From Thermomicrobiales bacterium (GTDB lineage Bacteria; Chloroflexota; Chloroflexia; Thermomicrobiales; UBA6265): a stretch of DNA of 63,586 nt. The notes beneath the pieces were generated by a model. That model did no database searches and was not told where the DNA came from. It was given only the letters and a program-made list of their open reading frames with translations. Each line of letters begins with the position of its first letter. Positions within the stretch are counted from its first letter, which is position 1. A program made the position numbers and the translations under genes. The stretch lies in the NCBI GenBank assembly GCA_038246475.1, contig JBBRVX010000002.1, positions 1-63,586 of the forward strand, in the 5' to 3' direction. Shown here piece after piece: positions 1-63,586 of the stretch.

Positions 1-338
1 ATGATCGCGTCGTAGTCCTGGCCCAGCGCGGTTTGCAACTGGTTGAGCTGCTGCTCGGTATCCTGCTCGGTGGGCACCGAAAGCACGTCAATAGTGACGC
101 CTTTCTCCGCCGCCGCCTCGTTGTAGCCCCGTTCCATCGTTTGCCAATACTCGTTGGAGAGGGTCTTCACCACCGCCAGCAGCTTGTATGGCTCGTCCGC
201 GGTGACCGCGGCAATTTCCTCAACCGTCATCCCGCCAGTTGGCGTGGCATCCTGCGCGCGGGTCGCGCCCAGGCCGGGTGCCAGCATCAGCGCCGAGACC
301 AGCAATGCCACCCGTGAAAGACCGATCCTTCGTCGCAT
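1..338 (-). CDS. Sugar ABC transporter substrate-binding protein (RbsB-like), N-terminal part; gene runs off the left edge
   Basis: Absent from the ORF track because it is truncated. The reverse complement from ATG at 338 reads MRRRIGLSRVALLVSALMLAPGLGATRAQDATPTGGMTVEEIAAVTADEPYKLLAVVKTLSNEYWQTMERGYNEAAAEKGVTIDVLSVP... This is a signal peptide followed by a type-I periplasmic sugar-binder N-terminus. Same strand as, and upstream of, the permease and ATPase genes. Confidence 0.7.
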   Translation of the reverse strand, partial: MRRRIGLSRVALLVSALMLAPGLGATRAQDATPTGGMTVEEIAAVTADEPYKLLAVVKTLSNEYWQTMERGYNEAAAEKGVTIDVLSVPTEQDTEQQLNQLQTALGQDYDAI

Positions 339-594
339 GGTCAACACTCCTTGCTCGTTCGTTGACGTCGCGGCTCAGGCGTCATGCTGAGCCCTCGGGG
401 ATACATCGCACACCAGGGAAGCGAACGCGCCGTCCCGCCGAGCTGGCTCAAGCGTCCACCATGACCCATGAGCACCATGACTGGTGGCTCCTTCCGCGGT
501 GGCGGACGGCCATAGACCGCCGGGAGCTCACCCCGACCCCGTCGCCGCCGGTAATGGTGACCGAGCCGCGTTCCCTTCTGGGCGTCAGTGCCCC

Positions 595-1614
595 CTACTG
601 CCGGAACCGGTCCAGCGCGACAGCCAGAATGATGACCAGCCCAATCGCCAACTGCTGGTAATACGCCTGCACGTTGAGCAGGTTTAGCCCGTTGCGCAGG
701 GTGGCGATGATGAGCGCCCCGATCACGGTGCCGACCACCGTCCCCTCACCGCCAAACAGGCTGGTGCCTCCCATGACGGTCGCGGCGATGGCATCCAGCT
801 CGTAACCGCTTGCCGCGTTCGGCTCGGCCACCCGCAGGCGGGCGATGAGCACGATTCCGGCGGTGGCGGCGAAGGCGCCGCAGAGGGTGTAGATGGCGAT
901 CTTGTAGCGGTCGACCGGCACCCCGGAGAGACGAGCCGCCTCTTCGTTGCCGCCGATGGCGTAGGTGTATTCTCCGAGCCGGGTAAAGCGCAGCACTAGC
1001 CCGGAGACGATCGCCAGCGTGCCGGCGATGATGGCCGGGGTGGGGATGGGGCCAATGGTCCCCGCCAGGTTGGTGAATCCCTCCGGAAAGCCAAAAACCG
1101 GGCGGCCGCCACTGAAGATCAGGGTGAGGCCACGGACCACGCTGAGCATGCCGAGCGTGACGATGAAGGGGGTGATGCGCAGCGAGGTCACGATGAGCCC
1201 ATTGACCAACCCGACCAGCACACCGGTCAAGATGCCGATCAGCACCGCGGCCGGCCAGGGCAGTTGCAGCCCCAGGATCGGCAGACCGCCTCCCATGGCA
1301 GTGGCGGCGACCATGCCGGCGAAGGCCGCCGTCGAGCCGACCGAGAGATCGATGCCGGCGGTGATGATGACGAACGTCATGCCGAGCGCGACGATGATGT
1401 TCACCGACGCTTGCAGCAAGATTTGCAACAGGTTCTGGCTGGTCAAAAACACGGGGGAGCGCCAGGCAAACATGGCGCCAAGGACAATCAGGGCCAGCAC
1501 GATGCCATAGCGCAGCAAGAACTGCGCGACGCGGCCGCGTCGTCCGGAATCCACCGCATCGGGCCCGAAGGCGGCCGCCGTAGAGAGGGGAGGCGGAGAT
1601 GGCGTGTCTGTCAT
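595..1614 (-). CDS. Sugar (ribose/xylose-type) ABC transporter permease
   Basis: 339-aa polytopic membrane ORF with a typical BPD_transp_2 C-terminus (GGTSLFGGEGTVVGTVIGALIIATLRNGL). 4-nt overlap with the upstream ATPase gene. Confidence 0.9.
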   Translation of the reverse strand: MTDTPSPPPLSTAAAFGPDAVDSGRRGRVAQFLLRYGIVLALIVLGAMFAWRSPVFLTSQNLLQILLQASVNIIVALGMTFVIITAGIDLSVGSTAAFAGMVAATAMGGGLPILGLQLPWPAAVLIGILTGVLVGLVNGLIVTSLRITPFIVTLGMLSVVRGLTLIFSGGRPVFGFPEGFTNLAGTIGPIPTPAIIAGTLAIVSGLVLRFTRLGEYTYAIGGNEEAARLSGVPVDRYKIAIYTLCGAFAATAGIVLIARLRVAEPNAASGYELDAIAATVMGGTSLFGGEGTVVGTVIGALIIATLRNGLNLLNVQAYYQQLAIGLVIILAVALDRFRQ

Positions 1615-3146
1615 GATGCGCTCGAGAGCAATGAATGCTCCTCTCCGCTGGCCAGGGCGATCACTCGCTCGGGCGTCGCCGCCGTGCGGGGCAAGTCCGC
1701 GACCAGCCGCCCCTCACGCATGACCAGCACCCGATCGCTCATGCCCAACACCTCGGGCAGATCTGACGAGATCAGCAGGATGCCGGCGCCGCCGGCCGTC
1801 AGTCTGTTCATCTCCTCATACACCTCGACTTTGGCCCCGATGTCGATGCCACGGGTCGGCTCATCGAAGATCAGGAGGCGCGGGGCGGCGCTGAGCCACT
1901 TGCCCAGCACCACTTTCTGCTGATTGCCGCCAGAGAGATTGCGCACCCGGAACTCGAGGCTCGGGGTGCGGATGCGCAGATCGCGCACGAAGCGCCTAGC
2001 GATGAGGGCTCGCGCCCGCTGGCGAATGATGCCGAAGCGCGAGTAGGTTCCCAGCGTCGCCAGCGACAGGTTGACCTTGACGGAGAGAGGCAGCACCAAG
2101 CCCTGCTGCTTGCGATCCTCGGGCAGCAAAGCGATGCCCGCGGCCATTGCCGCCGCTGGCGAGTTGATCGCGACCGGCCGGCCATCGATGACGATGCGGC
2201 CGGCGTCTTTGGCATCGGCCCCGACCATCAGCCGTGCCGTTTCAGACCGCCCCGCGCCCACCAGCCCCGCCATGCCTACGATCTCGCCAGCCCGCACGCT
2301 GAAGGAGACATCCGCAACGGCGCCCCGCCGCGTCAACCCCTCCACCCGGACGACCTCGTCGCCAGGAAGAATGTCGATGCGGGGAAACTGCTGTGCGACG
2401 CCACGGCCAACCATCATGCGGATCAGATCGGTAATCGGTGTCGTCCTGGCGGCGACGGTATCGACCGTGCGGCCATCCCGCAGTACCGTGACCCGGTCGG
2501 CAATGACCGGCAACTCTTCCAACCGGTGCGAGATGTAGAGGACGGAAACGCCTGTCGAGCGCAGCTCGCGCAGGATGCGGAACAACTCGCCAATCTCCCC
2601 CTGCGTTAAAGAGGAGGTTGGCTCGTCCAGGATCAGGAGCTTCGACTGCCAGGAGAGGGCACGGGCGATTTCGGCCATCTGTTTCTGAGCCGTGCTCAAC
2701 CCGCGCACGATGGCGCGGGCATCGAGATCAATCCCCAACCGGCGCAAGAGCGCGCCCGCGTCCCGGTAGAGCGCCGGCCAGTTGATCACCCCTGGCGCCA
2801 GCGACGGCTCCCGGCCTAGATAGATGTTGCGGCCCACATCGAGGTTCGGCGCCAGGCTGAGCTCCTGATGAACCATGGCGATACCGAGGCGTTGCGCGGC
2901 GACCGGAGAGTCGATTGTGATGGGCGCGCCTTGCACCGTCAGCATGCCGGAGTCGGGTTGGGTCACCCCGAAGATGATCTTCATCAAGGTGCTCTTGCCG
3001 GCGCCGTTCTCCCCGATGACGGCGTGGATTTCACCAGGCAGCACCTCAAGATCGACGTGCTGCAGGGCGCGCACGCCGGGGTAGGTCTTGGACAGGTTGG
3101 CGACCCGCAGCGTCGGAGTCGGCACTAGTGCGGCGCCGTCCGTCAT
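1611..3146 (-). CDS. Sugar ABC transporter ATP-binding protein, duplicated NBD (RbsA-like)
   Basis: Walker A GENGAGKSTL, signature LSTAQKQM, Walker B LILDEPTSSL. Second half has GLVGAGRSE, LSGGNQQKV and LIFDEPTRGID. Confidence 0.92.
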   Translation of the reverse strand: MTDGAALVPTPTLRVANLSKTYPGVRALQHVDLEVLPGEIHAVIGENGAGKSTLMKIIFGVTQPDSGMLTVQGAPITIDSPVAAQRLGIAMVHQELSLAPNLDVGRNIYLGREPSLAPGVINWPALYRDAGALLRRLGIDLDARAIVRGLSTAQKQMAEIARALSWQSKLLILDEPTSSLTQGEIGELFRILRELRSTGVSVLYISHRLEELPVIADRVTVLRDGRTVDTVAARTTPITDLIRMMVGRGVAQQFPRIDILPGDEVVRVEGLTRRGAVADVSFSVRAGEIVGMAGLVGAGRSETARLMVGADAKDAGRIVIDGRPVAINSPAAAMAAGIALLPEDRKQQGLVLPLSVKVNLSLATLGTYSRFGIIRQRARALIARRFVRDLRIRTPSLEFRVRNLSGGNQQKVVLGKWLSAAPRLLIFDEPTRGIDIGAKVEVYEEMNRLTAGGAGILLISSDLPEVLGMSDRVLVMREGRLVADLPRTAATPERVIALASGEEHSLLSSAS

Positions 3147-3579
3147 CGACCCCCGCCTCGTCCATGGCCATCGTGAGTCACGCGCACATGGCAGTGCGCT
3201 GCACGTTTGACACGATCTAACAGGGCAGCACTATACCTGATGGACGCTGGGCGTGTGTGACGAAATCGGGCGCCCCACGGCCAACGTGGCCGCCAGGCGC
3301 AGCACCAGCATGATCCCTTCGTGCCCACCTTCCCGTCTCCTCAAGGACCGCCGTGTCCGAGAAAATCACCCGTCCGGGCGAGAGAATTCGGTCGCGCCTG
3401 CACCAAATGACCCTACCAAGCGTGAGCCAGACCGGGTAGAATTAGGGGTTGTCGCCGCCTTGCATCCCGCCCAATCGCGGTTATGGAACCGGCCCGGCGA
3501 CGTGCCCTGATGACCGGTCTGACAAACCTATTCCAACTGGCACGGTAACGCCGCGCTGGTCTGGAAGCTGGAAAGATAT

Positions 3580-6222
3580 TTGATGCCACCTCGTGCCGCA
3601 AATCCGTCCCAAGCTCTATCAGCGGAGGACGCACTCATGGAGACCGCTGTTCCCACTGCCGAGATCGTCTCGCCGGCGTCAAAGCCGCGGGCAGCACGCG
3701 CCTCTCGCGGCAAAAAGAGCGCCACCCGCAAGCCGCCCTATGTCCTCCTCCCCGTCCTCGTTGTCGACGAAACCCTGCTGCTGCCCCATATGTCGATTCC
3801 CTTTCCGGTCGAGGACGAAGAAGCGGCGCGTGTCGTCGATCGCGCGTCGCGCGGAGAGCATCGCCACGTGCTGGTGCTCACCGAACGGCCGATCTTCCCC
3901 GAGGAAAATGGAGGTCCGTCCAGAATCGCGCCCGATAGCGATGGAGACGGCGAGCTGCGCGCGCTCCTGGCCGATGCCATCATCGAGGCGGCCGCCCGCA
4001 CCGGCGCGGATGGCGAGCCCGAGTGGATTCCCGACCCGGAGCCGGAACCGCAGGAATACGAGCTGTGCGGTGTCGGAGTGATCGCGGAGATCGCTCAGTT
4101 CCGCCCCAGTGGTGGTCGACACGTTGTCTTGCAGGGCCTTGCCCGCGGCGTGGTGACCGAGCTGGTGCAGCAGGAGCCATATCTCGTTGCGCGGGTCGTG
4201 CGCCAGGACGACCCGGTCGATTCCACCCCGGTCGCGGAAGCGGCCATGACCGCGGTGATGGAGCAGGTCGAGAGCTACATCAGCATGCTTCCGAACGTCC
4301 CGGAAGAAGTGCTCACGATGGTGCGCGGGGTGGAAGAGCCAGGCTGGCTGGCCGACCTGATCGCCTTCTCGCCCGAGTTCACCTCCGATCAGCGCCAGGA
4401 TCTGCTGGAAATTCTCGATCCCATTCAGCGCCTCCGCCATCTCAGCGTGCTCATTCAGAAGCGTCTCGATGTCCTCAACCTGCGCCAGCAGATTCAGAGC
4501 GAAGCGCAAGCGGGGATGGACAAGCAGCAGCGCGAGTACTACCTACGCGAGCAATTGCGCGCGATTCAGAAGGAGTTGGGCGAAACCGGCACGGAAACCG
4601 CCTTCGCCAACGAGCTGCGGGAAAAAATCGACGCCGCCGGCATGCCCGATGAGGTCAAGGCCAAGGCGCTGGTCCAGGTCGAGCGTCTGGAGCAGCAGCA
4701 CCCTTTCTCCCCCGAGATCGGGGTTATCCGCGGCTACCTCGACTGGCTGATCGACCTCCCTTGGGCGGTCGAGACTGAAGACCATCTCGATCTGACCGAG
4801 GCCGCCCGCATTCTGGGCGAGGATCACTACGGCCTGGAAAAGGTCAAGGAGCGCATCCTGGAGTTCATCGCCGTGCGCAAGCTGGCGGGCGATCGGCTGC
4901 GCGCCCCGATTCTCTGCTTCGTTGGCCCTCCCGGTGTGGGTAAGACCAGTCTGGGCCGCTCCATCGCGCGGGCGATCGGCCGCAACTACGTCCGCATGTC
5001 GCTGGGCGGCGTGCGCGACGAAGCGGAGATTCGCGGCCACCGCCGCACCTACGTCGGCGCCATGCCGGGCCGCGTCATCAAGGCGCTCAAGGATGCCAAA
5101 AGCCGGAATCCGGTCCTCGTGCTGGACGAGGTGGACAAGGTCGGTTCGGATGCGTTCCGCGGCGACCCCTCTTCGGCGTTGCTCGAAGTGCTCGATCCCG
5201 AACAGAACACTACCTTCTCCGATCACTATCTGGAGGTGCCGTTCGATCTCTCCAAGGTGATCTTCATCACCACTGCCAATCAACTGGAGCCGATCCCGGC
5301 CGCCTTACGCGACCGCATGGAAATCATCGAAGTGTCCGGCTACACCGAGATCGAGAAGATGGCCATCGGGCGGCAATTCCTGCTGCCGAAGACCCTTGAT
5401 TCCCATGGTCTGGAAGCGGCTCAACTGATCGTGACCGACGAGGCCCTGCGCCGCCTCATCCGCGAATACACGGAAGAATCGGGTGTGCGTAACCTGGAGC
5501 GCGAGCTCGGCTCACTCTGCCGCAAGGTGGCCAAAATTCTGGCGGGCGACAATCCACCGGAGACGATTACGGTTGATGCGCCGCAGGTAAGCGAATTTCT
5601 CGGCGTGCCGAAGTACGACTACGGCCTGGCCGAGGAGCGGGACGAGGTCGGCGTGGCCACCGGAGCGGCGGTCACCAGCGTTGGCGGAGACCTGCTTGGC
5701 ATCGAAGTGCTGATCATGTCCGGCAAGGGTGATTTGATCCTCACCGGCCAGCTCGGTGACGTCATGCAGGAGTCGGCGCGGGCCGCGCTCTCCTACGCAC
5801 GGGCACGGGCGGAGGAGTACGGTCTGGCAGCGGACTTCTTCGACCGCCACAACATCCACGTCCACGTGCCAGCGGGCGCGATCCCGAAAGACGGTCCCTC
5901 AGCCGGGATCACCATGGCCACCGCGTTGATTTCCGCGCTGACCGGGCGTCAGGTGCGTAAGGACGTGGCGATGACCGGCGAGATTACCTTGCGCGGCAAG
6001 GTGCTCCCCATCGGTGGGCTGCGCGAGAAAACCGTCGCCGCACATCGTGGCGGCATCAAGACCTTCATCCTGCCCCGCCGCAACGCCAAGGATTTGGCGG
6101 AGCTCCCCGCGGTCGTCCGCGATGGTATGGACCTGATCCAGGTCGATTCCCTCGATCAGGTGCTTGCAGCCGCCCTGTTGCCCAAAATTCCGGTAATCCC
6201 GCCGCCAGTCCAGGTGGTGTAG
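3580..6222 (+). CDS. lon: ATP-dependent Lon protease (start uncertain: TTG 3580, ATG 3583 or ATG 3637)
   Basis: N-domain [19 protein letters not shown], Walker [10 protein letters not shown], catalytic Ser in [15 protein letters not shown] and Lys in [19 protein letters not shown]. Confidence 0.95.
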
Positions 6223-6320
6223 GCCAGCCCAGTCAGGGTTGCAACGAGGTTTGAAGCCGCAGCCCCCTGGACGCATCAGAATACTCTTGATGCAGTGCTG
6301 TGGACGTGATGCATAGAGGG

Positions 6321-6349
6321 GAGGCCGCCGGGAGAATCCCGGCGGCCTC
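6321..6349. terminator. GC-rich hairpin between convergent lon and MFS genes (likely bidirectional terminator)
   Basis: GAGGCCGCCGGGA-gaa-TCCCGGCGGCCTC forms a perfect 13-bp stem, followed by gttccgttc (weak T tract). Confidence 0.5.
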
Positions 6350-6375
6350 GTTCCGTTCACGACGTACCCGAACCC

Positions 6376-7611
6376 CTATCCCCCGATCCCCCTTCCCCCT
6401 CCGCCATGCGGGCCAAGCAATGTCCACCAGATCCCGCTCGCGGCAACCAGGCCAATTGCCGCGAAAATCAACCAGGGCAGCGCCGGCACGCCGAGGCGTC
6501 CGCCAAGATCGTAGAGCAGCCCTCCCGCAAAGTTGCCCATGCCCCCACCGAAGGCGACCGCCAGCCCGGCCACGCCGAAGTACGAGCCAAGCGCAACGGG
6601 ATTCGCCATTCTCGCCACCACGGTCTGCTCGCTGGGCCGCACCAGCACGACCCCGAGGGAATAGACCAGGACCGCGACCAGGAGCGCGCCCGTATTCCAC
6701 GAAATCCCAATCAGCACCAGTCCGGCGACCGTGGTCAGCACGCCGATGACCAGCGAGCGAGGCGCCCCAATGCGCCGTTCGGCCAGTCGTGGCACTGGAT
6801 AGCCGAGCACGACCGCCACGGCCGAATTGACCGCGTAGACCCAGGCGACCGCGCTGGGGTTTCCGGCAATGGTCACCGCCACCAGGGGAAGCGTGATCGA
6901 AAACTGCGCCGCCATGAACTGCTGGCCGCTGGAAAAGCTGAGATAGGTCAGGAACGGTCGATCGTGGAAGGCGAGATGGAGGCCTTTGAAGGTGCCCCCC
7001 TTCTCCGCCACTCGTACCGCCGGAAGCCAGACGACAATCATGACCAGCAGGAGCAGGTAGCAGAAGGCGCTCGTGATGGCCACGTAGCGAAAGTCGAAGC
7101 CAAGCAGCAGGGCCCCCAGTTGCGTCCCGACAGTGATGCCCAACCCCCCGACCACACCGGTCTTGGCATAGTAGCTCGGCCTCTCCTGCTCCGTGGTGAG
7201 CGCGGCCACGGCGGCAGCGCGCGGCGACTCGAAGAGGGCGCCGCCGATGGCGGAGACGATCGCTGTCGCCATCAGCAGCGGATACGTCGTCGCGAGCGCC
7301 ATGGCGCCAAAGCCAAATGCGCGCACCAACATGCCGATCACGATGAGCGGCTTGGCCCCAAAGCGATCGGCGAGTACGCCGCTCAAGGGCGTCAGTCCCT
7401 GCTGCATGAACTGCCGGATGGCCAGCACCAGGCCGATCGAGGCGGCGGTCCAGCCGAGGCCGTCGACGTAGTGGACTGATATCATGGGAATGACCAGAAA
7501 GAAGCCGCCCCAGGCAAAGAACGTGGAAACGAGCAGCACCGTGAGACCGCGCCGGTTGGCGGCAGGCGACAGTTGCCGGCTTTCCAGCGCCAGGCCAGTT
7601 TCCTCGCTCAC
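6376..7611 (-). CDS. MFS transporter
   Basis: 411-aa ORF with about 12 hydrophobic segments and an MFS-like loop motif (GVLADRFGAKPL). Confidence 0.85.
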   Translation of the reverse strand: MSEETGLALESRQLSPAANRRGLTVLLVSTFFAWGGFFLVIPMISVHYVDGLGWTAASIGLVLAIRQFMQQGLTPLSGVLADRFGAKPLIVIGMLVRAFGFGAMALATTYPLLMATAIVSAIGGALFESPRAAAVAALTTEQERPSYYAKTGVVGGLGITVGTQLGALLLGFDFRYVAITSAFCYLLLLVMIVVWLPAVRVAEKGGTFKGLHLAFHDRPFLTYLSFSSGQQFMAAQFSITLPLVAVTIAGNPSAVAWVYAVNSAVAVVLGYPVPRLAERRIGAPRSLVIGVLTTVAGLVLIGISWNTGALLVAVLVYSLGVVLVRPSEQTVVARMANPVALGSYFGVAGLAVAFGGGMGNFAGGLLYDLGGRLGVPALPWLIFAAIGLVAASGIWWTLLGPHGGGGRGIGG

Positions 7612-7779
7612 ATTCGTCCCCGGTCGGCGCTCACACCGCTCGTTGCCTGGCTACCTAGGTGGTAAGTGATCCCTGGAGGATGCTTCAGCACCTTCGCGGC
7701 TGGAGGGCTGATGCCTGCATCCGTGCAGCCCGCGGCACGGCAAACGGCGCCAATGATCCAGAACGCTGTGACCACCCAT

Positions 7780-8049
7780 TCAGGTGGCAAACCTCCATCG
7801 AGGCGAGCCGCCCGACGCCCTGGCCAGGGCCACGAAGATCACCACAAGCGCGCTCATCAGCAACGCGGGGCCGGCGCGCCGCCTCCACCGCGACTCATCA
7901 GTGGAGAAGTCGCCGGTTGCGGACCGAATCGCCATGCCGAGACCCTCCGCGGTCCACCCGGCGAAGGGTTCCCGCGCATCGCCGGAGGTGACGACGATGT
8001 CGCCGAAAGGCGTTGCCCGGGCGTGGTCAGGCTGCCACCCCATCCGCAT
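7780..8049 (-). CDS. Small hypothetical protein with one C-terminal TM segment
   Basis: ATG at 8049 lies 5 nt after the stop of the upstream M50-like gene. High GC3 codon pattern. Sequence MRMGWQPDHARATPFGDIVV...SRWRRRAGPALLMSALVVIFVALA. No recognisable domain. Confidence 0.35.
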   Translation of the reverse strand: MRMGWQPDHARATPFGDIVVTSGDAREPFAGWTAEGLGMAIRSATGDFSTDESRWRRRAGPALLMSALVVIFVALARASGGSPRWRFAT

Positions 8050-8054
8050 GGCGC

Positions 8055-9113
8055 CTAACCCGCGGCGGGGCTGTTGCGCACGGATGTCGAAGAAGATGAA
8101 GCAACCCCGGTGGGAGTCCACCCTTCCACCGTTTCCATCGCCAGCCGTAACATCATCGTGAGACGATCGGCATCGAGCGTCGCGGGATCGCGCCCGATGG
8201 CGCGCTGCTCGGGCGGCATGCCGTCGACCCGCAGCGCGCCTGAAAGCTCGACGCCTCCGCTATCAGCCGCGACGGCAATGACAGATCGCTGCAACGGCCG
8301 AAGGCCCCAGGAGAGGACCAGGGCCGTTCCCGTTGTTCCCTGTTGGATCGAGGCTTCGACCGGGGTGGGCCAACCGCTGGCGACGCGAGTCGCCACATCG
8401 CGCAACGTGCGCTCCGTTGGCGACGCGTTATCTGGAACAAGCGCCGTCGATCGTCTTGAGGTGGCGACGCGTGCTGGGCCCTGAACGTCTCCGGTCAGCG
8501 CGGCAATGCGATTCCGGGCTCTGGGGCTCTTCCAGGCCCAGAAGAGGGCGGCCAAAACTGCCAAGTGGATGACCAGAATCGTCACGCTCAACGTCGGTAC
8601 GCTGAAGTCGTACATCTGCATCCAGTCGCCGTTAAGCCCGGTGATGAAGTCGAGCAATGGATAGACGACCAGGGCATTGAGTAACGAAATCCAGGTGAAC
8701 TGGATCAACAGCTCGTTGATGGCGGCGCGGAAAGGCGGGCGCTTCAGGAAGACGAGCGCCAGTGCCAGAATCGCCAGCAGGATATTCACCGCCACCCCAG
8801 CCGAGGCGATGACAATCTGCTGCGCGGCGGTGAACTCGCTCGGGTCGAAGCCGACATAGCCGGCAAACCCATAGAAGCCCCATTCGAGGACGTGCCCGCC
8901 GAAGAGCCAGATCATCGTTGCGTGACCGAGCTCATGCAGGGCCACGGAGATGGGAACCAGGACAAAGAACGCCGCCTGATTGACGAGCATCCGATCCTGC
9001 CGGGTGAAGTTGAGGTCAAACGTCTGGCGGAAGCTGCGAATAAGCTGATACACGACTCGTGCGCCGAGCACCACGTAGAAAAGGCTGATTAGCCCAAAGG
9101 CTCCTAATGGCAT
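8055..9113 (-). CDS. Membrane metallopeptidase, M50/site-2-protease-like, with a soluble C-terminal domain
   Basis: HExxH inside a TM helix (VALHELGHATMIWLFGGH), several further TM segments, then a roughly 150-aa non-membrane tail. Confidence 0.7.
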   Translation of the reverse strand: MPLGAFGLISLFYVVLGARVVYQLIRSFRQTFDLNFTRQDRMLVNQAAFFVLVPISVALHELGHATMIWLFGGHVLEWGFYGFAGYVGFDPSEFTAAQQIVIASAGVAVNILLAILALALVFLKRPPFRAAINELLIQFTWISLLNALVVYPLLDFITGLNGDWMQMYDFSVPTLSVTILVIHLAVLAALFWAWKSPRARNRIAALTGDVQGPARVATSRRSTALVPDNASPTERTLRDVATRVASGWPTPVEASIQQGTTGTALVLSWGLRPLQRSVIAVAADSGGVELSGALRVDGMPPEQRAIGRDPATLDADRLTMMLRLAMETVEGWTPTGVASSSSTSVRNSPAAG

Positions 9114-9211
9114 GGGGAATCTCCGGAGTTAGCGATCAACATCGACAGGAAGTCTGGCACAGGCCGCGCCTTCGCGCCGTCGCCGGTAGTGCCGTAAGGA
9201 ATGGAGCGGCA

Positions 9212-10552
9212 TCATTCGACTGATGCGACCGCATCGCTCCGCTCGACGCGGGTTAACCTGCTGCCAATCACAATAGCGATGATCGCCACGATCGCGCCAC
9301 CCGTGGCCACCGCCATCGGAGAGCCCCAGGCTTCACTGATCAGGCCGGCCAATGCAGCGCCGATCGGCGTCGATCCAGCAAAAACGGTCAGGTAGATGCT
9401 CATCACCCGGCCACGAAGATGATCCGGCGTGTTTGTCTGCACCGTCGTGTTTGCCTGGGTCATTGTCGTGCTCATGGAGAACCCCGTTCCGGCCATCAAC
9501 ACCATCGCCGCGAGGGCAGGAGCGCCGAATCCGGCCGCGGCGCCGAGAGCGATCTCGAAGAGGCCGAAGAGGAGCGCGGTGGCGAGCAGGCGCTGCGAAG
9601 AAGGCCGCCGCCCCGTGAACGCCAGGGTCAGCGCGCCGGTCAGCGACCCGATCCCCAGCGAAGACATGAGCAATCCGAAACCGCTGGCGCCGATGTCGAG
9701 GGCGTCCCGCGCCAGCAACGGCGCCCAGACTCCAAAGTTCATCCCGAAAATGGCCATCAAGCCAGCCAGGATGATCGGTAGGCGTACCTCGGGAGTGCGG
9801 CGCACGTAGGCGAGACCTTCACGCAGACGCTCCACCGCCGACCCGGCATTGCTGCCTTTCCTGGGGCGCCCCTGGGTGCGCATCACCGCGAGTCCCGCGA
9901 TCACCGGGAGATAGGAGAGCGAGTTCACGACAAAACAAATCTCCGGGCCAAATCTGGCCAGAATCAACCCCGCGAGCGCCGGCCCCACGACCCGCGTGGT
10001 GTTGAACAGGGCCGAATTCAGCGCGATGCCATTCATCAAATTGTCTTTGCCAACCAGGTCGACCACAAAGGATTGCCGCGCGGGCATGTCAATCGCGGAA
10101 ACAATGCCGAGCGCCATTGCCGCCGCGTAGATCTGCCAGAGCTCGATCGCTCCCCTGCTGACCTGAAACGCGAGGAGACCGGTGATGAAGGCGGCGGCGA
10201 TCTGGGTAAAGAGCAGGAGCTGGCGCTTCGGCAAGCGATCGACCAGCACTCCTGCGGGCAGGCCAAGGAGCAGCGTGGGCCCGAATTGAAAGACGCCGAT
10301 GAGACCGAGCGCCGCCGGCGAATCGGTCAGGGTCAGCACCAGCCAGGCTTGCGCCAGGCTCTGCATCCATGTGCCGGTCAGAGAAAAGAGCTGGCTGAAA
10401 AAGAAGACGCGATAATCCCGATGCCCGAGGGAGCGCAATCCCTCGGGCAGTCGTTCCTTCGGGCGATTGGGCACGGAGGGCGCCAGGAGTTCAGGTTGGT
10501 CAGTTCCCGGCGACGTGCTCCCTTCGGCAGCCGGTACGCGCATCTCGTGCAT
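9212..10552 (-). CDS. MFS transporter (EntS/MFS_3-like); start trimmed to ATG 10552
   Basis: Polytopic ORF (DYRVFFFSQLFSLTGTWMQ...). The tracked 506-aa version would overlap the divergent add gene, so I prefer the internal Met (MHEMRVP). Confidence 0.85.
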   Translation of the reverse strand: MHEMRVPAAEGSTSPGTDQPELLAPSVPNRPKERLPEGLRSLGHRDYRVFFFSQLFSLTGTWMQSLAQAWLVLTLTDSPAALGLIGVFQFGPTLLLGLPAGVLVDRLPKRQLLLFTQIAAAFITGLLAFQVSRGAIELWQIYAAAMALGIVSAIDMPARQSFVVDLVGKDNLMNGIALNSALFNTTRVVGPALAGLILARFGPEICFVVNSLSYLPVIAGLAVMRTQGRPRKGSNAGSAVERLREGLAYVRRTPEVRLPIILAGLMAIFGMNFGVWAPLLARDALDIGASGFGLLMSSLGIGSLTGALTLAFTGRRPSSQRLLATALLFGLFEIALGAAAGFGAPALAAMVLMAGTGFSMSTTMTQANTTVQTNTPDHLRGRVMSIYLTVFAGSTPIGAALAGLISEAWGSPMAVATGGAIVAIIAIVIGSRLTRVERSDAVASVE

Positions 10553-10675
10553 TGTCGCAGGAGATGCATTGACCGTGCCGCGAGATCGCTGCTCCCGCCT
10601 ATGATCTCCACGAAGAAGGTTGTGTGGTGATGCCGGCCCGAAGCGTACGCCGCGCCGCGGCGTCCATTCAGGAAT

Positions 10676-11674
10676 TTGGAGTATCGCGTGCGTGACGTCA
10701 GGCTGTTGCCGAAAGCCCATCTTCACTTGCATTTCGAAGGAAGCGCCCGGCCTTCAACTATCATCGAGCTGGCAGCTCGGGCCGGGGTCGATTATGAGCC
10801 GCCAACGGCGTTTGGCAGCTTTGCCGAGTTTGAGGCCGCGTATCTGGCGATGGTCGAATTCATCCGTACGCCGGACGACGTCGTCCGCATCTGCCATGAG
10901 ATTGTCGCGGACGAGGCGATGCAAGGCGTCGCGTACACCCAGCCCATGTTTGCCCCCGGCTTTTTCAGCGAGCGATTCGGCATGAGCGACGCCGAGGTCT
11001 TCGATGTGATGCGCAGCGCGCTCCTGGAAGCCGCGACCGCGCATGGGATCGGCATTGGCTTCCTGCTGGCGGGGATCTGGACGCTGCCGATCGCATCCAC
11101 GGAAGCGGCCGCCCACTTTGCGGCCGAGCGCGCCGATCGAAATGTCATTGCCTTTGGCCTCGCTGGCGTCGAGCCAGTTGGAGGGTACGGACGATGGGCG
11201 CGAGCGTGCGCCATTGCCCGCGAGGCAGGACTCCTCATCGTTCCACACACGGGTGAGCTGGGTGGCCCGCTGACGGTGGCCTCCGCCGTGGACTACCTCA
11301 GGCCGGATCGGATTGCGCACGGACTTCGCGCCAGCGAAGAGCCTGAACTGGTCGCACGCCTGGCTAATATGGCGATCGCGTGCGACATCTGCCCAACCTC
11401 GAATGTTAAGTTGGGTGTTTTCCCGTCAATGCCAGACGTGCCCTTGCCGCAATTTCTCGCTGCTGGCGTTCCAGTCACGCTCAATTCCGACGATCAGCTT
11501 TTCTTCGGCAGCATGATCTCGGATGAGTACGCCGCAATGCGCGATACATTCGGTCTGACGGACTCCGAACTCGCGGCCATTGCGCACACGAGCGCCGATG
11601 TCTCCGGCGCGCCGGCCGAGCTCACCTCGCGCATGCACCGGGACATTGATGCCTGGCTGGCAACCCCGGCGTGA
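10676..11674 (+). CDS. add: Adenosine deaminase family protein (start TTG 10676 or GTG 10688)
   Basis: LPKAHLHLHFEGS metal-binding motif near the N-terminus, HTGE, and VTLNSDDQLFFG near the C-terminus. Confidence 0.88.
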   Translation: MEYRVRDVRLLPKAHLHLHFEGSARPSTIIELAARAGVDYEPPTAFGSFAEFEAAYLAMVEFIRTPDDVVRICHEIVADEAMQGVAYTQPMFAPGFFSERFGMSDAEVFDVMRSALLEAATAHGIGIGFLLAGIWTLPIASTEAAAHFAAERADRNVIAFGLAGVEPVGGYGRWARACAIAREAGLLIVPHTGELGGPLTVASAVDYLRPDRIAHGLRASEEPELVARLANMAIACDICPTSNVKLGVFPSMPDVPLPQFLAAGVPVTLNSDDQLFFGSMISDEYAAMRDTFGLTDSELAAIAHTSADVSGAPAELTSRMHRDIDAWLATPA

Positions 11675-11683
11675 TGAACCGGC

Positions 11684-12739
11684 TCAGGCAGGAAGGGCCA
11701 CGGTCAGGATCAATTGGGCTGGCGCCCCGCTCTCCAAAGCGTAGATCGACCCCATCTCCTCGGGTTGCCCGGGCAGCACGAACGTGATTGTTCCGTCGCC
11801 TCCTACCGAGCCAGTGACATCGACGGCGGACATCCCGTCCGGCTCAACGCGCTCGAACCAGGCGGGAGCGCCGTGGACATTGAGCGCGTTCTCCGCGCCG
11901 GGAGCGCCATTCGCGGTCAGGCCATCAGGAGCGATGAAGTCATAAATAACGCCAACACTTCCGCCCGGAGAGCCGTGCGCGCCCGCGCCATAGAACGTCA
12001 ACCGCGCCGCGAGCACGGTGCCTTCGCCAACTCCGGAGACCTCAAAACTCATGAACGCGACGGCGCCCAGATCGCCACCGACCGCCAGCAGCTCAAGACT
12101 TTCCGAAGACTGCGGCGACCCGGGGGACGACGTGAAGACCGTGGTGTCGGAGACGGCGTCGAAGACCAACTCGGTCGTTCCGCCGATGCCGGCGGCCAGC
12201 GCCGGATTAATGTTCGGCGAGGTGACCTCGTAGCTCCCAGCCGGGACGCCCGGCACCGAAGGCGGAAGCATCACCTGACCCGGCGACCCTGCGCCGATGG
12301 TTTCGGCGGGCGCCCGCTCCGTCGTCTCACGCGGCACACCATTGACGGTGCCGTCCTGCCCCGCTGAACCCGCGGTGGCATCAGTGGCGTCTTGTTGGTA
12401 GAGCACTCCTGGCACGCGCTCTGTTGGCATCTGAATCTGAAAGTAAACCGGCGAGACGATCGATTCCGAAACCTCCCTCGCCGTGCCTCCAGGCGCGAAA
12501 GCGCCGGATTCCGTCCAGGCCGAATCGAGCATTGCGCCATCAACCAGCGCCGGCAAACCTGGCGCGGTCGGAGGAACAGCGATCAGTTCCTGCGCGTTCG
12601 CGGCGACGATGCCGCCCGCGCCCGGCGCCGCGATCGCCAGGAGGAGCGTGAGGGCGAGTCCGCACAGTCTCCGCCAGAGCTCGGCTGATCCCGATCGTGG
12701 AACAAATCTCTCTCGTCGGCGCCCAATGGCGTGTTGCAT
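11684..12739 (-). CDS. Secreted hypothetical protein (Pro/Gly/Ala-rich)
   Basis: Start at ATG 12739 gives MQHAIGRRRERFVPRSGSAELWRRLCGLALTLLLAIAAPGAGGIVAANAQE, a signal peptide. No confident domain assignment. Confidence 0.6.
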   Translation of the reverse strand: MQHAIGRRRERFVPRSGSAELWRRLCGLALTLLLAIAAPGAGGIVAANAQELIAVPPTAPGLPALVDGAMLDSAWTESGAFAPGGTAREVSESIVSPVYFQIQMPTERVPGVLYQQDATDATAGSAGQDGTVNGVPRETTERAPAETIGAGSPGQVMLPPSVPGVPAGSYEVTSPNINPALAAGIGGTTELVFDAVSDTTVFTSSPGSPQSSESLELLAVGGDLGAVAFMSFEVSGVGEGTVLAARLTFYGAGAHGSPGGSVGVIYDFIAPDGLTANGAPGAENALNVHGAPAWFERVEPDGMSAVDVTGSVGGDGTITFVLPGQPEEMGSIYALESGAPAQLILTVALPA

Positions 12740-13001
12740 ACCCCAACCCTTGCTAACGGCTTTGCCCCTACCATGAAGCACAGCAGCAATACCGGGAACG
12801 TGCCTGCCCGTTGTCTCGTTCCGTTTCACCATAACGGTAGACTCATGACGCCGCCCGCGCAACGGCCAGCGAGTCAACGCCTGGCGTGTGACACGAGAAC
12901 TGAATGGTAATGTAGGCTCAGATTGCCTCAGTCGGTAGCCAGGTGCGTCGACTTCGGACGCGGTATGGGTAAGACTCGGCAATCGCGCTCCGACGCGAAT
13001 C

Positions 13002-13664
13002 ATGAGGCGTTGTATGGAACTTTTGGCGGCAACCTGGCTCTACATCGTCGAGAATGCGGACCGCGTGCGGGAGGCGGTCCTGGTGCACCTTGGCCTTAGT
13101 GTCGGCGCGCTCTGCATTGCCATGGCCATCTTCATTCCCATCGGAGTGCTCGCGTCGATGGGTGGGCGACTCACCTCGGCGATCATCGGCGCGGTCGCCG
13201 CTATCCGCGTCATCCCCAGTTTGGCGGTGATCCTCCTCCTCTTGCCAGTCTTTGGACTCGGCTGGAAACCTGCCTTGGTCGCGCTCACCATTCTCGCTGG
13301 CCCGCCACTGGTGATCAATACCGACATCGGGTTGCGCGGCGTCGATCCCGCCACCCTAGAAGCGGCCACTGGTCTCGGCTTGACCGGCTCGCAGCGTTTC
13401 TGGCGGGTCAAGGCGCCTTTGGCGCTGCCGGTGATTGTCGCCGGGGTACGCTCGGCGGCGGTGGAAGTGATCGGCAGCGCGACGCTCGCTGCCTTCGTCG
13501 GGGCGGGTGGCCTCGGGGACTTCATCACCTCCGGCATCACCCTGATGGATGAGCGGATGCTCTTCACCGGCGCCATTCTGGTGACCCTGTTGGCGCTCTC
13601 CGCCGAGGCGATGCTGGCTCGCCTGGAACGCGCGATTACCCCGGCTGGAACATCTCCTGCATAA
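13002..13664 (+). CDS. Osmoprotectant (glycine betaine/choline-type) ABC transporter permease
   Basis: 220-aa BPD_transp_1 permease. Paralog of 15924..16568 (shared GLRGVDPATLEAATGLG / GLRGVDPATMEAATGIG). Confidence 0.88.
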   Translation: MRRCMELLAATWLYIVENADRVREAVLVHLGLSVGALCIAMAIFIPIGVLASMGGRLTSAIIGAVAAIRVIPSLAVILLLLPVFGLGWKPALVALTILAGPPLVINTDIGLRGVDPATLEAATGLGLTGSQRFWRVKAPLALPVIVAGVRSAAVEVIGSATLAAFVGAGGLGDFITSGITLMDERMLFTGAILVTLLALSAEAMLARLERAITPAGTSPA

Positions 13665-13776
13665 CCCCCGGTGGGAACCCACGCGTCGCTGTTGCTTGAG
13701 TTCCAACGAACGTCTGTTCGTAGTCTAGAATGATGCGCGCATCATAGTCACATTGGCGTGGTGCGGTATCCAGTAG

Positions 13777-14790
13777 ATGAAAAGAGGAAGCACAATGACG
13801 ATCACCCGACGAACGCTCGCAAAAGGCCTCGCTGCCACCCCGATAGCCGCGGCGGCGCTCCTGCACGCGCGCGATGGTTCTTGGACATCGGCCATGGCGC
13901 AGGACGAGCCGGTAAGAATCGGTTCCAAGGACTTCACCGAGCAATTGATCCTCGGCGAGATGTACGCGTTGCTGCTGGAAAACGCGGGCATCGCCACGGA
14001 AAAGACGTTGAACCTCGGGGGCACCCAGGTCGCCCAGGAAGCGCTCTTGGCCGGGGAAATCGATCTCTATCCTGAATACACCGGCACTGGCTTGACCGTG
14101 GTGTTGGGGATGGCCATCGATGCCGTCACATCGGCCACGCCGGTCGGCGGCATGCCCGACGCTTCCGCCACCCCGGGCGCGGAGGCCGGCTCCATCGATC
14201 AGCGTGTCTATGACATCGTCTCGGACGGCTACCTGGAACAGTTCGACCTCGTCTGGCTCGACGAGTCGGCGTTCAACAATACGCAGGCGCTGGCAGTCAA
14301 ACGAGCCTTTGCTGAAGAGCAGGGCATCACCACGATCAGCGAGCTTGCCGCGGTCGCCGGCGATCTGACCATCGTGGCGCCATCCGACTTTGTCGAGCGG
14401 CCGGACGGCCTGCAAGGGCTGCTGGACTTCTACGGCATGGCGTTCGGCAACGTGCTTAGCGTAGCGCCCGGCATCCGCTATCAGGCGCTCGAAGAAGACC
14501 AGGCGCAGGTCGTCCTTGCCTTTGGCACGGATGGCCAGGTGGCGGGCTTTGATCTCGTCCTGCTCGAGGACGACAAGGGCCTTTGGCCGCCATACCACGT
14601 CGCCCCAGTCGTGCGCAACGACACCCTGACGGCCAATCCGGGAATCGCGGACGCCCTTAACGTGGTGGCGCCGCTCCTCACGGATCAGGTGATGTCCGGG
14701 CTGAACTGGCAGGTCGACGGGCCGGACAAGCTTGAACCAGATGAAGTCGCTCGCACCTTCCTGGAAGAGCAGGGTTTGCTCACCAGCTAG
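13777..14790 (+). CDS. Osmoprotectant ABC transporter substrate-binding protein (OpuBC/OpuCC-like), Tat-type signal
   Basis: MTITRRTLAKGLAATPIAAAALL signal, then IGSKDFTEQLILGEMYALLLENAG and LYPEYTG motifs typical of OpuAC-family binders. Confidence 0.88.
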   Translation: MKRGSTMTITRRTLAKGLAATPIAAAALLHARDGSWTSAMAQDEPVRIGSKDFTEQLILGEMYALLLENAGIATEKTLNLGGTQVAQEALLAGEIDLYPEYTGTGLTVVLGMAIDAVTSATPVGGMPDASATPGAEAGSIDQRVYDIVSDGYLEQFDLVWLDESAFNNTQALAVKRAFAEEQGITTISELAAVAGDLTIVAPSDFVERPDGLQGLLDFYGMAFGNVLSVAPGIRYQALEEDQAQVVLAFGTDGQVAGFDLVLLEDDKGLWPPYHVAPVVRNDTLTANPGIADALNVVAPLLTDQVMSGLNWQVDGPDKLEPDEVARTFLEEQGLLTS

Positions 14791-14805
14791 GACAGGGGTG
14801 ACAGT

Positions 14806-14849
14806 GGGTGATAGGGTGATAGGGTCATCGCCCTATCACCCTATCACCC
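14806..14849. repeat. Perfect 19-bp inverted repeat built from GGGTGATAG units (hairpin or REP-like element)
   Basis: GGGTGATAGGGTGATAGGG-tcatcg-CCCTATCACCCTATCACCC, located between the binding-protein stop (14790) and the ATPase start (14899). Confidence 0.85.
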
Positions 14850-14898
14850 CATCACCCTACAACCCTACGACCCACCGTCACCTGGAGGCGATGGCCCG

Positions 14899-15927
14899 AT
14901 GGCGAACCAGCGAGCGGCGCTCTCCTCGGACTCTAATACGGCAACCGAGATTCGCATCGACCGGGTCATCAAACGCTTCGACAATGAGGCGGATGCGCGG
15001 CCAGCAGTCAATGATGTAAGCCTGACGATTGAGCCGGGAGAACTCGTCGTTCTGATCGGCCCTTCCGGCTGTGGCAAGACCACCCTGCTCAAACTCATCA
15101 ACCGGCTCTACGATCCCAGCAGCGGCACGATCTTCATCGATGGCACACCCTCGCAATCACTGCCTGGCCCAGAGCTGCGCCGCCATATGGGCTACGTCAT
15201 CCAGCAGGGCGGCCTCTTTCCACACTACACCGTCGCCGAGAATGTCGCGGTTGTGCCGGGCCTTCTGAAGTGGGACAAAGCACGAACGGCGGCTCGGGTC
15301 GATGAACTGCTGGAGCTGGTAGGCCTGCCGCCCGGAGAGTACCGCGAGCGATACCCGGCACAGCTTTCCGGCGGCCAACAGCAACGCGTCGGCATCGCCA
15401 GGGCCATCGCCGTCTCACCCGGCACCCTGCTCATGGATGAGCCGTTCGGCGCGCTCGACGCCATCACCCGCGGGCGGCTGCAAGTCGAGCTCTGCGACTT
15501 GCACGACCGTCTCGGCCAGACGATCGTGTTCGTGACCCACGACATTGATGAGGCCGCGTCGCTGGCCGACCGCATCGCCGTGATGCGCGAAGGACGGGTG
15601 CTGCAATATGACACGCCGCTGAACATCATCATGCGCCCGGCGGACGAATTCGTGGCCAACCTCGTCGGCGCCGACGACAACATGCGGCGATTGAGTCTGG
15701 TCAGCGCTGCCGCGGTGATGAGCCCGCTGGAAATTGGCGAGCCCATCGCACCGGATGAGCCCATCATCGACCTCCCGGTCCGCGTTCTTCCCGTGCTGAA
15801 TCAGCTTCTGGAAAGCGGCGCTCCGCGGGTTATCCTTCGCGACGCGGGAGCGCCGGTTGGGTATCTCGATCTCGCTGCGATCCAGGTAGCGAGTGTGCCC
15901 CGCATCCAGACGCAGAGCACGTCGTGA
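14899..15927 (+). CDS. Osmoprotectant ABC transporter ATP-binding protein
   Basis: Walker A GPSGCGKTT, signature LSGGQQQRV, Walker B LLMDEPFGALD, and a C-terminal regulatory extension. Confidence 0.9.
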   Translation: MANQRAALSSDSNTATEIRIDRVIKRFDNEADARPAVNDVSLTIEPGELVVLIGPSGCGKTTLLKLINRLYDPSSGTIFIDGTPSQSLPGPELRRHMGYVIQQGGLFPHYTVAENVAVVPGLLKWDKARTAARVDELLELVGLPPGEYRERYPAQLSGGQQQRVGIARAIAVSPGTLLMDEPFGALDAITRGRLQVELCDLHDRLGQTIVFVTHDIDEAASLADRIAVMREGRVLQYDTPLNIIMRPADEFVANLVGADDNMRRLSLVSAAAVMSPLEIGEPIAPDEPIIDLPVRVLPVLNQLLESGAPRVILRDAGAPVGYLDLAAIQVASVPRIQTQSTS

Positions 15928-16568
15928 GCCTGGACTATCTCTTTCGGCGCTGGGATCGAGTCTGGGAGCTGACCGTCCAGCACTTGACCCTCACCGCGTC
16001 CGCCGTGCTGATTGCCCTACTCCTGGCGGTGCCACTGGGCGTCATAGCCGCCCGCAACCCGAGGATTTCGACCCCCCTCCTTGGTGTGTTGGGCGCAATC
16101 TATACCATTCCCAGCCTGGCGTTTCTGGCTCTGCTCATCCCGAGTCTTGGCATCGGCCGCAGGCCCGCAATCGTCGTGCTCGCGGCCTACGCCCAGATCT
16201 TCCTGGTGCGCAACATCGCCATCGGGTTGCGCGGAGTCGACCCGGCTACGATGGAAGCAGCCACGGGTATTGGCATGACGCGCTGGCAGCAGTTCATCAA
16301 GGTCCGCTGGCCGCTGGCGTTGCCAGTGATGATCGCCGGGCTGCGCACGGCGACGGTCACCACCATCAGCCTGGCCACGATCGCGGCCTACTTCGGCGCC
16401 GGTGGATTGGGGACCCTCCTGTTTGAAGGGATCACCCGCGACGATCCCAACCGCATTCTGGCGGGTGCTGTTGCCATCACCGCCCTGGCGATCATCGCCG
16501 ATGCTTTGCTGCGCCTGGCCGAGTCAATGACCGCGATCGCGCGTGCGCGCCGCGCGGCGCGTGGATAG
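15924..16568 (+). CDS. Osmoprotectant ABC transporter permease (second)
   Basis: 214-aa permease with a 4-nt overlap with the ATPase gene. Paralogous to 13002..13664. Confidence 0.88.
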   Translation: MSLDYLFRRWDRVWELTVQHLTLTASAVLIALLLAVPLGVIAARNPRISTPLLGVLGAIYTIPSLAFLALLIPSLGIGRRPAIVVLAAYAQIFLVRNIAIGLRGVDPATMEAATGIGMTRWQQFIKVRWPLALPVMIAGLRTATVTTISLATIAAYFGAGGLGTLLFEGITRDDPNRILAGAVAITALAIIADALLRLAESMTAIARARRAARG

Positions 16569-16798
16569 GTGCGACCATCATGGGCGATGAGCGTCGCTCC
16601 GCCAACCAGGTGATGCACACGGTGCGCGGCATGGATCCGTGTGGCAATCATCCAAAGTGCGTTGCAGCATCAGATCGAGACGCCGAAAGCGCGCGCGACC
16701 GCCCCGCCTTCAACGGCCAGGACCGCTTTTCCACCTGGATCGAACGCGCGGCCGCTTGACCAACGTCAAACTTGGCGACGGCATTGGTCGCGCGGCAG

Positions 16799-18253
16799 TT
16801 ACGTTCCCAATCGCCGCACATGAAGCATGTTGGTTCGTCCGGATTGGTGGGTCATGGGCAGTGATCCCGCGATCAAGGCGAACTCCCCGTCCGTGGCCAT
16901 GCCCTCTTCGATAATGATCTTCCCCGCCACTCGAAAGAGCACGTCTGGGTTCTCTTCGATTGGCACCGCCGCGCCGCGCACACCCCAGATGAGATTCAAT
17001 CGTCGCGCCGTCTCGATGTCGGTCGCCATGCCGATGATCGCGGGCTTCGGGCGGTACTTCGCCACTCGCCGCACCGACGCGCCAGTCTGGGTGAAGACGA
17101 CGATGTGACCGACCGGCGCCTCGTCGGCCAATTCGCGCGCGGCGCGCGCGATGGCGTCCGCGATCTCCAGGGTTGGCTCCGTGAGGTCGGGCAAGGGCAT
17201 ATTGGCCGCCTCGGTGCGAATCGGGCCATCTTTCTCGGCCTCGCGAATGATGCGTCCCATGGTCTGCACGGCCTCGACCGGATACTGGCCGATGGCGGTC
17301 TCCGCCGAGAGCATCACCGCGTCGGTGCCATCCCAGACGGCGTTCGCCACGTCGCTCGTTTCAGCTCGCGTGGCCACCGGCTGGCTGATCATCGACTCCA
17401 GCATCTGCGTGGCGGTGATGACCGGAATGGCATATTCATTCGCCACCCGGATGATCTCCTTCTGTGCTCGCGGCACGCGCTCCGGCGGCATCTGCACCCC
17501 GAGGTCGCCGCGCGCCACCATCAGGCCGTCGGCCGTGGCCGCGATGCCCCGCACGTTCGCCAGCGCCTGCGGCCGCTCGATCTTGGCGATCAGTTGCGGC
17601 GGGTTTTTGCTGTACCAGCTCGCCACCTCGCGGGCGAAACGCAGGTCGGCGGCGTCGGTGACGAACGAGAGGCCAATGAAATCAACCCCGTGCTGGACGC
17701 CCCATTGCAGATCTTCGCGGTCGACCTCAGTGAGCGAGCCGCCCCGGATCATGGCCTCCGGCAGGGTCACTCCCTGCTTCCCCAACAACGGCCCACCTCG
17801 CCCCACGTGGCAGATGGCAACCTTACCTTCGATCTTTTCGACCAGCAGCTCGATCAGGCCATCGGAGATCAGAATGCGGCTGCCAGGCTGAATCAGCTCG
17901 AACAGGGGCGGATAGTCGATGCCGATCCGCTCCGGCGTGGTCGGCACGGGCGTATTGACGATCTCGACCTTGCTGCCGCGGGCAAACCCGATTTTCTCTT
18001 CACCTGACAGCGGCCCGGTGCGAATCTTCAGACCGCGCAGATCAAATAGAATCGGCACCAGCTTGCCAACATCGTCGGCGACGCTTCGCACGTCTTCGAT
18101 CAGGCGCGCCCGCTCGTCGGGCGAACCGTGAGCGGCGTTGATGCGGACGACATCGAGCCCGGCTTCAAACATCTCGCGTAGTGTTTCGCGTTCCCGGGAT
18201 GCCGGACCCAACGTCGCGACAATCTTGACCCGGCGCTCGTCATAGACGCCCAA
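16799..18253 (-). CDS. pyk: Pyruvate kinase
   Basis: KIVATLGPAS, RINAAHG, MVARGDLGV and SAETA motifs across 484 aa. Confidence 0.93.
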   Translation of the reverse strand: MGVYDERRVKIVATLGPASRERETLREMFEAGLDVVRINAAHGSPDERARLIEDVRSVADDVGKLVPILFDLRGLKIRTGPLSGEEKIGFARGSKVEIVNTPVPTTPERIGIDYPPLFELIQPGSRILISDGLIELLVEKIEGKVAICHVGRGGPLLGKQGVTLPEAMIRGGSLTEVDREDLQWGVQHGVDFIGLSFVTDAADLRFAREVASWYSKNPPQLIAKIERPQALANVRGIAATADGLMVARGDLGVQMPPERVPRAQKEIIRVANEYAIPVITATQMLESMISQPVATRAETSDVANAVWDGTDAVMLSAETAIGQYPVEAVQTMGRIIREAEKDGPIRTEAANMPLPDLTEPTLEIADAIARAARELADEAPVGHIVVFTQTGASVRRVAKYRPKPAIIGMATDIETARRLNLIWGVRGAAVPIEENPDVLFRVAGKIIIEEGMATDGEFALIAGSLPMTHQSGRTNMLHVRRLGT

Positions 18254-18364
18254 GGTGCTGCACCTCCACGCTGCGCAAAGTGATAGTCCGCGGGGATGGT
18301 AACAGGGCTGGCACGAGTGGTCTTGCGGCGGTGCTCGGAGCGCGGCGAAGATCGGCGGCCTCGG

Positions 18365-19072
18365 CTACTCCGCGCGCGCCGGGCCGGCCGGTTCTGGCGG
18401 CACCTGCACCAGATAGGCGCAGACATGACCGCCATTGATCCGATGGGCGATGCGCGTTACCGCGGCCTCAGGGAGCGCTGCCTGCAAGAAGTCGAGCTCA
18501 CTCGAGCAGGCATGCCGGTAGCGCAGCGCCACGCCCAGGACGGCGCAGTTATGCTCGGTGATGACAAACGACCCGTCATCGCGCGTTGCGAAGTCGGCCA
18601 GATAGCCATCCTCGTCGAGGATTGCGGCGACAACACTCACGCGTTCCGGAAACGATCTGCCGAGCATGCGCTCGCGGGCGCGTTGCAGACGACGCTGGGC
18701 GCGACGTTCGAAGATGCGCTCCAGAAGAGCAGGATCTTCGTCCTCGACGTATTCGAGCAGCTCATTGGTTAGCTCCGCGTAGGCGCGAGGAAAGAGGGCG
18801 TCTCCCGCCGCGGTCAGGACGAAGACGTGCCGGGGTCGCCCGGGGCCGCCGCGCGCCGAACGATGCTCCAGCAGCCCATCCCGCTCCAGGGCCATCAGAT
18901 GCTGGCGCGCGCCGCTCAGCGTCACGCCCAGACCGGCGGCGATCTCCTCGGCGGTCGACTCGCCGCTCCGCTTGACCAGCTCCAGGATGCGCCGACGACT
19001 TTCCGGCAAACTCGATAGCGCCTCGCTGATGGTCATCGCCGGCGGCATGCCTCCACAACGTTGCTTCTGCAT
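18365..19072 (-). CDS. Winged-helix transcriptional regulator, SufR-like (ArsR-type HTH plus C-terminal Cys triad)
   Basis: N-terminal HTH (RRRILELVKRSGESTAEEIAAGLGVTLSGARQHL). C-terminal ITEHNCAVLGVALRYRHACSSELDF...GGHVCAYLV resembles the SufR Fe-S-ligand pattern. Start uncertain. Confidence 0.65.
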   Translation of the reverse strand: MQKQRCGGMPPAMTISEALSSLPESRRRILELVKRSGESTAEEIAAGLGVTLSGARQHLMALERDGLLEHRSARGGPGRPRHVFVLTAAGDALFPRAYAELTNELLEYVEDEDPALLERIFERRAQRRLQRARERMLGRSFPERVSVVAAILDEDGYLADFATRDDGSFVITEHNCAVLGVALRYRHACSSELDFLQAALPEAAVTRIAHRINGGHVCAYLVQVPPEPAGPARAE

Positions 19073-19308
19073 AGAGCGCGAGTATAGCGCCCCCAGCCTA
19101 CCTAGATATAATAAAAACAGAACTATATTGCTTTATTGCATCCGTGGATGTATTGTGGGTCTCCTGAAAACCCCCGGTAGCCGCGCGGTCTCGGCTGGCA
19201 GTCTAGACCGTCCCCGCGGCGGGCGAGAGGAGCGAAATCTTGGGGCACGCCGCCCTAGCCGAGTAACGACGCGAGTGAATCAAAATCATCCGTTTTGGAG
19301 AACCGCAC

Positions 19309-19767
19309 ATGAGCACGCAATCGACGATCCGAACCGCCAGCGAGCGGCGCGCTGAGAGCCTTGAGGAATTGCAGCGGGGCCGCCATGTTTGGGTCGCCTC
19401 CGGGAATGAGAATGGAACCGCCCACCTGATCGCACTCTCGTACTTTTGGGACGGCGAGCGATTGAACGTCGCAACTCGGGTGGGAAGCAAGACGGCACGT
19501 AACCTTGAGCGAACGAAATGGGCGCGCATGTCGCTTCCCTCGACAGAGAACTCCGTCGTGCTGGAAGGTCCGGTCGAGCGAATTGCGCTAGACGCCGACG
19601 CTGGACTAATGGCCGCGCACAAGGCAGCGGCCGGCTTTGATGTGCGGGAGCTTCCCGAACCGTACGTGTTCTTCCGGTTGACGCCAGTCCAGGTCTTAGC
19701 CATGCGAAGTCCAGATGAAGAACCCGACCGCGTCATTATGCGAAACGGCCGTTGGCTTGATGACTGA
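19309..19767 (+). CDS. Pyridoxamine-5'-phosphate-oxidase-like (PPOX-class, possibly F420-dependent) protein
   Basis: 152-aa small split-barrel-type sequence (HVWVASGNENGTAHLIALSYFWDG...SKTARNL). Function unproven. Confidence 0.7.
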   Translation: MSTQSTIRTASERRAESLEELQRGRHVWVASGNENGTAHLIALSYFWDGERLNVATRVGSKTARNLERTKWARMSLPSTENSVVLEGPVERIALDADAGLMAAHKAAAGFDVRELPEPYVFFRLTPVQVLAMRSPDEEPDRVIMRNGRWLDD

Positions 19768-19827
19768 AGAACCAATGCGACGTGACAAGTAGTCGTGCAT
19801 TGGCAAAAACCTCCCGGGGTGGGCGCG

Positions 19828-20274
19828 ATGACATTACGAACGGCTAGCCAGCGGCGCCGCGACGCACTCGATGCGCTACGACGCGGTGACGACGTTTGGG
19901 TGGCGTCGCCGAACGGGGACAGGACAGCACACCTGATCGCGCTCTCTTATCTCTGGCACGGAACACGGCTGACGATGGCCACGCCGCTGGCGAGCAAGAC
20001 GGCCCGAAACCTGATGCGGGCGGGCTGGGCCAGGGTGGCGTTGGCCTCGACACGCGACGTAGTGATCGTGGAAGGGGCGATCACGACTACGGCTATCGAC
20101 GCGAATGGGACGCTGCGCCGCGCCCACGCGGAAGCCACGGGGTTCGATGCCGGCGCCGAGCCGGAGGAGTACGCCTTCCTGCAGTTGGCCGTATCGCGGA
20201 TGGAAGCGTGGCGCGATGTCGAGGAGCTGAAGGGGCGAGCGATCATGCGACATGGGCGCTGGGTCGATGATTGA
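19828..20274 (+). CDS. PPOX-like protein, tandem paralog of 19309..19767
   Basis: Co-linear similarity to the previous gene (DVWVASPNGDRTAHLIALSYLWHG...SKTARNL...MRHGRWVDD versus MRNGRWLDD). Confidence 0.7.
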   Translation: MTLRTASQRRRDALDALRRGDDVWVASPNGDRTAHLIALSYLWHGTRLTMATPLASKTARNLMRAGWARVALASTRDVVIVEGAITTTAIDANGTLRRAHAEATGFDAGAEPEEYAFLQLAVSRMEAWRDVEELKGRAIMRHGRWVDD

Positions 20275-20295
20275 CCCCTGTCCGCGGGAGCGGCT

Positions 20296-21885
20296 ATGAC
20301 GCGGGGCGTTCGGGCACAACGCGAGCATGCCGCGCCGCGTACCCTCTCTCCACGCTTCTGCGGCGCGAAAGGCGGTCGTCTGGCGCGGAACGTTGACGGG
20401 GAGCCTGAGGCCGTGCGCAGCGAGACCGCAATAACGACAGCCCAACCGCTCAAGGAATCCCGGGTCGACGGTGTCGAGGAGCTTGATGGCTGGGAGCGTC
20501 CAGAGCCGCCGCCGCGCGGGGAAGGCCCGTTTGACCGGAGCCGCATTCGCCTGACGATCGGGTTGATGCTGACCATCGTTGCCGTGGGCTTTCAGGCTCT
20601 GGCCGTGGCCACCATCCTCCCAGCGGTGGTGGCAGACCTGGGTGGCCTCTCCCTCTATGGTTGGGCGTTCTCCGCGTTCCTCTTGACACAGCTCGTGGGT
20701 ATCGTCGTGTCGGGGTTGCTTGGCGACGAACGAGGACCCGCTCTGCCGTTCGCGCTTGGGGTGCTTTTCTTCACGGTTGGGTTGATCATCGGGGGCTTGG
20801 CTCCTTCAATGCCGGTGTTGATTGCCGCGCGGGCATTGCAAGGTTTTGGCGGCGGCGCGATATTCTCGACAGCCTATGTCGCCATTGGCCGCGGCTATTC
20901 ACCATCAGCCAAACCGCGCATGTTGGCGTTGCTCTCGACGGGCTGGGTCGTGCCGGGGTTGATTGGGCCGGCGATCGCCGGATTGATGGCGGAAGCCCTC
21001 GGCTGGCGCTCCGTCTTTCTCGTCCTCGCGCCACTGCCGGTGTTGGCCGGATTGCTGGCGTATCCATCGATGCGCCCCATTCCGGCCGGCTCACCCTCCC
21101 CGAACGCCAAAGCCCGGGTCTTAAGTGCGGTTACATTGTCGGTTGGCGCCGGGCTGATCCTGGCGGCCATCGGGATCGGGAATCTGTTCGTCGCCGGCCC
21201 GTTGCTGGTCGCTGGTCTGGCCCTGGCGATCCCGTCGATGGGCAAACTCCTCCCGGCTGGAACTTTGCGGGCCGCGCCTGGAATGCCCGCAGCGGTGGCA
21301 ACCATGGGCCTCCTGAATCTCGCGTTTTTCGGAGTCGATGCGTTCGTGCCGCTGGCGCTTGTTGACGTTCGTGGCGCTTCGGTAGCGTTTGCTGGTCTGG
21401 CATTGACGGCTGGTACGATCGCCTGGAGCACTGGCTCCTGGATTCAGGCGCGGACGGCGGCACGCGTCTCCCGGCGCACCATGGAGCGAATCGGGCTGTC
21501 ATTTCTCGCCCTCGGTGTGGTGCTGACCGCCGCGGTGCTGTCGCCCCAGACTCTATTGGCCCTCGGCCCGATTGCCTGGGGCGTTGCCGGGCTCGGCATG
21601 GGCCTTTCCTATATCACCCTCAATCTCACCATGCTGGAACTCGCTCCTCCGGGACAGGAAGGAAACGCCTCATCATCCATGCAACTCACGAGTGTCCTCG
21701 GCTCGGCGCTCGGCACCGGGATCGGCGGCGCTTTGATCGCGCTTACGCAAACGCGAGGCGAGTCGATTGAACGGGGACTCCTCCTGCACAACGGGCTGAT
21801 GTTTGCGGCGATCGTCCTGGCCTTTGTGGCAGCGCGGGGGCTGCCCGCCAGGCTCGCGCCTGCCACCACTGCAACGAGCTCATAG
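20296..21885 (+). CDS. MFS transporter (true start probably downstream of 20296)
   Basis: 14-TM-like hydrophobic profile from about RIRLTIGLMLTIVAVGF onward. The first ~85 aa of the tracked ORF are R/A/G-rich and non-membrane. Confidence 0.8.
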   Translation: MTRGVRAQREHAAPRTLSPRFCGAKGGRLARNVDGEPEAVRSETAITTAQPLKESRVDGVEELDGWERPEPPPRGEGPFDRSRIRLTIGLMLTIVAVGFQALAVATILPAVVADLGGLSLYGWAFSAFLLTQLVGIVVSGLLGDERGPALPFALGVLFFTVGLIIGGLAPSMPVLIAARALQGFGGGAIFSTAYVAIGRGYSPSAKPRMLALLSTGWVVPGLIGPAIAGLMAEALGWRSVFLVLAPLPVLAGLLAYPSMRPIPAGSPSPNAKARVLSAVTLSVGAGLILAAIGIGNLFVAGPLLVAGLALAIPSMGKLLPAGTLRAAPGMPAAVATMGLLNLAFFGVDAFVPLALVDVRGASVAFAGLALTAGTIAWSTGSWIQARTAARVSRRTMERIGLSFLALGVVLTAAVLSPQTLLALGPIAWGVAGLGMGLSYITLNLTMLELAPPGQEGNASSSMQLTSVLGSALGTGIGGALIALTQTRGESIERGLLLHNGLMFAAIVLAFVAARGLPARLAPATTATSS

Positions 21886-22707
21886 GTGGAGTTGCAAACA
21901 ATGCTCGACATCGCCGCATACCTGAGACGCATCGATTACCGCGGCGAAATCGCGCCATCGATCGAAACGCTGCGCGGGCTGCACCTCGCCCATCTGCGTG
22001 CCGTTCCCTTTGAGAATCTCGACATTCATCTCGGACGGCCGATCGTGCTCGACGAAGAGCAGCTTTTCGACAAGATCGTTCGCCGCCGCCGGGGCGGCTT
22101 CTGTTACGAGCTGAATGGCCTTTTTACCGCGTTGTTACGGGATATCGGATTCGATGTGACGATGTTGGCCGCCCGATTCCCCGCAGAGGAGGGGCATGCC
22201 GAGGGGTCCGAATTCGACCATCTCACCCTACTCGTGCGTGGCGAAAATTTCGCGGACCCGCTTCTAACGGACGTGGCCGCGGGCCGCGGCTCGTTCGCCT
22301 TTCCGTTGGCCTTCGAGATGGAAAGAGAACAAGACCAGCCGGAAGCGGGGAGCGCGTTCCGTTTGCTGCCAGAGGAGGAGGGCGTGCGAGTCTGGCGGCG
22401 GCCGGAGGGCGACGACTGACTGCCGGAGTACCGTTTCACCCTCGTTCCCCGCCGGCTGGCTGACTTCGAGGGCGGCAGCCACTATCACCAGACTTCGCCC
22501 GAATCGGGCTTCACCCAGGGCCGCTTGGCCACGCTGATGACGCATTCCGGCCGCATTACCCTCAGCGAGCGGCGCCTGATCGTCACTCACGACGGGGAGC
22601 GTACGGAGCGGGAGCTGCCCGACGAGGCCGCGGTGCAGCGAACGCTGGCCACGCGCTTTGGCATCGATCTCCACGCATTGCCGAACACAGGAAAGGATCA
22701 ATCATGA
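21886..22707 (+). pseudogene. Arylamine N-acetyltransferase interrupted by an in-frame TGA at 22417-22419
   Basis: ORFs 21886..22419 and 22525..22707 are in the same frame. Active-site RRGGFCYELNGLF, then His (EFDHLTLLV) and Asp (LLTDVAAG), lie upstream of the stop. Reading through gives ...RRPEGDD*LPEYRFTLVPRRLADF...YHQTSPESGFT, a typical NAT domain III. Confidence 0.8.
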
Positions 22708-23306
22708 CGCGGAATGGCCGTCTTACCGAAGCGCCGATCCGGGTGCTTGGCATCGGGGGCAGCACCAGAAAGGGATCGAAAAGCCTGGCGCTCCTGCAAA
22801 GCGCCCTGCATGAGGCGGCGGAAGAAGGGGCAGAGGTCACCCTGGCCGATGTGCGTGCGCTCGATTTGCCCATGTACGACGACGATCGCCCGCTCGACGA
22901 CTACCCGCCATCGCTGCACGAGTTGCTGGCCTCCACTCGCGCCGCGGACGCCTTCATCTTCTGCTCGCCAACTTATCACGGAACTGTCAGCGGCGCGGTG
23001 AAGAATGCCCTCGATGCGCTCAATTTTCTCGACGGCGACGAGCCGCGCTATCTCGGCGGCAAGCCGGTCGCCTTGCTGGCGCTGGGCGGCGGCGGGGCGG
23101 CGAACGTCCTCAACAGCCTGCACCACGCCACCCGCGCGCTCAACGGCCTGACCATCCCGACAACCGTGATCGTCAGCGGCAGCGTGATCCACGATGGGGC
23201 GATCACGGACGAAGGAGTGCGCCGCAGGCTGCAAGGCATGACGCGCGAATTGCTCGATCTGACCGCTCGGTTGCGGCCGGTGGCCGATTTCGCCGAACGC
23301 TATTGA
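22704..23306 (+). CDS. NAD(P)H-dependent FMN reductase family protein
   Basis: VLGIGGSTRKGSKS and FCSPTYHGTVSG motifs. ATGA overlap with the NAT reading frame. Confidence 0.85.
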   Translation: MTRNGRLTEAPIRVLGIGGSTRKGSKSLALLQSALHEAAEEGAEVTLADVRALDLPMYDDDRPLDDYPPSLHELLASTRAADAFIFCSPTYHGTVSGAVKNALDALNFLDGDEPRYLGGKPVALLALGGGGAANVLNSLHHATRALNGLTIPTTVIVSGSVIHDGAITDEGVRRRLQGMTRELLDLTARLRPVADFAERY

Positions 23307-23319
23307 ACAGGAGGATTGG

Positions 23320-23670
23320 ATGCACGAGGAATCATTGGCCCAGATCGAGCGCGAGCTACTCAGTTGGCCCGGCGTGCACTTGGAGGAGGGCCGCTTCAAC
23401 AGCATGACCTACCGGGTTGGACGAAAGGAGATCGGCCACATCCATCGCAATGGCGTTGCCGATCTGCCGTTTCCGCGGGCCAGGTATGAAGAGCTGATCG
23501 CCTCTGGCCGGGCGCAGCCGCACCATTTCGGCGTCCGCGGCTTCGTCAGCTATGCCATCGACAAACCCGGTGGTGTCAACGAGGCGATCGCCCTGTTTCG
23601 CTTGAACTACGACCGCGCCAATGCTTCCGCCGCCGGCCGAAACGCGGAGCTGCTAGATCTCGATGAATGA
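23320..23670 (+). CDS. Small conserved hypothetical protein
   Basis: 116-aa ORF 13 nt after the reductase gene with good GC3 bias. No domain I can name confidently. Confidence 0.55.
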   Translation: MHEESLAQIERELLSWPGVHLEEGRFNSMTYRVGRKEIGHIHRNGVADLPFPRARYEELIASGRAQPHHFGVRGFVSYAIDKPGGVNEAIALFRLNYDRANASAAGRNAELLDLDE

Positions 23671-23778
23671 CAGCCGCCCGCCCGAAGCCGTGCTCCAGGA
23701 ATTGATTGGTCTCGGCGTTTCATTCTACCGACGCGCCGGCGCCTGATTCTGCCGTTTGCGGTCGGGGACCGCGGACGT

Positions 23779-24726
23779 TCAGGCATTGGCGTAGGCCGCG
23801 ACGAGCTCGGCCCCAATCTGTGCCAGATGCCGCCGAACCTCTCCGGGGCCGATGACCTCGATGGCCTGGCCCCAACCGGCGATCTGGGCGGCGATCATCT
23901 CAGGGGAGCTGCCGCTAATCTGGACCTCGATGCGACGCTCGGAGAGTTGCCCGAGCATGGCGACATCGCTGCCAAGCTGCGCGCGCAATCCGTCGAGCGT
24001 GGCGGCATCCACGACGACGATTGCTTGAACGCTGGTCCGGCGCTCTTCGACGTTTGCAGCAATGGCCCGCCAGGCTTCGGCGAGATCGAATCCCTCCGGG
24101 CGAACGGCGGCCAGATCGGTCAGCGTTACTGAGCGAATCCGGCTGACGCGGAAGGTGCGCCTGCCGGCTTCCGTGTCGGCGATGAGGTACCAGATGCCGC
24201 CCTTGGCCACCAGACCCAACGGGTGGACGATCCGTTCGCTCTCCGCTCCCGTCTGGCTCCGGTAGGCGAGGCGGACCTGAACGTTTTCGACCACCGCGCG
24301 CTGCAGCTCTTCCAGATATGGTGAGTCGGACGGCGCGAGCCCTCCCCACCCCGATGGATCGAGCACCGCGGCCGCGGCCGCGGCTTCCGCGTCGGCGCGA
24401 AACGTTTCGGGGAGGGCGCGCACCAACTTGCGCAACGCGGACTTCGCCGCGGGGGTCGCCGCCGCCGAGGGCCCGGTGACGAGGAACAGCGTCCGCGCTT
24501 CGGCCGCGCTGAGCCCACTCAGATCGGTACGGCCCCCACCCAGCAACTGCCATCCCCCTCCCCGGCCGGCCTGCGAGTAGACCGGAATCCCGGCCATGGA
24601 GAGGGCCTCCAAATCGCGGCGCGCCGTCCTGGGCGACACCTCCAGCTCGGCGGCCACGTCGGCCGCGGTCACGCGGCCGCGCGCTTGCAACAGCAACAGG
24701 GTGGCCACCAGACGATCAGCACGCAT
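23779..24726 (-). CDS. YafY-family transcriptional regulator (HTH + WYL domain)
   Basis: MRADRLVATLLLLQARGRVTAADVAAELEVSPRTARRDLEALSMAGIPVYSQAGRGGGWQL, then a central WYL-like block (RIVHPLGLVAKGGIWYLIA). Confidence 0.85.
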   Translation of the reverse strand: MRADRLVATLLLLQARGRVTAADVAAELEVSPRTARRDLEALSMAGIPVYSQAGRGGGWQLLGGGRTDLSGLSAAEARTLFLVTGPSAAATPAAKSALRKLVRALPETFRADAEAAAAAAVLDPSGWGGLAPSDSPYLEELQRAVVENVQVRLAYRSQTGAESERIVHPLGLVAKGGIWYLIADTEAGRRTFRVSRIRSVTLTDLAAVRPEGFDLAEAWRAIAANVEERRTSVQAIVVVDAATLDGLRAQLGSDVAMLGQLSERRIEVQISGSSPEMIAAQIAGWGQAIEVIGPGEVRRHLAQIGAELVAAYANA

Positions 24727-24849
24727 GTCCCCAATGATAGTGGTTAAGTGGTCAGGAGATGGCCACTTTTGTCAGGCATAGTGTGCATGCGGGAACGGAA
24801 TCCCGAACACCCAGGGCGCGAGGGAATCGCGGCGACGAAAGGATCCGGA

Positions 24850-25266
24850 ATGTTGCGAGGGATGGCCACGGTCAACTATTGGGCGGACGATATGAAGGCG
24901 GCACGGACGTGGTACGCCGAGCTCTTGGGTATCGAACCCTATTTCCAACGCCCTGACGCCGAAAACCCCGCCTACGTGGAGTTTCGCATTGGCGACTATC
25001 AAGACGAGTTGGGGCTCATCGATCGCAGGTATGCCCCCGGCGGGGCCGTGGACGGTCCGGGAGGCGCAATTGTCTTCTGGCACGTCGATGACCTGGACGG
25101 CGCGTACGCCAGGCTCAAGGCGATGGGCGCCACCGAATACGATCCGCCCACGCCACGGGGCTCGGGGTTCGTGACCGCGTCGGTGGTCGATCCCTTCGGG
25201 AACATCCTGGGCATCATGACCAATCCGCATTATCTGGAGATGCTGGGTGGGGCCGGATTGGCGTAG
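24850..25266 (+). CDS. VOC (glyoxalase/bleomycin-resistance/dioxygenase) family protein
   Basis: ATG 24850 is preceded by AAAGGA. Sequence MLRGMATVNYWADDMKAARTWYAELLGIEPYF...VVDPFGNILGI. Confidence 0.8.
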   Translation: MLRGMATVNYWADDMKAARTWYAELLGIEPYFQRPDAENPAYVEFRIGDYQDELGLIDRRYAPGGAVDGPGGAIVFWHVDDLDGAYARLKAMGATEYDPPTPRGSGFVTASVVDPFGNILGIMTNPHYLEMLGGAGLA

Positions 25267-25317
25267 CCGCACCGCCCAGGAGGTCGCCAATGGCAGCGGG
25301 CGGACCATGTCGAGTGA

Positions 25318-25455
25318 CCGCCTGTCGATGATCGCGAGCAGAACCTCAACATCGTGCGCTGGACCGAGTTCGAACGAGGCGGGCATTTTGCCGCCATGGA
25401 GGAACCCGACCTGCTCATTGGGGATATCCGCGACTCATTTCGCAACCTCCGCTGA
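25318..25455 (+). pseudogene. 3' remnant of an epoxide hydrolase / alpha-beta hydrolase gene
   Basis: The open frame after a TGA at 25315 reads ...REQNLNIVRWTEFERGGHFAAMEEPDLLIGDIRDSFRNLR*. The W.E...GGHFAA.E.P motif is the characteristic C-terminus of epoxide hydrolases. No start codon or N-terminal body is present. Confidence 0.45.
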
Positions 25456-25488
25456 GCGGGGCGCCACTCCCCCCTGCCCCTCGGTAAA

Positions 25489-25551
25489 GATTGCCAACAT
25501 TGCCAAGATTGCCAACGTTGGGGGGTGGGGTGGGTTGGCAACGTTTGCCAG
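25489..25551. repeat. Three tandem 9-mers (G/C)ATTGCCAA, a G-rich tract and an inverted GTTGGCAA
   Basis: gattgccaa cattgccaa gattgccaa cgttggggggtggggtgg gttggcaacgtttgcca. TTGCCAAC and GTTGGCAA can pair around the G-rich loop. Confidence 0.6.
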
Positions 25552-25614
25552 TGGAGCGCGGTAGGGAGGCGAGGGCAGGACGCCGCAACGTACAGCATTT
25601 CCCCGGATTCCGTA

Positions 25615-26091
25615 TCACGCTGTCTCGACCGTGAGCAGACGGGCCCCCGGACCGTCATCTCCCAGCCGATCGTGCGGATTGAAAAGGACGCAGCGGTCGA
25701 GCGATAGACAGCCACAGCCGATGCAACCACTGAGGTCGTCGCGCAGCCGCTCGAGCTGCGCGATGCGCCGGTCCAAATCCGAGCTCCAGAGCGCCGATAG
25801 CGTCGCCCAGTCCTCCCGGCTGGGCGTGCGGCCCGCGGGAAGGGAATCGAGCGCGGCCCGAATCTCGGCGAGCGAAATGCCAACCCGCTGCGATACCCGG
25901 ATGAAGGCGACCCGGCGCAGCGTCTCCCGCGCATAGCGCCGCTGATTGCCAGCAGTGCGCCGGCTGCGAATGAGCCCCTGCCGTTCGTAGAAGTGGAGCG
26001 CCGAGACGGACACGCCGCCGCGGGCCGCGAGCTGCGCGGGAGTCAGCTCGGGAAGGTTCCAGGCTGGTTTGGACACTACTCCTCCCGCCAC
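25615..26091 (-). CDS. soxR: Redox-sensitive MerR-family activator SoxR
   Basis: MerR HTH (LTPAQLAARGGVSVSALHFYERQGLI) and the [2Fe-2S] motif CIGCGCLSLDRC near the C-terminus. Exact start uncertain (GTG 26091 or 26076). Confidence 0.88.
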   Translation of the reverse strand: MAGGVVSKPAWNLPELTPAQLAARGGVSVSALHFYERQGLIRSRRTAGNQRRYARETLRRVAFIRVSQRVGISLAEIRAALDSLPAGRTPSREDWATLSALWSSDLDRRIAQLERLRDDLSGCIGCGCLSLDRCVLFNPHDRLGDDGPGARLLTVETA

Positions 26092-26122
26092 TTGACCTCA
26101 ACCTTTGTTGAGGTCGTAGTGT
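26092..26122 (+). promoter_or_regulatory. SoxR-box promoter: TTGACC - 19-nt spacer containing ACCTCAAcctttgTTGAGGT - TAGTGT
   Basis: Perfect 8-bp arms (ACCTCAAC/GTTGAGGT) at 26095-26114. CCTCAA-N6-TTGAGG has the same spacing as the E. coli soxS operator. The over-long 19-nt spacer is the MerR-family hallmark. Confidence 0.7.
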
Positions 26123-26187
26123 AGGTCGTGTCGCCAGTGCCCGCGAGGTTCCGCTCGGTCGGACCAACCCCTGTCAGGAGAAACACG

Positions 26188-26685
26188 ATGTCGACGCGAC
26201 AGGCCGCAAGGACCACCGCCCGCGCCGAGCTCCGCGCCAATGAACGAGACGGAAACGCGGAGGTGATCGCCGAGTTTCGGGCCAATGGCGGCGAGGTGGC
26301 GGCGCCCTACCCCGACCCGCCGCCACTGCTCCTGCTGCACACGATTGGCGCGCACTCCGGCCGGGAGCATGTCGTGCCGATGCGGGGGTTGCCCGAGGGC
26401 GACACGCTGTATGTCTTCGCCTCGGCCCACGGCAGCGATCGTCATCCCGATTGGTACTTCAACCTTCTCGCCAATCCTGAGATCATCGTCGAAAAGGGGA
26501 CGGATTCGATTCCCGTGCGTGCGTCAGAGGTCGTCGGCGCCGAGCGCGACATCGTGTTCGCCCGGCAAGCGGCTCGCTTTCCGATCTTCACGGAATACGC
26601 GAGCCGGCTGTCCCGGACTATCCCCGTAATCCGCCTCGACCGCCGCGTTTCCTGGCCCCTGCTAAAGAAGAGGGAGATACCATGA
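26188..26685 (+). CDS. Deazaflavin (F420H2)-dependent nitroreductase-family oxidoreductase (Ddn-like)
   Basis: ATG 26188 is preceded by CAGGAG. Motifs LLLLHTIGAHSGREHVVP, HPDWYFNLLANPEI and IPVIRLDR are typical of this family. Confidence 0.82.
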   Translation: MSTRQAARTTARAELRANERDGNAEVIAEFRANGGEVAAPYPDPPPLLLLHTIGAHSGREHVVPMRGLPEGDTLYVFASAHGSDRHPDWYFNLLANPEIIVEKGTDSIPVRASEVVGAERDIVFARQAARFPIFTEYASRLSRTIPVIRLDRRVSWPLLKKREIP

Positions 26686-27155
26686 ATGCCAGAACCCATG
26701 ACGCCCCGAATGTCGAAGGCGCCCGGTCGTCGCGGGCAACGCCCCCCATCGGGCTCTTCGAGATGGTGCTGGAAGTGGCCGACCTCGCCGCTTCCGAACG
26801 GTTCTACCATGAGGTCATCGGATTGCCGGTGGCCGACCGCTGGGACGACGAGCGCCCGGCCGTCTGGCTGGCCCTCGGCCGCGAGGCCTTCCTCGGTCTC
26901 TGGCCGCCCGAAACTGGCGGCAACGTGGCGATTCATGTAGGCCGCGGTGGGAGCCATGTCCACTTCGCGATGCGCCTGCCGCTGGGCACGCTCGACGCGA
27001 CTCAAGCTCGACTGACAGCCCTCGGCTACAACGTCGAGGAGCGCGACTTCGGACGCGGCAACCGGGCCATCTATCTCGACGATCCGGACGGCAACGTGGT
27101 TGAACTCACTGAGCGGACGACGCAGTGGGACGGCAGGCCGGTAGGTGACGGGTGA
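26682..27155 (+). CDS. VOC family protein
   Basis: ATGA overlap with the previous gene. FEMVLEVADLAASERFYHEVIGLPV...HVHFAMRL...IYLDDPDGNVVEL. Confidence 0.8.
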   Translation: MNARTHDAPNVEGARSSRATPPIGLFEMVLEVADLAASERFYHEVIGLPVADRWDDERPAVWLALGREAFLGLWPPETGGNVAIHVGRGGSHVHFAMRLPLGTLDATQARLTALGYNVEERDFGRGNRAIYLDDPDGNVVELTERTTQWDGRPVGDG

Positions 27156-27200
27156 CGGATGATGGGTGATGGGTGATGGGTGATGGGTGATGGGTGATGG
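27144..27200. repeat. Tandem heptamer array (GGTGAYG)n, with five perfect GGGTGAT copies at 27164-27198
   Basis: ggtgacg ggtgacg gatgat gggtgat x5 gg. The array starts within the last codons of the VOC gene and overlaps its stop codon. Confidence 0.9.
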
Positions 27201-27347
27201 ATAGTGCATCCGCCATATCAGTGCTCGTTGCCATCTACGGCCTCTTGTAGCCGTTGCAGCTGGCGATCGCCGGGATGATCTGTTTGGCAACGCCTTCTCC
27301 CGCGCGCGACTTGCTGCCGCAATCCGCAATCAGCCCTCGGTCTCTGG

Positions 27348-28157
27348 TCAGCTCCCCGACATCCGCTCGATGGTCCGCAGGATCAACGCGGCCGAGCGGC
27401 GGCCAACCTCGGCCGCCGGCAGCACCTCGCCCTGATCCGCCAGCGCGGAGATGACGTGGTACTCGTTGTTCGAAACGTCCTTGACCGTCATGAAGGGCGT
27501 TTCGTGCCGGGCGCAGACGTGGGCGATGGCGGCGGCCTCCATGTCTTCGCAGAGCGTGTTGTGCTGGCCGTGGAGCGTGTCCAGACGCTCGTGCTGCTGC
27601 GTCCAGATATCCGCCGAGCCGACCCGCCCAACGTGCGTGCGGGGCGGACGTTGCTCGATGTCCGGGGGGAGATTGAGCCCTTGCGGCCAGGGATCTGGCG
27701 TCCAACCCTCGGCAGCGGCGATGGTGGCGTGCAGCCATGCCGGGTCGGTGTTGAGCTCCGTCAAGGCCACTTCCTCCCCAGCGAACTGATACTCCAGGCC
27801 AGGGAAGAAGGTCTCTCCATTGGGAAGGATGTGCATGGCGCCATGATTGACCGCGCCGCTGCCGATGATCACATCCCCCGGCAGGATGTCCCGCCGGTGC
27901 GCCCCAACACAGCCGAAGTTGAGGATGGCGCGCGGAGCATAGCGGGAGATGAGATGCTCGGTTCCCGCCGCGGCGTTGACCATTCCGATGCCACAGCGCA
28001 GGGCGATCAGCGGCACGTCGCCGGCCACCACGAATTGGTCCAGCCATGGCCCGTGCCGCTCGTCGCGCACGGGAGTGACCAGATTCAGTAAATGCTGCAG
28101 CTCCGACTGCATGGCGACGACGACGCCGATCGGCGCGCGCGCCTTTTTGCGTTCCAT
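27348..28157 (-). CDS. Nucleoside phosphorylase family-1 protein (MTA/SAH nucleosidase-like)
   Basis: IGVVVAMQSELQHL, GIGMVNAAAGT and EDMEAAAIAHVC motifs. Confidence 0.78.
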   Translation of the reverse strand: MERKKARAPIGVVVAMQSELQHLLNLVTPVRDERHGPWLDQFVVAGDVPLIALRCGIGMVNAAAGTEHLISRYAPRAILNFGCVGAHRRDILPGDVIIGSGAVNHGAMHILPNGETFFPGLEYQFAGEEVALTELNTDPAWLHATIAAAEGWTPDPWPQGLNLPPDIEQRPPRTHVGRVGSADIWTQQHERLDTLHGQHNTLCEDMEAAAIAHVCARHETPFMTVKDVSNNEYHVISALADQGEVLPAAEVGRRSAALILRTIERMSGS

Positions 28158-28179
28158 GCTGAAACCTCCTGTTGCTGCC

Positions 28180-28605
28180 CTAGCGGTTCAGCGCCAGGAC
28201 GATGCTCACCCCGAGTATCGCCAGCACCAGGAGGGAGAGCAGCGCGTAGCGCCGGTCGCCCATCCGCCAGAAACTGATGCCCACGACCACGACCGTGGCG
28301 ACCGGCGTGGCCATGAACCAGAGAATCGCCAGGTCGATGATCCCCGAGGCGTGCCCGGCCCGAACCGCCGCCAGCACATCGATGAAGCGATCGGCCTCAT
28401 GACCGAGCGGTTCGCTCTTGATCAGCGCGACGACCACGCCAACGGCGAGCAACGCCGCGCCGAGGCGGAATCCCCAGGTAAAGATGAGGAATGCCGCATC
28501 GTACAGCGGAGCGAGCCGCTCCGTTCGCAGATCCAGCTCGGCCATCTCCAGCTCCGAGCCTTGCACGGCCATGCGCTCGCCTTCGCCCCTCATGGCGTCG
28601 CTCAT
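28180..28605 (-). CDS. Small membrane protein, DUF1634-like
   Basis: 141 aa with about 3 TM segments and a 4-nt overlap with the upstream TauE gene. This pairing is common for DUF1634 (recollection, not searched). Confidence 0.65.
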   Translation of the reverse strand: MSDAMRGEGERMAVQGSELEMAELDLRTERLAPLYDAAFLIFTWGFRLGAALLAVGVVVALIKSEPLGHEADRFIDVLAAVRAGHASGIIDLAILWFMATPVATVVVVGISFWRMGDRRYALLSLLVLAILGVSIVLALNR

Positions 28606-29537
28606 GTCTGGCCCGGCACTTTCACGCCCGCCGCCCGCAGTAGGAGCGACACCCCGAGGTAGAGCAGGATCAACGCAAAGATCAGCGCCAGCCGTTGCGC
28701 CTTGATCCTCCTGGTCAGGCGCGAGCCGATCTGGCCGCCCAGGAAGACCCCAACGATCGAGGGCACGATGAGGGTGGGGTCGAGCTTGCCATGGGCGTAG
28801 TAGACAAAGGCGGTGGCGACCGAGGTGATGCCGATCATGAATGATGAGGTGCCGACCGCCGCCTTGACCGGAACGCGCATCAGCAGATTCATGGCAGGCA
28901 CCATCACCACCCCGCCACCGACCCCCAGCATGCCGGAAATCACCCCTGCTCCGGCGCCGACGCCCATGCCCGCGGCCACCCGCGTCGGGATATAGCCGAC
29001 TTCCTTGCGGATCGCGGGGTCGTGAAACGCCGCGCCCAGCAGGAGCGGATCGGGGGCACCGGGAGGTGGGGTCGTCACCTGCAGTTCCCGCTTGGTGACC
29101 ATCGAGACGGCGGCATACACGAGTACCCCGCCAAAGACGACATAAATCACGCGGGGGTCGGCCAAAACCCCGTAGAGTGCGCCGGCGATTGCTCCCACGG
29201 CCATCGAGATCTGCAACAGCATGGCCAGCCGCGGGTTCGTGAACCGGCTGCGCAGATGGTTCGTCGATCCGACCACCGAGTTGGTGACGACGACGATGGC
29301 GCTCGCGCCCACCGCCAACTTGGGATCGATCCCGAAAAAGAGGGTCAGGATCGGAACCAGAAAGACCCCCCCACCCAGGCCCAGCATCGACCCCAGGATG
29401 GCGGCCCCCGCCGCCACGAGGCCGATCTCCAGCGAAAAGACGATATCCAACCCGGTCCTTCCCCAGACGCCTTCCGACTCCGCGCCAGTGCGACCCGCCT
29501 TATAGCACCGCCGCACGTACCCCGCCAGAGGTCGCAT
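28602..29537 (-). CDS. TauE/SafE family (sulfite/anion exporter-like) membrane protein
   Basis: Duplicated GLGGGVFLVPIL and MLGVGGGVVMVPAM motifs. Start uncertain (the tracked ORF extends to 29588). Confidence 0.8.
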   Translation of the reverse strand: MRPLAGYVRRCYKAGRTGAESEGVWGRTGLDIVFSLEIGLVAAGAAILGSMLGLGGGVFLVPILTLFFGIDPKLAVGASAIVVVTNSVVGSTNHLRSRFTNPRLAMLLQISMAVGAIAGALYGVLADPRVIYVVFGGVLVYAAVSMVTKRELQVTTPPPGAPDPLLLGAAFHDPAIRKEVGYIPTRVAAGMGVGAGAGVISGMLGVGGGVVMVPAMNLLMRVPVKAAVGTSSFMIGITSVATAFVYYAHGKLDPTLIVPSIVGVFLGGQIGSRLTRRIKAQRLALIFALILLYLGVSLLLRAAGVKVPGQT

Positions 29538-29629
29538 GCCGATGTGCCGAAACCGTCGGCTGGCATTCTCCTGCCACGGGCGCCACACTCAAGCCGGCGG
29601 GCCGATCGGCTCGCGTATCGAGAGCTCAA

Positions 29630-29790
29630 GAGCGTTATGCGGTGGGAGACTCCAGATGGCGAGATGCGCCGGACGGGGTCACGAGGAAAGCCGGTGTGAA
29701 TCCGGCGCTGTCCCGCAACTGTAACGCCGGCAGGCGCGTCTCGGCCGGCGAAGTCAGAACACTCACCTCACCGCGTCCAGCGCCCTTCGC
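29630..29790 (+). promoter_or_regulatory. Cobalamin (B12) riboswitch
   Basis: Core GAGGAAAGCCGGTGTGAATCCGGCGCTGTCCCGCAACTGTAAC (29683-29725) fits the conserved GGAA.CCGGTG.GAATCCGG.GCTG.CCCGC.ACTGTAA core. A GCCGGC...GCCGGC hairpin spans 29726-29749. The B12-box-like GAAGTCAGAACACTCACC lies at 29750-29767, 45 nt upstream of ATG 29813. Confidence 0.8.
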
Positions 29791-29812
29791 GTGAAAGGGA
29801 AAGGACACCACT

Positions 29813-30913
29813 ATGTCGCGCGCGTCGCGAGCGATTCGTCTCGCCACTGGCACTGTACGCTGCGGAGCAGCCGTCTCCTCGCTCATGCTTGTTTTGGTCT
29901 TCTGCCTGGCGATCCAGACGCCACCGGGGGTCGTCGCCCAGGCGGGAACCCCGCGGCCGGGGATTTCGGAGCGAGTCGCTGGAACGCCTCTGGACGCCGC
30001 CTCGGCCTGGCTCCGTTCCCAACAGGACGCTTCAGGAGGGTTCCCCGGCTTTTCTGGCGATCTTGACCCGGGTACGACCACCGATGCCGTGATGGCGTTG
30101 CATGCCGCCCAAGGTAGCGATCCCGAAGCCGGCGCGGCCCTCGACGCCGCGATGGCGTATCTGGAACGGGAGGGCGCTCCCTACGCGGCGACCGGCGCGG
30201 GGCAAGCCGCCAAACTGGCCCTGGCGGCGGTAGCGGGCGGGAGTGATCCCCGTGGTTTTGCTGGTATCGATCTGATCGCGGCCATGAAGGCGCCGCCGAC
30301 CGCGACGGTCGAGAATCCCATCGCCGGCATCTATGGCGACGATCTCTACGATCATGCCCTCGTCCTCCTCGCCTTCGCCGCCGCGGGCGAGCCGGTTGCC
30401 GATGCCGCCATCGTACCGTTGCGCGCGACCCAGGGGGACGATGGCGGTTGGGCGTTCGATGGCTCGACCGAGCCCGGCGCGGCCGACTCCAACACCACCG
30501 CGTTGGTGATCCAGGCTTTGGTGGCCAATGGCCACGGCGACGACGAGATGGTCTCGCGAGCCATCACAAGTCTGCCGTCGTTCCTCGCTCCAGATACTGG
30601 CGGATTTGCCTATGGACATGAGGAAGCGCTCGTCGCGGATGCCAACTCGACGGCGCTGGTGATGCAGGCGCTGATCGCCGCGGGAGAGAATCCGGCCTCC
30701 CCGGAGTGGGGCAACGCTTCGCTGGCTCTCGCCAGCTTCCAGACCGAGGGGGGCGGGCTCCGCTACATGGCGAGCGACGACGATCCGAACCTTTTGGCGA
30801 CGTTGCAGGCCATCCCGGCGCTGGCGGGGCTGCCTCTCCCGGTAGCGGTCGGTTGCGCCGCGGGTGAAGCTGCGGAGACCGATGGCTGCATTCCGCTTGA
30901 GCTCGCGGCATGA
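29813..30913 (+). CDS. Secreted alpha/alpha-toroid repeat protein (prenyltransferase/terpene-cyclase-like fold; candidate transcobalamin alpha-domain analog)
   Basis: Signal peptide (...SLMLVLVFCLAIQTPPGVVAQA). Six helical-hairpin repeats, four of which carry an xGG(F/W/L) turn: DASGGFPG...TTTDAVMALHAAQG; GDDGGWAF...NTTALVIQALVANG; PDTGGFAY...NSTALVMQALIAAG; TEGGGLRY...LLATLQAIPALAG. Confidence 0.75.
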   Translation: MSRASRAIRLATGTVRCGAAVSSLMLVLVFCLAIQTPPGVVAQAGTPRPGISERVAGTPLDAASAWLRSQQDASGGFPGFSGDLDPGTTTDAVMALHAAQGSDPEAGAALDAAMAYLEREGAPYAATGAGQAAKLALAAVAGGSDPRGFAGIDLIAAMKAPPTATVENPIAGIYGDDLYDHALVLLAFAAAGEPVADAAIVPLRATQGDDGGWAFDGSTEPGAADSNTTALVIQALVANGHGDDEMVSRAITSLPSFLAPDTGGFAYGHEEALVADANSTALVMQALIAAGENPASPEWGNASLALASFQTEGGGLRYMASDDDPNLLATLQAIPALAGLPLPVAVGCAAGEAAETDGCIPLELAA

Positions 30914-30959
30914 ACGAGGCGCACGGAATTCGGGATGATCTCGCGTCTGGGCGACGAGG

Positions 30960-31646
30960 ATGATCTGGGATGCCGTTCGCCTCTGGCTCCTCCTTTCGCT
31001 GGCAGTCCTGCTGGCTGCCCTCCTCCTGCACCCAGCGCCGACCCTGGCGGACGGCGAGCTTCATCACGCGGGGCTGATCGTGCGCGACGGCGAAGGTCGG
31101 ATCACCTATGCCTGGGTGCCGTTTCCGGAAGAGGAGATCGACGGCGTCCAGCTTCTGGAGCGTAGCGGCATTCCGGTGGTCACCGTCAACTTTGGCGCTC
31201 TCGGCGAAGGTGTTTGCTCTATCGCCGGGCAAGGCTGCGGGGTCACCGAATGCCGTCGCAACGTTTGTCAGGCCTCCGCCGCCGATGCGCCGTACTGGCA
31301 GTATTTCCAGCAAAACGACGACGATCCTGGAATCTGGACCTGGCAGGTGCTCGGCCCCAGCGCCGCGAAGGTCGAGGATGGCGAGGTCTTCGGCTGGAGC
31401 TGGACGGCGGATGAACCGGCCCTGCCCGGCATTGGGGCCGTGGAGATCGCGCGGTTGGCCGGCGCCGGCGACGGAACCGGGAGCGATCCCGCGGTGCGGA
31501 CCCTGTTGCCGGAAGGGGTTGCGGCGGTCAGCATGGCGCGGCCACCCGATGGCCATACGACCACAATCGCGGCGGGCATCCTCGTGCTGATTGCGGGCGT
31601 CTCCTTCACGCTTGTCGGCCGGCTCCGCGCCGCGGCGGCCGCATGA
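30960..31646 (+). CDS. Signal-peptide protein with a DUF4430-like domain and a C-terminal TM anchor
   Basis: MIWDAVRLWLLLSLAVLLAALLLHPAPTLA signal. Core ...VNFGALGEGVCSIAGQGCG...APYWQYFQQ...WTWQVLGPSAAKVEDGEVFGWSW. C-terminal TTTIAAGILVLIAGVSFTLVGRLR anchor. Confidence 0.7.
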   Translation: MIWDAVRLWLLLSLAVLLAALLLHPAPTLADGELHHAGLIVRDGEGRITYAWVPFPEEEIDGVQLLERSGIPVVTVNFGALGEGVCSIAGQGCGVTECRRNVCQASAADAPYWQYFQQNDDDPGIWTWQVLGPSAAKVEDGEVFGWSWTADEPALPGIGAVEIARLAGAGDGTGSDPAVRTLLPEGVAAVSMARPPDGHTTTIAAGILVLIAGVSFTLVGRLRAAAAA

Positions 31647-32683
31647 TGGCCGCGCGCGTCCGTCCGCTCGATCCCCGGGCCTGGATGATCTGGGCTGCAG
31701 CAGCCAGCGTGCCTCCCTTGGTGGGGCGAAATCCCTGGCCGCTGGCGGCCACCCTCCTGGCGGTGCTGGGGGTCTGGGGCGTTTGGGGCGCTGGCGCCCC
31801 GGGGGTGAGATGGCGGCCGCTGCTCCGGCTGGCGATCGTCTTTGGCGTGGTGAGCGTGCTGTTCAACCTGCTTACATCGCACACGGGCGACATTGTCCTT
31901 GGCGGGCTCCCCGCGCATTGGCCGATCGTCGGGGGACCGTTGACCCTCAACGCGCTGATCTATGGACTGCTGGGAGCGGTCGCCATTCTCTCGCTCGTCG
32001 GCGTCAGCGCAACGCTCGGCGCAACGCTCGACTGGAGTCTGGCCATCCGCCTCCTGCCAGAGCGGATGGCGCCGCTGGCCGTGGCCGGCTCGGTGGCCTG
32101 GTCATACCTGCCACGCACCACCACCGCGCTGGCCGAAATTCGCGAAGCCCAGATGGCGAGAGGCTACCGCCCGCGCGGCCTGCGCGATGCGGCGCCGCTG
32201 CTGATGCCGTTGCTGGCGGGGGGGCTGGAGCGATCGCTGATGACGGCCGAGGCGCTGGAAGCGCGGGCCTTTGGCGCGCCGCTCTCACCGGAGAGCGCGG
32301 CACGGCCATGGCAGATCGCCTCGCTGCTGTGCGGGTCGGTGGCCGGGCTGACCGGCGCCTTCTGTCTCGCGCTGGGGTTGGTGGCCGCGGCCGGAGCGCT
32401 CTGCGGGGTGGCCGCGTTGGCGGTCGCCGCCGGGCTCATCAGCCCGCGCCGGCCAGGAGCGATCCTGCGCCGCACCCGCTACCGGGAGCCGATCTGGGAG
32501 CGCCCGGAATGGATCGTCAGCGCTGTTTCTGGCGGCGTCCTCCTGGTCCAGATCGCGATCCTCATGCTCGATCCCGCCGCATTCCGCTATGAGCCCTATC
32601 CCGTGCTGGGGGCGCCCGCGATCAACCTGCCGCTGCTCGTGGCGCTCGGATTTCTCGTTGTTCCGGCGGCGGTGCGGCCATGA
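31643..32683 (+). CDS. ecfT: ECF transporter transmembrane (T) component, with an unusual C-terminal extension
   Basis: Coupling-helix motifs IREAQMARGYRPRG and TAEALEARAFGAP. 346 aa, with about 90 extra residues (about 4 hydrophobic helices) after the second motif. ATGA overlap with the previous gene. Confidence 0.82.
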   Translation: MMAARVRPLDPRAWMIWAAAASVPPLVGRNPWPLAATLLAVLGVWGVWGAGAPGVRWRPLLRLAIVFGVVSVLFNLLTSHTGDIVLGGLPAHWPIVGGPLTLNALIYGLLGAVAILSLVGVSATLGATLDWSLAIRLLPERMAPLAVAGSVAWSYLPRTTTALAEIREAQMARGYRPRGLRDAAPLLMPLLAGGLERSLMTAEALEARAFGAPLSPESAARPWQIASLLCGSVAGLTGAFCLALGLVAAAGALCGVAALAVAAGLISPRRPGAILRRTRYREPIWERPEWIVSAVSGGVLLVQIAILMLDPAAFRYEPYPVLGAPAINLPLLVALGFLVVPAAVRP

Positions 32684-34404
32684 TTGACGAGGCGTCTGTT
32701 CAGCACGAGCGAGCGCGTCTCACATCGTCACTCGCGTCGAGCGAATCGGCCATCGCGACCGTTGCCGGCCTGACCTACTCCTACCCCGACGCTGGCGTGC
32801 CCGCTTTGCACGATCTCACCTGGTCGGTGTCCGCCGGCGAGTTCGTGACCGTTACGGGCCCATCGGGGAGCGGAAAATCGACGCTCTTGCGTTGCCTCAA
32901 CGGACTGACGCCCCATTTCAGCGGCGGGACGTTCGATGGCGTCGTCACCGTCGCGGGGCACGACACGCGGCACTACAGCCCGCGGGCGCTTGCGCGCCTG
33001 ACCGGATTCGTCTTTCAGGACCCCGAGGCCCAATTCGTCACCTCGCGGGTCGATGATGAGCTGGCCTTCGGCATGGAACAGCTCGGTGTGCCGCCGCTGA
33101 CCATGCGCAAGCGGGTCGAAGAGGTGCTCGATCTGCTCGGCATCGCGGCGCTGCGCGATCGCGAAATTGCCACCCTTTCGGGCGGCGAGCGGCAGCGCGT
33201 GGCCGTGGCGGCGGCACTGGCGCTGCAACCTGCAATCCTGGCGCTCGACGAGCCAACCAGCCAGCTTGATCCCTGGGGCGCCGAGGAAGTCCTGGCCGCC
33301 TTGACCCGGCTGAATGAAGATTTGGGCCTGACCGTGGTGCTCGCCGAGCATCGCCTGGAGCGAGTGGTCAGCCATACCGACCGGCTCACGCTGCTCGCGC
33401 GCGGCGGCACGATCGCGCTCGATGGCCCGCCGCGGGAGGTGCTGCAGCAGATGGATGCCGGAGATTTGCCGGCGCTGCTGGCGCTCGGCCGCCGTCTCGA
33501 TTGGCGTCCGCTGCCCCTCTCGATCAAGGAAGGACGCGCGGAGCAACGGCGCGACGCGGCGCGCGGGCGCGTCCCCAGGCCCGCTCCACCGGACCCCACT
33601 TCGCCAGGCGGGACGCCAGTCGCGCGCCTGCAGCGAGTGAGCGCAGGCTGGGAGCGCCGCGCCGTGTTGCGCGAGATTGATCTCGAGGTGCGGCCGGGCG
33701 AGCTGCTGGCGCTCATGGGGCGGAACGGCTCGGGCAAGACCACGCTCTTGCGGCTCGTGGCCGGGCTGCACCGGCCAACGTCGGGGCAGGTGCTGCTGGA
33801 AGGCCAGGACACGGCGCAGATGCACCCCGCGGATATTGCCCAGACGGTGGGCTATCTGCCGCAGAATCCCTCATCGCTCTTCTTTGCCGAAACGCTCGGC
33901 GCGGAGTTGGCCTTCACGCGCAAGCACCAGAAGCGCGGCACGAACGATCCGCTCGAAACCCTCGCTCAGGTTGGGCTCGCGCACGCGATCGAGCGCAACC
34001 CTCGCGATCTCAGCGGCGGCGAACGAGAGCGCGCCGCGCTGGCCGCAGTGCTGGTTGGCGCGCCGCGGGTTCTCCTCCTCGATGAGCCGACGCGGGGCAT
34101 GGACGCCGCCCGCAAACGGGAGCTGGCGGCGATTCTGGAGCGTCTGCGCCGGGACGGCGCAGCGATCCTGCTCGCGACCCATGATGTCGAGCTCGTTGCC
34201 GAGACGGCAACCAGGGTCGTGCTGCTTGGCGACGGCCGCATCGTGGCCGACGGCGGGCCGCGGGCGGTCCTTTCCGGCTCCCTTACCTTCGCCACGGCGA
34301 TCAACAAGCTCTACGGCGGCGGTTTTCTCACGCCAGGCGATGTGCTCGCCGGGATGGGAATCGTGCAGGAGAGGATTGTGGAATTAGTCGGCTCGAACGG
34401 GTGA
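32680..34404 (+). CDS. Fused duplicated ECF/CbiO-type ATPase (EcfA-EcfA')
   Basis: Two complete NBDs: GPSGSGKST / LSGGERQRV / LALDEPTSQLD and GRNGSGKTT / LSGGERERA / LLLDEPTRGMD. ATGA overlap with the T component. Confidence 0.9.
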   Translation: MIDEASVQHERARLTSSLASSESAIATVAGLTYSYPDAGVPALHDLTWSVSAGEFVTVTGPSGSGKSTLLRCLNGLTPHFSGGTFDGVVTVAGHDTRHYSPRALARLTGFVFQDPEAQFVTSRVDDELAFGMEQLGVPPLTMRKRVEEVLDLLGIAALRDREIATLSGGERQRVAVAAALALQPAILALDEPTSQLDPWGAEEVLAALTRLNEDLGLTVVLAEHRLERVVSHTDRLTLLARGGTIALDGPPREVLQQMDAGDLPALLALGRRLDWRPLPLSIKEGRAEQRRDAARGRVPRPAPPDPTSPGGTPVARLQRVSAGWERRAVLREIDLEVRPGELLALMGRNGSGKTTLLRLVAGLHRPTSGQVLLEGQDTAQMHPADIAQTVGYLPQNPSSLFFAETLGAELAFTRKHQKRGTNDPLETLAQVGLAHAIERNPRDLSGGERERAALAAVLVGAPRVLLLDEPTRGMDAARKRELAAILERLRRDGAAILLATHDVELVAETATRVVLLGDGRIVADGGPRAVLSGSLTFATAINKLYGGGFLTPGDVLAGMGIVQERIVELVGSNG

Positions 34405-34415
34405 CAGGAATCGGT

Positions 34416-35135
34416 TCAAAGCATTGGTCCGCCTGGCCGGCGGGAGAGTTCCGCAAGATGTTCCCAATCATGTTCGAGCAGACGGCGCAAGGCCTGCCGC
34501 AGTGTCTTCGGACCGGACGGAAGCTGGCGCACGGCGGCGCGTTGTTCAGGAGTGGCTGCCTCAATGATGGTCACGAACCTGGCCGTGCTCACCTCGAACG
34601 CTGCTTGCACGGGGAGTTCCTCACGTTCATACGCGCTGGCGATACGACCTACGCCAGGGGCGCCGCCAAGTGCGGATGCCAGGAAAGCGCCTCGTGCCGC
34701 CAGGACGTGGCGGAGCATTTCCCGCGCTGGGCGCCCACCGGCGGCCGGCGTTTCGGCGAGCTGCTCCTCCGTTCTGGCGGCGGCCCAGGCGCCAAGCTCG
34801 CGGCTCGTTCCGCCAATGCGACGAAGATACAGTTCGACATCCTCGGAGGTCAGCGGCGCCCAGTCGGGGCCGAAAAGGATGTACGGCGAGCCATTCCCCA
34901 GGAACTCGCCCTCGGTAATGTGCTCCGCAATCCGCGTCTCGATCGGCGAGTCTGGATCGAAGGGCTCTCCCTGCCGGATCAAGAAACGCTGGAATGCGCG
35001 AATGGCGTCCGGGGTCGCTGCCAATGCCTCCGCCGTCGTTGCGCCGACCGCAATGCATCCGGCCAGGTCGAGGACATGCACCATCGTCTTGCGCTGGCGT
35101 GGACCGGACTCGAGATACAGATCGAATATCGGCAT
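34416..35135 (-). CDS. DinB-family protein with a small N-terminal HicB-like domain
   Basis: Start at ATG 35135 (MPIFDLYLESGPRQRKTMVHVLDLAGC...). C-terminal four-helix region ends LRRLLEHDWEHLAEL. Confidence 0.7.
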   Translation of the reverse strand: MPIFDLYLESGPRQRKTMVHVLDLAGCIAVGATTAEALAATPDAIRAFQRFLIRQGEPFDPDSPIETRIAEHITEGEFLGNGSPYILFGPDWAPLTSEDVELYLRRIGGTSRELGAWAAARTEEQLAETPAAGGRPAREMLRHVLAARGAFLASALGGAPGVGRIASAYEREELPVQAAFEVSTARFVTIIEAATPEQRAAVRQLPSGPKTLRQALRRLLEHDWEHLAELSRRPGGPML

Positions 35136-35277
35136 CTGCGCATTCCCTGTCGTCCTGCGTCTACGTTGCGCGGGCCTGTAAGAGGATACTCGGCAAGCGC
35201 CCGCCGATCGCGTCACAAGGGTGAGGAGAAACGGTCATGCGAGCCAGTTCGCTTTGGATTACGTGGAGGCGCCCAGG

Positions 35278-36159
35278 ATGAACACTGAATTGCAAATCGT
35301 GCCAGTACGGGCGTTAGGAACAAATCTCCGCCGAGTGATCCCCATGATGATGGCACTGGCGCTGTTGCTGGGGAGCGTTGGAACGACGGTCGCGGCCGAT
35401 TGGGTGCTCCCCACCGCGAACGTCAGGTTCGATTACCAGATCGGCGGCGACTACCCGTTGCCCGCTGGCGTGGGGGTGGTCTCGCGCGACTGGTTCAGTG
35501 GCGAGGCGCCAACAAGCGCCTACGGCATCTGTTACGTGAATGCCTATCAAACCCAGGCAGACGAGCCGGGTGTCGACCGCCCGGATGAGAAATCAAACTG
35601 GCCGCCAAACCTCGTTCTGACCGCGTTGGGAGACGACCCGAACTGGGGCGGCGAGTATCTCATCGACATCTCGACGCCGGAAAAGCGCACTGCCGCCGCG
35701 AATTGGGTGCGGCCGATGCTGGAAACATGCGCCGAGAAGGGGTTCGAGGGCGTCGAGTTCGACAACCTCGACTCCTGGACCCGGTTCCAGGGCACGCCTG
35801 TGGCTGGGCAAGTGCCCTTTGGGCGCGCAGAAGCGGTGGCCTACGCCGCCCTCCTCGTCGCCGACGCTCACGCGCTGGGGATGGCCGCCGCGCAAAAGAA
35901 CACCGTCGAGCTGAGCACAACCGAAGCGCGCACCCAGGCGGGGTTTGATTTCGCCATCGCCGAAGAGTGCGGCCGCTATAAGGAATGCGGTCGCTACCGG
36001 GCTCTCTATGGAAATCTGGTCTTCGTGATCGAGTACCGCAAGAAAGATTTCAAGAAAGACTGCGACAACAAGAAGCTGCGCCGGAAACTCTCTATCACGT
36101 TGCGCGACCGCAACGTGACCACGCCGGGATCGGGTTCCTACGTGTATCGCTCGTGTTGA
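35278..36159 (+). CDS. Secreted glycoside hydrolase, GH114-like (endo-alpha-1,4-polygalactosaminidase family)
   Basis: ATG 35278 lies 9 nt after GGAGG. Signal peptide (VIPMMMALALLLGSVGTTVAADW). Motifs FDYQIGGDYP, GICYVNAYQTQ, GVEFDNLDSW and FAIAEECGRY. Confidence 0.7.
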   Translation: MNTELQIVPVRALGTNLRRVIPMMMALALLLGSVGTTVAADWVLPTANVRFDYQIGGDYPLPAGVGVVSRDWFSGEAPTSAYGICYVNAYQTQADEPGVDRPDEKSNWPPNLVLTALGDDPNWGGEYLIDISTPEKRTAAANWVRPMLETCAEKGFEGVEFDNLDSWTRFQGTPVAGQVPFGRAEAVAYAALLVADAHALGMAAAQKNTVELSTTEARTQAGFDFAIAEECGRYKECGRYRALYGNLVFVIEYRKKDFKKDCDNKKLRRKLSITLRDRNVTTPGSGSYVYRSC

Positions 36160-36166
36160 CCCGTCC

Positions 36167-37123
36167 TCAATATCCGCGTTGCTTATCCACAACGTTGAGC
36201 AGCGTCTCTCCCTGCGCGTAACGCCGCAGATTCTCTCGCAGAATCTCCACGCAGCGCTGTTCCTTCTCGCTGGAATCGCCGGCCGTGTGCGGGGTGATGA
36301 CCAGGTTTGGCACATCCCAGAGAGGGCTTTCCGGCGAGAGCGGCTCGACCTCGGCGACGTCGATGCCCGCGCCGGCAATCTTTCCATGCCGCAGGACGTC
36401 GGCCAGCGCGGTTTCGTCGACGATGCCGCCTCGCGAAACGACGATCAGGTAAGCGTCCGGCTTCATGTGAGCCAGCGCCGCCGCGTCGAGCAGGTGAAAG
36501 GACTCATCGGTCAGCGGCGCCGAGACCACTATCACATCCGACTGAGCAAGGAGGTCGGGGAGGCGATCCATGCCCCACACCTCGGTCACAAAAGGCGCCC
36601 CGGGCTCGGGATGGGGATCGACTGCGATGACGTCCATGTCGAACCCGCGCGCCCGCTGCGCCACCGCCCTGCCGATGGCGCCATAGCCGATGATGCCCAT
36701 CGTGCGGCCCCAGATTTCGTGACTGGTGAAGTAGATGTCGGACCAGGCCCAGCGCCGCTCTCCCTGCGCTTGAAGCGCTTTCGGCATGTGCCGCGTCAGG
36801 GCGAAGAGGAGCGCGAAGGTATGCTCGCCAATGGAAGGGCCGTGCGCGCCGCGCGTGTTGGTCAGGACAATGTCGTTATCGACCAGCTCCTTCACGTGTT
36901 GGAGAAAGTTCACTCCCGCGCTCGGAGCTTGAATCCAGCGGAGGGCTTTGCCCTCGCGCAGGATGTCGGCATTGGGAAAGCCATAGAAGACCTCCGCGTC
37001 GGGAATCTCGGCGGCCAGCTCTTCCGGCGTGGTGACTTTGACCAGCTCGATCCCTGGTACGTCCAGATCATCGAGCAAGCCGAAGTGCTTGAATCCTTCC
37101 GTCTTTGTCAGTACGACCTTCAT
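36167..37123 (-). CDS. D-isomer-specific 2-hydroxyacid dehydrogenase family protein
   Basis: Rossmann GIIGYGAIGRAVAQRA, and catalytic-region motifs ...SRGGIVDE... and ITPHTAG. Confidence 0.9.
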   Translation of the reverse strand: MKVVLTKTEGFKHFGLLDDLDVPGIELVKVTTPEELAAEIPDAEVFYGFPNADILREGKALRWIQAPSAGVNFLQHVKELVDNDIVLTNTRGAHGPSIGEHTFALLFALTRHMPKALQAQGERRWAWSDIYFTSHEIWGRTMGIIGYGAIGRAVAQRARGFDMDVIAVDPHPEPGAPFVTEVWGMDRLPDLLAQSDVIVVSAPLTDESFHLLDAAALAHMKPDAYLIVVSRGGIVDETALADVLRHGKIAGAGIDVAEVEPLSPESPLWDVPNLVITPHTAGDSSEKEQRCVEILRENLRRYAQGETLLNVVDKQRGY

Positions 37124-37349
37124 CGTGTGATTGATTCTCCTTCGATGACCTATCGGCCTGGTTCCCGGACAGATCGAGCCCGGAAACGATCTTCAGGGAG
37201 CGTACCGCGATCTCGCGCGCGCGTCGCCCCTGTCGTCACCAGGGCTGAACGGATCGATCGCGAACGACGCGCCGCCAAAGCGCTGCTGCGGCGGCAACGG
37301 GCCGTCAGGCAACGGCCGGTCCCCCCGGCAATCAGTGTGACGGGATGCC

Positions 37350-38174
37350 ATGGTTGAGACGTATCTGGCACGGTGGGACCTTGTCGCGGATGGCAATCCC
37401 ATCATCACGCACAGCAGCGACCTGCTGCCGGTCCGCCGCGCCGGCCGGCCAGCCATGCTGAAGGTCGCGCGGGAGGAAGAAGAGGCGCGTGGCGCGGCGG
37501 TCATGGTCTGGTGGGCTGGTGAGGGCGCGGCCCGCGTGCTGGCCTGCGAAGGCGATGCCATGTTGATGGAGCGGGCCATGGGCGACCGCTCGTTGACCGC
37601 CATGGCGCACGACGGTCGGGATGACCAGGCCAGCCGCATCCTCTGCGCCGCCGCGGCCACGCTGCATGCCCCGCGAACCACTCCCCGGCCAGCCACGCTC
37701 GTGCCGCTCGATCGCTGGTTCGCCGCGCTGGCCCCGGCCGCGCGAGCGCATGGCGGCATCCTGTACGAATCCGCGGTGATGGCCGAGCGGTTGCTGGCCG
37801 CGCCGCGCGAGATCGTTGTCCTGCACGGCGACATCCACCATGGCAACATCCTCGACTTTGGCGCCAGGGGCTGGCTCGCCATCGACCCCAAGGGCATTGT
37901 CGGCGAGCGCGGCTTCGACTTCGCCAACATCTTCTGCAATCCCGATGCCGAGGTTGCCCTCGCGCCCGGCCGGCTGGCCCGCCAGGCCACGGTCGTCGCC
38001 GCAGCCGTCAGGCTCGACCGCGCCCGGTTGATGCAATGGGTGCTGGCCTACGCCGGCCTCTCCGCCGCCTGGACCCTGGAGGATGGGGAAGACCCGCGCC
38101 TGGCGCTCACGGTGGCGCGTGTCGCGGCCTGGGAACTTGGGCTCGAGAGCGGCCATGCTCGCCACCGCCGGTGA
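37350..38174 (+). CDS. Aminoglycoside/hydroxyurea-resistance-kinase family protein, APH(6)-like
   Basis: LARWDL...G at the N-terminus, LKV (Lys), VVLHGDIHHGNIL catalytic loop, and AIDPKGIVGERGFD. Confidence 0.78.
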   Translation: MVETYLARWDLVADGNPIITHSSDLLPVRRAGRPAMLKVAREEEEARGAAVMVWWAGEGAARVLACEGDAMLMERAMGDRSLTAMAHDGRDDQASRILCAAAATLHAPRTTPRPATLVPLDRWFAALAPAARAHGGILYESAVMAERLLAAPREIVVLHGDIHHGNILDFGARGWLAIDPKGIVGERGFDFANIFCNPDAEVALAPGRLARQATVVAAAVRLDRARLMQWVLAYAGLSAAWTLEDGEDPRLALTVARVAAWELGLESGHARHRR

Positions 38175-38378
38175 GCGGAAGTTCCTGCAAAACCGTGCAT
38201 TGTCGATCGATGCGGGTTGATCGAGCGGATGCTTCGCTGCAGGTCAACGCAACCATCCCCGCTCCAGCGTCCAACGTGAGCCAGGGAATGATTTTGATCG
38301 AAGTCCCTGTGGATGACGTCCAGGTGATCGGCGCTGGTCGTTTCGAGTATCTTGTGCCGCAAAATCTGAACGGTAAGG

Positions 38379-38906
38379 TTGTCGTTTAGAGAAGGAACAC
38401 TCTTGGACAATGATCGGTTCGACCGTATCTCACGCACTCTTGCCGTGGGATTGACTCGACGCGCCACGGTCGGTCTGGCGTCGGCGCTTGGTCTGAGTTT
38501 CGTGCTCGAAGGTGAAGCCGGGAAACGGCGCAAGAAGAAGATAAAGGGATGTCGTGGTTGCCCGGCCTGCACGTCGTGCGTGCGCGGCCGCTGCCAGCCG
38601 CTGCCCGACCGCACCGCGTGCGGGGGGGTCTGCCAGGAGTGCTTCGGCGGCCAGTGCGTGAACAAGGCAGATGACAGCGTCTGCCTCACGGACGGACGAT
38701 GCCTGGCTGGCGTCTGCAACCCCCGGCCAGGGTGCATTAGCTCCGGTGTCGGTGGCTGCACTGCGCTTGGACCGGAAGACTGTTGTAGTGGCGAGTGCGA
38801 TGAAACAGCGCCCACTGGCATCTGCGAAGAGGGCGCGGCTGGCAAGCCGTGCAAGGTGAATGGCGATTGCACCAGTGGCGCGTGCATCGGTTATCGCTGC
38901 CAATAG
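38379..38906 (+). CDS. Tat-signal, polybasic, Cys-rich secreted protein (22 Cys in the last ~112 aa); likely start TTG 38403
   Basis: GAAGGA lies 7 nt before in-frame TTG 38403, giving (M)DNDRFDRISRTLAVGLTRRATVGLASALGLSFVLEGEAGKRRKKKIKGCRGCPACTSC...CCSGECDE...CKVNGDCTSGACIGYRCQ. Confidence 0.62.
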   Translation: MSFREGTLLDNDRFDRISRTLAVGLTRRATVGLASALGLSFVLEGEAGKRRKKKIKGCRGCPACTSCVRGRCQPLPDRTACGGVCQECFGGQCVNKADDSVCLTDGRCLAGVCNPRPGCISSGVGGCTALGPEDCCSGECDETAPTGICEEGAAGKPCKVNGDCTSGACIGYRCQ

Positions 38907-39091
38907 CGGCGACGCGCTCACGTTGCCGCTTCGTGGCTTATGCGCAAGGAGATAGCGGGCACAGGCAACCGTTCGTCATCCGGGCGCCCGCCCTGCTCTC
39001 CGTCGCCCGTGCTATGGCCCCCTGAGCCCGGGTCACTTCGCGACAACCGAAAGCGCCGCGCCATGCCCACGGTCCACATCCGGTCTTCGTC

Positions 39092-40276
39092 TCAGATCGG
39101 AAGCGTTCCCACGGCCAGCGCCAACTCCGCGTAGACCGCGATCGCATCGTGGAACTGGTCAATGGCCAATGCCTCGTTCGTGGCGTGCGCCTGCAAGGGG
39201 TCGCCCGGCCCCAGAAGAATGGCCGGCAACCCCGCCGCGACGAACCACGACGTGTCATTCGCCGGGAGATCCATGTCGAACCTGCCAGGGCGGCCGATCG
39301 CCCGCACCGCGGCCACCGCGGCGCAACTGACGAGGTGGTCCGCGTCGGTCTCGCACGGCGGCCACCGCTTGGTCACGCGCACCTGCGGACGAAACGAGCG
39401 CGGCACGACGTCGGCCACAAGGCCTTCCACGTCAGCAATCACCGCATCGAGATCCTCCCCGGGCAACACCCGCCGATCGACCACTATGGAGACGCGGTCG
39501 GGAACGACGTTCGTGCTCGTCAGTGCCGCGCCCGCGTCGATCCGGGTGATGGCCACCGAAGGCGTGGGCGGGGAGAAGCGGACGTCGCGCGCATCGAGGG
39601 GCATTCCTTCGATGGCCTGTGCCAGGCGCAGGGCAGGTCCCACCGGAGATGCGAGGGCATGGATCATGCCGGCATGGCCGCCGCGCCCCTCGATCGTGAT
39701 CTCGAAGGCCACGATGCCCCGGTTGCCGAGAAAGATGTCCAACCCGGTCGGCTCGGGGCAGACCACCATCCGGCCTTGAAACGCGCCCTGCCCCAGCAGG
39801 GCGCGGACGCCGCGCTCGCTGCCGACTTCTTCATCAGCGGTAATGGCCAGCTCGATGCTGCATGCGGAGAGGCGGCCCACCCGCGCCAGTCCTTCAATCG
39901 CGGCGACCGCTGCCGCCACGCCGCCCTTCATGTCGACCACACCCCGCCCGTGCAAGTGGTCACCGATCCGCGTCAGCGCGAAGGGCGGGGTGTCCCAGTC
40001 GCCGGGTGTGGGCACGACGTCTATATGACCACAGAGCGTCAGCGTGCGCTCGCGCGGGCCATCGCCGAAGCGCATCAGCAGGGAGGGCAGACCTTCGACG
40101 ACGAGCTGCTCGGTTTCCCGGGCGTAGGGCGCGAGCGCTTCGCGAATCAGCGCCAGGCAGGTTGCGATCGCCGGTTCGTTCCCTTCAACCGACGGCTGCT
40201 CCACCAACTTGCGCAGGAGATCGAGCGCGAACGCGTCCTGTCGCCCGGCGATCTCCCTGCCGACGGCTTCGCTCAT
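39092..40276 (-). CDS. M20-family metallopeptidase/deacylase (ArgE/DapE-like)
   Basis: GHIDVVP, GRGVVDMKGG and ADEEVGS motifs. Confidence 0.88.
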   Translation of the reverse strand: MSEAVGREIAGRQDAFALDLLRKLVEQPSVEGNEPAIATCLALIREALAPYARETEQLVVEGLPSLLMRFGDGPRERTLTLCGHIDVVPTPGDWDTPPFALTRIGDHLHGRGVVDMKGGVAAAVAAIEGLARVGRLSACSIELAITADEEVGSERGVRALLGQGAFQGRMVVCPEPTGLDIFLGNRGIVAFEITIEGRGGHAGMIHALASPVGPALRLAQAIEGMPLDARDVRFSPPTPSVAITRIDAGAALTSTNVVPDRVSIVVDRRVLPGEDLDAVIADVEGLVADVVPRSFRPQVRVTKRWPPCETDADHLVSCAAVAAVRAIGRPGRFDMDLPANDTSWFVAAGLPAILLGPGDPLQAHATNEALAIDQFHDAIAVYAELALAVGTLPI

Positions 40277-40291
40277 GGGAATTTCTGGCGG

Positions 40292-41122
40292 TCAGTAACG
40301 CACGGTCGCGCCGCCGACACCTTCGGCGATTTCGGCCGGCTCGGCACGCTGCCAGTTCAGCATGCTAATGTCGTCCTTGAGGCCGCTCAACATGTACTTC
40401 AGCTCGCTGGCCAGGGCGCAGAACTGGAAACCCTCGGCGATGCGCTGGTTGACCCCCGCCGCGCCGGAGGTGTGGATGCCCGGCGCTACGCCATGGCGCT
40501 GACAGGCGTCGCGGATGGCGAAGATCGCCTCATTCAGCTCCGGATTGTCACTTTCGAGAGGAACGCCCAGCCCAATGCCCATCGAGGCGGCCAGATCGTT
40601 GGGGCCGATGAAGCAGGCATCGACCCCCGGCACGCTCAGGATCGCGTCGGCGTTCTCCACCCCCGTGATGTGCTCGATCTGCAGCACCACCAGTATTTCG
40701 TTGTTGGCGTTGCGCAGGTAGTGCTCGCCGGTGGTGTCGAAGGAGATGGCCGCCCGCCCGCCGCCGACGCTGCGGTCCCCCTCCGGGTAGTACCGCGCCG
40801 CTTCCACCGCCCGTTCGGCTTCTTCGCGCGTCTTCACCATGGGCACGACCACGCCCCAGGCGCCGGCATCGAGCACGCGCTTGAAGTTTTCGCCGCTGTT
40901 CCAGGGGATGCGCACCATCGGCGCCGTATCCGTGGCCGCCATGGCCGCGAACATCTGGGCCAGGGTGCGGATATCGACCGGGTTATGCTCGGCATCGATC
41001 ACCAGCCAGTCGAAGCCGACCCGGCTGACATACTCGGCGCACTCCGGGGAGGGGAGCGAGAGCCAGGTGCCGATTGAGGGCTCGCCGGCCTTCAGCCGCC
41101 GCCGGACATGGTTTGCGCGCAT
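40292..41122 (-). CDS. HpcH/HpaI-family 2-keto-3-deoxy-acid aldolase (RhmA/YfaU-like)
   Basis: GTWLSLPSPECAEYVSRVGFDWLVIDAEHNP, MVRIP and FIGPNDLAASMG motifs. Confidence 0.86.
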   Translation of the reverse strand: MRANHVRRRLKAGEPSIGTWLSLPSPECAEYVSRVGFDWLVIDAEHNPVDIRTLAQMFAAMAATDTAPMVRIPWNSGENFKRVLDAGAWGVVVPMVKTREEAERAVEAARYYPEGDRSVGGGRAAISFDTTGEHYLRNANNEILVVLQIEHITGVENADAILSVPGVDACFIGPNDLAASMGIGLGVPLESDNPELNEAIFAIRDACQRHGVAPGIHTSGAAGVNQRIAEGFQFCALASELKYMLSGLKDDISMLNWQRAEPAEIAEGVGGATVRY

Positions 41123-41144
41123 CGATGGTTCGCCTTTCGCTTTC

Positions 41145-42416
41145 CTATGAACGGTCCTGAATGCTGCCCGCCATATTCGTGCCTTCGCTCCAGCGCAGCT
41201 CGTCGTCGGTGTCGATTTTGGCCGGATCGATCTCCATCCCGAAACCGGGCCGATCGGAGACGGTAATCATGCCATCGACGGGCTTGACCGGCTCCTTCCA
41301 GAAGAATTGCAGCAGCTCGTTCCACTTCACCAGATACTCGACCAGTGGGCAGAGGAGCTCGGGCATGGAGAGGGTCAGATGGACGTTGCTCGGCACCGAG
41401 TGGCCGTGGGCAATGACCGGGATATCGTAGGTCGAGGCCAGGGTGCAAATCTTGACCATTTCGGAGAGGCCGCCCGCCCAGTAGGTGTCTGCCTGCAGGT
41501 ATTCGGACGCTCCGGCGTCGAGTAGCTCCTTCTGGCCCCAGCGGGTGTACTCATGCTCGCCGGTCGCGATCGGGACCGGCGACGCCGCGTTGATCTCGGC
41601 GCAGAGGGCGATCTTGTCCGGCATCACCGGCTCTTCGATCCACTTGATGTCGAGGTGCGCCACGCGGCGGGCAAATTCGAGGGTGTACGGCTTGTTCCAA
41701 CTCATCCACGCGTCGAGCATGATGTCCACATCTGGGCCAGCGCCATCCCGCAGCGCCTCGGCCAGCTCGATGTTGCGCCGCATCCCCGCCTTGCCATCGG
41801 TCGGCCCCCAGAGCGGGAACCATTTCACCGCGGTGAAGCCTTCAGCCACCTTTTCGCGCGTCCGCTTGGCTGCCATCTCCGGCTCGATGCTGTAGCCGAG
41901 CATGGACGCATAGGCCGGCGCCGAGGTGCGCACCGGGCCTCCCAACAATGTATAGATCGGCTGGTTCAACCAGCGGCCCTTGAGATCCCAGAGGGCGCAA
42001 TCGATGGCGCTGATCGCCATCATGGTGGCGCCCTTGCGGCCGTGGACCGCCTCGCGGTACATGATGTCCCACAGGCGCTCGGTGGCGAGGGGATCGGCGC
42101 CTTCGAGGACCGCGCGGAACTCGCGGTCGACGATGTACGCCACCTCGTGGGGGATCGGCCCGGCGATGCCGGTCACGCCCTCGTCGGTGTCGATCTCCAG
42201 GAAGATGGAAATAACACGCGAGTGCCCTTCGTCGATCGGCTGCGGCATCCAGAAGCCGGGCCGCGCTCGCTGCGACTTGTATTCGGGGTAGACGTCGATC
42301 GGCCGTTGCAGCCGCTCCTCCCAATAGGGGCCGTCATGTTCGAGGATGCCGGTGAGCTGTCGCAGACGCACCGCCGTGATTCGCACGCGTTCTTCCTCCC
42401 CAACCGTCACGTTCAA
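41145..42416 (-). CDS. Enolase-superfamily acid-sugar dehydratase, L-rhamnonate-dehydratase-like
   Basis: AIDCALWDLKG, WGPTDGKAGMRRN, MLDAWMSW, KWIEEP, ATGEHE and AHGHSV are co-linear with my recollection of E. coli RhmD (WGPHDGDAGIRK, MLDCWMSQ, KWIEE, SGEHH, PHGSSV). Confidence 0.82.
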   Translation of the reverse strand: MNVTVGEEERVRITAVRLRQLTGILEHDGPYWEERLQRPIDVYPEYKSQRARPGFWMPQPIDEGHSRVISIFLEIDTDEGVTGIAGPIPHEVAYIVDREFRAVLEGADPLATERLWDIMYREAVHGRKGATMMAISAIDCALWDLKGRWLNQPIYTLLGGPVRTSAPAYASMLGYSIEPEMAAKRTREKVAEGFTAVKWFPLWGPTDGKAGMRRNIELAEALRDGAGPDVDIMLDAWMSWNKPYTLEFARRVAHLDIKWIEEPVMPDKIALCAEINAASPVPIATGEHEYTRWGQKELLDAGASEYLQADTYWAGGLSEMVKICTLASTYDIPVIAHGHSVPSNVHLTLSMPELLCPLVEYLVKWNELLQFFWKEPVKPVDGMITVSDRPGFGMEIDPAKIDTDDELRWSEGTNMAGSIQDRS

Positions 42417-42575
42417 GTCGCTGGCTCGCGAGCCAGAGCCGCGTCGGGTGATGGTAAGGGTGATGGACTGGACTGTCTATAACCAGAATCCCGCGCCACT
42501 CCCTGTGTTTGCCACCTCGGGGGATTTCGTGTCCTCTGCCTGCGTGACCTGTCCGAAATAGGGAGGCGATATGCA

Positions 42576-42667
42576 AAGCCATCAACCGGTTTCCGTATCA
42601 GACCGCATTGGGAGAAGGGGGACGCACCCGCTGTTGCACCGTTGCAGGAAGCCATCAACCGGATTCC
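42576..42667. promoter_or_regulatory. Two 19-bp direct repeats AAGCCATCAACCGG(T/A)TTCC spaced 73 bp apart, upstream of the dehydratase operon
   Basis: Copies at 42576-42594 and 42649-42667 with 1 mismatch, 160-250 bp upstream of the start at 42416. Confidence 0.35.
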
Positions 42668-42757
42668 AGGCAACCTTTTTCAGTGAAGAGGGTGGGCGGC
42701 GAGTCCGAGGCCGCGGCTCACAGAAGCCACGACCCCGGTTGCCTTCGATGATCTGGG

Positions 42758-43198
42758 TTAGCTTGCTGAAGAGCCAGCCATGGCCGCTTCGCGCATGTCT
42801 TGCTCGGTGACTTTTGCAATGACTTTGGAGACGACGATGAGGTAGCCGTCGGGATCAGCGACGGTCCAGTCGCGGTGGCCCCAGAACTGATCGGTCGGTT
42901 CCTGCACGACCTTGGCGCCGGCTTTTCTGGCTTGTGCGAAGAGGCCGTCGATATCTTCGCTGTCGGCGACCGTGGTATAGAGGGCGACTCCCTTGCCGAG
43001 TTCGCCCTGATCGTGCGGATTGCTGGGATTCAGCCGACCGAACATGATTGACACTTCACCACGCTTCACGGACGCGTGGACGACCGTGCCGTTGTCATCC
43101 GGCAAGGTGAATTCGGTTTCGAAGCCGAGGACATCCGTGTAAAAGGTGATGCTCGTGGCAATGTCCTTCGAGGCCAGTGCCGGGATAATGCTCTGCAT
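42758..43198 (-). CDS. VOC/bleomycin-resistance-type protein
   Basis: Start at ATG 43198 (MQSIIPALASKDIATSITFYTDVLGFE...WGHRDWTVADPDGYLIVV). The upstream part of the tracked ORF is P/R-rich and implausible. Confidence 0.8.
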   Translation of the reverse strand: MQSIIPALASKDIATSITFYTDVLGFETEFTLPDDNGTVVHASVKRGEVSIMFGRLNPSNPHDQGELGKGVALYTTVADSEDIDGLFAQARKAGAKVVQEPTDQFWGHRDWTVADPDGYLIVVSKVIAKVTEQDMREAAMAGSSAS

Positions 43199-43810
43199 GG
43201 TCGAGGTCTGCTCCCTTCTCGGTAGTTGATCCCGGTCCGATGGCCGGGATCGAAACGATCTGAGCGGGGACGCCGGCGGGATGCGCGGTCCTGCCGGCGG
43301 CGGAAGTGGAGGCGGAGGGGGTGCACGTGAGCGCGCATTGAGGCCGCTCATTCGGCGAGTTGAGGACTCGATTCGTACTTCGCGCCGCCACTTCCCAAGG
43401 AGGACAATAGAACATTAGATCTACTTTGTCAACCGGTCACGGGCGGCGGCCGTCGCCCGGTTGTTTTTGCTGTCCCTATTGTCGTCTCAGACTCCCTGTT
43501 GAGGCGTGTACGCGCCGCGATCCCTCATGCCCCAGGTGGTCCTCGGATCATGCACGATGCGCGGCACGGGTCATGCGCGGAGCACCAAGTAGGTGGTCAC
43601 AGCGATCGGGAGCATCGGCGCGGAATGCCGTGCCGCGGGCGAGGCAGGCATCGCCCCTCCACCCGCGGCGGGCACTGGATCCAGTTCCAGGAATCACTGA
43701 CCACCTACGTAGCGTGGCGAAATGCATTCGCCTGTTCCGTCCATCTCTCCCTGATGGCCCTGGCGCTCCGAACCCTCTGATGCATGCCGTGAGGAACCTG
43801 GAAATAGAGG

Positions 43811-43840
43811 CGACCCCCGGGCCAGAAGGCCAGGGGGTCG
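43811..43840 (-). terminator. Hairpin downstream of the small basic ORF
   Basis: CGACCCCCGGGCC-agaa-GGCCAGGGGGTCG (1 mismatch). On the minus strand it is followed by gcctctatttcc. Confidence 0.4.
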
Positions 43841-43872
43841 ATCGTGTGGAACTGTGCCGCCTTAAGCGGCGC

Positions 43873-44001
43873 CTAGTTCCGCTTGTCCCGGCGATCCTGC
43901 CGCCGATCCTGCTTTTCGTTGCGGCGGTCTCGGCGGCGCTTCACTGGGCTGGTGATCTTGCTCACGCCAACCTGCGTCAAAGGGGCAACTGCTGCACTCA
44001 T
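43873..44001 (-). CDS. Possible 42-aa highly basic mini-protein (below the ORF-track cutoff)
   Basis: The minus strand reads AGGAGatatgaaATG, then MSAAVAPLTQVGVSKITSPVKRRRDRRNEKQDRRQDRRDKRN*. Strong Shine-Dalgarno sequence and a downstream hairpin. Confidence 0.35.
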   Translation of the reverse strand: MSAAVAPLTQVGVSKITSPVKRRRDRRNEKQDRRQDRRDKRN

Positions 44002-44261
44002 TTCATATCTCCTGAGTTCGAGTTCCACCGACATCGTTTATCGGATGTATTGAGTTAACCAAACTTCGCCCGCGCCGCCGTCCTCCAAATGGGTGGTTCC
44101 ATTCGGGTGATTCGCACGAGGATCGTCCGTTGGCGCCGTGGAGCCGATACAGCAGCGTCGCTGTTTGCGTGGCTGTTACGCGGATGATGGTGTATGCGAA
44201 GGACGTTGACGGGAGCCTGGCCAGCTTGTGCAGAGATGCATCGTCGGTCCCGCACGGTACG

Positions 44262-45620
44262 ATGGCGTGCGAACCTCGTCTTTGGTGGAGAAGGGAGGAT
44301 GGGTTGCGGGTACGTTTTCGGTCTCGGCAGCGAGATCTGCTCGATAGCCTTTGGTTCATCCCGACCGTCATCGCCCTGATCTATGTCGGCCTTGCTCTCC
44401 TGTTGTTGCGAGCCGATGCGCTTCTGGGGCTCGAAACGCACGGTCGAGATGCCGGAGCGGTCGGCGGAGCGGACGGCGCGCGCGGAGTCCTGTTTGCCAT
44501 CGCTGGCACAACGCTTTCCGTCCTTGGGGTGGTCTTTTCCCTGACCATCGTCGTCCTGCAGATTGCCTCCGCCCAGTTCACGCCACGAGTTGTACGTAGC
44601 CTGACCGGCGATCGCGGCACCCAGGTGGTGCTTGGCGTGTTCTTCGGTACGTTCACCTACGCGCTGCTCGTGCTACGCGCCGTGCGCTCGCCGGGTGAGG
44701 ACGAGGGCGGCGCCGGGTTTGTGCCGGTCGCGGCCGTTGCCGTGGCCATCGGGCTGGCCCTGGTCAGCATCGCGTTCATGATCTACTACATCAATCATGT
44801 CTCCCGCTCGGTTCAGGTCGCCGTGATCATCAAGCGCGTTACCCAAGACACGCTTGAGCTGCTGAACGATCCGCTTATCGGCGCACTCGCCCATGACGCG
44901 GAACTCATGCGGGGTAGCGACAAGACGTCTGAGGAGCCCGGAAGAGCGGTGGAAACCCATCATGATGGGTATCTCCAGGCCATCGATGCTCCGGCGTTGC
45001 TCGCCGCCGCCGAGTCGAGAGCTCTGATGGTGCGCACGGAGGTTCTGGTTGGGAGCTTTCTCCTGGCCGGTACGCCGGTGTGCGCCGTCTGGCCAACGGG
45101 ACGCGTCGATGAAGAGGTGGAAGGGGCAGTGCGGGCTGCCTTTGTGCTCGGTCCAGAGCGGACCCGCCAACAGGACATCGAGCTGGGCATACGGCAAGTG
45201 GCCGATATCGCGGTGCGAGCACTCTCGCCCGCCGTCAACGATCCAACCACCGCCGTATTGTGTATCGACCGGCTCGGGCAGCTCCTGGTGCGGGCGAGCG
45301 CACGTGACGAGACGGAAGTGGTGTCTGGCCCTCGCGGCGGAACGATCGTGCTCAGCGGCCCCTCGTTCGCGCGGTTAACCGACGTGGCCTTCACCCAGAT
45401 TCGGCACTTCGGCGCGATGGATGTCGTGGTGGCGACACATCTCATGACGATGCTGGTCGACGTGGCCAAGCGGGCGCCGGCTCAACACCGCGAGCCGCTC
45501 CGGGAGCACGCTGCGGCGCTTCTGCTCGAGGCGGGGAAGGGGCTTGTGGTGGCGACCGACCTGCGCCGCGTCGAAGCGGCGGGCTTCTGGTTTGAAGGCG
45601 GTCTTGCGGCGATCAGGTGA
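44262..45620 (+). CDS. Membrane protein, DUF2254-like (start uncertain)
   Basis: N-terminal ...LLDSLWFIPTVIALIYVGLALLL plus 3 more TM helices, then a roughly 270-aa soluble domain. Family name is from recollection only. Confidence 0.65.
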   Translation: MACEPRLWWRREDGLRVRFRSRQRDLLDSLWFIPTVIALIYVGLALLLLRADALLGLETHGRDAGAVGGADGARGVLFAIAGTTLSVLGVVFSLTIVVLQIASAQFTPRVVRSLTGDRGTQVVLGVFFGTFTYALLVLRAVRSPGEDEGGAGFVPVAAVAVAIGLALVSIAFMIYYINHVSRSVQVAVIIKRVTQDTLELLNDPLIGALAHDAELMRGSDKTSEEPGRAVETHHDGYLQAIDAPALLAAAESRALMVRTEVLVGSFLLAGTPVCAVWPTGRVDEEVEGAVRAAFVLGPERTRQQDIELGIRQVADIAVRALSPAVNDPTTAVLCIDRLGQLLVRASARDETEVVSGPRGGTIVLSGPSFARLTDVAFTQIRHFGAMDVVVATHLMTMLVDVAKRAPAQHREPLREHAAALLLEAGKGLVVATDLRRVEAAGFWFEGGLAAIR

Positions 45621-45718
45621 GCGCTATTCGAGGAGCCGGATTGTTATGAAGATCAATGCCGTGGTAGCGCCGTTTTCAACCCGCTTGTCGATTTCCGGAA
45701 ACAGGCGGCCCGACGATA

Positions 45719-47158
45719 TTAGCGCCAGCTCGGCAACCACATGCGGGCGTTCACCTGAGCGGCATCGAGTGGCATGGCCGTGTAGAGTGGGTAAAAGTAG
45801 GCAAACGTGGCCACGACCGCAACGATGTACGCCGCCGCGGCCAGGCGGCGTATGCCGCCTAGCCGCCAGCCATCGACCACGATGATCGCCAATGCCAGAC
45901 AACCGAGCGGCACAGAGGGCATAAAGTGATAGATAAATGTGCCGCGCGGGGATAGCGCCCAGGGCAGGAACTGCCCAAAGAATCCGATGAGGAGGACGAG
46001 CAACGCCGCTGGCTTGCGGCCCCACCAGTCGATGGCCACCCATGCTACCGCGACGACCATCGGCCAGTACAAGAGGGGATTTCCGTTGCCGAAGACAATC
46101 GCGGCTTCGTTCCCCCTTTCGGCGACGTAGTACCAGATGGGTCGTGCGGCCAACGGCCATTGCCACCAGGGTGACGAATCATCATGGACCACGCCGAGCT
46201 CGCGGTGATACGTCAGCATATCCCGGTGCAGATTGACAAAATTGGCCCACGTGTGATGCGTGAGAAAGAAGTGCAGATATGAGAGAAGGTAGATTGCGAT
46301 CGGGATAGCGATTAACGCAACTGGAGCCCAACGCAGGTACGCACGGAGTCCCGATCGGGCGGCTTCGGCGTCCGCGGCGTCCGCTCCCTTTCCTTGCCTC
46401 CACAGGGCAATGATCTTGCCGCAAACGGTCAGGCCAATAAGCCCGAGAAGAGGAGCCGCGCTCCATTTCGTTGCCAGGGCGAGGCCGAGACAGATTCCCG
46501 TGGCGAGAAGTGGATTTCTGAGTTTTTCTGGCGGTGCAGCAAGCATCCGGGCCAAACCGAGCAGCGCGCCGGTCAGGAACACGAGCAGAAAGAGGTTGGA
46601 CATGCCAACCCGCGATTCCACGAGATACAGGCCATCAAGCGCCAGCAATGCGGATGCTAGTGCGCTGGTAACGGCGCTGCCGGTGAGTGACAGGGCGAGA
46701 AAATAGGCAAGGACCACGCCTGTGGCGCCGAAGATGACACTCGCGATCCGCCAGCCCAGCGGATTGTCGCCAGCGACCAGAATACCGCCGGCGATGATCA
46801 GCTTGGCAAGTGGCGGGTGGGTCCACTCAATAGCCGGGTCATCGCGCGGCGGTATTCTGGTGTTGTACGCCTCTTCGCCCTCCACATACTTGCCGGCGGT
46901 GTAGGCATAGTAGAGTTCATCGAATACATAAACTGGCGGCGTTGTCAGGCGGGGAAGAGTGAGGGCCAGGGCGAAGAGGGCGAGTACGAAAGGAATCGCC
47001 GCTCCCCGCCACTGGCTGCCATCGCGCTTCGAGATGGCGTTACGCTGCTGCCAAGGCCAATTATGGCGAGCCGCGAGTTCGGGGTTAGTTGCCGCCGGAG
47101 CCGCCACTGCCACCCGATCCGCCGCTTCCTCCCGAGCCGCCACTGCCACCCGATCCAT
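45719..47158 (-). CDS. GT39 / PMT-family protein O-mannosyltransferase-like glycosyltransferase (start ambiguous: ATG 47158 or GTG 47113/47107)
   Basis: Loop-1 acidic motif PPVYVFDELYYAYTAGKYV, more than 10 TM helices, and a conserved ...SPRGTFIYHFMPSVP C-terminal region. Confidence 0.85.
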   Translation of the reverse strand: MDRVAVAAREEAADRVAVAAPAATNPELAARHNWPWQQRNAISKRDGSQWRGAAIPFVLALFALALTLPRLTTPPVYVFDELYYAYTAGKYVEGEEAYNTRIPPRDDPAIEWTHPPLAKLIIAGGILVAGDNPLGWRIASVIFGATGVVLAYFLALSLTGSAVTSALASALLALDGLYLVESRVGMSNLFLLVFLTGALLGLARMLAAPPEKLRNPLLATGICLGLALATKWSAAPLLGLIGLTVCGKIIALWRQGKGADAADAEAARSGLRAYLRWAPVALIAIPIAIYLLSYLHFFLTHHTWANFVNLHRDMLTYHRELGVVHDDSSPWWQWPLAARPIWYYVAERGNEAAIVFGNGNPLLYWPMVVAVAWVAIDWWGRKPAALLVLLIGFFGQFLPWALSPRGTFIYHFMPSVPLGCLALAIIVVDGWRLGGIRRLAAAAYIVAVVATFAYFYPLYTAMPLDAAQVNARMWLPSWR

Positions 47159-47396
47159 TGCCGCGCTTGCAGCGCTTCCGACCACCGCTCCCTCCGGAGC
47201 CGCCCCGTCTCTTGCAGCGACGCTTTTCGGCGCCGACGGCCGCGGAGTCGTCGTCGCCCCGGCTGGCCAGTACGCCCGTCAACGCGGCGCCCCCGAATGC
47301 GGTGAGGGCGATTGCGGCAGTGGCCACCTTGGCGAACTGGCGTCGCGTCACGGCAGGGTTTTCCTGTAGAGTACTTTTTTGTGTTACTTCGTTCAT
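47085..47396 (-). CDS. Small Tat-signal protein, basic, with KRRCKRR/RKRCKRG motifs and a (GGS)n tail
   Basis: GGAAGGA lies 7 nt before ATG 47396. Sequence MNEVTQKSTLQENPAVTRRQFAKVATAAIALTAFGGAALTGVLA|SRGDDDSAAVGAEKRRCKRRGGSGGSGGRKRCKRGNGSGGSGGSGGSGGSGGSGGSGGN*. Confidence 0.6.
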   Translation of the reverse strand: MNEVTQKSTLQENPAVTRRQFAKVATAAIALTAFGGAALTGVLASRGDDDSAAVGAEKRRCKRRGGSGGSGGRKRCKRGNGSGGSGGSGGSGGSGGSGGSGGN

Positions 47397-47459
47397 GTTC
47401 GTTCCTTCCAAATTTAGCGTCACCGGAGGTGAGAATCCGCCAATCGATGATTCTCGCCG

Positions 47460-47765
47460 TTAGTCATCCCAACCGGATCCGCCCGAGCCGCCAGAACCCC
47501 CCGCACCAGCAAAGACCCAGTCTGAATCATCGTCCCAGCCCGAGCCGCCCGAGCCACCGCTGCCACCGAAAACGTCGTCCCAACCTGAGCCGCCACTTGG
47601 CATGGAGAAATCGTCATCCCAGCCGTCGCTATCCTTGGCCAGTGCGCCGGAAAGCCCAGCGACGCCAAATCCAACAACGACCAGAGCCATCGCGGCCACC
47701 CTCGCGGCTCGTCGTCGGGTCTCCGGGCGGTTCATCGTTGGAGTTTCAAGACGTTCCATGATCAT
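47460..47765 (-). CDS. Small signal-peptide protein, acidic, with four GWDD motifs separated by GGS repeats
   Basis: MIMERLETPTMNRPETRRRAARVAAMALVVVGFGVAGLSGALA|KDSDGWDDDFSMPSGGSGWDDVFGGSGGSGGSGWDDDSDWVFAGAGGSGGSGGSGWDD*. GAGG lies 7 nt before ATG 47765. Confidence 0.55.
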   Translation of the reverse strand: MIMERLETPTMNRPETRRRAARVAAMALVVVGFGVAGLSGALAKDSDGWDDDFSMPSGGSGWDDVFGGSGGSGGSGWDDDSDWVFAGAGGSGGSGGSGWDD

Positions 47766-47983
47766 ATAAACCTCGGATTCTGCTTCGACCCCTGAGTCCC
47801 TCGACTCTCGCGCCGAAGCTGACTGTGTTCGGAAACCTGCTGCTCATTGTGGCAGTCATCACGCCCGCTGCTAACCGGCGAGAGTCGGGATTCTCAATGC
47901 GACCTACGTCAGCGCGGGAGTTGGACGAAAGTCGCATGGGGCGCGTGAATTCACTCTGCCATACTTGAGGGTCAGGTGAAAGA

Positions 47984-49426
47984 ATGCGACTGACGAAGAT
48001 AAGTTCCCGAGTGCGATCGTGGCTCGATCGACTGAGCGTAGCAGAGCGGTTCATGCTGGGGAGCCTGGCTATCCTGGCGCTCGGGATGGCTGGCATCGGG
48101 GCGTGGGTAACGCGGCAAATCGAGGACGGCGTGGTGCACCGCACCGCCGCGACAACTGCCCTCTACGTCGATAGCCTTATTGCTCCGTCGCTCCAGGATC
48201 TGGCAACTGGCGACACGCTTTCAGCAGAATCAATCGATCGCCTCAACTGGCTGCTTGAAGACACCCCGCTGGGCCAGGAGGTCGCGCTCTTCCAGGTCTG
48301 GGACCGATCTGGCCGCATCGTTTACAGCAATGCCCCGAGCATGGCCGGGCAGGCGTTTCCCATCGAAAGCGACCTCGCCACGGCTCTTGCCGGGGGGATC
48401 AGTGCGGACATCGGCGAAGCCGAAGGCGGCGGTACGCTTCCATCGGACGTGTCAGGGCGCGACCTGATCGAGATCTACAGCCCGGTGCGCAGCCGGGGCA
48501 CGAGCGACGTTATCGCTGCAGCGGAGTTCTATTACGCGACGAGTGAACTTGAGCGCGATCTCGCGGCAGCCCAGCGCCGAAGCTGGCTGGCTGTTGGTGT
48601 TGCCACGCTCGGGATCTATTTCTTACTCGCGACATTCATTCAACGTGTCAGCAATACCGTTCGGGGACAGCAGCGGGCCCTCGGCGAGCAAGTGGTTTGG
48701 CTGACTGAAGTACTGAGGCAAAATCAGGTGCTGCACAAGCGGGTGCAAGGCGCGGCGGCGCGCACTGCTGCACTAAACGAACGGTTCTTGCGCCGGTTCA
48801 GCGCCGAGCTGCATGACGGTCCAGCCCAGGATGTCAGTTTAGCGCTGCTCCGGCTTGACCACGTCGCGGCCATCTGTGGGACACGAGGTGATGACGCTGC
48901 CGCGACCGAACGCATTGAGCGTGAGTTGGAGCTCATCCAGAGCAGTCTGGCCCGGGCCCTCAATGAGGTTCGAGGAATTGCAAGCGGGTTGCTGCTTCCT
49001 CATCTCAGTACGCTTGACGTTGCAAAGACACTCGATCACGTGATTCGAGGCCATCGCCGTCGCACTGGCTCGCTGGTTGAGGTGGAGCTGAATGATCTTC
49101 CCGAGGACGCGCCATTGGCGACGAAGATCGCGCTCTACCGCATCGTACAGGAGGCGCTGACGAACGCGTGGCGTCATGCAGACCGCGCTGGCCAGAAGGT
49201 TGCAGTCGCTGGATGCAACGACCAGATAGAGATAGAGATCATCGACGTCGGGCCGGGATTTGATCCTCTGCTCAACGAAGGGTCCGAAATGCATCTCGGT
49301 CTTGTTGGCATGAGAGAGAGGGCTGAAAGCCTGGGTGGTCAGTTTCGGATCGAAAGTGCGCCGGGCCAGGGCACCAGAGTCATCGTGTCGCTTCCCCTCG
49401 AGCATTCAGGAGGTCCTGATGGTTGA
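47984..49426 (+). CDS. Sensor histidine kinase (HisKA_3/NarX-type) with a periplasmic sensor domain flanked by 2 TM helices
   Basis: H-box ELHDGPAQDVSLALLRL, N-box EALTNAWRHA, G-boxes DVGPGF and GLVGMRERA. Confidence 0.9.
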   Translation: MRLTKISSRVRSWLDRLSVAERFMLGSLAILALGMAGIGAWVTRQIEDGVVHRTAATTALYVDSLIAPSLQDLATGDTLSAESIDRLNWLLEDTPLGQEVALFQVWDRSGRIVYSNAPSMAGQAFPIESDLATALAGGISADIGEAEGGGTLPSDVSGRDLIEIYSPVRSRGTSDVIAAAEFYYATSELERDLAAAQRRSWLAVGVATLGIYFLLATFIQRVSNTVRGQQRALGEQVVWLTEVLRQNQVLHKRVQGAAARTAALNERFLRRFSAELHDGPAQDVSLALLRLDHVAAICGTRGDDAAATERIERELELIQSSLARALNEVRGIASGLLLPHLSTLDVAKTLDHVIRGHRRRTGSLVEVELNDLPEDAPLATKIALYRIVQEALTNAWRHADRAGQKVAVAGCNDQIEIEIIDVGPGFDPLLNEGSEMHLGLVGMRERAESLGGQFRIESAPGQGTRVIVSLPLEHSGGPDG

Positions 49427-50072
49427 TGCGTTGCAGGTCGCGATCGTCGACGACCATCCGCTGTTCCGTGAAGGTGTGGCTCACACGCTGAGCATTCAGC
49501 CGAATATCGAAGTTGTCGCCGAGGGAGGCTCGGCTGCCGATGCCATCCAGATCGCCGCCGAGCGCATGCCGGATATCATGCTGCTCGACGTGTCGATGCC
49601 AGGCACGGGACTTCACGCCGTGCGGGAGATTACCGCCGCGTTTCCAGTGATCAAGGTCGTGATGCTCACGGTGTCGGAGGAAGAGGACGACGTGACCGCC
49701 GCCCTGCGCGCGGGGGCGCGTGCGTACGTGTTGAAGGGGGTCCCGGCCCGGGAGCTTGTCCGTATCCTGCGGGCAGTGGCCGAGGGAGAGGTCTACGTCA
49801 CGCCCTCGCTGGCGGCCAGCCTGCTGTTCGAGCTCACCTCGGGACGGCCTGCATCACCGGCGGCAAATCCCCTCGATGTCCTGACCGAACGAGAACGACA
49901 GATCCTGGAGCGGGTCGCCGCTGGCGACAGCAACAAAGAGGTGGGCGTCCAATTGCATGTAACTGAGAAAACGGTCAAACATCACATGACGAACATCCTG
50001 CAAAAGCTGCAGGTGCGCAATCGAGTCGAGGCGGCGTTGATGGCTCGGATTGGGGAGCACTCGGAGCGCTGA
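49419..50072 (+). CDS. NarL/LuxR-family response regulator
   Basis: GGAGG lies before ATG 49419. Receiver VAIVDDHPLFREG...MLLDVSMPG. LuxR HTH LTERERQILERVAAGDSNKEVGVQLHVTEKTVKHHMTNILQKL. 8-nt overlap with the kinase gene. Confidence 0.9.
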   Translation: MVDALQVAIVDDHPLFREGVAHTLSIQPNIEVVAEGGSAADAIQIAAERMPDIMLLDVSMPGTGLHAVREITAAFPVIKVVMLTVSEEEDDVTAALRAGARAYVLKGVPARELVRILRAVAEGEVYVTPSLAASLLFELTSGRPASPAANPLDVLTERERQILERVAAGDSNKEVGVQLHVTEKTVKHHMTNILQKLQVRNRVEAALMARIGEHSER

Positions 50073-50113
50073 TCGACAACGTTGCGGCGCGCTGGCAGCG
50101 CATCGGAACGAAG

Positions 50114-50145
50114 CAGGGGGCGGACCTGGGTCCACCCCCTGTTTC
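50114..50145 (+). terminator. Intrinsic terminator after the response-regulator gene
   Basis: CAGGGGGCGGAC-ctgg-GTCCACCCCCTG (1 mismatch) followed by TTTC. Confidence 0.55.
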
Positions 50146-50407
50146 GCCTCGGTACGCCGTGGAGTCCGGGGATAAGGGCCTTCAGGAACTTCTCAAGGAC
50201 CTTGCCCTCATTTCGCCGTGAACGAGGCAATGCCTCGGCTTCTGCTTGTGCGAAGGAGCTTGAATGAAGTCCAGCGCCCTCATCCGGTTCGATTGGGCAC
50301 TATGCATCCGCCTCGTGATGCCCATACAACGAATGGCGCGTGGCTTCGTGAGGGAATGGTCGAAAGATCTGTCATGGACAAGGCATTCGCGGGAGAAGCG
50401 CTCCTGC

Positions 50408-50998
50408 CTAGGCTTCGGCCGCGTGCCAGGCTTTCGACACCATGTCGCGGGTAGCCGAGGGGGCCTCCGGGTTTGTCTGCAGACCGTCGTCGCTAAGCTC
50501 CCGTTCGACCACGCCTGGCATCACCTCGTTGATGCGCTCAATGGCGCCGGCATAGTCGGTCAAGTGCTGCTTGGCCAGTGCCGCGGCGCGCGCATCCCCC
50601 AGACCGAGCGCCGTGGTGTGCAACATTGAGTAACTGATGGCGGCCAGGCTGAAGGCGGCGTAATCATCGCGCAGCGCCTTGGAGATGGTCTCGTCGCGAA
50701 GTTGATCGATGATGCCGGCGGCCTTGCCTAGCACCGCGGCGCCGGCCGCCTTGATGGGATTTCCGACCGTCGAACCGGTTTCTCCCTGCAACGAGGTGAG
50801 CGCATCGCGGTGGCGCTTCACCATATCATGGCAATTTCGAATGACTTTGCCGGCAGTCTCATTCCCTTCAGTGAGCTTGAGTTGGCGATCCAGGGCCTCC
50901 TCAATGTGGGCCTCCAGCGCGGCCATGTCGCCGGTGTATTTGGCAATGGTTTGTTCTGACGAAGTTTCTGTTTTCTCTGCTTCCGTGTGCGATGACAT
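50408..50998 (-). CDS. Ferritin-like four-helix protein, DUF892/YciE-like (tentative)
   Basis: GAGAGGAG lies before ATG 50998. MSSHTEAEK...YTGDMAALEAHIEEALDRQ...ALRDDYAAFSLAAISYSMLHTTALGLGD... is co-linear with my recollection of YciE. Confidence 0.6.
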   Translation of the reverse strand: MSSHTEAEKTETSSEQTIAKYTGDMAALEAHIEEALDRQLKLTEGNETAGKVIRNCHDMVKRHRDALTSLQGETGSTVGNPIKAAGAAVLGKAAGIIDQLRDETISKALRDDYAAFSLAAISYSMLHTTALGLGDARAAALAKQHLTDYAGAIERINEVMPGVVERELSDDGLQTNPEAPSATRDMVSKAWHAAEA

Positions 50999-51377
50999 TC
51001 GGCATGCTCCTCTCTGGTCACGAGAACCAAGTCGTTCCCGCACAAACTTTGCACAGTGCATGCCAGCCCGCGAAAAGGTCCCTGGCGGGAGAGTGCATAA
51101 CGGATGCTTGAGCTCAGCCATTGATTGCCGCTGCTCCGTCGCCTGAGGCCGTGCAACCCTTGCTTGGTCCGTCTCGTCCCGCCAGCGGACGATAGGAATC
51201 GAAGAAGAGGCCGCGTCCAAACACGGCATGTGCTTCAGCGATCAAAAGGCATCCTGTGTCGCAAACAAGATGAGCGCATCACGCAAATACCAGCGAGCGA
51301 CTTGCTGCTATGCTCGTATCGGTTGACCTGAAGCCAGTTGGCGAAAGCCCAACCCAAATTACCTGCACGAACGCGCG

Positions 51378-52427
51378 TTACGTCCTTGACGCGGCCGGCT
51401 CCACGGGCGTCTTGGCGAGCACACGATCAATGTCGCCGCCAGCCATACGGGGGCTTTCCTGATAAAGGAAACAGGCCACGGCACGATGTCCATCGGTCTG
51501 AAAGAGGGGCGGGGTGGTCGTCCGGCAGATGTCCATGGCATAGGGGCAGCGGTTCACGAACTTGCAACTCTGCTCGGCGGAGACGACTGGCCTGGCAGGA
51601 TCTACCGGAAGCTCATGGTGCGTCCAGGGGTGGTTTGGATCGGCCTTGGGGATCGACTGCACGAGCAGCTGGGTGTAAGGATGCCGAGGTTGCTTGACGA
51701 CCAGATCGACATCACCGGCTTCAGCCACCTCTCCCCGGTACATGACCAGGATGTTGCGACTGATCTGATAGGCGGTGGTGAGATCGTGGGTGATATAGAG
51801 AATGGAAATGTCGTACCTGAGGTGCATCTGGCGCAGGCTTTCGAGAATCGTCGCCCGTAACGAGGCATCGACCATGGAAACCGGCTCGTCGGCAATGATC
51901 AGGCGCGGCTGCAACAGAAGCGCGCGCGCGACCATGACCCGCTGCCGCTGCCCGCCGCTCAATTGGTGGGGGTGTCTGCCCAGCGTCTCCTCCGGCCGAA
52001 GCCCAACCGCGTTCAGCGTCTCTTCCATCAAAGCGCGCGCCTTCTCCTTTGAGGGCGCGAGTTTGAACTTCTGGATGGGCGTGCTGAGAACATGATCGAC
52101 CTTGTAAAAGGGGTTGTAAACTTCATAGGGATCCTGAAAGATGACCTGGACATCGCGCAAGAAGCGCTTTCGCTCATCGCCTGAAAGGTGCTCAATGTCC
52201 TTTCCGCGATAGAGCACTTCACCGCTGGTAGGCGAGGTGAGACCGAGGAACAAGCGGGCCAGCGTCGTTTTTCCGCTTCCGCTCTCCCCGACGATCGCGG
52301 TAATCGTGGGCGGCTCGTCGTCGACACGGAAGGAAAAATCGTCAAGCGCGACCATTCCGGGCGTCCTGCTGAAGCGGCCGCCGCCAAACACTCTGGTAAC
52401 GCTCCTGGCCTCCAGCAAAACCGCCAT
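51378..52427 (-). CDS. Opp/Dpp-type ABC transporter ATP-binding protein (OppF/DppF-like)
   Basis: GESGSGKTT, LSGGQRQRV, IIADEPVSMVD, and the C-terminal oligopeptide-type extension HPYTQLL...CKFVNRCPYAMDIC. Confidence 0.9.
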   Translation of the reverse strand: MAVLLEARSVTRVFGGGRFSRTPGMVALDDFSFRVDDEPPTITAIVGESGSGKTTLARLFLGLTSPTSGEVLYRGKDIEHLSGDERKRFLRDVQVIFQDPYEVYNPFYKVDHVLSTPIQKFKLAPSKEKARALMEETLNAVGLRPEETLGRHPHQLSGGQRQRVMVARALLLQPRLIIADEPVSMVDASLRATILESLRQMHLRYDISILYITHDLTTAYQISRNILVMYRGEVAEAGDVDLVVKQPRHPYTQLLVQSIPKADPNHPWTHHELPVDPARPVVSAEQSCKFVNRCPYAMDICRTTTPPLFQTDGHRAVACFLYQESPRMAGGDIDRVLAKTPVEPAASRT

Positions 52428-52436
52428 GGGTGCTCC

Positions 52437-53426
52437 CTAATACAAATGACACGACACGCGGCGGTCAGGCTCGACCTCGCGCAGATGCGGCTCGATGAAG
52501 GCGCACTGCTCCATCGCCTGAGGACAGCGCGAGCGAAACGAGCAGCCGGCTGGCCGGTGAAGCAGGGAGGGAGGGAGACCGGCTATGCCCTGGAACGCCC
52601 CTTTCACCTCCAGGGTCGGCAAACTGGCAATGAGCAACTGGCTGTAGGGATGGAGGGGTGCGCGGAAGAGCGCGCCGACATTGGAGACCTCGGCCAGGTT
52701 CCCGGCGTACATGATGCCGACGCGATCGACCACCTGCGCCATTAGGCCCATGTCATGGCCGATGAGGATGATCGAAGCGCCAAGATCCTCTTGCACCTTC
52801 AACAATGTATCCATCACCTGCCGCTGCACGACCACATCGAGCGCGCTGGTGGGCTCGTCGGCGATGATCAACTTCGGCCGCAGGCTGATGGCGATGGCAA
52901 TGCAGACCCGTTGCTTCATGCCGCCACTCAGCTCGTGGGGGAACATTTCCGCCACTTCCCGGCGGAGTCCGACGCTTTCCAGCAGCTCACGCACCCGTTC
53001 ATCGAGCGCCCTGCCGGTGAGCTTCACGCCATGGTCGGTCAACCCATCCCTGATCTGCTCCTGGATGCGCAGGACCGGATTGAGCGAGTTCATGGCTCCC
53101 TGAGCGACAAGCGCGATGCGGGCGAGGCGAACCTGCCGGATGCCTTCCTCGGAAAGCTCGACCAGATTGTCGCCTTCGAGGAGGACTTCGCCCTCGACGA
53201 TGCGCCCCGGCGGCCGGATGAGCCGCATCAAGGCCAGGGCCATCGTCGACTTCCCTGATCCAGACTCGCCGACGAGGCCAAGACGCTCGCCTTCATAGAG
53301 GGTGAAGCTGACGCCATTGACGGCCTGCACCGGACCACGGGAGGTTTCGTAGTGGACCCGCAGGCCGCGGACATCGAGAATGGGGGGATTCACGTCGCTC
53401 CCTTGGGTTCGGACCCTCATTGGCAA
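52437..53426 (-). CDS. Opp/Dpp-type ABC transporter ATP-binding protein (OppD/DppD-like)
   Basis: GESGSGKST, LSGGMKQRV, IIADEPTSALD, HPYSQLL...CSFRSRCPQAMEQC. Confidence 0.9.
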   Translation of the reverse strand: MPMRVRTQGSDVNPPILDVRGLRVHYETSRGPVQAVNGVSFTLYEGERLGLVGESGSGKSTMALALMRLIRPPGRIVEGEVLLEGDNLVELSEEGIRQVRLARIALVAQGAMNSLNPVLRIQEQIRDGLTDHGVKLTGRALDERVRELLESVGLRREVAEMFPHELSGGMKQRVCIAIAISLRPKLIIADEPTSALDVVVQRQVMDTLLKVQEDLGASIILIGHDMGLMAQVVDRVGIMYAGNLAEVSNVGALFRAPLHPYSQLLIASLPTLEVKGAFQGIAGLPPSLLHRPAGCSFRSRCPQAMEQCAFIEPHLREVEPDRRVSCHLY

Positions 53427-53588
53427 GCAGAAAGGACAGCCGCATCATCGCTGTCGATCTGATGCGATCGTGGCTTGTCGTCGCCGTTCAGGCGGTCAGT
53501 ATGCGGCAGGAGCGGATCGCGGTAAAGACAAGCCGGGGTAAGCGGCTCACGCGGGCCGGGGCACGAGGCCCGCCATCTTCATTGCTGA

Positions 53589-54434
53589 CTACCCGATGGT
53601 TTCACTGTAAAGGTTCAGTCCGGGTACATCGACCCGCGTGTGGTAAAGCGACGCCGTTTCCACTTCGGTGATCACGAGCGTCCTCCGATCGGCGCCGCCG
53701 AAGGCAACATTCGTCACATTTGCGCCAGGAACCAGGATCTCGTTGTCAAGATCGCCAGAGGGGTCAAAGACGGCTACTCTGCCGCCGCCGTAGTGTGCGA
53801 CGTAGAGCCGGCCCTGCTCATCGAAGGCCATGCCATCCGGGCCGGTTCCGCCAGGGAGTGAAGCGAAGTCTTGCCGCGCGCCAATGACGCCGTCTGTCCC
53901 GATCGGGTAGCGCAGAATCCGGTGATGAAGTGTTTCGGCGAGGTAGACGGCGTCGCCATCGGGCCCGATGGCGACCCCATTCGGAAAGGCCAGGCCAGAG
54001 TCAATGCGCTCCAGGACACCATTGGGGAAGAGGCGGTAGAAGCCCCCCGTCGGGTTGGCGAGCGTGGAGCGCCAAGGGTCTGAGAAGTAGAGAATGCCGA
54101 CTCTGTCAAAGACCAGGTCATTCGCCCCATTGAGCGGCTTGTCTTCGTAGGCGTCGACCAGGATGGCAGATCGGCCATCCGCGATGCGGAGCACGCCATG
54201 GATGTCGTCGCCTTCGTCCGCGACGTAAAGCGATCCGTCGCGGTGAAACGCAAGCCCGGCCGGGATGCCCCCGGTGTTGAAAAACTCCGAAACATCGCCA
54301 TCCGGCGTGCGGCGTACAATCGAGCTGGTCAGCCAGTTGACGAAGTAGAGATTTCCCTCGCGATCAAAGGCCGGGCCTTCAGGCGAATCGTATCCCGAGA
54401 TCAGGGTAGTGGGCGGCGAGGTCACTAGTCGCAT
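53589..54434 (-). CDS. SMP-30/gluconolactonase/LRE-like beta-propeller protein
   Basis: Repeated ...EGPAFD..GNLYFV..., GLAFHRDGSLYVAD, NDLVFD, PNGVAIGPDG and PDGMAFDEQGRLYVA blades. Confidence 0.85.
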   Translation of the reverse strand: MRLVTSPPTTLISGYDSPEGPAFDREGNLYFVNWLTSSIVRRTPDGDVSEFFNTGGIPAGLAFHRDGSLYVADEGDDIHGVLRIADGRSAILVDAYEDKPLNGANDLVFDRVGILYFSDPWRSTLANPTGGFYRLFPNGVLERIDSGLAFPNGVAIGPDGDAVYLAETLHHRILRYPIGTDGVIGARQDFASLPGGTGPDGMAFDEQGRLYVAHYGGGRVAVFDPSGDLDNEILVPGANVTNVAFGGADRRTLVITEVETASLYHTRVDVPGLNLYSETIG

Positions 54435-54609
54435 CCTCCAGGTTGGCTTTGAGGTTCCTCACATGAAGGTATCGTGCCACGCGAGTTCAATATGGAAAAG
54501 TGCGGATTCCGGTCACCTCGCGACTGTCGAACTGTCTCTTCAAGGGGGATGACTTTAAGCTAGGTTTAGCGCGCCTTGGTACCTTTCTCGCCTTTCACGA
54601 GCGGTACAG

Positions 54610-54638
54610 TTGACGGATCGATCGCGCCAGTTTAGGCT
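54610..54638 (+). promoter_or_regulatory. Candidate promoter TTGACG-N17-TAGGCT for the sugar ABC operon
   Basis: -35 at 54610-54615 and -10 at 54633-54638, about 108 nt upstream of ATG 54747. Confidence 0.35.
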
Positions 54639-54746
54639 GGCGCCTCATCGGGGCGAAGTTGCCCTGTTCGCGCTGATGGCTTTCGGCGCAGAGGGTCTGG
54701 CAGCCCCGCCGCGCTGCAACCGCCACTCGAAAACGAGGAGAAGTTT

Positions 54747-56147
54747 ATGAGCGATCCCCGTGTCGATTCCCTCCTTGACGAAGCATTGCGATTACGACTT
54801 TCCCGCCGTTCCATCATGCGGCGCGCCGCAGCCTTGGGTCTGACCACGGCCGCCATCGGCGGCGTCCTCACGTCCACCGGGCGGGCCAGCGCGGCGCGAC
54901 GTGCCCCAGCGTTCATTCAGGAGCGCCAGCTCAACACATTGCAGGCGACCTACTTCGTCCCCGCCGGCCAGGAATTCTTCACCCAGATGGCCCAGGAGTG
55001 GGGGAGTCAGAATGGCGTGACGGTCACCACCGACTACATCGGCTGGCCGGACCTGCAACCGCGCATCGCGGCCGCGGTGGAAGGCGGGTCGGGCGCCGAC
55101 GTCATCGAGATGTGGGACACCTGGCCCTACCTCTACTACGAGAACATGGTCCCAATGGACGAGCAGGTCGGCGTTGTCAGCGATGCGTACGGCGGCCTCT
55201 ACGACTGGGTGGTCAAGACCGCCTCGGTCGACGGCAAGTGGTACAGCATCCCGCACGGCTCCTCCAGCTCCGCCTTCGCGTATCGCATCAGCCTTTTCGA
55301 GGAAGCCGGCATCGAAGACCCGAAGAATAACTTTCCGGAGACCTATGAAGATCTCTTCGCCCTTGGCAAGACGCTGAAGGAAATGGGCAAGCCGTTTGGT
55401 CAGGCGCTCGGGCAGAGCCTGGGCGATCCGCCGAGCTTCGCCTATCCCTTCATGTGGGCCTATGGCGCCATGGAGGTTGAAGAGGACGGCACGACGGTCG
55501 CCATCAATAAGCCGCAGTTCGTTGAGGCGCTGCAGGCGTTCACCCAGCATTGGAAGGACGCCTACGATGAGACCGGGCTCTCCTGGGACGACGGCGCCAA
55601 CAACCGGGCCTTCCTCTCTGACCAGATCTCCGGCACGCTCAATGGCAGCAGCGTCTACCTGGCCGCGGTGGCGGCGAAGGCAGGCGAATCAAAACTCGAC
55701 TACGAAGTTCAAGTTGACCCCGATGACATCTGGCACGCCGGGTATCCAACTGGCCCGGCCGGACGCTTCAATGTCCTCGGCAGCCGCTCCATGGCAGCCA
55801 TGAGCTATTCGCCAAACGCTGATGCGGCGGTCGAGCTGCTGGAGTACTTCTATACGCCAGAAGTCTTCATCCCCTGGCTGGAGGCGCAGGGCGGCTACAT
55901 CATCCCGATGGCGCCGGGCTATGCCGACCTGGAGATGTACACCGGCAATCCGAGTCTGGCGCCCTACCCGGCCGTATCCGACTACAGCCGCAACAAGGGC
56001 TTCGCCGGGCCGGCGAACCAGATGGCGGCAGAGTCTTCGGCGCGGTACGTCATTGTCAACACCTTCGCCCAGGCGATCCAGTCCGGTGATGCCGCGGGCG
56101 CGGTCTCACAGGCCGAGGCGCAACTCAAGCGCATTTACGGGAGCTAG
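54747..56147 (+). CDS. CUT1-type sugar ABC transporter substrate-binding protein, Tat signal
   Basis: LSRRSIMRRAAALGLTTAAIGGVL signal. 466-aa family-1 extracellular solute-binder pattern. Confidence 0.88.
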   Translation: MSDPRVDSLLDEALRLRLSRRSIMRRAAALGLTTAAIGGVLTSTGRASAARRAPAFIQERQLNTLQATYFVPAGQEFFTQMAQEWGSQNGVTVTTDYIGWPDLQPRIAAAVEGGSGADVIEMWDTWPYLYYENMVPMDEQVGVVSDAYGGLYDWVVKTASVDGKWYSIPHGSSSSAFAYRISLFEEAGIEDPKNNFPETYEDLFALGKTLKEMGKPFGQALGQSLGDPPSFAYPFMWAYGAMEVEEDGTTVAINKPQFVEALQAFTQHWKDAYDETGLSWDDGANNRAFLSDQISGTLNGSSVYLAAVAAKAGESKLDYEVQVDPDDIWHAGYPTGPAGRFNVLGSRSMAAMSYSPNADAAVELLEYFYTPEVFIPWLEAQGGYIIPMAPGYADLEMYTGNPSLAPYPAVSDYSRNKGFAGPANQMAAESSARYVIVNTFAQAIQSGDAAGAVSQAEAQLKRIYGS

Positions 56148-56255
56148 TTCCCTCACGCCAATTGGCCCTGACGCTCAGTCCGCTTGAGCGTCGGGGCCGA
56201 CCGGCGCGTTCGCCATCCTCCTATCGACTGAGGCGTCCGCGTCGCGGAGTACTCC

Positions 56256-57188
56256 ATGAGCGTCATCACTGCCGAACCCAGGAGAGAGCCGGAGGTCGTC
56301 GAGACCCCTCGCGGCAAGGCGCGCTTCTGGGATCGCGAGGCGCCGCTCGCCTATCTGTTCATGATTCCCGGCTTGCTCATTCTGCTTGTTTTCATGGCCT
56401 ATCCCTTCTTCCTGGGCATCTATCTCTCGATGACCGACAAGATGGTCGGCTTCGCCGATTTCAGCTTCGTCGGCCTGGAGAACTATCAGCTGCTGTTGAA
56501 CGACACGACCTTCCGACGCACGGTGGCCAATACGTTCATCTATAGCGTCGTCACCGTGCCAATCAAGCTCCTGCTCGGCCTTGGCTTGGCGCTGGTGCTC
56601 AACCAGACGTTCCACTTCAGCCGCTTCATTCGAGCAGGTCTGTTGCTGCCGTGGATCGTGCCGACGGCCATTAGCAGCCTGGCCTGGTTGATGCTCTTCG
56701 ATCCGATTCTCAGCCCCATTTCCTGGGTGCTGAAAGACTGGGGTCTAATCGCCAACAATATCAATTTTCTTGGTGATCGCTGGAACGCGATTGCGGCGGT
56801 CTGCCTGGCCAACGTCTGGCGCGGCTTGCCCTTCTTCGCCATTTCGATTCTGGCTGGATTGCAGGCGGTCGCTCCCGAGTTGCATGAGGCTGCGGCCCTC
56901 GACGGGGCCAGCGCCATTCAGCGCTTCTTCTCCGTCACGCTGCCCACCATCCGCACGGTGGTGCTGATCGCCACGCTCTTCTCGATCATCTTTACCTTTT
57001 CCGACTTTCAGCTCATCTATGTGCTGACAAAGGGTGGACCTGCCAATTCGACGCACGTGTTCGGAACGTTGGCTTGGCAAACGATGACGTATGGTCTCGG
57101 TCAGGCCGCCGCAACATCCCTGTCCATGTTTCCGTTCCTTGCACTTTTCGCCGCAATTCTGTTGCGCTACATTCGCGCGGACGACTAG
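56256..57188 (+). CDS. Sugar ABC transporter permease (MalF/UgpA-like)
   Basis: 6-TM BPD_transp_1 protein with EAA loop HEAAALDGASAIQRFFSVTLP. Confidence 0.88.
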   Translation: MSVITAEPRREPEVVETPRGKARFWDREAPLAYLFMIPGLLILLVFMAYPFFLGIYLSMTDKMVGFADFSFVGLENYQLLLNDTTFRRTVANTFIYSVVTVPIKLLLGLGLALVLNQTFHFSRFIRAGLLLPWIVPTAISSLAWLMLFDPILSPISWVLKDWGLIANNINFLGDRWNAIAAVCLANVWRGLPFFAISILAGLQAVAPELHEAAALDGASAIQRFFSVTLPTIRTVVLIATLFSIIFTFSDFQLIYVLTKGGPANSTHVFGTLAWQTMTYGLGQAAATSLSMFPFLALFAAILLRYIRADD

Positions 57189-57196
57189 GAGCAGAG

Positions 57197-58042
57197 ATGG
57201 TCGGCAGCAACGCGTTTGGCATGCGATTGTTGAAGCTTTGGATTCCGCTTCTGCTCTATGGCATATTCCTGCTCTTTCCCTTCGCCTGGATGCTGATTGT
57301 CTCCATCAAACCCGATCAACTTCTGCTCGATACGCGCATCAACCCGTTTGCCATCATCAGCCCCACACTGGAGAACTACCGGTTTCTCTTGCAAGAGACG
57401 CAATTCCCGCGCTGGATCTGGAACACGTTTGTCGTGACGATCGGCGCGACAGTTCTCTCCCTGTTCTGCAGCATTCTCATCGGCTACGCGCTGGGACGAT
57501 TTCGTTTCAGAGGCGGCAACACCCTTGGCATCAGCATCTTCATGCTCTACCTCGTTCCACCGGCGCTCTTGTTCATTCCCCTTTCCCAGATCGTCTCCCG
57601 CTTCGGGCTCTATAACAACTACTGGTCGCTGATCCTCGTTTATCCGACGTTTCTGATCCCTTTTGCTTCCTGGCTGCTCATGGGCTACTTCCGCACCATC
57701 TCGCGCGAGCTGGAGGACGCCGCGCTGGTCGATGGCGCGACTCGCATCCAGGCCATGATCCGCATCGTGCTGCCGTTGGCGATTCCCGGGATCCTCTCGG
57801 CCGGGATCTTCTGCTTCACCCTGGGCTGGAACGAGTTTTTGTACGCCCTCGTCTTCATGGGTTCGGGCGACATGAAAACGGCCCCGGTCGGTGTCGTCAG
57901 CGACCTTATCAGGGCCGATGTCTACTTCTGGGGATCGCTTATGGCGGCGGGCATCCTGGGGTCGGTGCCCGTGGCCGTTGCCTACGCCTTCCTGGTCGAC
58001 AACTATGTCTCGGGACTGACCGCCGGGGCGACGAAGGGGTAA
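57197..58042 (+). CDS. Sugar ABC transporter permease (MalG/UgpE-like)
   Basis: AGGAG lies 6 nt before ATG 57197. EAA loop LEDAALVDGATRIQAMIRIVLP. Confidence 0.88.
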   Translation: MVGSNAFGMRLLKLWIPLLLYGIFLLFPFAWMLIVSIKPDQLLLDTRINPFAIISPTLENYRFLLQETQFPRWIWNTFVVTIGATVLSLFCSILIGYALGRFRFRGGNTLGISIFMLYLVPPALLFIPLSQIVSRFGLYNNYWSLILVYPTFLIPFASWLLMGYFRTISRELEDAALVDGATRIQAMIRIVLPLAIPGILSAGIFCFTLGWNEFLYALVFMGSGDMKTAPVGVVSDLIRADVYFWGSLMAAGILGSVPVAVAYAFLVDNYVSGLTAGATKG

Positions 58043-58057
58043 GTTCAACGCATTTGC

Positions 58058-58597
58058 TCAGGTGAAGAGCCGCGCCAAATGCAATCGGAAGCCGGGCAGC
58101 ACGTCCTCACCGTCGAGCGTGTCCTGCTCCGAAAGAAGGGTTTGAGTCCCATCGAGACGTTGGACGCGCACGGTGTGCCGCGGGGGATCGACAATCCAGA
58201 TCAGGCGGACACCGGCCGCGAGATAGAGGGCGGTTTTTTCCTCTATCGAGGGGCCGCTTTGCGACGGGGATACAACCTCGACCACGAGGTCTGGAGCGAG
58301 CATCGGATATGCATCTTCGTCCACCGGAACGCGGTCGCGCTGGACGAACGATAGGTCAGGCCCAAGCAAGGTGTCGGGATCGCGTCCTAGGATAAAGCCA
58401 CTCTGATCGTAAATCACGCCGAGACGGTTCTCGACAACGAACCCGTACAAATGCCAACTGACCGCACTGACAACGCGTCCGTGTCTCGCCATCGGCGGTG
58501 GCATACGGTAAAGCACTCCCTTGATTAGCGCGTACCGGAATTCATCATCCGGTAGTCGCTCGACATCCTTTACGGTCCAGAGCTTGGTCGTTGTCAT
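58058..58597 (-). CDS. Uma2-family (DUF820) putative endonuclease
   Basis: Start at ATG 58597 (MTTTKLWTVKDVERLPDDEFRYALIKGVLYRMPPP...PDLVVEVVSPS...). Confidence 0.8.
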   Translation of the reverse strand: MTTTKLWTVKDVERLPDDEFRYALIKGVLYRMPPPMARHGRVVSAVSWHLYGFVVENRLGVIYDQSGFILGRDPDTLLGPDLSFVQRDRVPVDEDAYPMLAPDLVVEVVSPSQSGPSIEEKTALYLAAGVRLIWIVDPPRHTVRVQRLDGTQTLLSEQDTLDGEDVLPGFRLHLARLFT

Positions 58598-58637
58598 TGC
58601 GCGAAACCCTCGGATATCCTCGGAGAAGAGGCGCAGC

Positions 58638-59051
58638 TTACGGTTCGAGGCGACGCACTCCGGGTACGCGGTCGAGTCCCCGATCGTAGCTGTAGATCGA
58701 ACCCGTGGATGAACTTCGCCGCGCGTGCGCGACGCACAAGCAATCGACAAAGTGGAGGTTGGATTCACCGTACTGTGTCAACGCTTCCAGAATCGCGTCC
58801 TTGTGTTCCAGGCGTAAGCCATTTCCGGCGATGACCGCGCTTGGGTTCCTGGCAATCGTTCGTCGGGGCGTGCCGTACAAGCGATCAGAGGCAAACACGA
58901 AAATCGTTTCTGCGATCACCGCTTCACTGGTCGTCAACTCGCACTCGCCATTGTTGGCTCGCTGGAATAGCTCAAAGCTGCGATTCGCTTTTTCAGAATC
59001 GTCCTGCGTCAGCAAGCGCACGAAGATGTTTGTATCGGCAAACTCGCTCAC
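58638..59051 (-). CDS. vapC: PIN-domain toxin VapC
   Basis: GTG start overlaps the antitoxin stop (GTGA). (M)SEFADTNIFVRLL... has the acidic PIN residues, with ...YSYDRGLD near the C-terminus. Confidence 0.85.
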   Translation of the reverse strand: MSEFADTNIFVRLLTQDDSEKANRSFELFQRANNGECELTTSEAVIAETIFVFASDRLYGTPRRTIARNPSAVIAGNGLRLEHKDAILEALTQYGESNLHFVDCLCVAHARRSSSTGSIYSYDRGLDRVPGVRRLEP

Positions 59052-59308
59052 CAGGTTTCTTCAGCGTAACGCTGGGCGACATCGTCCTGAATGATCTCAT
59101 CCCACTCTTCCATTGGCACGTCGATCGCGGGAATCGAGCCTACCACCTCAACAAGCGAAGGGTACGCCTTCTTGAACCTGCCCTCTCCGTCTTCTATGAC
59201 GAATCTGATCTTGTCATGGGTCCTCAATCCCAGCTCATCCCGAATCTCCTTCGGGATTGTCACTTGGCCCTTGCTGGTCAGCGTCGTGATCTTTGCCATC
59301 TCGACCAT
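59048..59308 (-). CDS. vapB: AbrB/SpoVT-type antitoxin VapB
   Basis: GAGGTAAGG lies before ATG 59308. MVEMAKITTLTSKGQVTIPKEIRDELGL is a swapped-hairpin DNA-binding motif. Confidence 0.8.
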   Translation of the reverse strand: MVEMAKITTLTSKGQVTIPKEIRDELGLRTHDKIRFVIEDGEGRFKKAYPSLVEVVGSIPAIDVPMEEWDEIIQDDVAQRYAEETW

Positions 59309-59728
59309 CCTTACCTCTGAAGCCAGTAGTAATGATCGCAGTGGTATTCGTAGCGATAGCGTAATGCTTTTCTGGCTGTACCCCTTGTGACCCCTGCCAA
59401 AAGCGGTCACTGGCGCATCCTAAGCGGCAGGGTGGCACGAGATCATGTCCAGCCTGTTGAGGCGTCATCTGTCTACCAAAACCTGACCGGACTCGGCAAT
59501 CAGGGTGCCGCGCTGGCCGACGCGGTCCTGGCGCTGGTCAAGGCCAGTTCGCTAGGGCAGATGCTCGCGGTCCAAGGCGGAATGGCGCCGCGCTGGACCG
59601 TATCGGCTGCTATCTTGCCGTACGAGCGGTGCGAGCGAAGCGATCGCGCCGCGCGGATCATGATTCGATCGTTGGCGCGGCGATGACTGGAATCCCAGAC
59701 ATCGAGCGGTTTGTACAGGAGGACCTCG

Positions 59729-60805
59729 ATGGTCGCGAAGACAATGCAGGTTGTGCGGGCGCACGGCCCGCGCGATTACCGGATCGAAGAGATTGCCGTC
59801 CCAACACCGGGACCCGGCGAGGTGCTCATCGAGGTCGAAGCGTGCGGCATCTGCGCCTCCGATATGAAGTGCTGGCTGGGCGGCGAGCTCTTCTGGGGCG
59901 CCGATGGCAAGAGCGGCTACTGCGAGCCGCCCGCGGTCGCGGGGCATGAATACGCGGGGCATGTGGTGGCCCTGGGCGAGGGCGCGGCTGAGAAGCACGG
60001 TGTCGCTATCGACGATCGGGTCGTCGCCGAGCAGATCATTCCCTGTGGAGAATGCCGTTTCTGCCGCGATGGGAAGTACTGGATGTGCCAGGTGCATCCG
60101 ATCTTCGGCTTCAAGAACTTCCTTATCGGGGGGATGGCGAAGTATTCGCTCTATCCCGAAAAGTCGATCGTGCATACGGTCCCCGCATCGCTGACGCCTG
60201 GCGAAGCGGCCTACATCGAGCCGGCGGCCTGCGCCTGGCACGCGGTCGACCGCGGCGAAATCCGGGAAGGCGACACGGTGGTGATTGCCGGGGTCGGCAA
60301 TATCGGGCTGTGCATGCTGCAGATCGCGAAGATGCAGGGCGCCGGACAGCTCATTGCGCTCGACACCAAGCCCTACCGGCTGGCGCTGGCCGAGCAGTTC
60401 GGGGCCGACCTCGGCATCGACGTGACGGCCGAGGACGCCGTCGCACGGGTGCGCGCCCTGACAGGCGGCTACGGCTGCGACGTCTACATCGAGGCGAGCG
60501 GCAACCCGGCCTCGGTGGGACAGGGATTGGAAATGATCCGCAAGCTAGGCACCTTCGTGGAGTTCAGCGTCTTCAACGAGCCGGCCACCATCAACTGGAC
60601 GATCATCGGCGACACTAAAGAGCTGACCATCCATGGTAGCCACCTGGGGCCGTATTGCTACCCCAAGACAATTGCCGCCATCGCCAACGGCTCCCTCGAC
60701 GTGAAGCCGCTGGTGGCCGAGGCCTACCCACTGACCGCGTTCCACGACGCCATGCAGGCGTCGCTTAGTGGCGGCGTCATGAAGAACATCATTGTGCCCG
60801 TCTGA
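59729..60805 (+). CDS. Zn-dependent medium-chain alcohol/polyol dehydrogenase
   Basis: AGGAGG lies 7 nt before ATG 59729. GHEYAGHVVALG, structural-Zn CGECRFCRDGKYWMC, and Rossmann GVGNIGL. Confidence 0.88.
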   Translation: MVAKTMQVVRAHGPRDYRIEEIAVPTPGPGEVLIEVEACGICASDMKCWLGGELFWGADGKSGYCEPPAVAGHEYAGHVVALGEGAAEKHGVAIDDRVVAEQIIPCGECRFCRDGKYWMCQVHPIFGFKNFLIGGMAKYSLYPEKSIVHTVPASLTPGEAAYIEPAACAWHAVDRGEIREGDTVVIAGVGNIGLCMLQIAKMQGAGQLIALDTKPYRLALAEQFGADLGIDVTAEDAVARVRALTGGYGCDVYIEASGNPASVGQGLEMIRKLGTFVEFSVFNEPATINWTIIGDTKELTIHGSHLGPYCYPKTIAAIANGSLDVKPLVAEAYPLTAFHDAMQASLSGGVMKNIIVPV

Positions 60806-60806
60806 G

Positions 60807-61508
60807 ATGGCTGACACGCTACCGCTGCACCGGACGACATTTCTTTTCGACGTTGATAACACACTGATCGACAACGACCGGGCGAAGCATGACCTTTCGG
60901 CCGGCATCGGCGCCGTCCTCGGCGAAGGGGACGAACGACGCTTCTGGGAACTCTATGAGGAGATACGGCGCGAGCGAGGGCTCGTCAACATTCCCCTGAT
61001 CCTCGCGGAATATGGAAACGAGCTTGACCGGGACGCTGCCCTTACCGCTACGGAGCGGCGACGCAGGCGCTTTGCGTTGGCGGAGATTGTGATGGGATTC
61101 CCCTACCAGCGATATCTCTATCCCGGAGCGCTGGATGCTCTGCGTGAAGCGCGCAGACTTGGTCCTGTTGCTGTCCTTTCGGAAGGAGACGCGACCTTTC
61201 AGCCGCACAAGATCTGGCGAGCCGGACTCGATTCTGAGGTTGATGGCAATATCCTCGTCTTTGACCGCAAGCTGGAACACCTTGACGAGTTGCTCGCGGC
61301 GTATCCCGCTGACCATTATGTGCTCGTTGAGGACAAACCCGAGATTTTGGCGAAGGTTAAGCAAACGCTGGGAACGCGGGTGACCACCGTGCTACTGCAA
61401 CAGGGCAAGTACGCTCTGACTCCCAGAGTTGATGGGCCGGAGCCAGACCTGATTTTTGAGAGCATCGCCGCGTTCGCCGAGAGCGATCTCTCCACCCTGG
61501 GCGGCTAG
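60807..61508 (+). CDS. HAD-superfamily hydrolase
   Basis: Motif I FLFDVDNTL. ATG is 1 nt after the ADH stop. Confidence 0.78.
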   Translation: MADTLPLHRTTFLFDVDNTLIDNDRAKHDLSAGIGAVLGEGDERRFWELYEEIRRERGLVNIPLILAEYGNELDRDAALTATERRRRRFALAEIVMGFPYQRYLYPGALDALREARRLGPVAVLSEGDATFQPHKIWRAGLDSEVDGNILVFDRKLEHLDELLAAYPADHYVLVEDKPEILAKVKQTLGTRVTTVLLQQGKYALTPRVDGPEPDLIFESIAAFAESDLSTLGG

Positions 61509-61528
61509 CCAGAACCTGAGAGTGGAGC

Positions 61529-63043
61529 TTGACCATGAATGATCCGCGGAGACCAGTCCTTGCCCATGTGATCGAGAGCCTAGCGTCGCGCCGCGACGCT
61601 TTTGCGGCAATCATGGCGGGAGGCTCTGCTGCTTCACTCGCTGTCCTGGGGAATCGCGAGAGCGAGGCAAAGAAGAGACGCAAGAAGAAGACGTGCAAGG
61701 CGCCGAAGAGAAAATGCGGGCAGAAGTGCGTCAGTCTCGTGAGCAGCAAGCATTGTGGGGGCTGTAGCACGCGCTGCACCCAAGGCACATCGTGTCTGGA
61801 GGGGGTGTGTTGTGCTGGCGGCTCGGTCAACTGCCGCGGGAATTGTCGCGTCGACTGCCCACCTCCCGTGGCAAATCGACCATTCCCTCAGCGGCTGACA
61901 TACGGAGCCAGCAAACCCAACCTCTGGACGCAGGACCAGCTCGACAACCATGTACGCGCCGCGTATGCCAGTTGGAAATCGCGGTACCTCATTGAAGCCG
62001 GGCGCGATGGCAATGGCAATCGCCTATGCCGGGTAGCGCTCGGCAAACCGGGGAGCGACGGGCACAAGGCCACGGTTTCCGAAGGTCAAGGCTACGGCAT
62101 GGTCATCGTGGCCACCATGGCGGGGCATGACCCCGAGGCGCAGGAGGTTTTCGACGGGCTCTGGCGCTTTTCGCGCGCCCATCCGAGCGTCGTCGACAGT
62201 CGGCTGATGGACTGGAATGTACCTGGCAAGGATGGCAACGACAGCGCCTTCGACGGCGACTGCGATATGGCCTACGGCCTGCTCCTCGCCACGGCCCAAT
62301 TCGGAAGCGGGGGCTCGTTTGACTATAGAGCCGAACTCGATCGCACGCTCGCTGGCATCCTGGCCTCGACGATCGGGCCAGCCAGCCGACTCCCCATGCT
62401 GGGCGACTGGGTGGACGCAAACGGGGGCGCCTACAATCAATACACCCCGCGCACGTCTGATTTTATGCCCGGACACTTCCGTGCCTTCGGCCGCGCCACC
62501 GGAAATGGTGTCTGGGCGAGTGCGCTTGCCGCCTGCCAGGATGTAGTGACGATGCTCCAAACGAATTTCAGCGCGACGACCGGATTGCTCCCCGACTTTG
62601 TGCAGCCGCAATCGCCAGGCAATCCCGCGCCTCGCCCGGCTTCACCAAATTTCCTCGAAGGCGCCCATGACGGCGACTACAGCTACAACGCGGGTCGCGA
62701 TCCGTGGCGGCTGGGAACCGATGCACTTATCAATGGCGATCTCACATCCGGTGTGCAAGCGCGCAAGATCAGCGATTGGGCGAAAGCCGCTACCGCCGGA
62801 AATCCGAACGGATTCCGCTCCGGCTACCGTCTCGATGGAAGCACGTGGAACGATACGAACTACTTCACCACGTTTTTCGTGGCGCCGTTAGGTGTCGCCG
62901 CGATGACGGATGCCAGGTCCCAGAACTGGGTCAACGCCATCTATGGAGCGGTGTTCGAGAAGCGCGAGGATTACTTTGAGGACAGCGTCACACTCCTTTG
63001 CTTGTTGGTGATGACCGGGAATTTCTGGGATCCAACGCGGTGA
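61529..63043 (+). CDS. GH8-like glycoside hydrolase with an N-terminal Tat signal, polybasic and Cys-rich module
   Basis: ASRRDAFAAIMAGG...ESEAKKRRKKKTCKAPKRKCGQKC... (12 Cys within aa 55-110). The catalytic domain then has VSEGQGYGMVIVA and AFDGDCDMAYGLLLATAQF (GH8 signature-like). Confidence 0.8.
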   Translation: MTMNDPRRPVLAHVIESLASRRDAFAAIMAGGSAASLAVLGNRESEAKKRRKKKTCKAPKRKCGQKCVSLVSSKHCGGCSTRCTQGTSCLEGVCCAGGSVNCRGNCRVDCPPPVANRPFPQRLTYGASKPNLWTQDQLDNHVRAAYASWKSRYLIEAGRDGNGNRLCRVALGKPGSDGHKATVSEGQGYGMVIVATMAGHDPEAQEVFDGLWRFSRAHPSVVDSRLMDWNVPGKDGNDSAFDGDCDMAYGLLLATAQFGSGGSFDYRAELDRTLAGILASTIGPASRLPMLGDWVDANGGAYNQYTPRTSDFMPGHFRAFGRATGNGVWASALAACQDVVTMLQTNFSATTGLLPDFVQPQSPGNPAPRPASPNFLEGAHDGDYSYNAGRDPWRLGTDALINGDLTSGVQARKISDWAKAATAGNPNGFRSGYRLDGSTWNDTNYFTTFFVAPLGVAAMTDARSQNWVNAIYGAVFEKREDYFEDSVTLLCLLVMTGNFWDPTR

Positions 63044-63447
63044 TCTGAAGGGTAAAATCCGGGAAACTCACGGAGATTTAGAAGGGCGAACCCGGCAACG
63101 CCAAGGGGGAAACAGGTATGGAAGCCCTGTTTGCGTGACAGATGACCATCCGAACAGCCAACTCGCCTATTCCTCCGATCGTCCGTTTGCCCACGCGTAA
63201 CGCGGTCCTCTCCGCCCTATCGGCCTTTTCGGCCGGCGGTCCTCATCATCGTCGGGCGCCTCGTTCGCCAGGCACGGACTCGCTCTCGTTGGGAGACCCG
63301 GCTTTGCCGCCGACCATGATCCCAATCCTTAATTGGCGCAGCCTCTAACATCGCTATAAGCGATCGAGTGAGTTGGGTTGCGGGTTGTCCTGACGCCGGC
63401 GTCCTGGAGCCTTGGTGACTTGTGTCAACATCACATGTCAACGACCC

Positions 63448-63476
63448 TTGACAGGGGACGGGGGGTGGGGTAGGCT
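63448..63476 (+). promoter_or_regulatory. Candidate promoter TTGACA-N17-TAGGCT pointing off the right edge
   Basis: -35 at 63448-63453 and -10 at 63471-63476, preceded by TGTCAAC repeats (63422-63442). The target gene lies outside the window. Confidence 0.3.
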
Positions 63477-63586
63477 CTGCGGGCTTCGCGAGGGGCGGCA
63501 CGTTGACAAGCTGGCAGACGTGGACGGAGGGCCTGGCGCTTTGAGAGGGCGTGGGGGGTTTCGTCGTCTGTCGAAGACGGAGCGAG

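Follow-up and report, generated by a model that had tools for sequence, protein, structure and literature searches.

The four-gene operon described here probably encodes an importer of corrinoids (vitamin B12 or cobinamide) of the Cbr-type ECF family, whose S subunit is likely to be encoded elsewhere in the genome. It lies in the window, the whole analysed stretch of 63.6 kb of Thermomicrobiales DNA, and includes the genes of a toroid protein (g1), a beta-domain protein (g2), a T component (g3), and a fused ATPase (g4). The original prediction described a two-chain transcobalamin analog feeding an ECF module. Its riboswitch, energizer, and toroid were found, as was the lack of an S gene in the operon, whereas the specific relationship to DUF4430 and transcobalamin, and the novelty, were not upheld.

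The aptamer of a cobalamin riboswitch (RF00174) is located at positions 29628–29784 of the forward strand. The match covers the full model (1–189) with 37.7 bits (E = 5.7e-6), the gathering score being 31.5, and includes the riboswitch core recognized earlier at 29683–29767. The spacing of 45 nt to the genes proposed then was counted from this core; the ATG of g1 is 28 nt past the end of the aptamer match. There is no terminator-like site between the aptamer and g1, and the control is therefore presumably translational. The four ORFs are co-directional and coupled by ATGA overlaps at 31643–31646 and 32680–32683, exactly as had been read from the sequence. B12 riboswitches are also known to regulate cobalt transporters, which was counted against the corrinoid reading.

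The gene pair is linked to the riboswitch in relatives as well: a cobalamin riboswitch is kept in 19 of the 20 related Chloroflexota loci with an SCO2322-family gene, and cobalamin-clan riboswitches occupy orthologous positions in loci L001–L015 and L017–L019. The four-gene order was found in all 14 reference-genome loci, each with a same-strand cobalamin-clan riboswitch upstream; thus, the arrangement is not a matter of chance. The identity of the four genes between the window and these loci is 56–82% for most of them and 47–68% for the most divergent, L011. The L017 locus has the capture pair on one strand and the ECF genes on the other, each under a cobalamin riboswitch of its own; in L016, the pair is present without ECF genes and without a riboswitch. 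A cobalamin riboswitch was detected inside the 6-kb flank of three of the 13 sampled Firmicutes-type loci, and none was found at the homologous loci of L. curvatus and L. plantarum.

The g1 gene (29813–30913, forward strand) encodes a secreted, SCO2321-like alpha/alpha-toroid protein of 366 aa. The predicted signal peptide and alpha6/alpha6-toroid fold can be recognized in a hydrophobic N-terminal segment (residues 10–44), in the xGG turns (SGGF, DGGW, TGGF, and GGGL), in toroid matches, and in the AlphaFold model (pLDDT 87.3, pTM 0.81), which has twelve helices across residues 59–337. The family matches include weak ones to the N and C domains of SQHop_cyclase and 80 bits to SCO2321_fam (cut-off 300). 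In the Foldseek search, terpene cyclases and prenyltransferases (E = 1e-7 to 1e-5) come ahead of transcobalamin (2v3n, rank 41, E = 2.1e-5), and the g1 profile matched no transcobalamin, intrinsic factor, or haptocorrin chain. The claim that g1 is specifically transcobalamin-like is not supported; it is a generic toroid, nearer to terpene cyclases than to transcobalamin, and this was counted against a corrinoid ligand. It is also non-catalytic: the cyclase motif DVDDTA reads DANSTA at the aligned position, so that the catalytic DxDD is replaced. When compared by hhalign with the toroid encoded in the cbr operon of L. plantarum, g1 gave E = 1.8e-4 over 155 columns. We propose g1 as the "alpha" half of a corrinoid-capturing pair.

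The g2 gene (30960–31646, forward strand; 228 aa) belongs to the SCO2322 family (1,812 representative clusters), whose Pfam model, PF28005, is carried by its distant homologues; the NCBIfam match to this family is 26 against a cut-off of 85. The earlier description of its architecture was accurate. A signal peptide is followed by a beta-rich domain of about 120 aa with the YWQYF...WTWQ...DGEVFGWSW motifs and a Cys-rich insert, then by a linker and a C-terminal transmembrane helix with basic residues behind it. The residues C86, C93, C98, C103, and H36 are invariant; they could mean metal binding, another point counted against corrinoids. Across the family, the insert cysteines differ in number and spacing, as seen in the L014 protein and the family consensus. 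Only one of the five AlphaFold models of g2 is confident (78 vs. about 58), which was also held against the corrinoid reading; in this model (pLDDT 78.4), the elements follow in the order b-b-a-b-b-insert-b-b-b.

The designation of g2 as DUF4430-like needs qualification. At E <= 1, PF14478 (DUF4430) matched neither g2 nor any of 86 diverse members of its family, and a Foldseek search with the g2 model returned nothing significant and no transcobalamin; both results weighed against the corrinoid reading. What stands is a remote profile–profile resemblance: hhalign aligned g2 with DUF4430 profiles in register at P = 7.7e-5 and 4.4e-4, which is comparable to the resemblance of the transcobalamin beta domain to DUF4430 in the same test (control, P = 1.4e-3). 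Judged from these profiles, the homology of g2 and DUF4430 is plausible, although remote and unproven. In the operon, g2 fills the DUF4430 slot, and it is proposed to be the "beta" half of the pair.

The g1 and g2 homologues are adjacent at every locus, and natural single-chain fusions exist. P0311 and P0317 join toroid, beta domain, and anchor in the order of transcobalamin, and reverse fusions, from g2 to toroid, are represented by P0370 and a 952-aa protein of L014. Adjacency and fusion support a joint function of the two proteins as a unit, possibly a heterodimer. The g2 gene is also connected with EcfT: six of the 15 Thermomicrobiales-type loci (L003, L004, L005, L007, L008, and L009) have both in one continuous ORF, and at most other loci the two ORFs overlap by ATGA or GTGA. 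Database proteins with the same fusion are P0241, P0432, P0440, and P0442. The g2–EcfT fusions have arisen in the Thermomicrobiales-type lineage only.

The identification of the last two genes as EcfT and a fused EcfA-A' was correct. The g3 gene (31643–32683, forward strand; 346 aa) encodes an EcfT/CbiQ-type T component matching PF02361 (CbiQ/EcfT) with 41.4 bits at residues 9–211. It weakly matches EcfT of solved ECF complexes, 6fnp being the best, and its TIGR02454 (CbiQ) score of 29.9 is far under the cut-off of 111.8. At its C-terminus, the protein is extended by about 135 aa that include three hydrophobic segments. This extension is no substitute for an S component, since it is also found beside a separate S gene (L014, L015, and L019). 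The g4 gene (32680–34404, forward strand; 574 aa) encodes the fused EcfA-EcfA' ATPase with two ABC_tran domains (PF00005, 212 bits). It exceeds both ECF_ATPase equivalog cut-offs (TIGR04520, 348.9 bits vs. 315; TIGR04521, 332.9 bits vs. 330).

The operon contains no S component gene. None was found when ten multi-pass membrane proteins were scanned with Pfam, nor when a custom S-component HMM was run against six-frame ORFs of at least 100 aa over the whole window, and this absence from 63.6 kb was counted against the corrinoid reading. The sister-lineage S HMM gives about 1e-110 or better on controls. All 15 Thermomicrobiales-type loci, the window counted, are without an S gene in the window or within 7–9 kb. 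The statement that there is no S component is thus right for this operon, but not for the system: in other Chloroflexota (Anaerolineae, Thermoflexales), a CbrT-like S gene is part of the operon. These S components match Firmicutes-type and Lactobacillus ones at E = 1e-12 to 1e-22, and that of the L. plantarum operon matches L. delbrueckii CbrT (6fnp_A) at E = 1.8e-9. CbrT is an experimentally proven S component for cobalamin and cobinamide (PMC5997447). The lack of an S gene characterises the Thermomicrobiales lineage rather than this type of importer.

The corrinoid importer may work as follows. When B12 is plentiful, the 5' cobalamin riboswitch would turn the operon off. The secreted g1 and the membrane-anchored g2 would form a two-chain extracytoplasmic device for substrate capture, in which they would be the counterparts of the transcobalamin alpha and beta domains. 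Because g2 is tethered beside EcfT and fused to it in many relatives, the captured ligand would be delivered at the ECF module, presumably powered by the fused EcfA-A' ATPase. In Firmicutes and other Chloroflexota, the CbrT-like S component of the same operon would perform the actual translocation. In Thermomicrobiales, it is most likely encoded at another genomic location, an arrangement known from group II ECF systems.

It is less likely that the S component is dispensable. An importer in which Thermomicrobiales lost S, and g2, g1, and the extra EcfT helices together bind and translocate the corrinoid, would agree with the negative S search in the 15 loci despite the sensitivity of the HMM, with the four remaining genes being intact, conserved, and still riboswitch-controlled, and with the restriction of g2–EcfT fusions to this lineage. 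We nevertheless regard it as unlikely. A single transmembrane helix of g2 cannot provide a binding pocket, the EcfT extension occurs in S-containing operons as well and hence replaces nothing, and L017 demonstrates that the operon can divide into separately regulated units. S genes are routinely encoded elsewhere in group II systems, and every structurally characterised ECF transporter requires S for translocation (PMC5997447). Little credence can be given to a CbiQO-type importer of cobalt or another metal, in which the cysteines and histidine of g2 would bind Co2+ and the riboswitch would reflect the use of cobalt in B12 synthesis. The named matches of g3 and g4 are indeed CbiQ/CbiO-type models, the invariant residues suit a metal, a CobW GTPase gene adjoins the L014 operon, and cobalt transporters are known under such control. 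However, CbiM, CbiN, and other metal S components were not found, the sister-lineage S component is CbrT-like, and the CbiQ score of g3 is low. The cysteines, variable in number and spacing and placed in an extracytoplasmic insert, are typical of disulfides, and an ion needs no 300-aa toroid partner.

Import of another tetrapyrrole, such as heme, or of some other bulky hydrophobic compound bound in the toroid is similarly improbable. It draws on the impaired heme accumulation after deletion of lsa1836-1840 in L. sakei (10.1101/864751), on the missing riboswitch of the L. curvatus and L. plantarum loci, and on the isoprenoids that toroid folds commonly bind. For this clade, however, the riboswitch at 19 of 20 Chloroflexota loci points to a substrate related to B12, and hemin is no competitor for CbrT (PMC5997447). 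Very improbable is the explanation that g1 and g2 are non-transport envelope proteins, e.g., terpenoid or cell-wall enzymes, merely co-transcribed with an ECF energizer. The cyclase and prenyltransferase matches of g1 and the solitary pair of L016 would fit it, but g1 has lost the catalytic motif, export or anchoring places both proteins outside the membrane, the ECF linkage holds across phyla, and g2 is physically fused to EcfT at several loci.

Among named families, g1 and g2 are matched best by Streptomyces SCO2321 and SCO2322 (NF053823, NF040672; PF28005), an adjacent gene pair going by their locus numbers, although both scores are far under the NCBIfam cut-offs. These families have no described function, and a literature search for them returned nothing. 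In an Anaerolineae relative, a BtuF/FhuD-type Peripla_BP_2 gene is added to the same riboswitch-controlled operon. In Firmicutes, the order toroid, beta-domain protein (true DUF4430), EcfT, and EcfA-A' is widespread, with a CbrT-like S component. Among 41 Firmicutes-type loci of 6 kb or more, DUF4430 is present in all 41, EcfT in 36, the toroid and EcfA-A' in 34 each, and S in 29, in the same order as in the window. ECF-CbrT of L. delbrueckii (6fnp) is an ECF-type importer of cobalamin and cobinamide, as proposed here; however, it is a group II system relying on a shared ECF module, and extracytoplasmic accessory proteins are absent from its solved complex (PMC5997447), whereas the module in the window is dedicated, riboswitch-controlled, and accompanied by two accessory proteins, without a CbrT gene.

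The two-chain concept had been considered uncharacterised, but the idea is not new: Verplaetse et al. (bioRxiv 10.1101/864751) had already interpreted the homologous operon lsa1836-1840 of L. sakei as an ECF system whose scavenger proteins resemble transcobalamin alpha and beta. HHpred assigned the transcobalamin beta domain to Lsa1839 and the alpha domain to Lsa1840, the deletion impaired tetrapyrrole (heme) uptake, and in the published model, as in ours, an alpha/beta pair scavenges a tetrapyrrole for the ECF module (10.1101/864751). That this characterised homologue is linked to heme and not to B12 was counted against the corrinoid reading. Both systems include an exported toroid (Lsa1840-like), an exported beta-domain protein (Lsa1839-like), EcfT, and a fused EcfA-A', and the order toroid, beta, T, A-A' is common to the window, the L. 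curvatus locus, and most metagenome loci. The Lactobacillus toroid is detectably homologous to g1, and the Lactobacillus S components to those of sister Chloroflexota operons. Unlike the L. sakei system, the window has no S gene. Its EcfT is considerably lengthened at the C-terminus, and in some loci this subunit is joined to the beta protein. The beta protein itself is not a recognisable DUF4430 lipoprotein but one of the SCO2322 type, which contains a Cys-rich insert and is anchored in the membrane by its C-terminus. The operon in the window is controlled by a cobalamin riboswitch, while the L. sakei relatives L020 and L022 lack one.

Transcobalamin, intrinsic factor, and haptocorrin (PF01122 + PF14478) combine, like g1 and g2, an alpha/alpha toroid with a small beta domain, and the bacterial fusions P0311 and P0317 repeat their alpha-to-beta order. 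The strand and helix order of g2 and its YW... and DG(D/E)... motifs are in register with DUF4430 and the transcobalamin beta domain. In contrast, neither g1 with PF01122 nor g2 with PF14478 gives a significant sequence match; in Foldseek, many other toroids precede transcobalamin for g1, and it is not retrieved for g2. The window also encodes the two parts as independent chains, and one of these has a membrane anchor. Intrinsic factor, whose proteolytic alpha and beta fragments reassemble around cobalamin, sets a precedent for such a binder made of two chains.

The operon under study is headed by a cobalamin riboswitch. In a covariance-model search, RF00174 was the sole Rfam family above threshold in the whole window; its aptamer (29628–29784, forward strand) is a full-length match with 37.7 bits against the curated gathering score of 31.5, which bears out the cobalamin riboswitch of the original prediction. 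The first gene, g1 (29813–30913), begins 28 nt past the aptamer end and is followed by g2 (30960–31646), g3 (31643–32683), and g4 (32680–34404). All four ORFs are co-directional on the forward strand, with ATGA overlaps at the g2/g3 and g3/g4 junctions, and the sequence observations behind the prediction were confirmed as a whole. A promoter/terminator scan gave no result better than chance, and no clear expression platform was found in the minimum-free-energy fold of the leader (z = −0.8). Since the interval between the aptamer and g1 carries no terminator-like site, control by the riboswitch is probably translational. The G+C content of the window is 64%, and the closest named relatives of its proteins belong to Thermomicrobiales and Chloroflexia MAGs.

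Relatives of g2 were found in 14 Chloroflexota reference-genome loci (L001–L014). The order g1–g2–g3–g4 is kept in all 14, and in each of them a riboswitch of the cobalamin clan precedes the operon on the strand of its genes (14/14). Distant homologues gave five further contexts: L015 (Anaerolineae), L016, L017, L018 (divergent Thermomicrobiales), and L019. The cobalamin riboswitch is also present in L015, L017 (two copies), L018, and L019, so that the predicted linkage of the gene pair to the riboswitch in related genomes holds in 19 of the 20 Chloroflexota loci. The sole locus in which no cobalamin riboswitch was found, L016, contains a toroid gene (632 aa) and an SCO2322 gene of the g2 type (398 aa) at 7041–10197 with no adjacent ECF genes; such a pair can therefore exist alone. 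The system is split in L017 (4942–12820): the capture pair is encoded on one strand and the ECF genes on the other, and both sets have a cobalamin riboswitch of their own in front. One riboswitch (66.3 bits) precedes a 119-aa gene, the toroid gene, and the SCO2322 gene; the second, on the other strand (36.5 bits), precedes the genes of CbiQ, the ATPase, and a 267-aa S-like protein.

Several features of the surroundings can be noted. Directly upstream of the window riboswitch, on the reverse strand and divergent from the operon, is a gene pair (28180–29588) encoding a TauE/SafE-family permease (PF01925, 171.8 bits) and a DUF1634 protein (PF07843). The TauE gene holds the same place in L001–L011, which may reflect either simple synteny within the lineage or a functional relationship. 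At 27144–27200, the heptamer GGTGATG is tandemly repeated 8.1 times with 94% matches; the repeat lies at or just past the 3′ end of a glyoxalase-like ORF and accounts for the repeated peptide ‘HPSPIT’ in an antisense ORF that is spurious. Downstream of the operon, a convergent gene on the reverse strand (34416–35216) encodes a protein with a weak HicB-like antitoxin match at the N terminus and a DinB_2 domain, and it is kept beside the operon in L003 and L010. In L014 (Thermoflexales, 1489–6842), a CobW GTPase gene is located ahead of the riboswitch; the first riboswitch-controlled gene encodes a protein of 376 aa that matches nothing in Pfam or NCBIfam, and the next one a surface protein of 952 aa, in which a g2-like domain is combined with a DUF11 repeat and two toroid domains. 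In L015 (5086–7133), genes of a 143-aa protein and a Peripla_BP_2 (BtuF/FhuD-type) binding protein are situated between the riboswitch and the toroid gene, and an Rrf2 regulator gene is just upstream. A classical ABC-type binding protein inside an ECF operon is unusual.

The energizing module is encoded by g3 and g4. The g3 protein is a CbiQ/EcfT protein (PF02361, residues 9–211, 41.4 bits, cut-off 25), whose closest solved relative is EcfT of the Lactobacillus ECF complexes, including ECF-CbrT (6fnp). The g4 protein is a fused double ABC ATPase scoring above both NCBIfam ECF-ATPase equivalog cut-offs (TIGR04520, 348.9 bits, cut-off 315; TIGR04521, 332.9 bits, cut-off 330). With all three models above cut-off, the earlier reading of these genes as EcfT and a fused EcfA–A′ stands. 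The C terminus of g3 carries an extra ~135 residues with three hydrophobic segments. This extension was considered as a built-in substitute for the S component, the substrate-specific membrane subunit of ECF transporters, and the idea was rejected because the long C terminus also occurs where separate S genes exist (L014, L015, L019). In the window, the gene of EcfT overlaps that of the ATPase; insertions of ~800 nt in L004 (8743–9534) and L009 (8689–9540) and of ~340 nt in L008 (8731–9066) separate the two. These insertions contain no convincing ORF and could be a mobile or repetitive element.

An S component was not found in the window operon. A batch Pfam scan of 45 window ORFs, for which the best 25 of 62 families were listed, could not exclude one, and for this reason ten multi-pass membrane proteins of the window were scanned and a custom S HMM, constructed from four Chloroflexota S proteins and two Lactobacillus ones, was run on six-frame ORFs. 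Neither an S component nor CbiM/N was detected by Pfam among the ten proteins. Tblastn and the custom S HMM gave no match in the window and 14 other Thermomicrobiales-type loci (best E = 2.6), with controls at ~1e-110 or better. The original prediction of an operon with no S component was thus upheld by Pfam, tblastn, and the custom S HMM within the window. The operons of L014, L015, L017, and L019 are accompanied by a membrane protein of 267–281 aa matching ECF S-component models, the gene of which sits between g2 and g3 in L014, L015, and L019. PF12822 scores for these three proteins are 50.1, 30.4, and 37.8 bits, respectively; the L017 protein matches PF07155 only, and weakly (E = 0.0017). 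Compared with the Lactobacillus S proteins, the Chloroflexota ones give E-values of 1e-12 to 1e-22. The S gene is absent from the operon in every Thermomicrobiales-type locus examined, while the other genes are conserved, riboswitch-controlled, and often include a g2–EcfT fusion.

The g1 protein carries a signal segment at the N terminus and matches squalene-cyclase repeats weakly, and its match to the NCBIfam family SCO2321_fam is below the cut-off (80 vs 300). The AlphaFold model is confident (pLDDT 87.3) and represents an alpha/alpha toroid of twelve helices. Foldseek returned single-domain squalene–hopene-cyclase-like proteins, MstE, prenyltransferase beta subunits, and linalool dehydratase at E = 1e-7 to 1e-5; transcobalamin (2v3n) is at rank 41 (E = 2.1e-5, TM 0.44), a likeness at the fold level only. 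PF01122, the Cobalamin_bind alpha-domain, had no match in g1 at E ≤ 1, and a faint one (E = 0.048) was found in a relative from L018. The g1-family profile matches cyclases (best E = 1.9e-8) and did not match the chains of transcobalamin, intrinsic factor, and haptocorrin at E ≤ 10. Of the suggestion that g1 corresponds to the alpha half of transcobalamin, the toroid fold is retained and the specific relationship is not, cyclases being ahead and PF01122 absent. The catalytic DxDD(TA) acid motif of class II terpene cyclases is not present in g1: the DVDDTA motif of squalene–hopene cyclase aligns with DANSTA, and the other repeat reads DSNTTA. An active terpene cyclase was rejected, since g1 is an exported protein that has lost the catalytic motif. 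The structural and profile matches, together with the replacement of DVDDTA, point to g1 as an exported, non-catalytic toroid and putative binding scaffold.

In g2, a signal peptide precedes a beta-rich domain of ~120 residues; a linker connects this domain to a C-terminal transmembrane helix, after which come arginines. Residues C86, C93, C98, C103, and H36 are invariant among 34 close homologues. The family comprises 1,812 clusters (50% identity, E ≤ 1e-3). The NCBIfam match of g2 to SCO2322_fam is below the cut-off (26.2 vs 85); PF28005 (‘SCO2322’) is precomputed on its homologues, both close ones (P0003 and P0004, 74–75% identical) and distant ones, and judging from this annotation the g2 family appears to correspond to PF28005. 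A literature search on SCO2321–SCO2325 found nothing useful.

The original prediction regarded g2 as DUF4430-like. By HMMER, PF14478 (DUF4430) had no match in g2 or 86 diverse relatives at E ≤ 1, and the g2-family profile matched no chain among PDB sequences. The best g2 model has a pLDDT of 78.4 and the other four ~58. A Foldseek search of PDB did not find transcobalamin or anything significant (best E = 0.076, unrelated folds), which is a weak negative given that the query was full-length and included the signal and anchor helices; GyrB and superantigens appeared as insignificant matches. The predicted order of elements (b-b-a-b-b, Cys-rich insert, b-b-b) and the motifs YWxY and DG(D/E)VxxWxW resemble DUF4430, and reference DUF4430 profiles were built for this reason. 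The human TCN2 beta-domain for the reference profile was verified against PDB; bona fide bacterial sources were a Lactobacillus (L.) plantarum plasmid (PF14478, 59.5 bits), L. curvatus, a Bacillus record, and 80 metagenome loci. Using hhalign, the trimmed g2-domain alignment matched a five-sequence DUF4430 profile over 69 columns (P = 7.7e-5, probability 62%), and a 28-sequence bacterial profile was matched over 88 columns in register along the domain (P = 4.4e-4). In the positive control, the bacterial DUF4430 profile aligned to genuine transcobalamin beta with P = 1.4e-3. Alignment of g2 to a two-sequence transcobalamin beta profile was uninformative (probability 1%, P = 0.04–0.05). The DUF4430-like character of g2 was thus not seen by HMMER and Foldseek and survives as a remote, in-register resemblance; remote homology is plausible, its support being equal to that of a known member in the same weak test.

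Natural fusions are informative about the arrangement of these proteins. Six of the 15 Thermomicrobiales-type loci (L003, L004, L005, L007, L008, and L009) have g2 and EcfT in one continuous ORF, and in most others the two overlap by ATGA or GTGA. The same fusion is found in several independent database proteins (P0241, P0432, P0440, and P0442). Two others, P0311 and P0317, are clean single chains with a signal peptide, toroid, short linker, g2 domain, and anchor, an order identical to the alpha-to-beta order of transcobalamin. The 952-aa L014 protein and P0370 have g2-like domains followed by toroid domains; P0370 (587 aa, metagenome) contains two tandem g2-type domains and then a toroid domain in one chain, which indicates that domain number and order are flexible in the g2 family. 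The protein P0307 (685 aa) was not accepted as a genuine fusion because it contains an internal signal-like segment. The g1–g2 and g2–EcfT fusions argue that g1 and g2 would act as one unit and that g2 would sit at the EcfT subunit.

Outside Chloroflexota, the L. plantarum plasmid pMF1298-5 was reported to carry cbrV, cbrU, and cbrT (PMC6722938). Its gene order is EcfT, fused ATPase, S component, a 350-aa protein, and a DUF4430 protein. The 350-aa protein (29455–30507 in the plasmid locus L020) is annotated as ‘fucose-binding lectin II’ and has no Pfam match; the name looks like a misannotation. The g1-family alignment gave moderate support for its relationship to g1 (hhalign E = 1.8e-4, probability 49%, 155 columns), and the motifs GGW...D(S/A)NTT and GF.Y...NANST are common to both. 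The plasmid S component matches CbrT of L. delbrueckii (6fnp_A, E = 1.8e-9), for which cobalamin and cobinamide transport was shown experimentally (PMC5997447). The L. curvatus locus encodes an LPXTG toroid protein, DUF4430, EcfT, ATPase, and S. In a set of 41 DUF4430 loci from metagenomes, each spanning 6 kb or more, the toroid is upstream in 34, EcfT is present in 36 and the ATPase in 34, and S is downstream in 29. A cobalamin riboswitch lies within the 6-kb flank in 3 of 13 sampled Firmicutes-type loci.

A corrinoid is most likely the substrate of the window system because the cobalamin riboswitch is near-universal in the clade and sister lineages possess CbrT-like S components. A cobalt importer of the CbiMNQO type is less likely: CbiM and CbiN were not found in the window, and the CbiQ equivalog score of g3 is 29.9 against a cut-off of 111.8. 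Import of heme and a non-transport role are likewise less likely than corrinoid uptake. As a working model, we adopt a two-chain transcobalamin analogue formed by g1 and g2. The original interpretation is partly supported: the two-chain picture is a reasonable mechanistic one, with a structural basis that is remote for g2 and generic for g1.

The missing S gene allows two explanations. The simplest would place the S gene elsewhere in the genome, an arrangement that follows the logic of group II ECF systems, and L017 demonstrates that the operon can be divided. Alternatively, Thermomicrobiales might dispense with the canonical S component, the predicted g1–g2 binder delivering B12 directly to EcfT. 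In this reading, which we consider unlikely, the binder would be a membrane-tethered, transcobalamin-like pair, with g2 frequently fused to EcfT, and the receiving EcfT would be one that carries extra transmembrane helices. If true, such a system would be a hybrid of binding-protein-dependent ABC importers and ECF transporters, and only in this case would interest in the operon be high. The riboswitch linkage, natural fusions, and S-gene-less lineage make the Chloroflexota version a good system for asking whether S is always required and in what way accessory binders attach to ECF modules. It also suggests what the SCO2321/SCO2322 families, which are large (more than 1,800 sequence clusters) and uncharacterised, might do, and how Chloroflexota that abound in soil might scavenge B12.

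The absence of extracytoplasmic binding proteins is, to our knowledge, a defining feature of ECF transporters. The window operon represents, in its Chloroflexota (SCO2321/SCO2322-type) form, a family of ECF operons that is widespread and has two extracytoplasmic accessory proteins; this family contradicts that rule in at least two phyla and places predicted transcobalamin-like B12 capture in bacteria. The original prediction considered such a module uncharacterised, which does not hold for the concept, since transcobalamin-like capture with ECF is already published for one heme-linked Lactobacillus system. The L. sakei operon lsa1836–1840 is the subject of a study by Verplaetse et al. (bioRxiv 10.1101/864751), who modelled a heterodimer and proposed ligand scavenging with hand-over to the S component; they showed that deletion of the operon impairs heme uptake. 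A literature search combining ‘transcobalamin-like’ with the riboswitch found nothing useful. The window order of toroid, beta-domain protein, EcfT, and fused EcfA–A′ is the same in L. curvatus and most of the 41 metagenome loci. A CbrT-like S component belongs to the Lactobacillus operon and is present in L014, L015, L017, and L019, whereas it is absent from the window operon. New in Chloroflexota are the firm B12-riboswitch linkage (19/20 loci), single-chain fusions in the domain order of transcobalamin, and a lineage whose operon no longer includes the S gene and whose beta protein is fused to EcfT.
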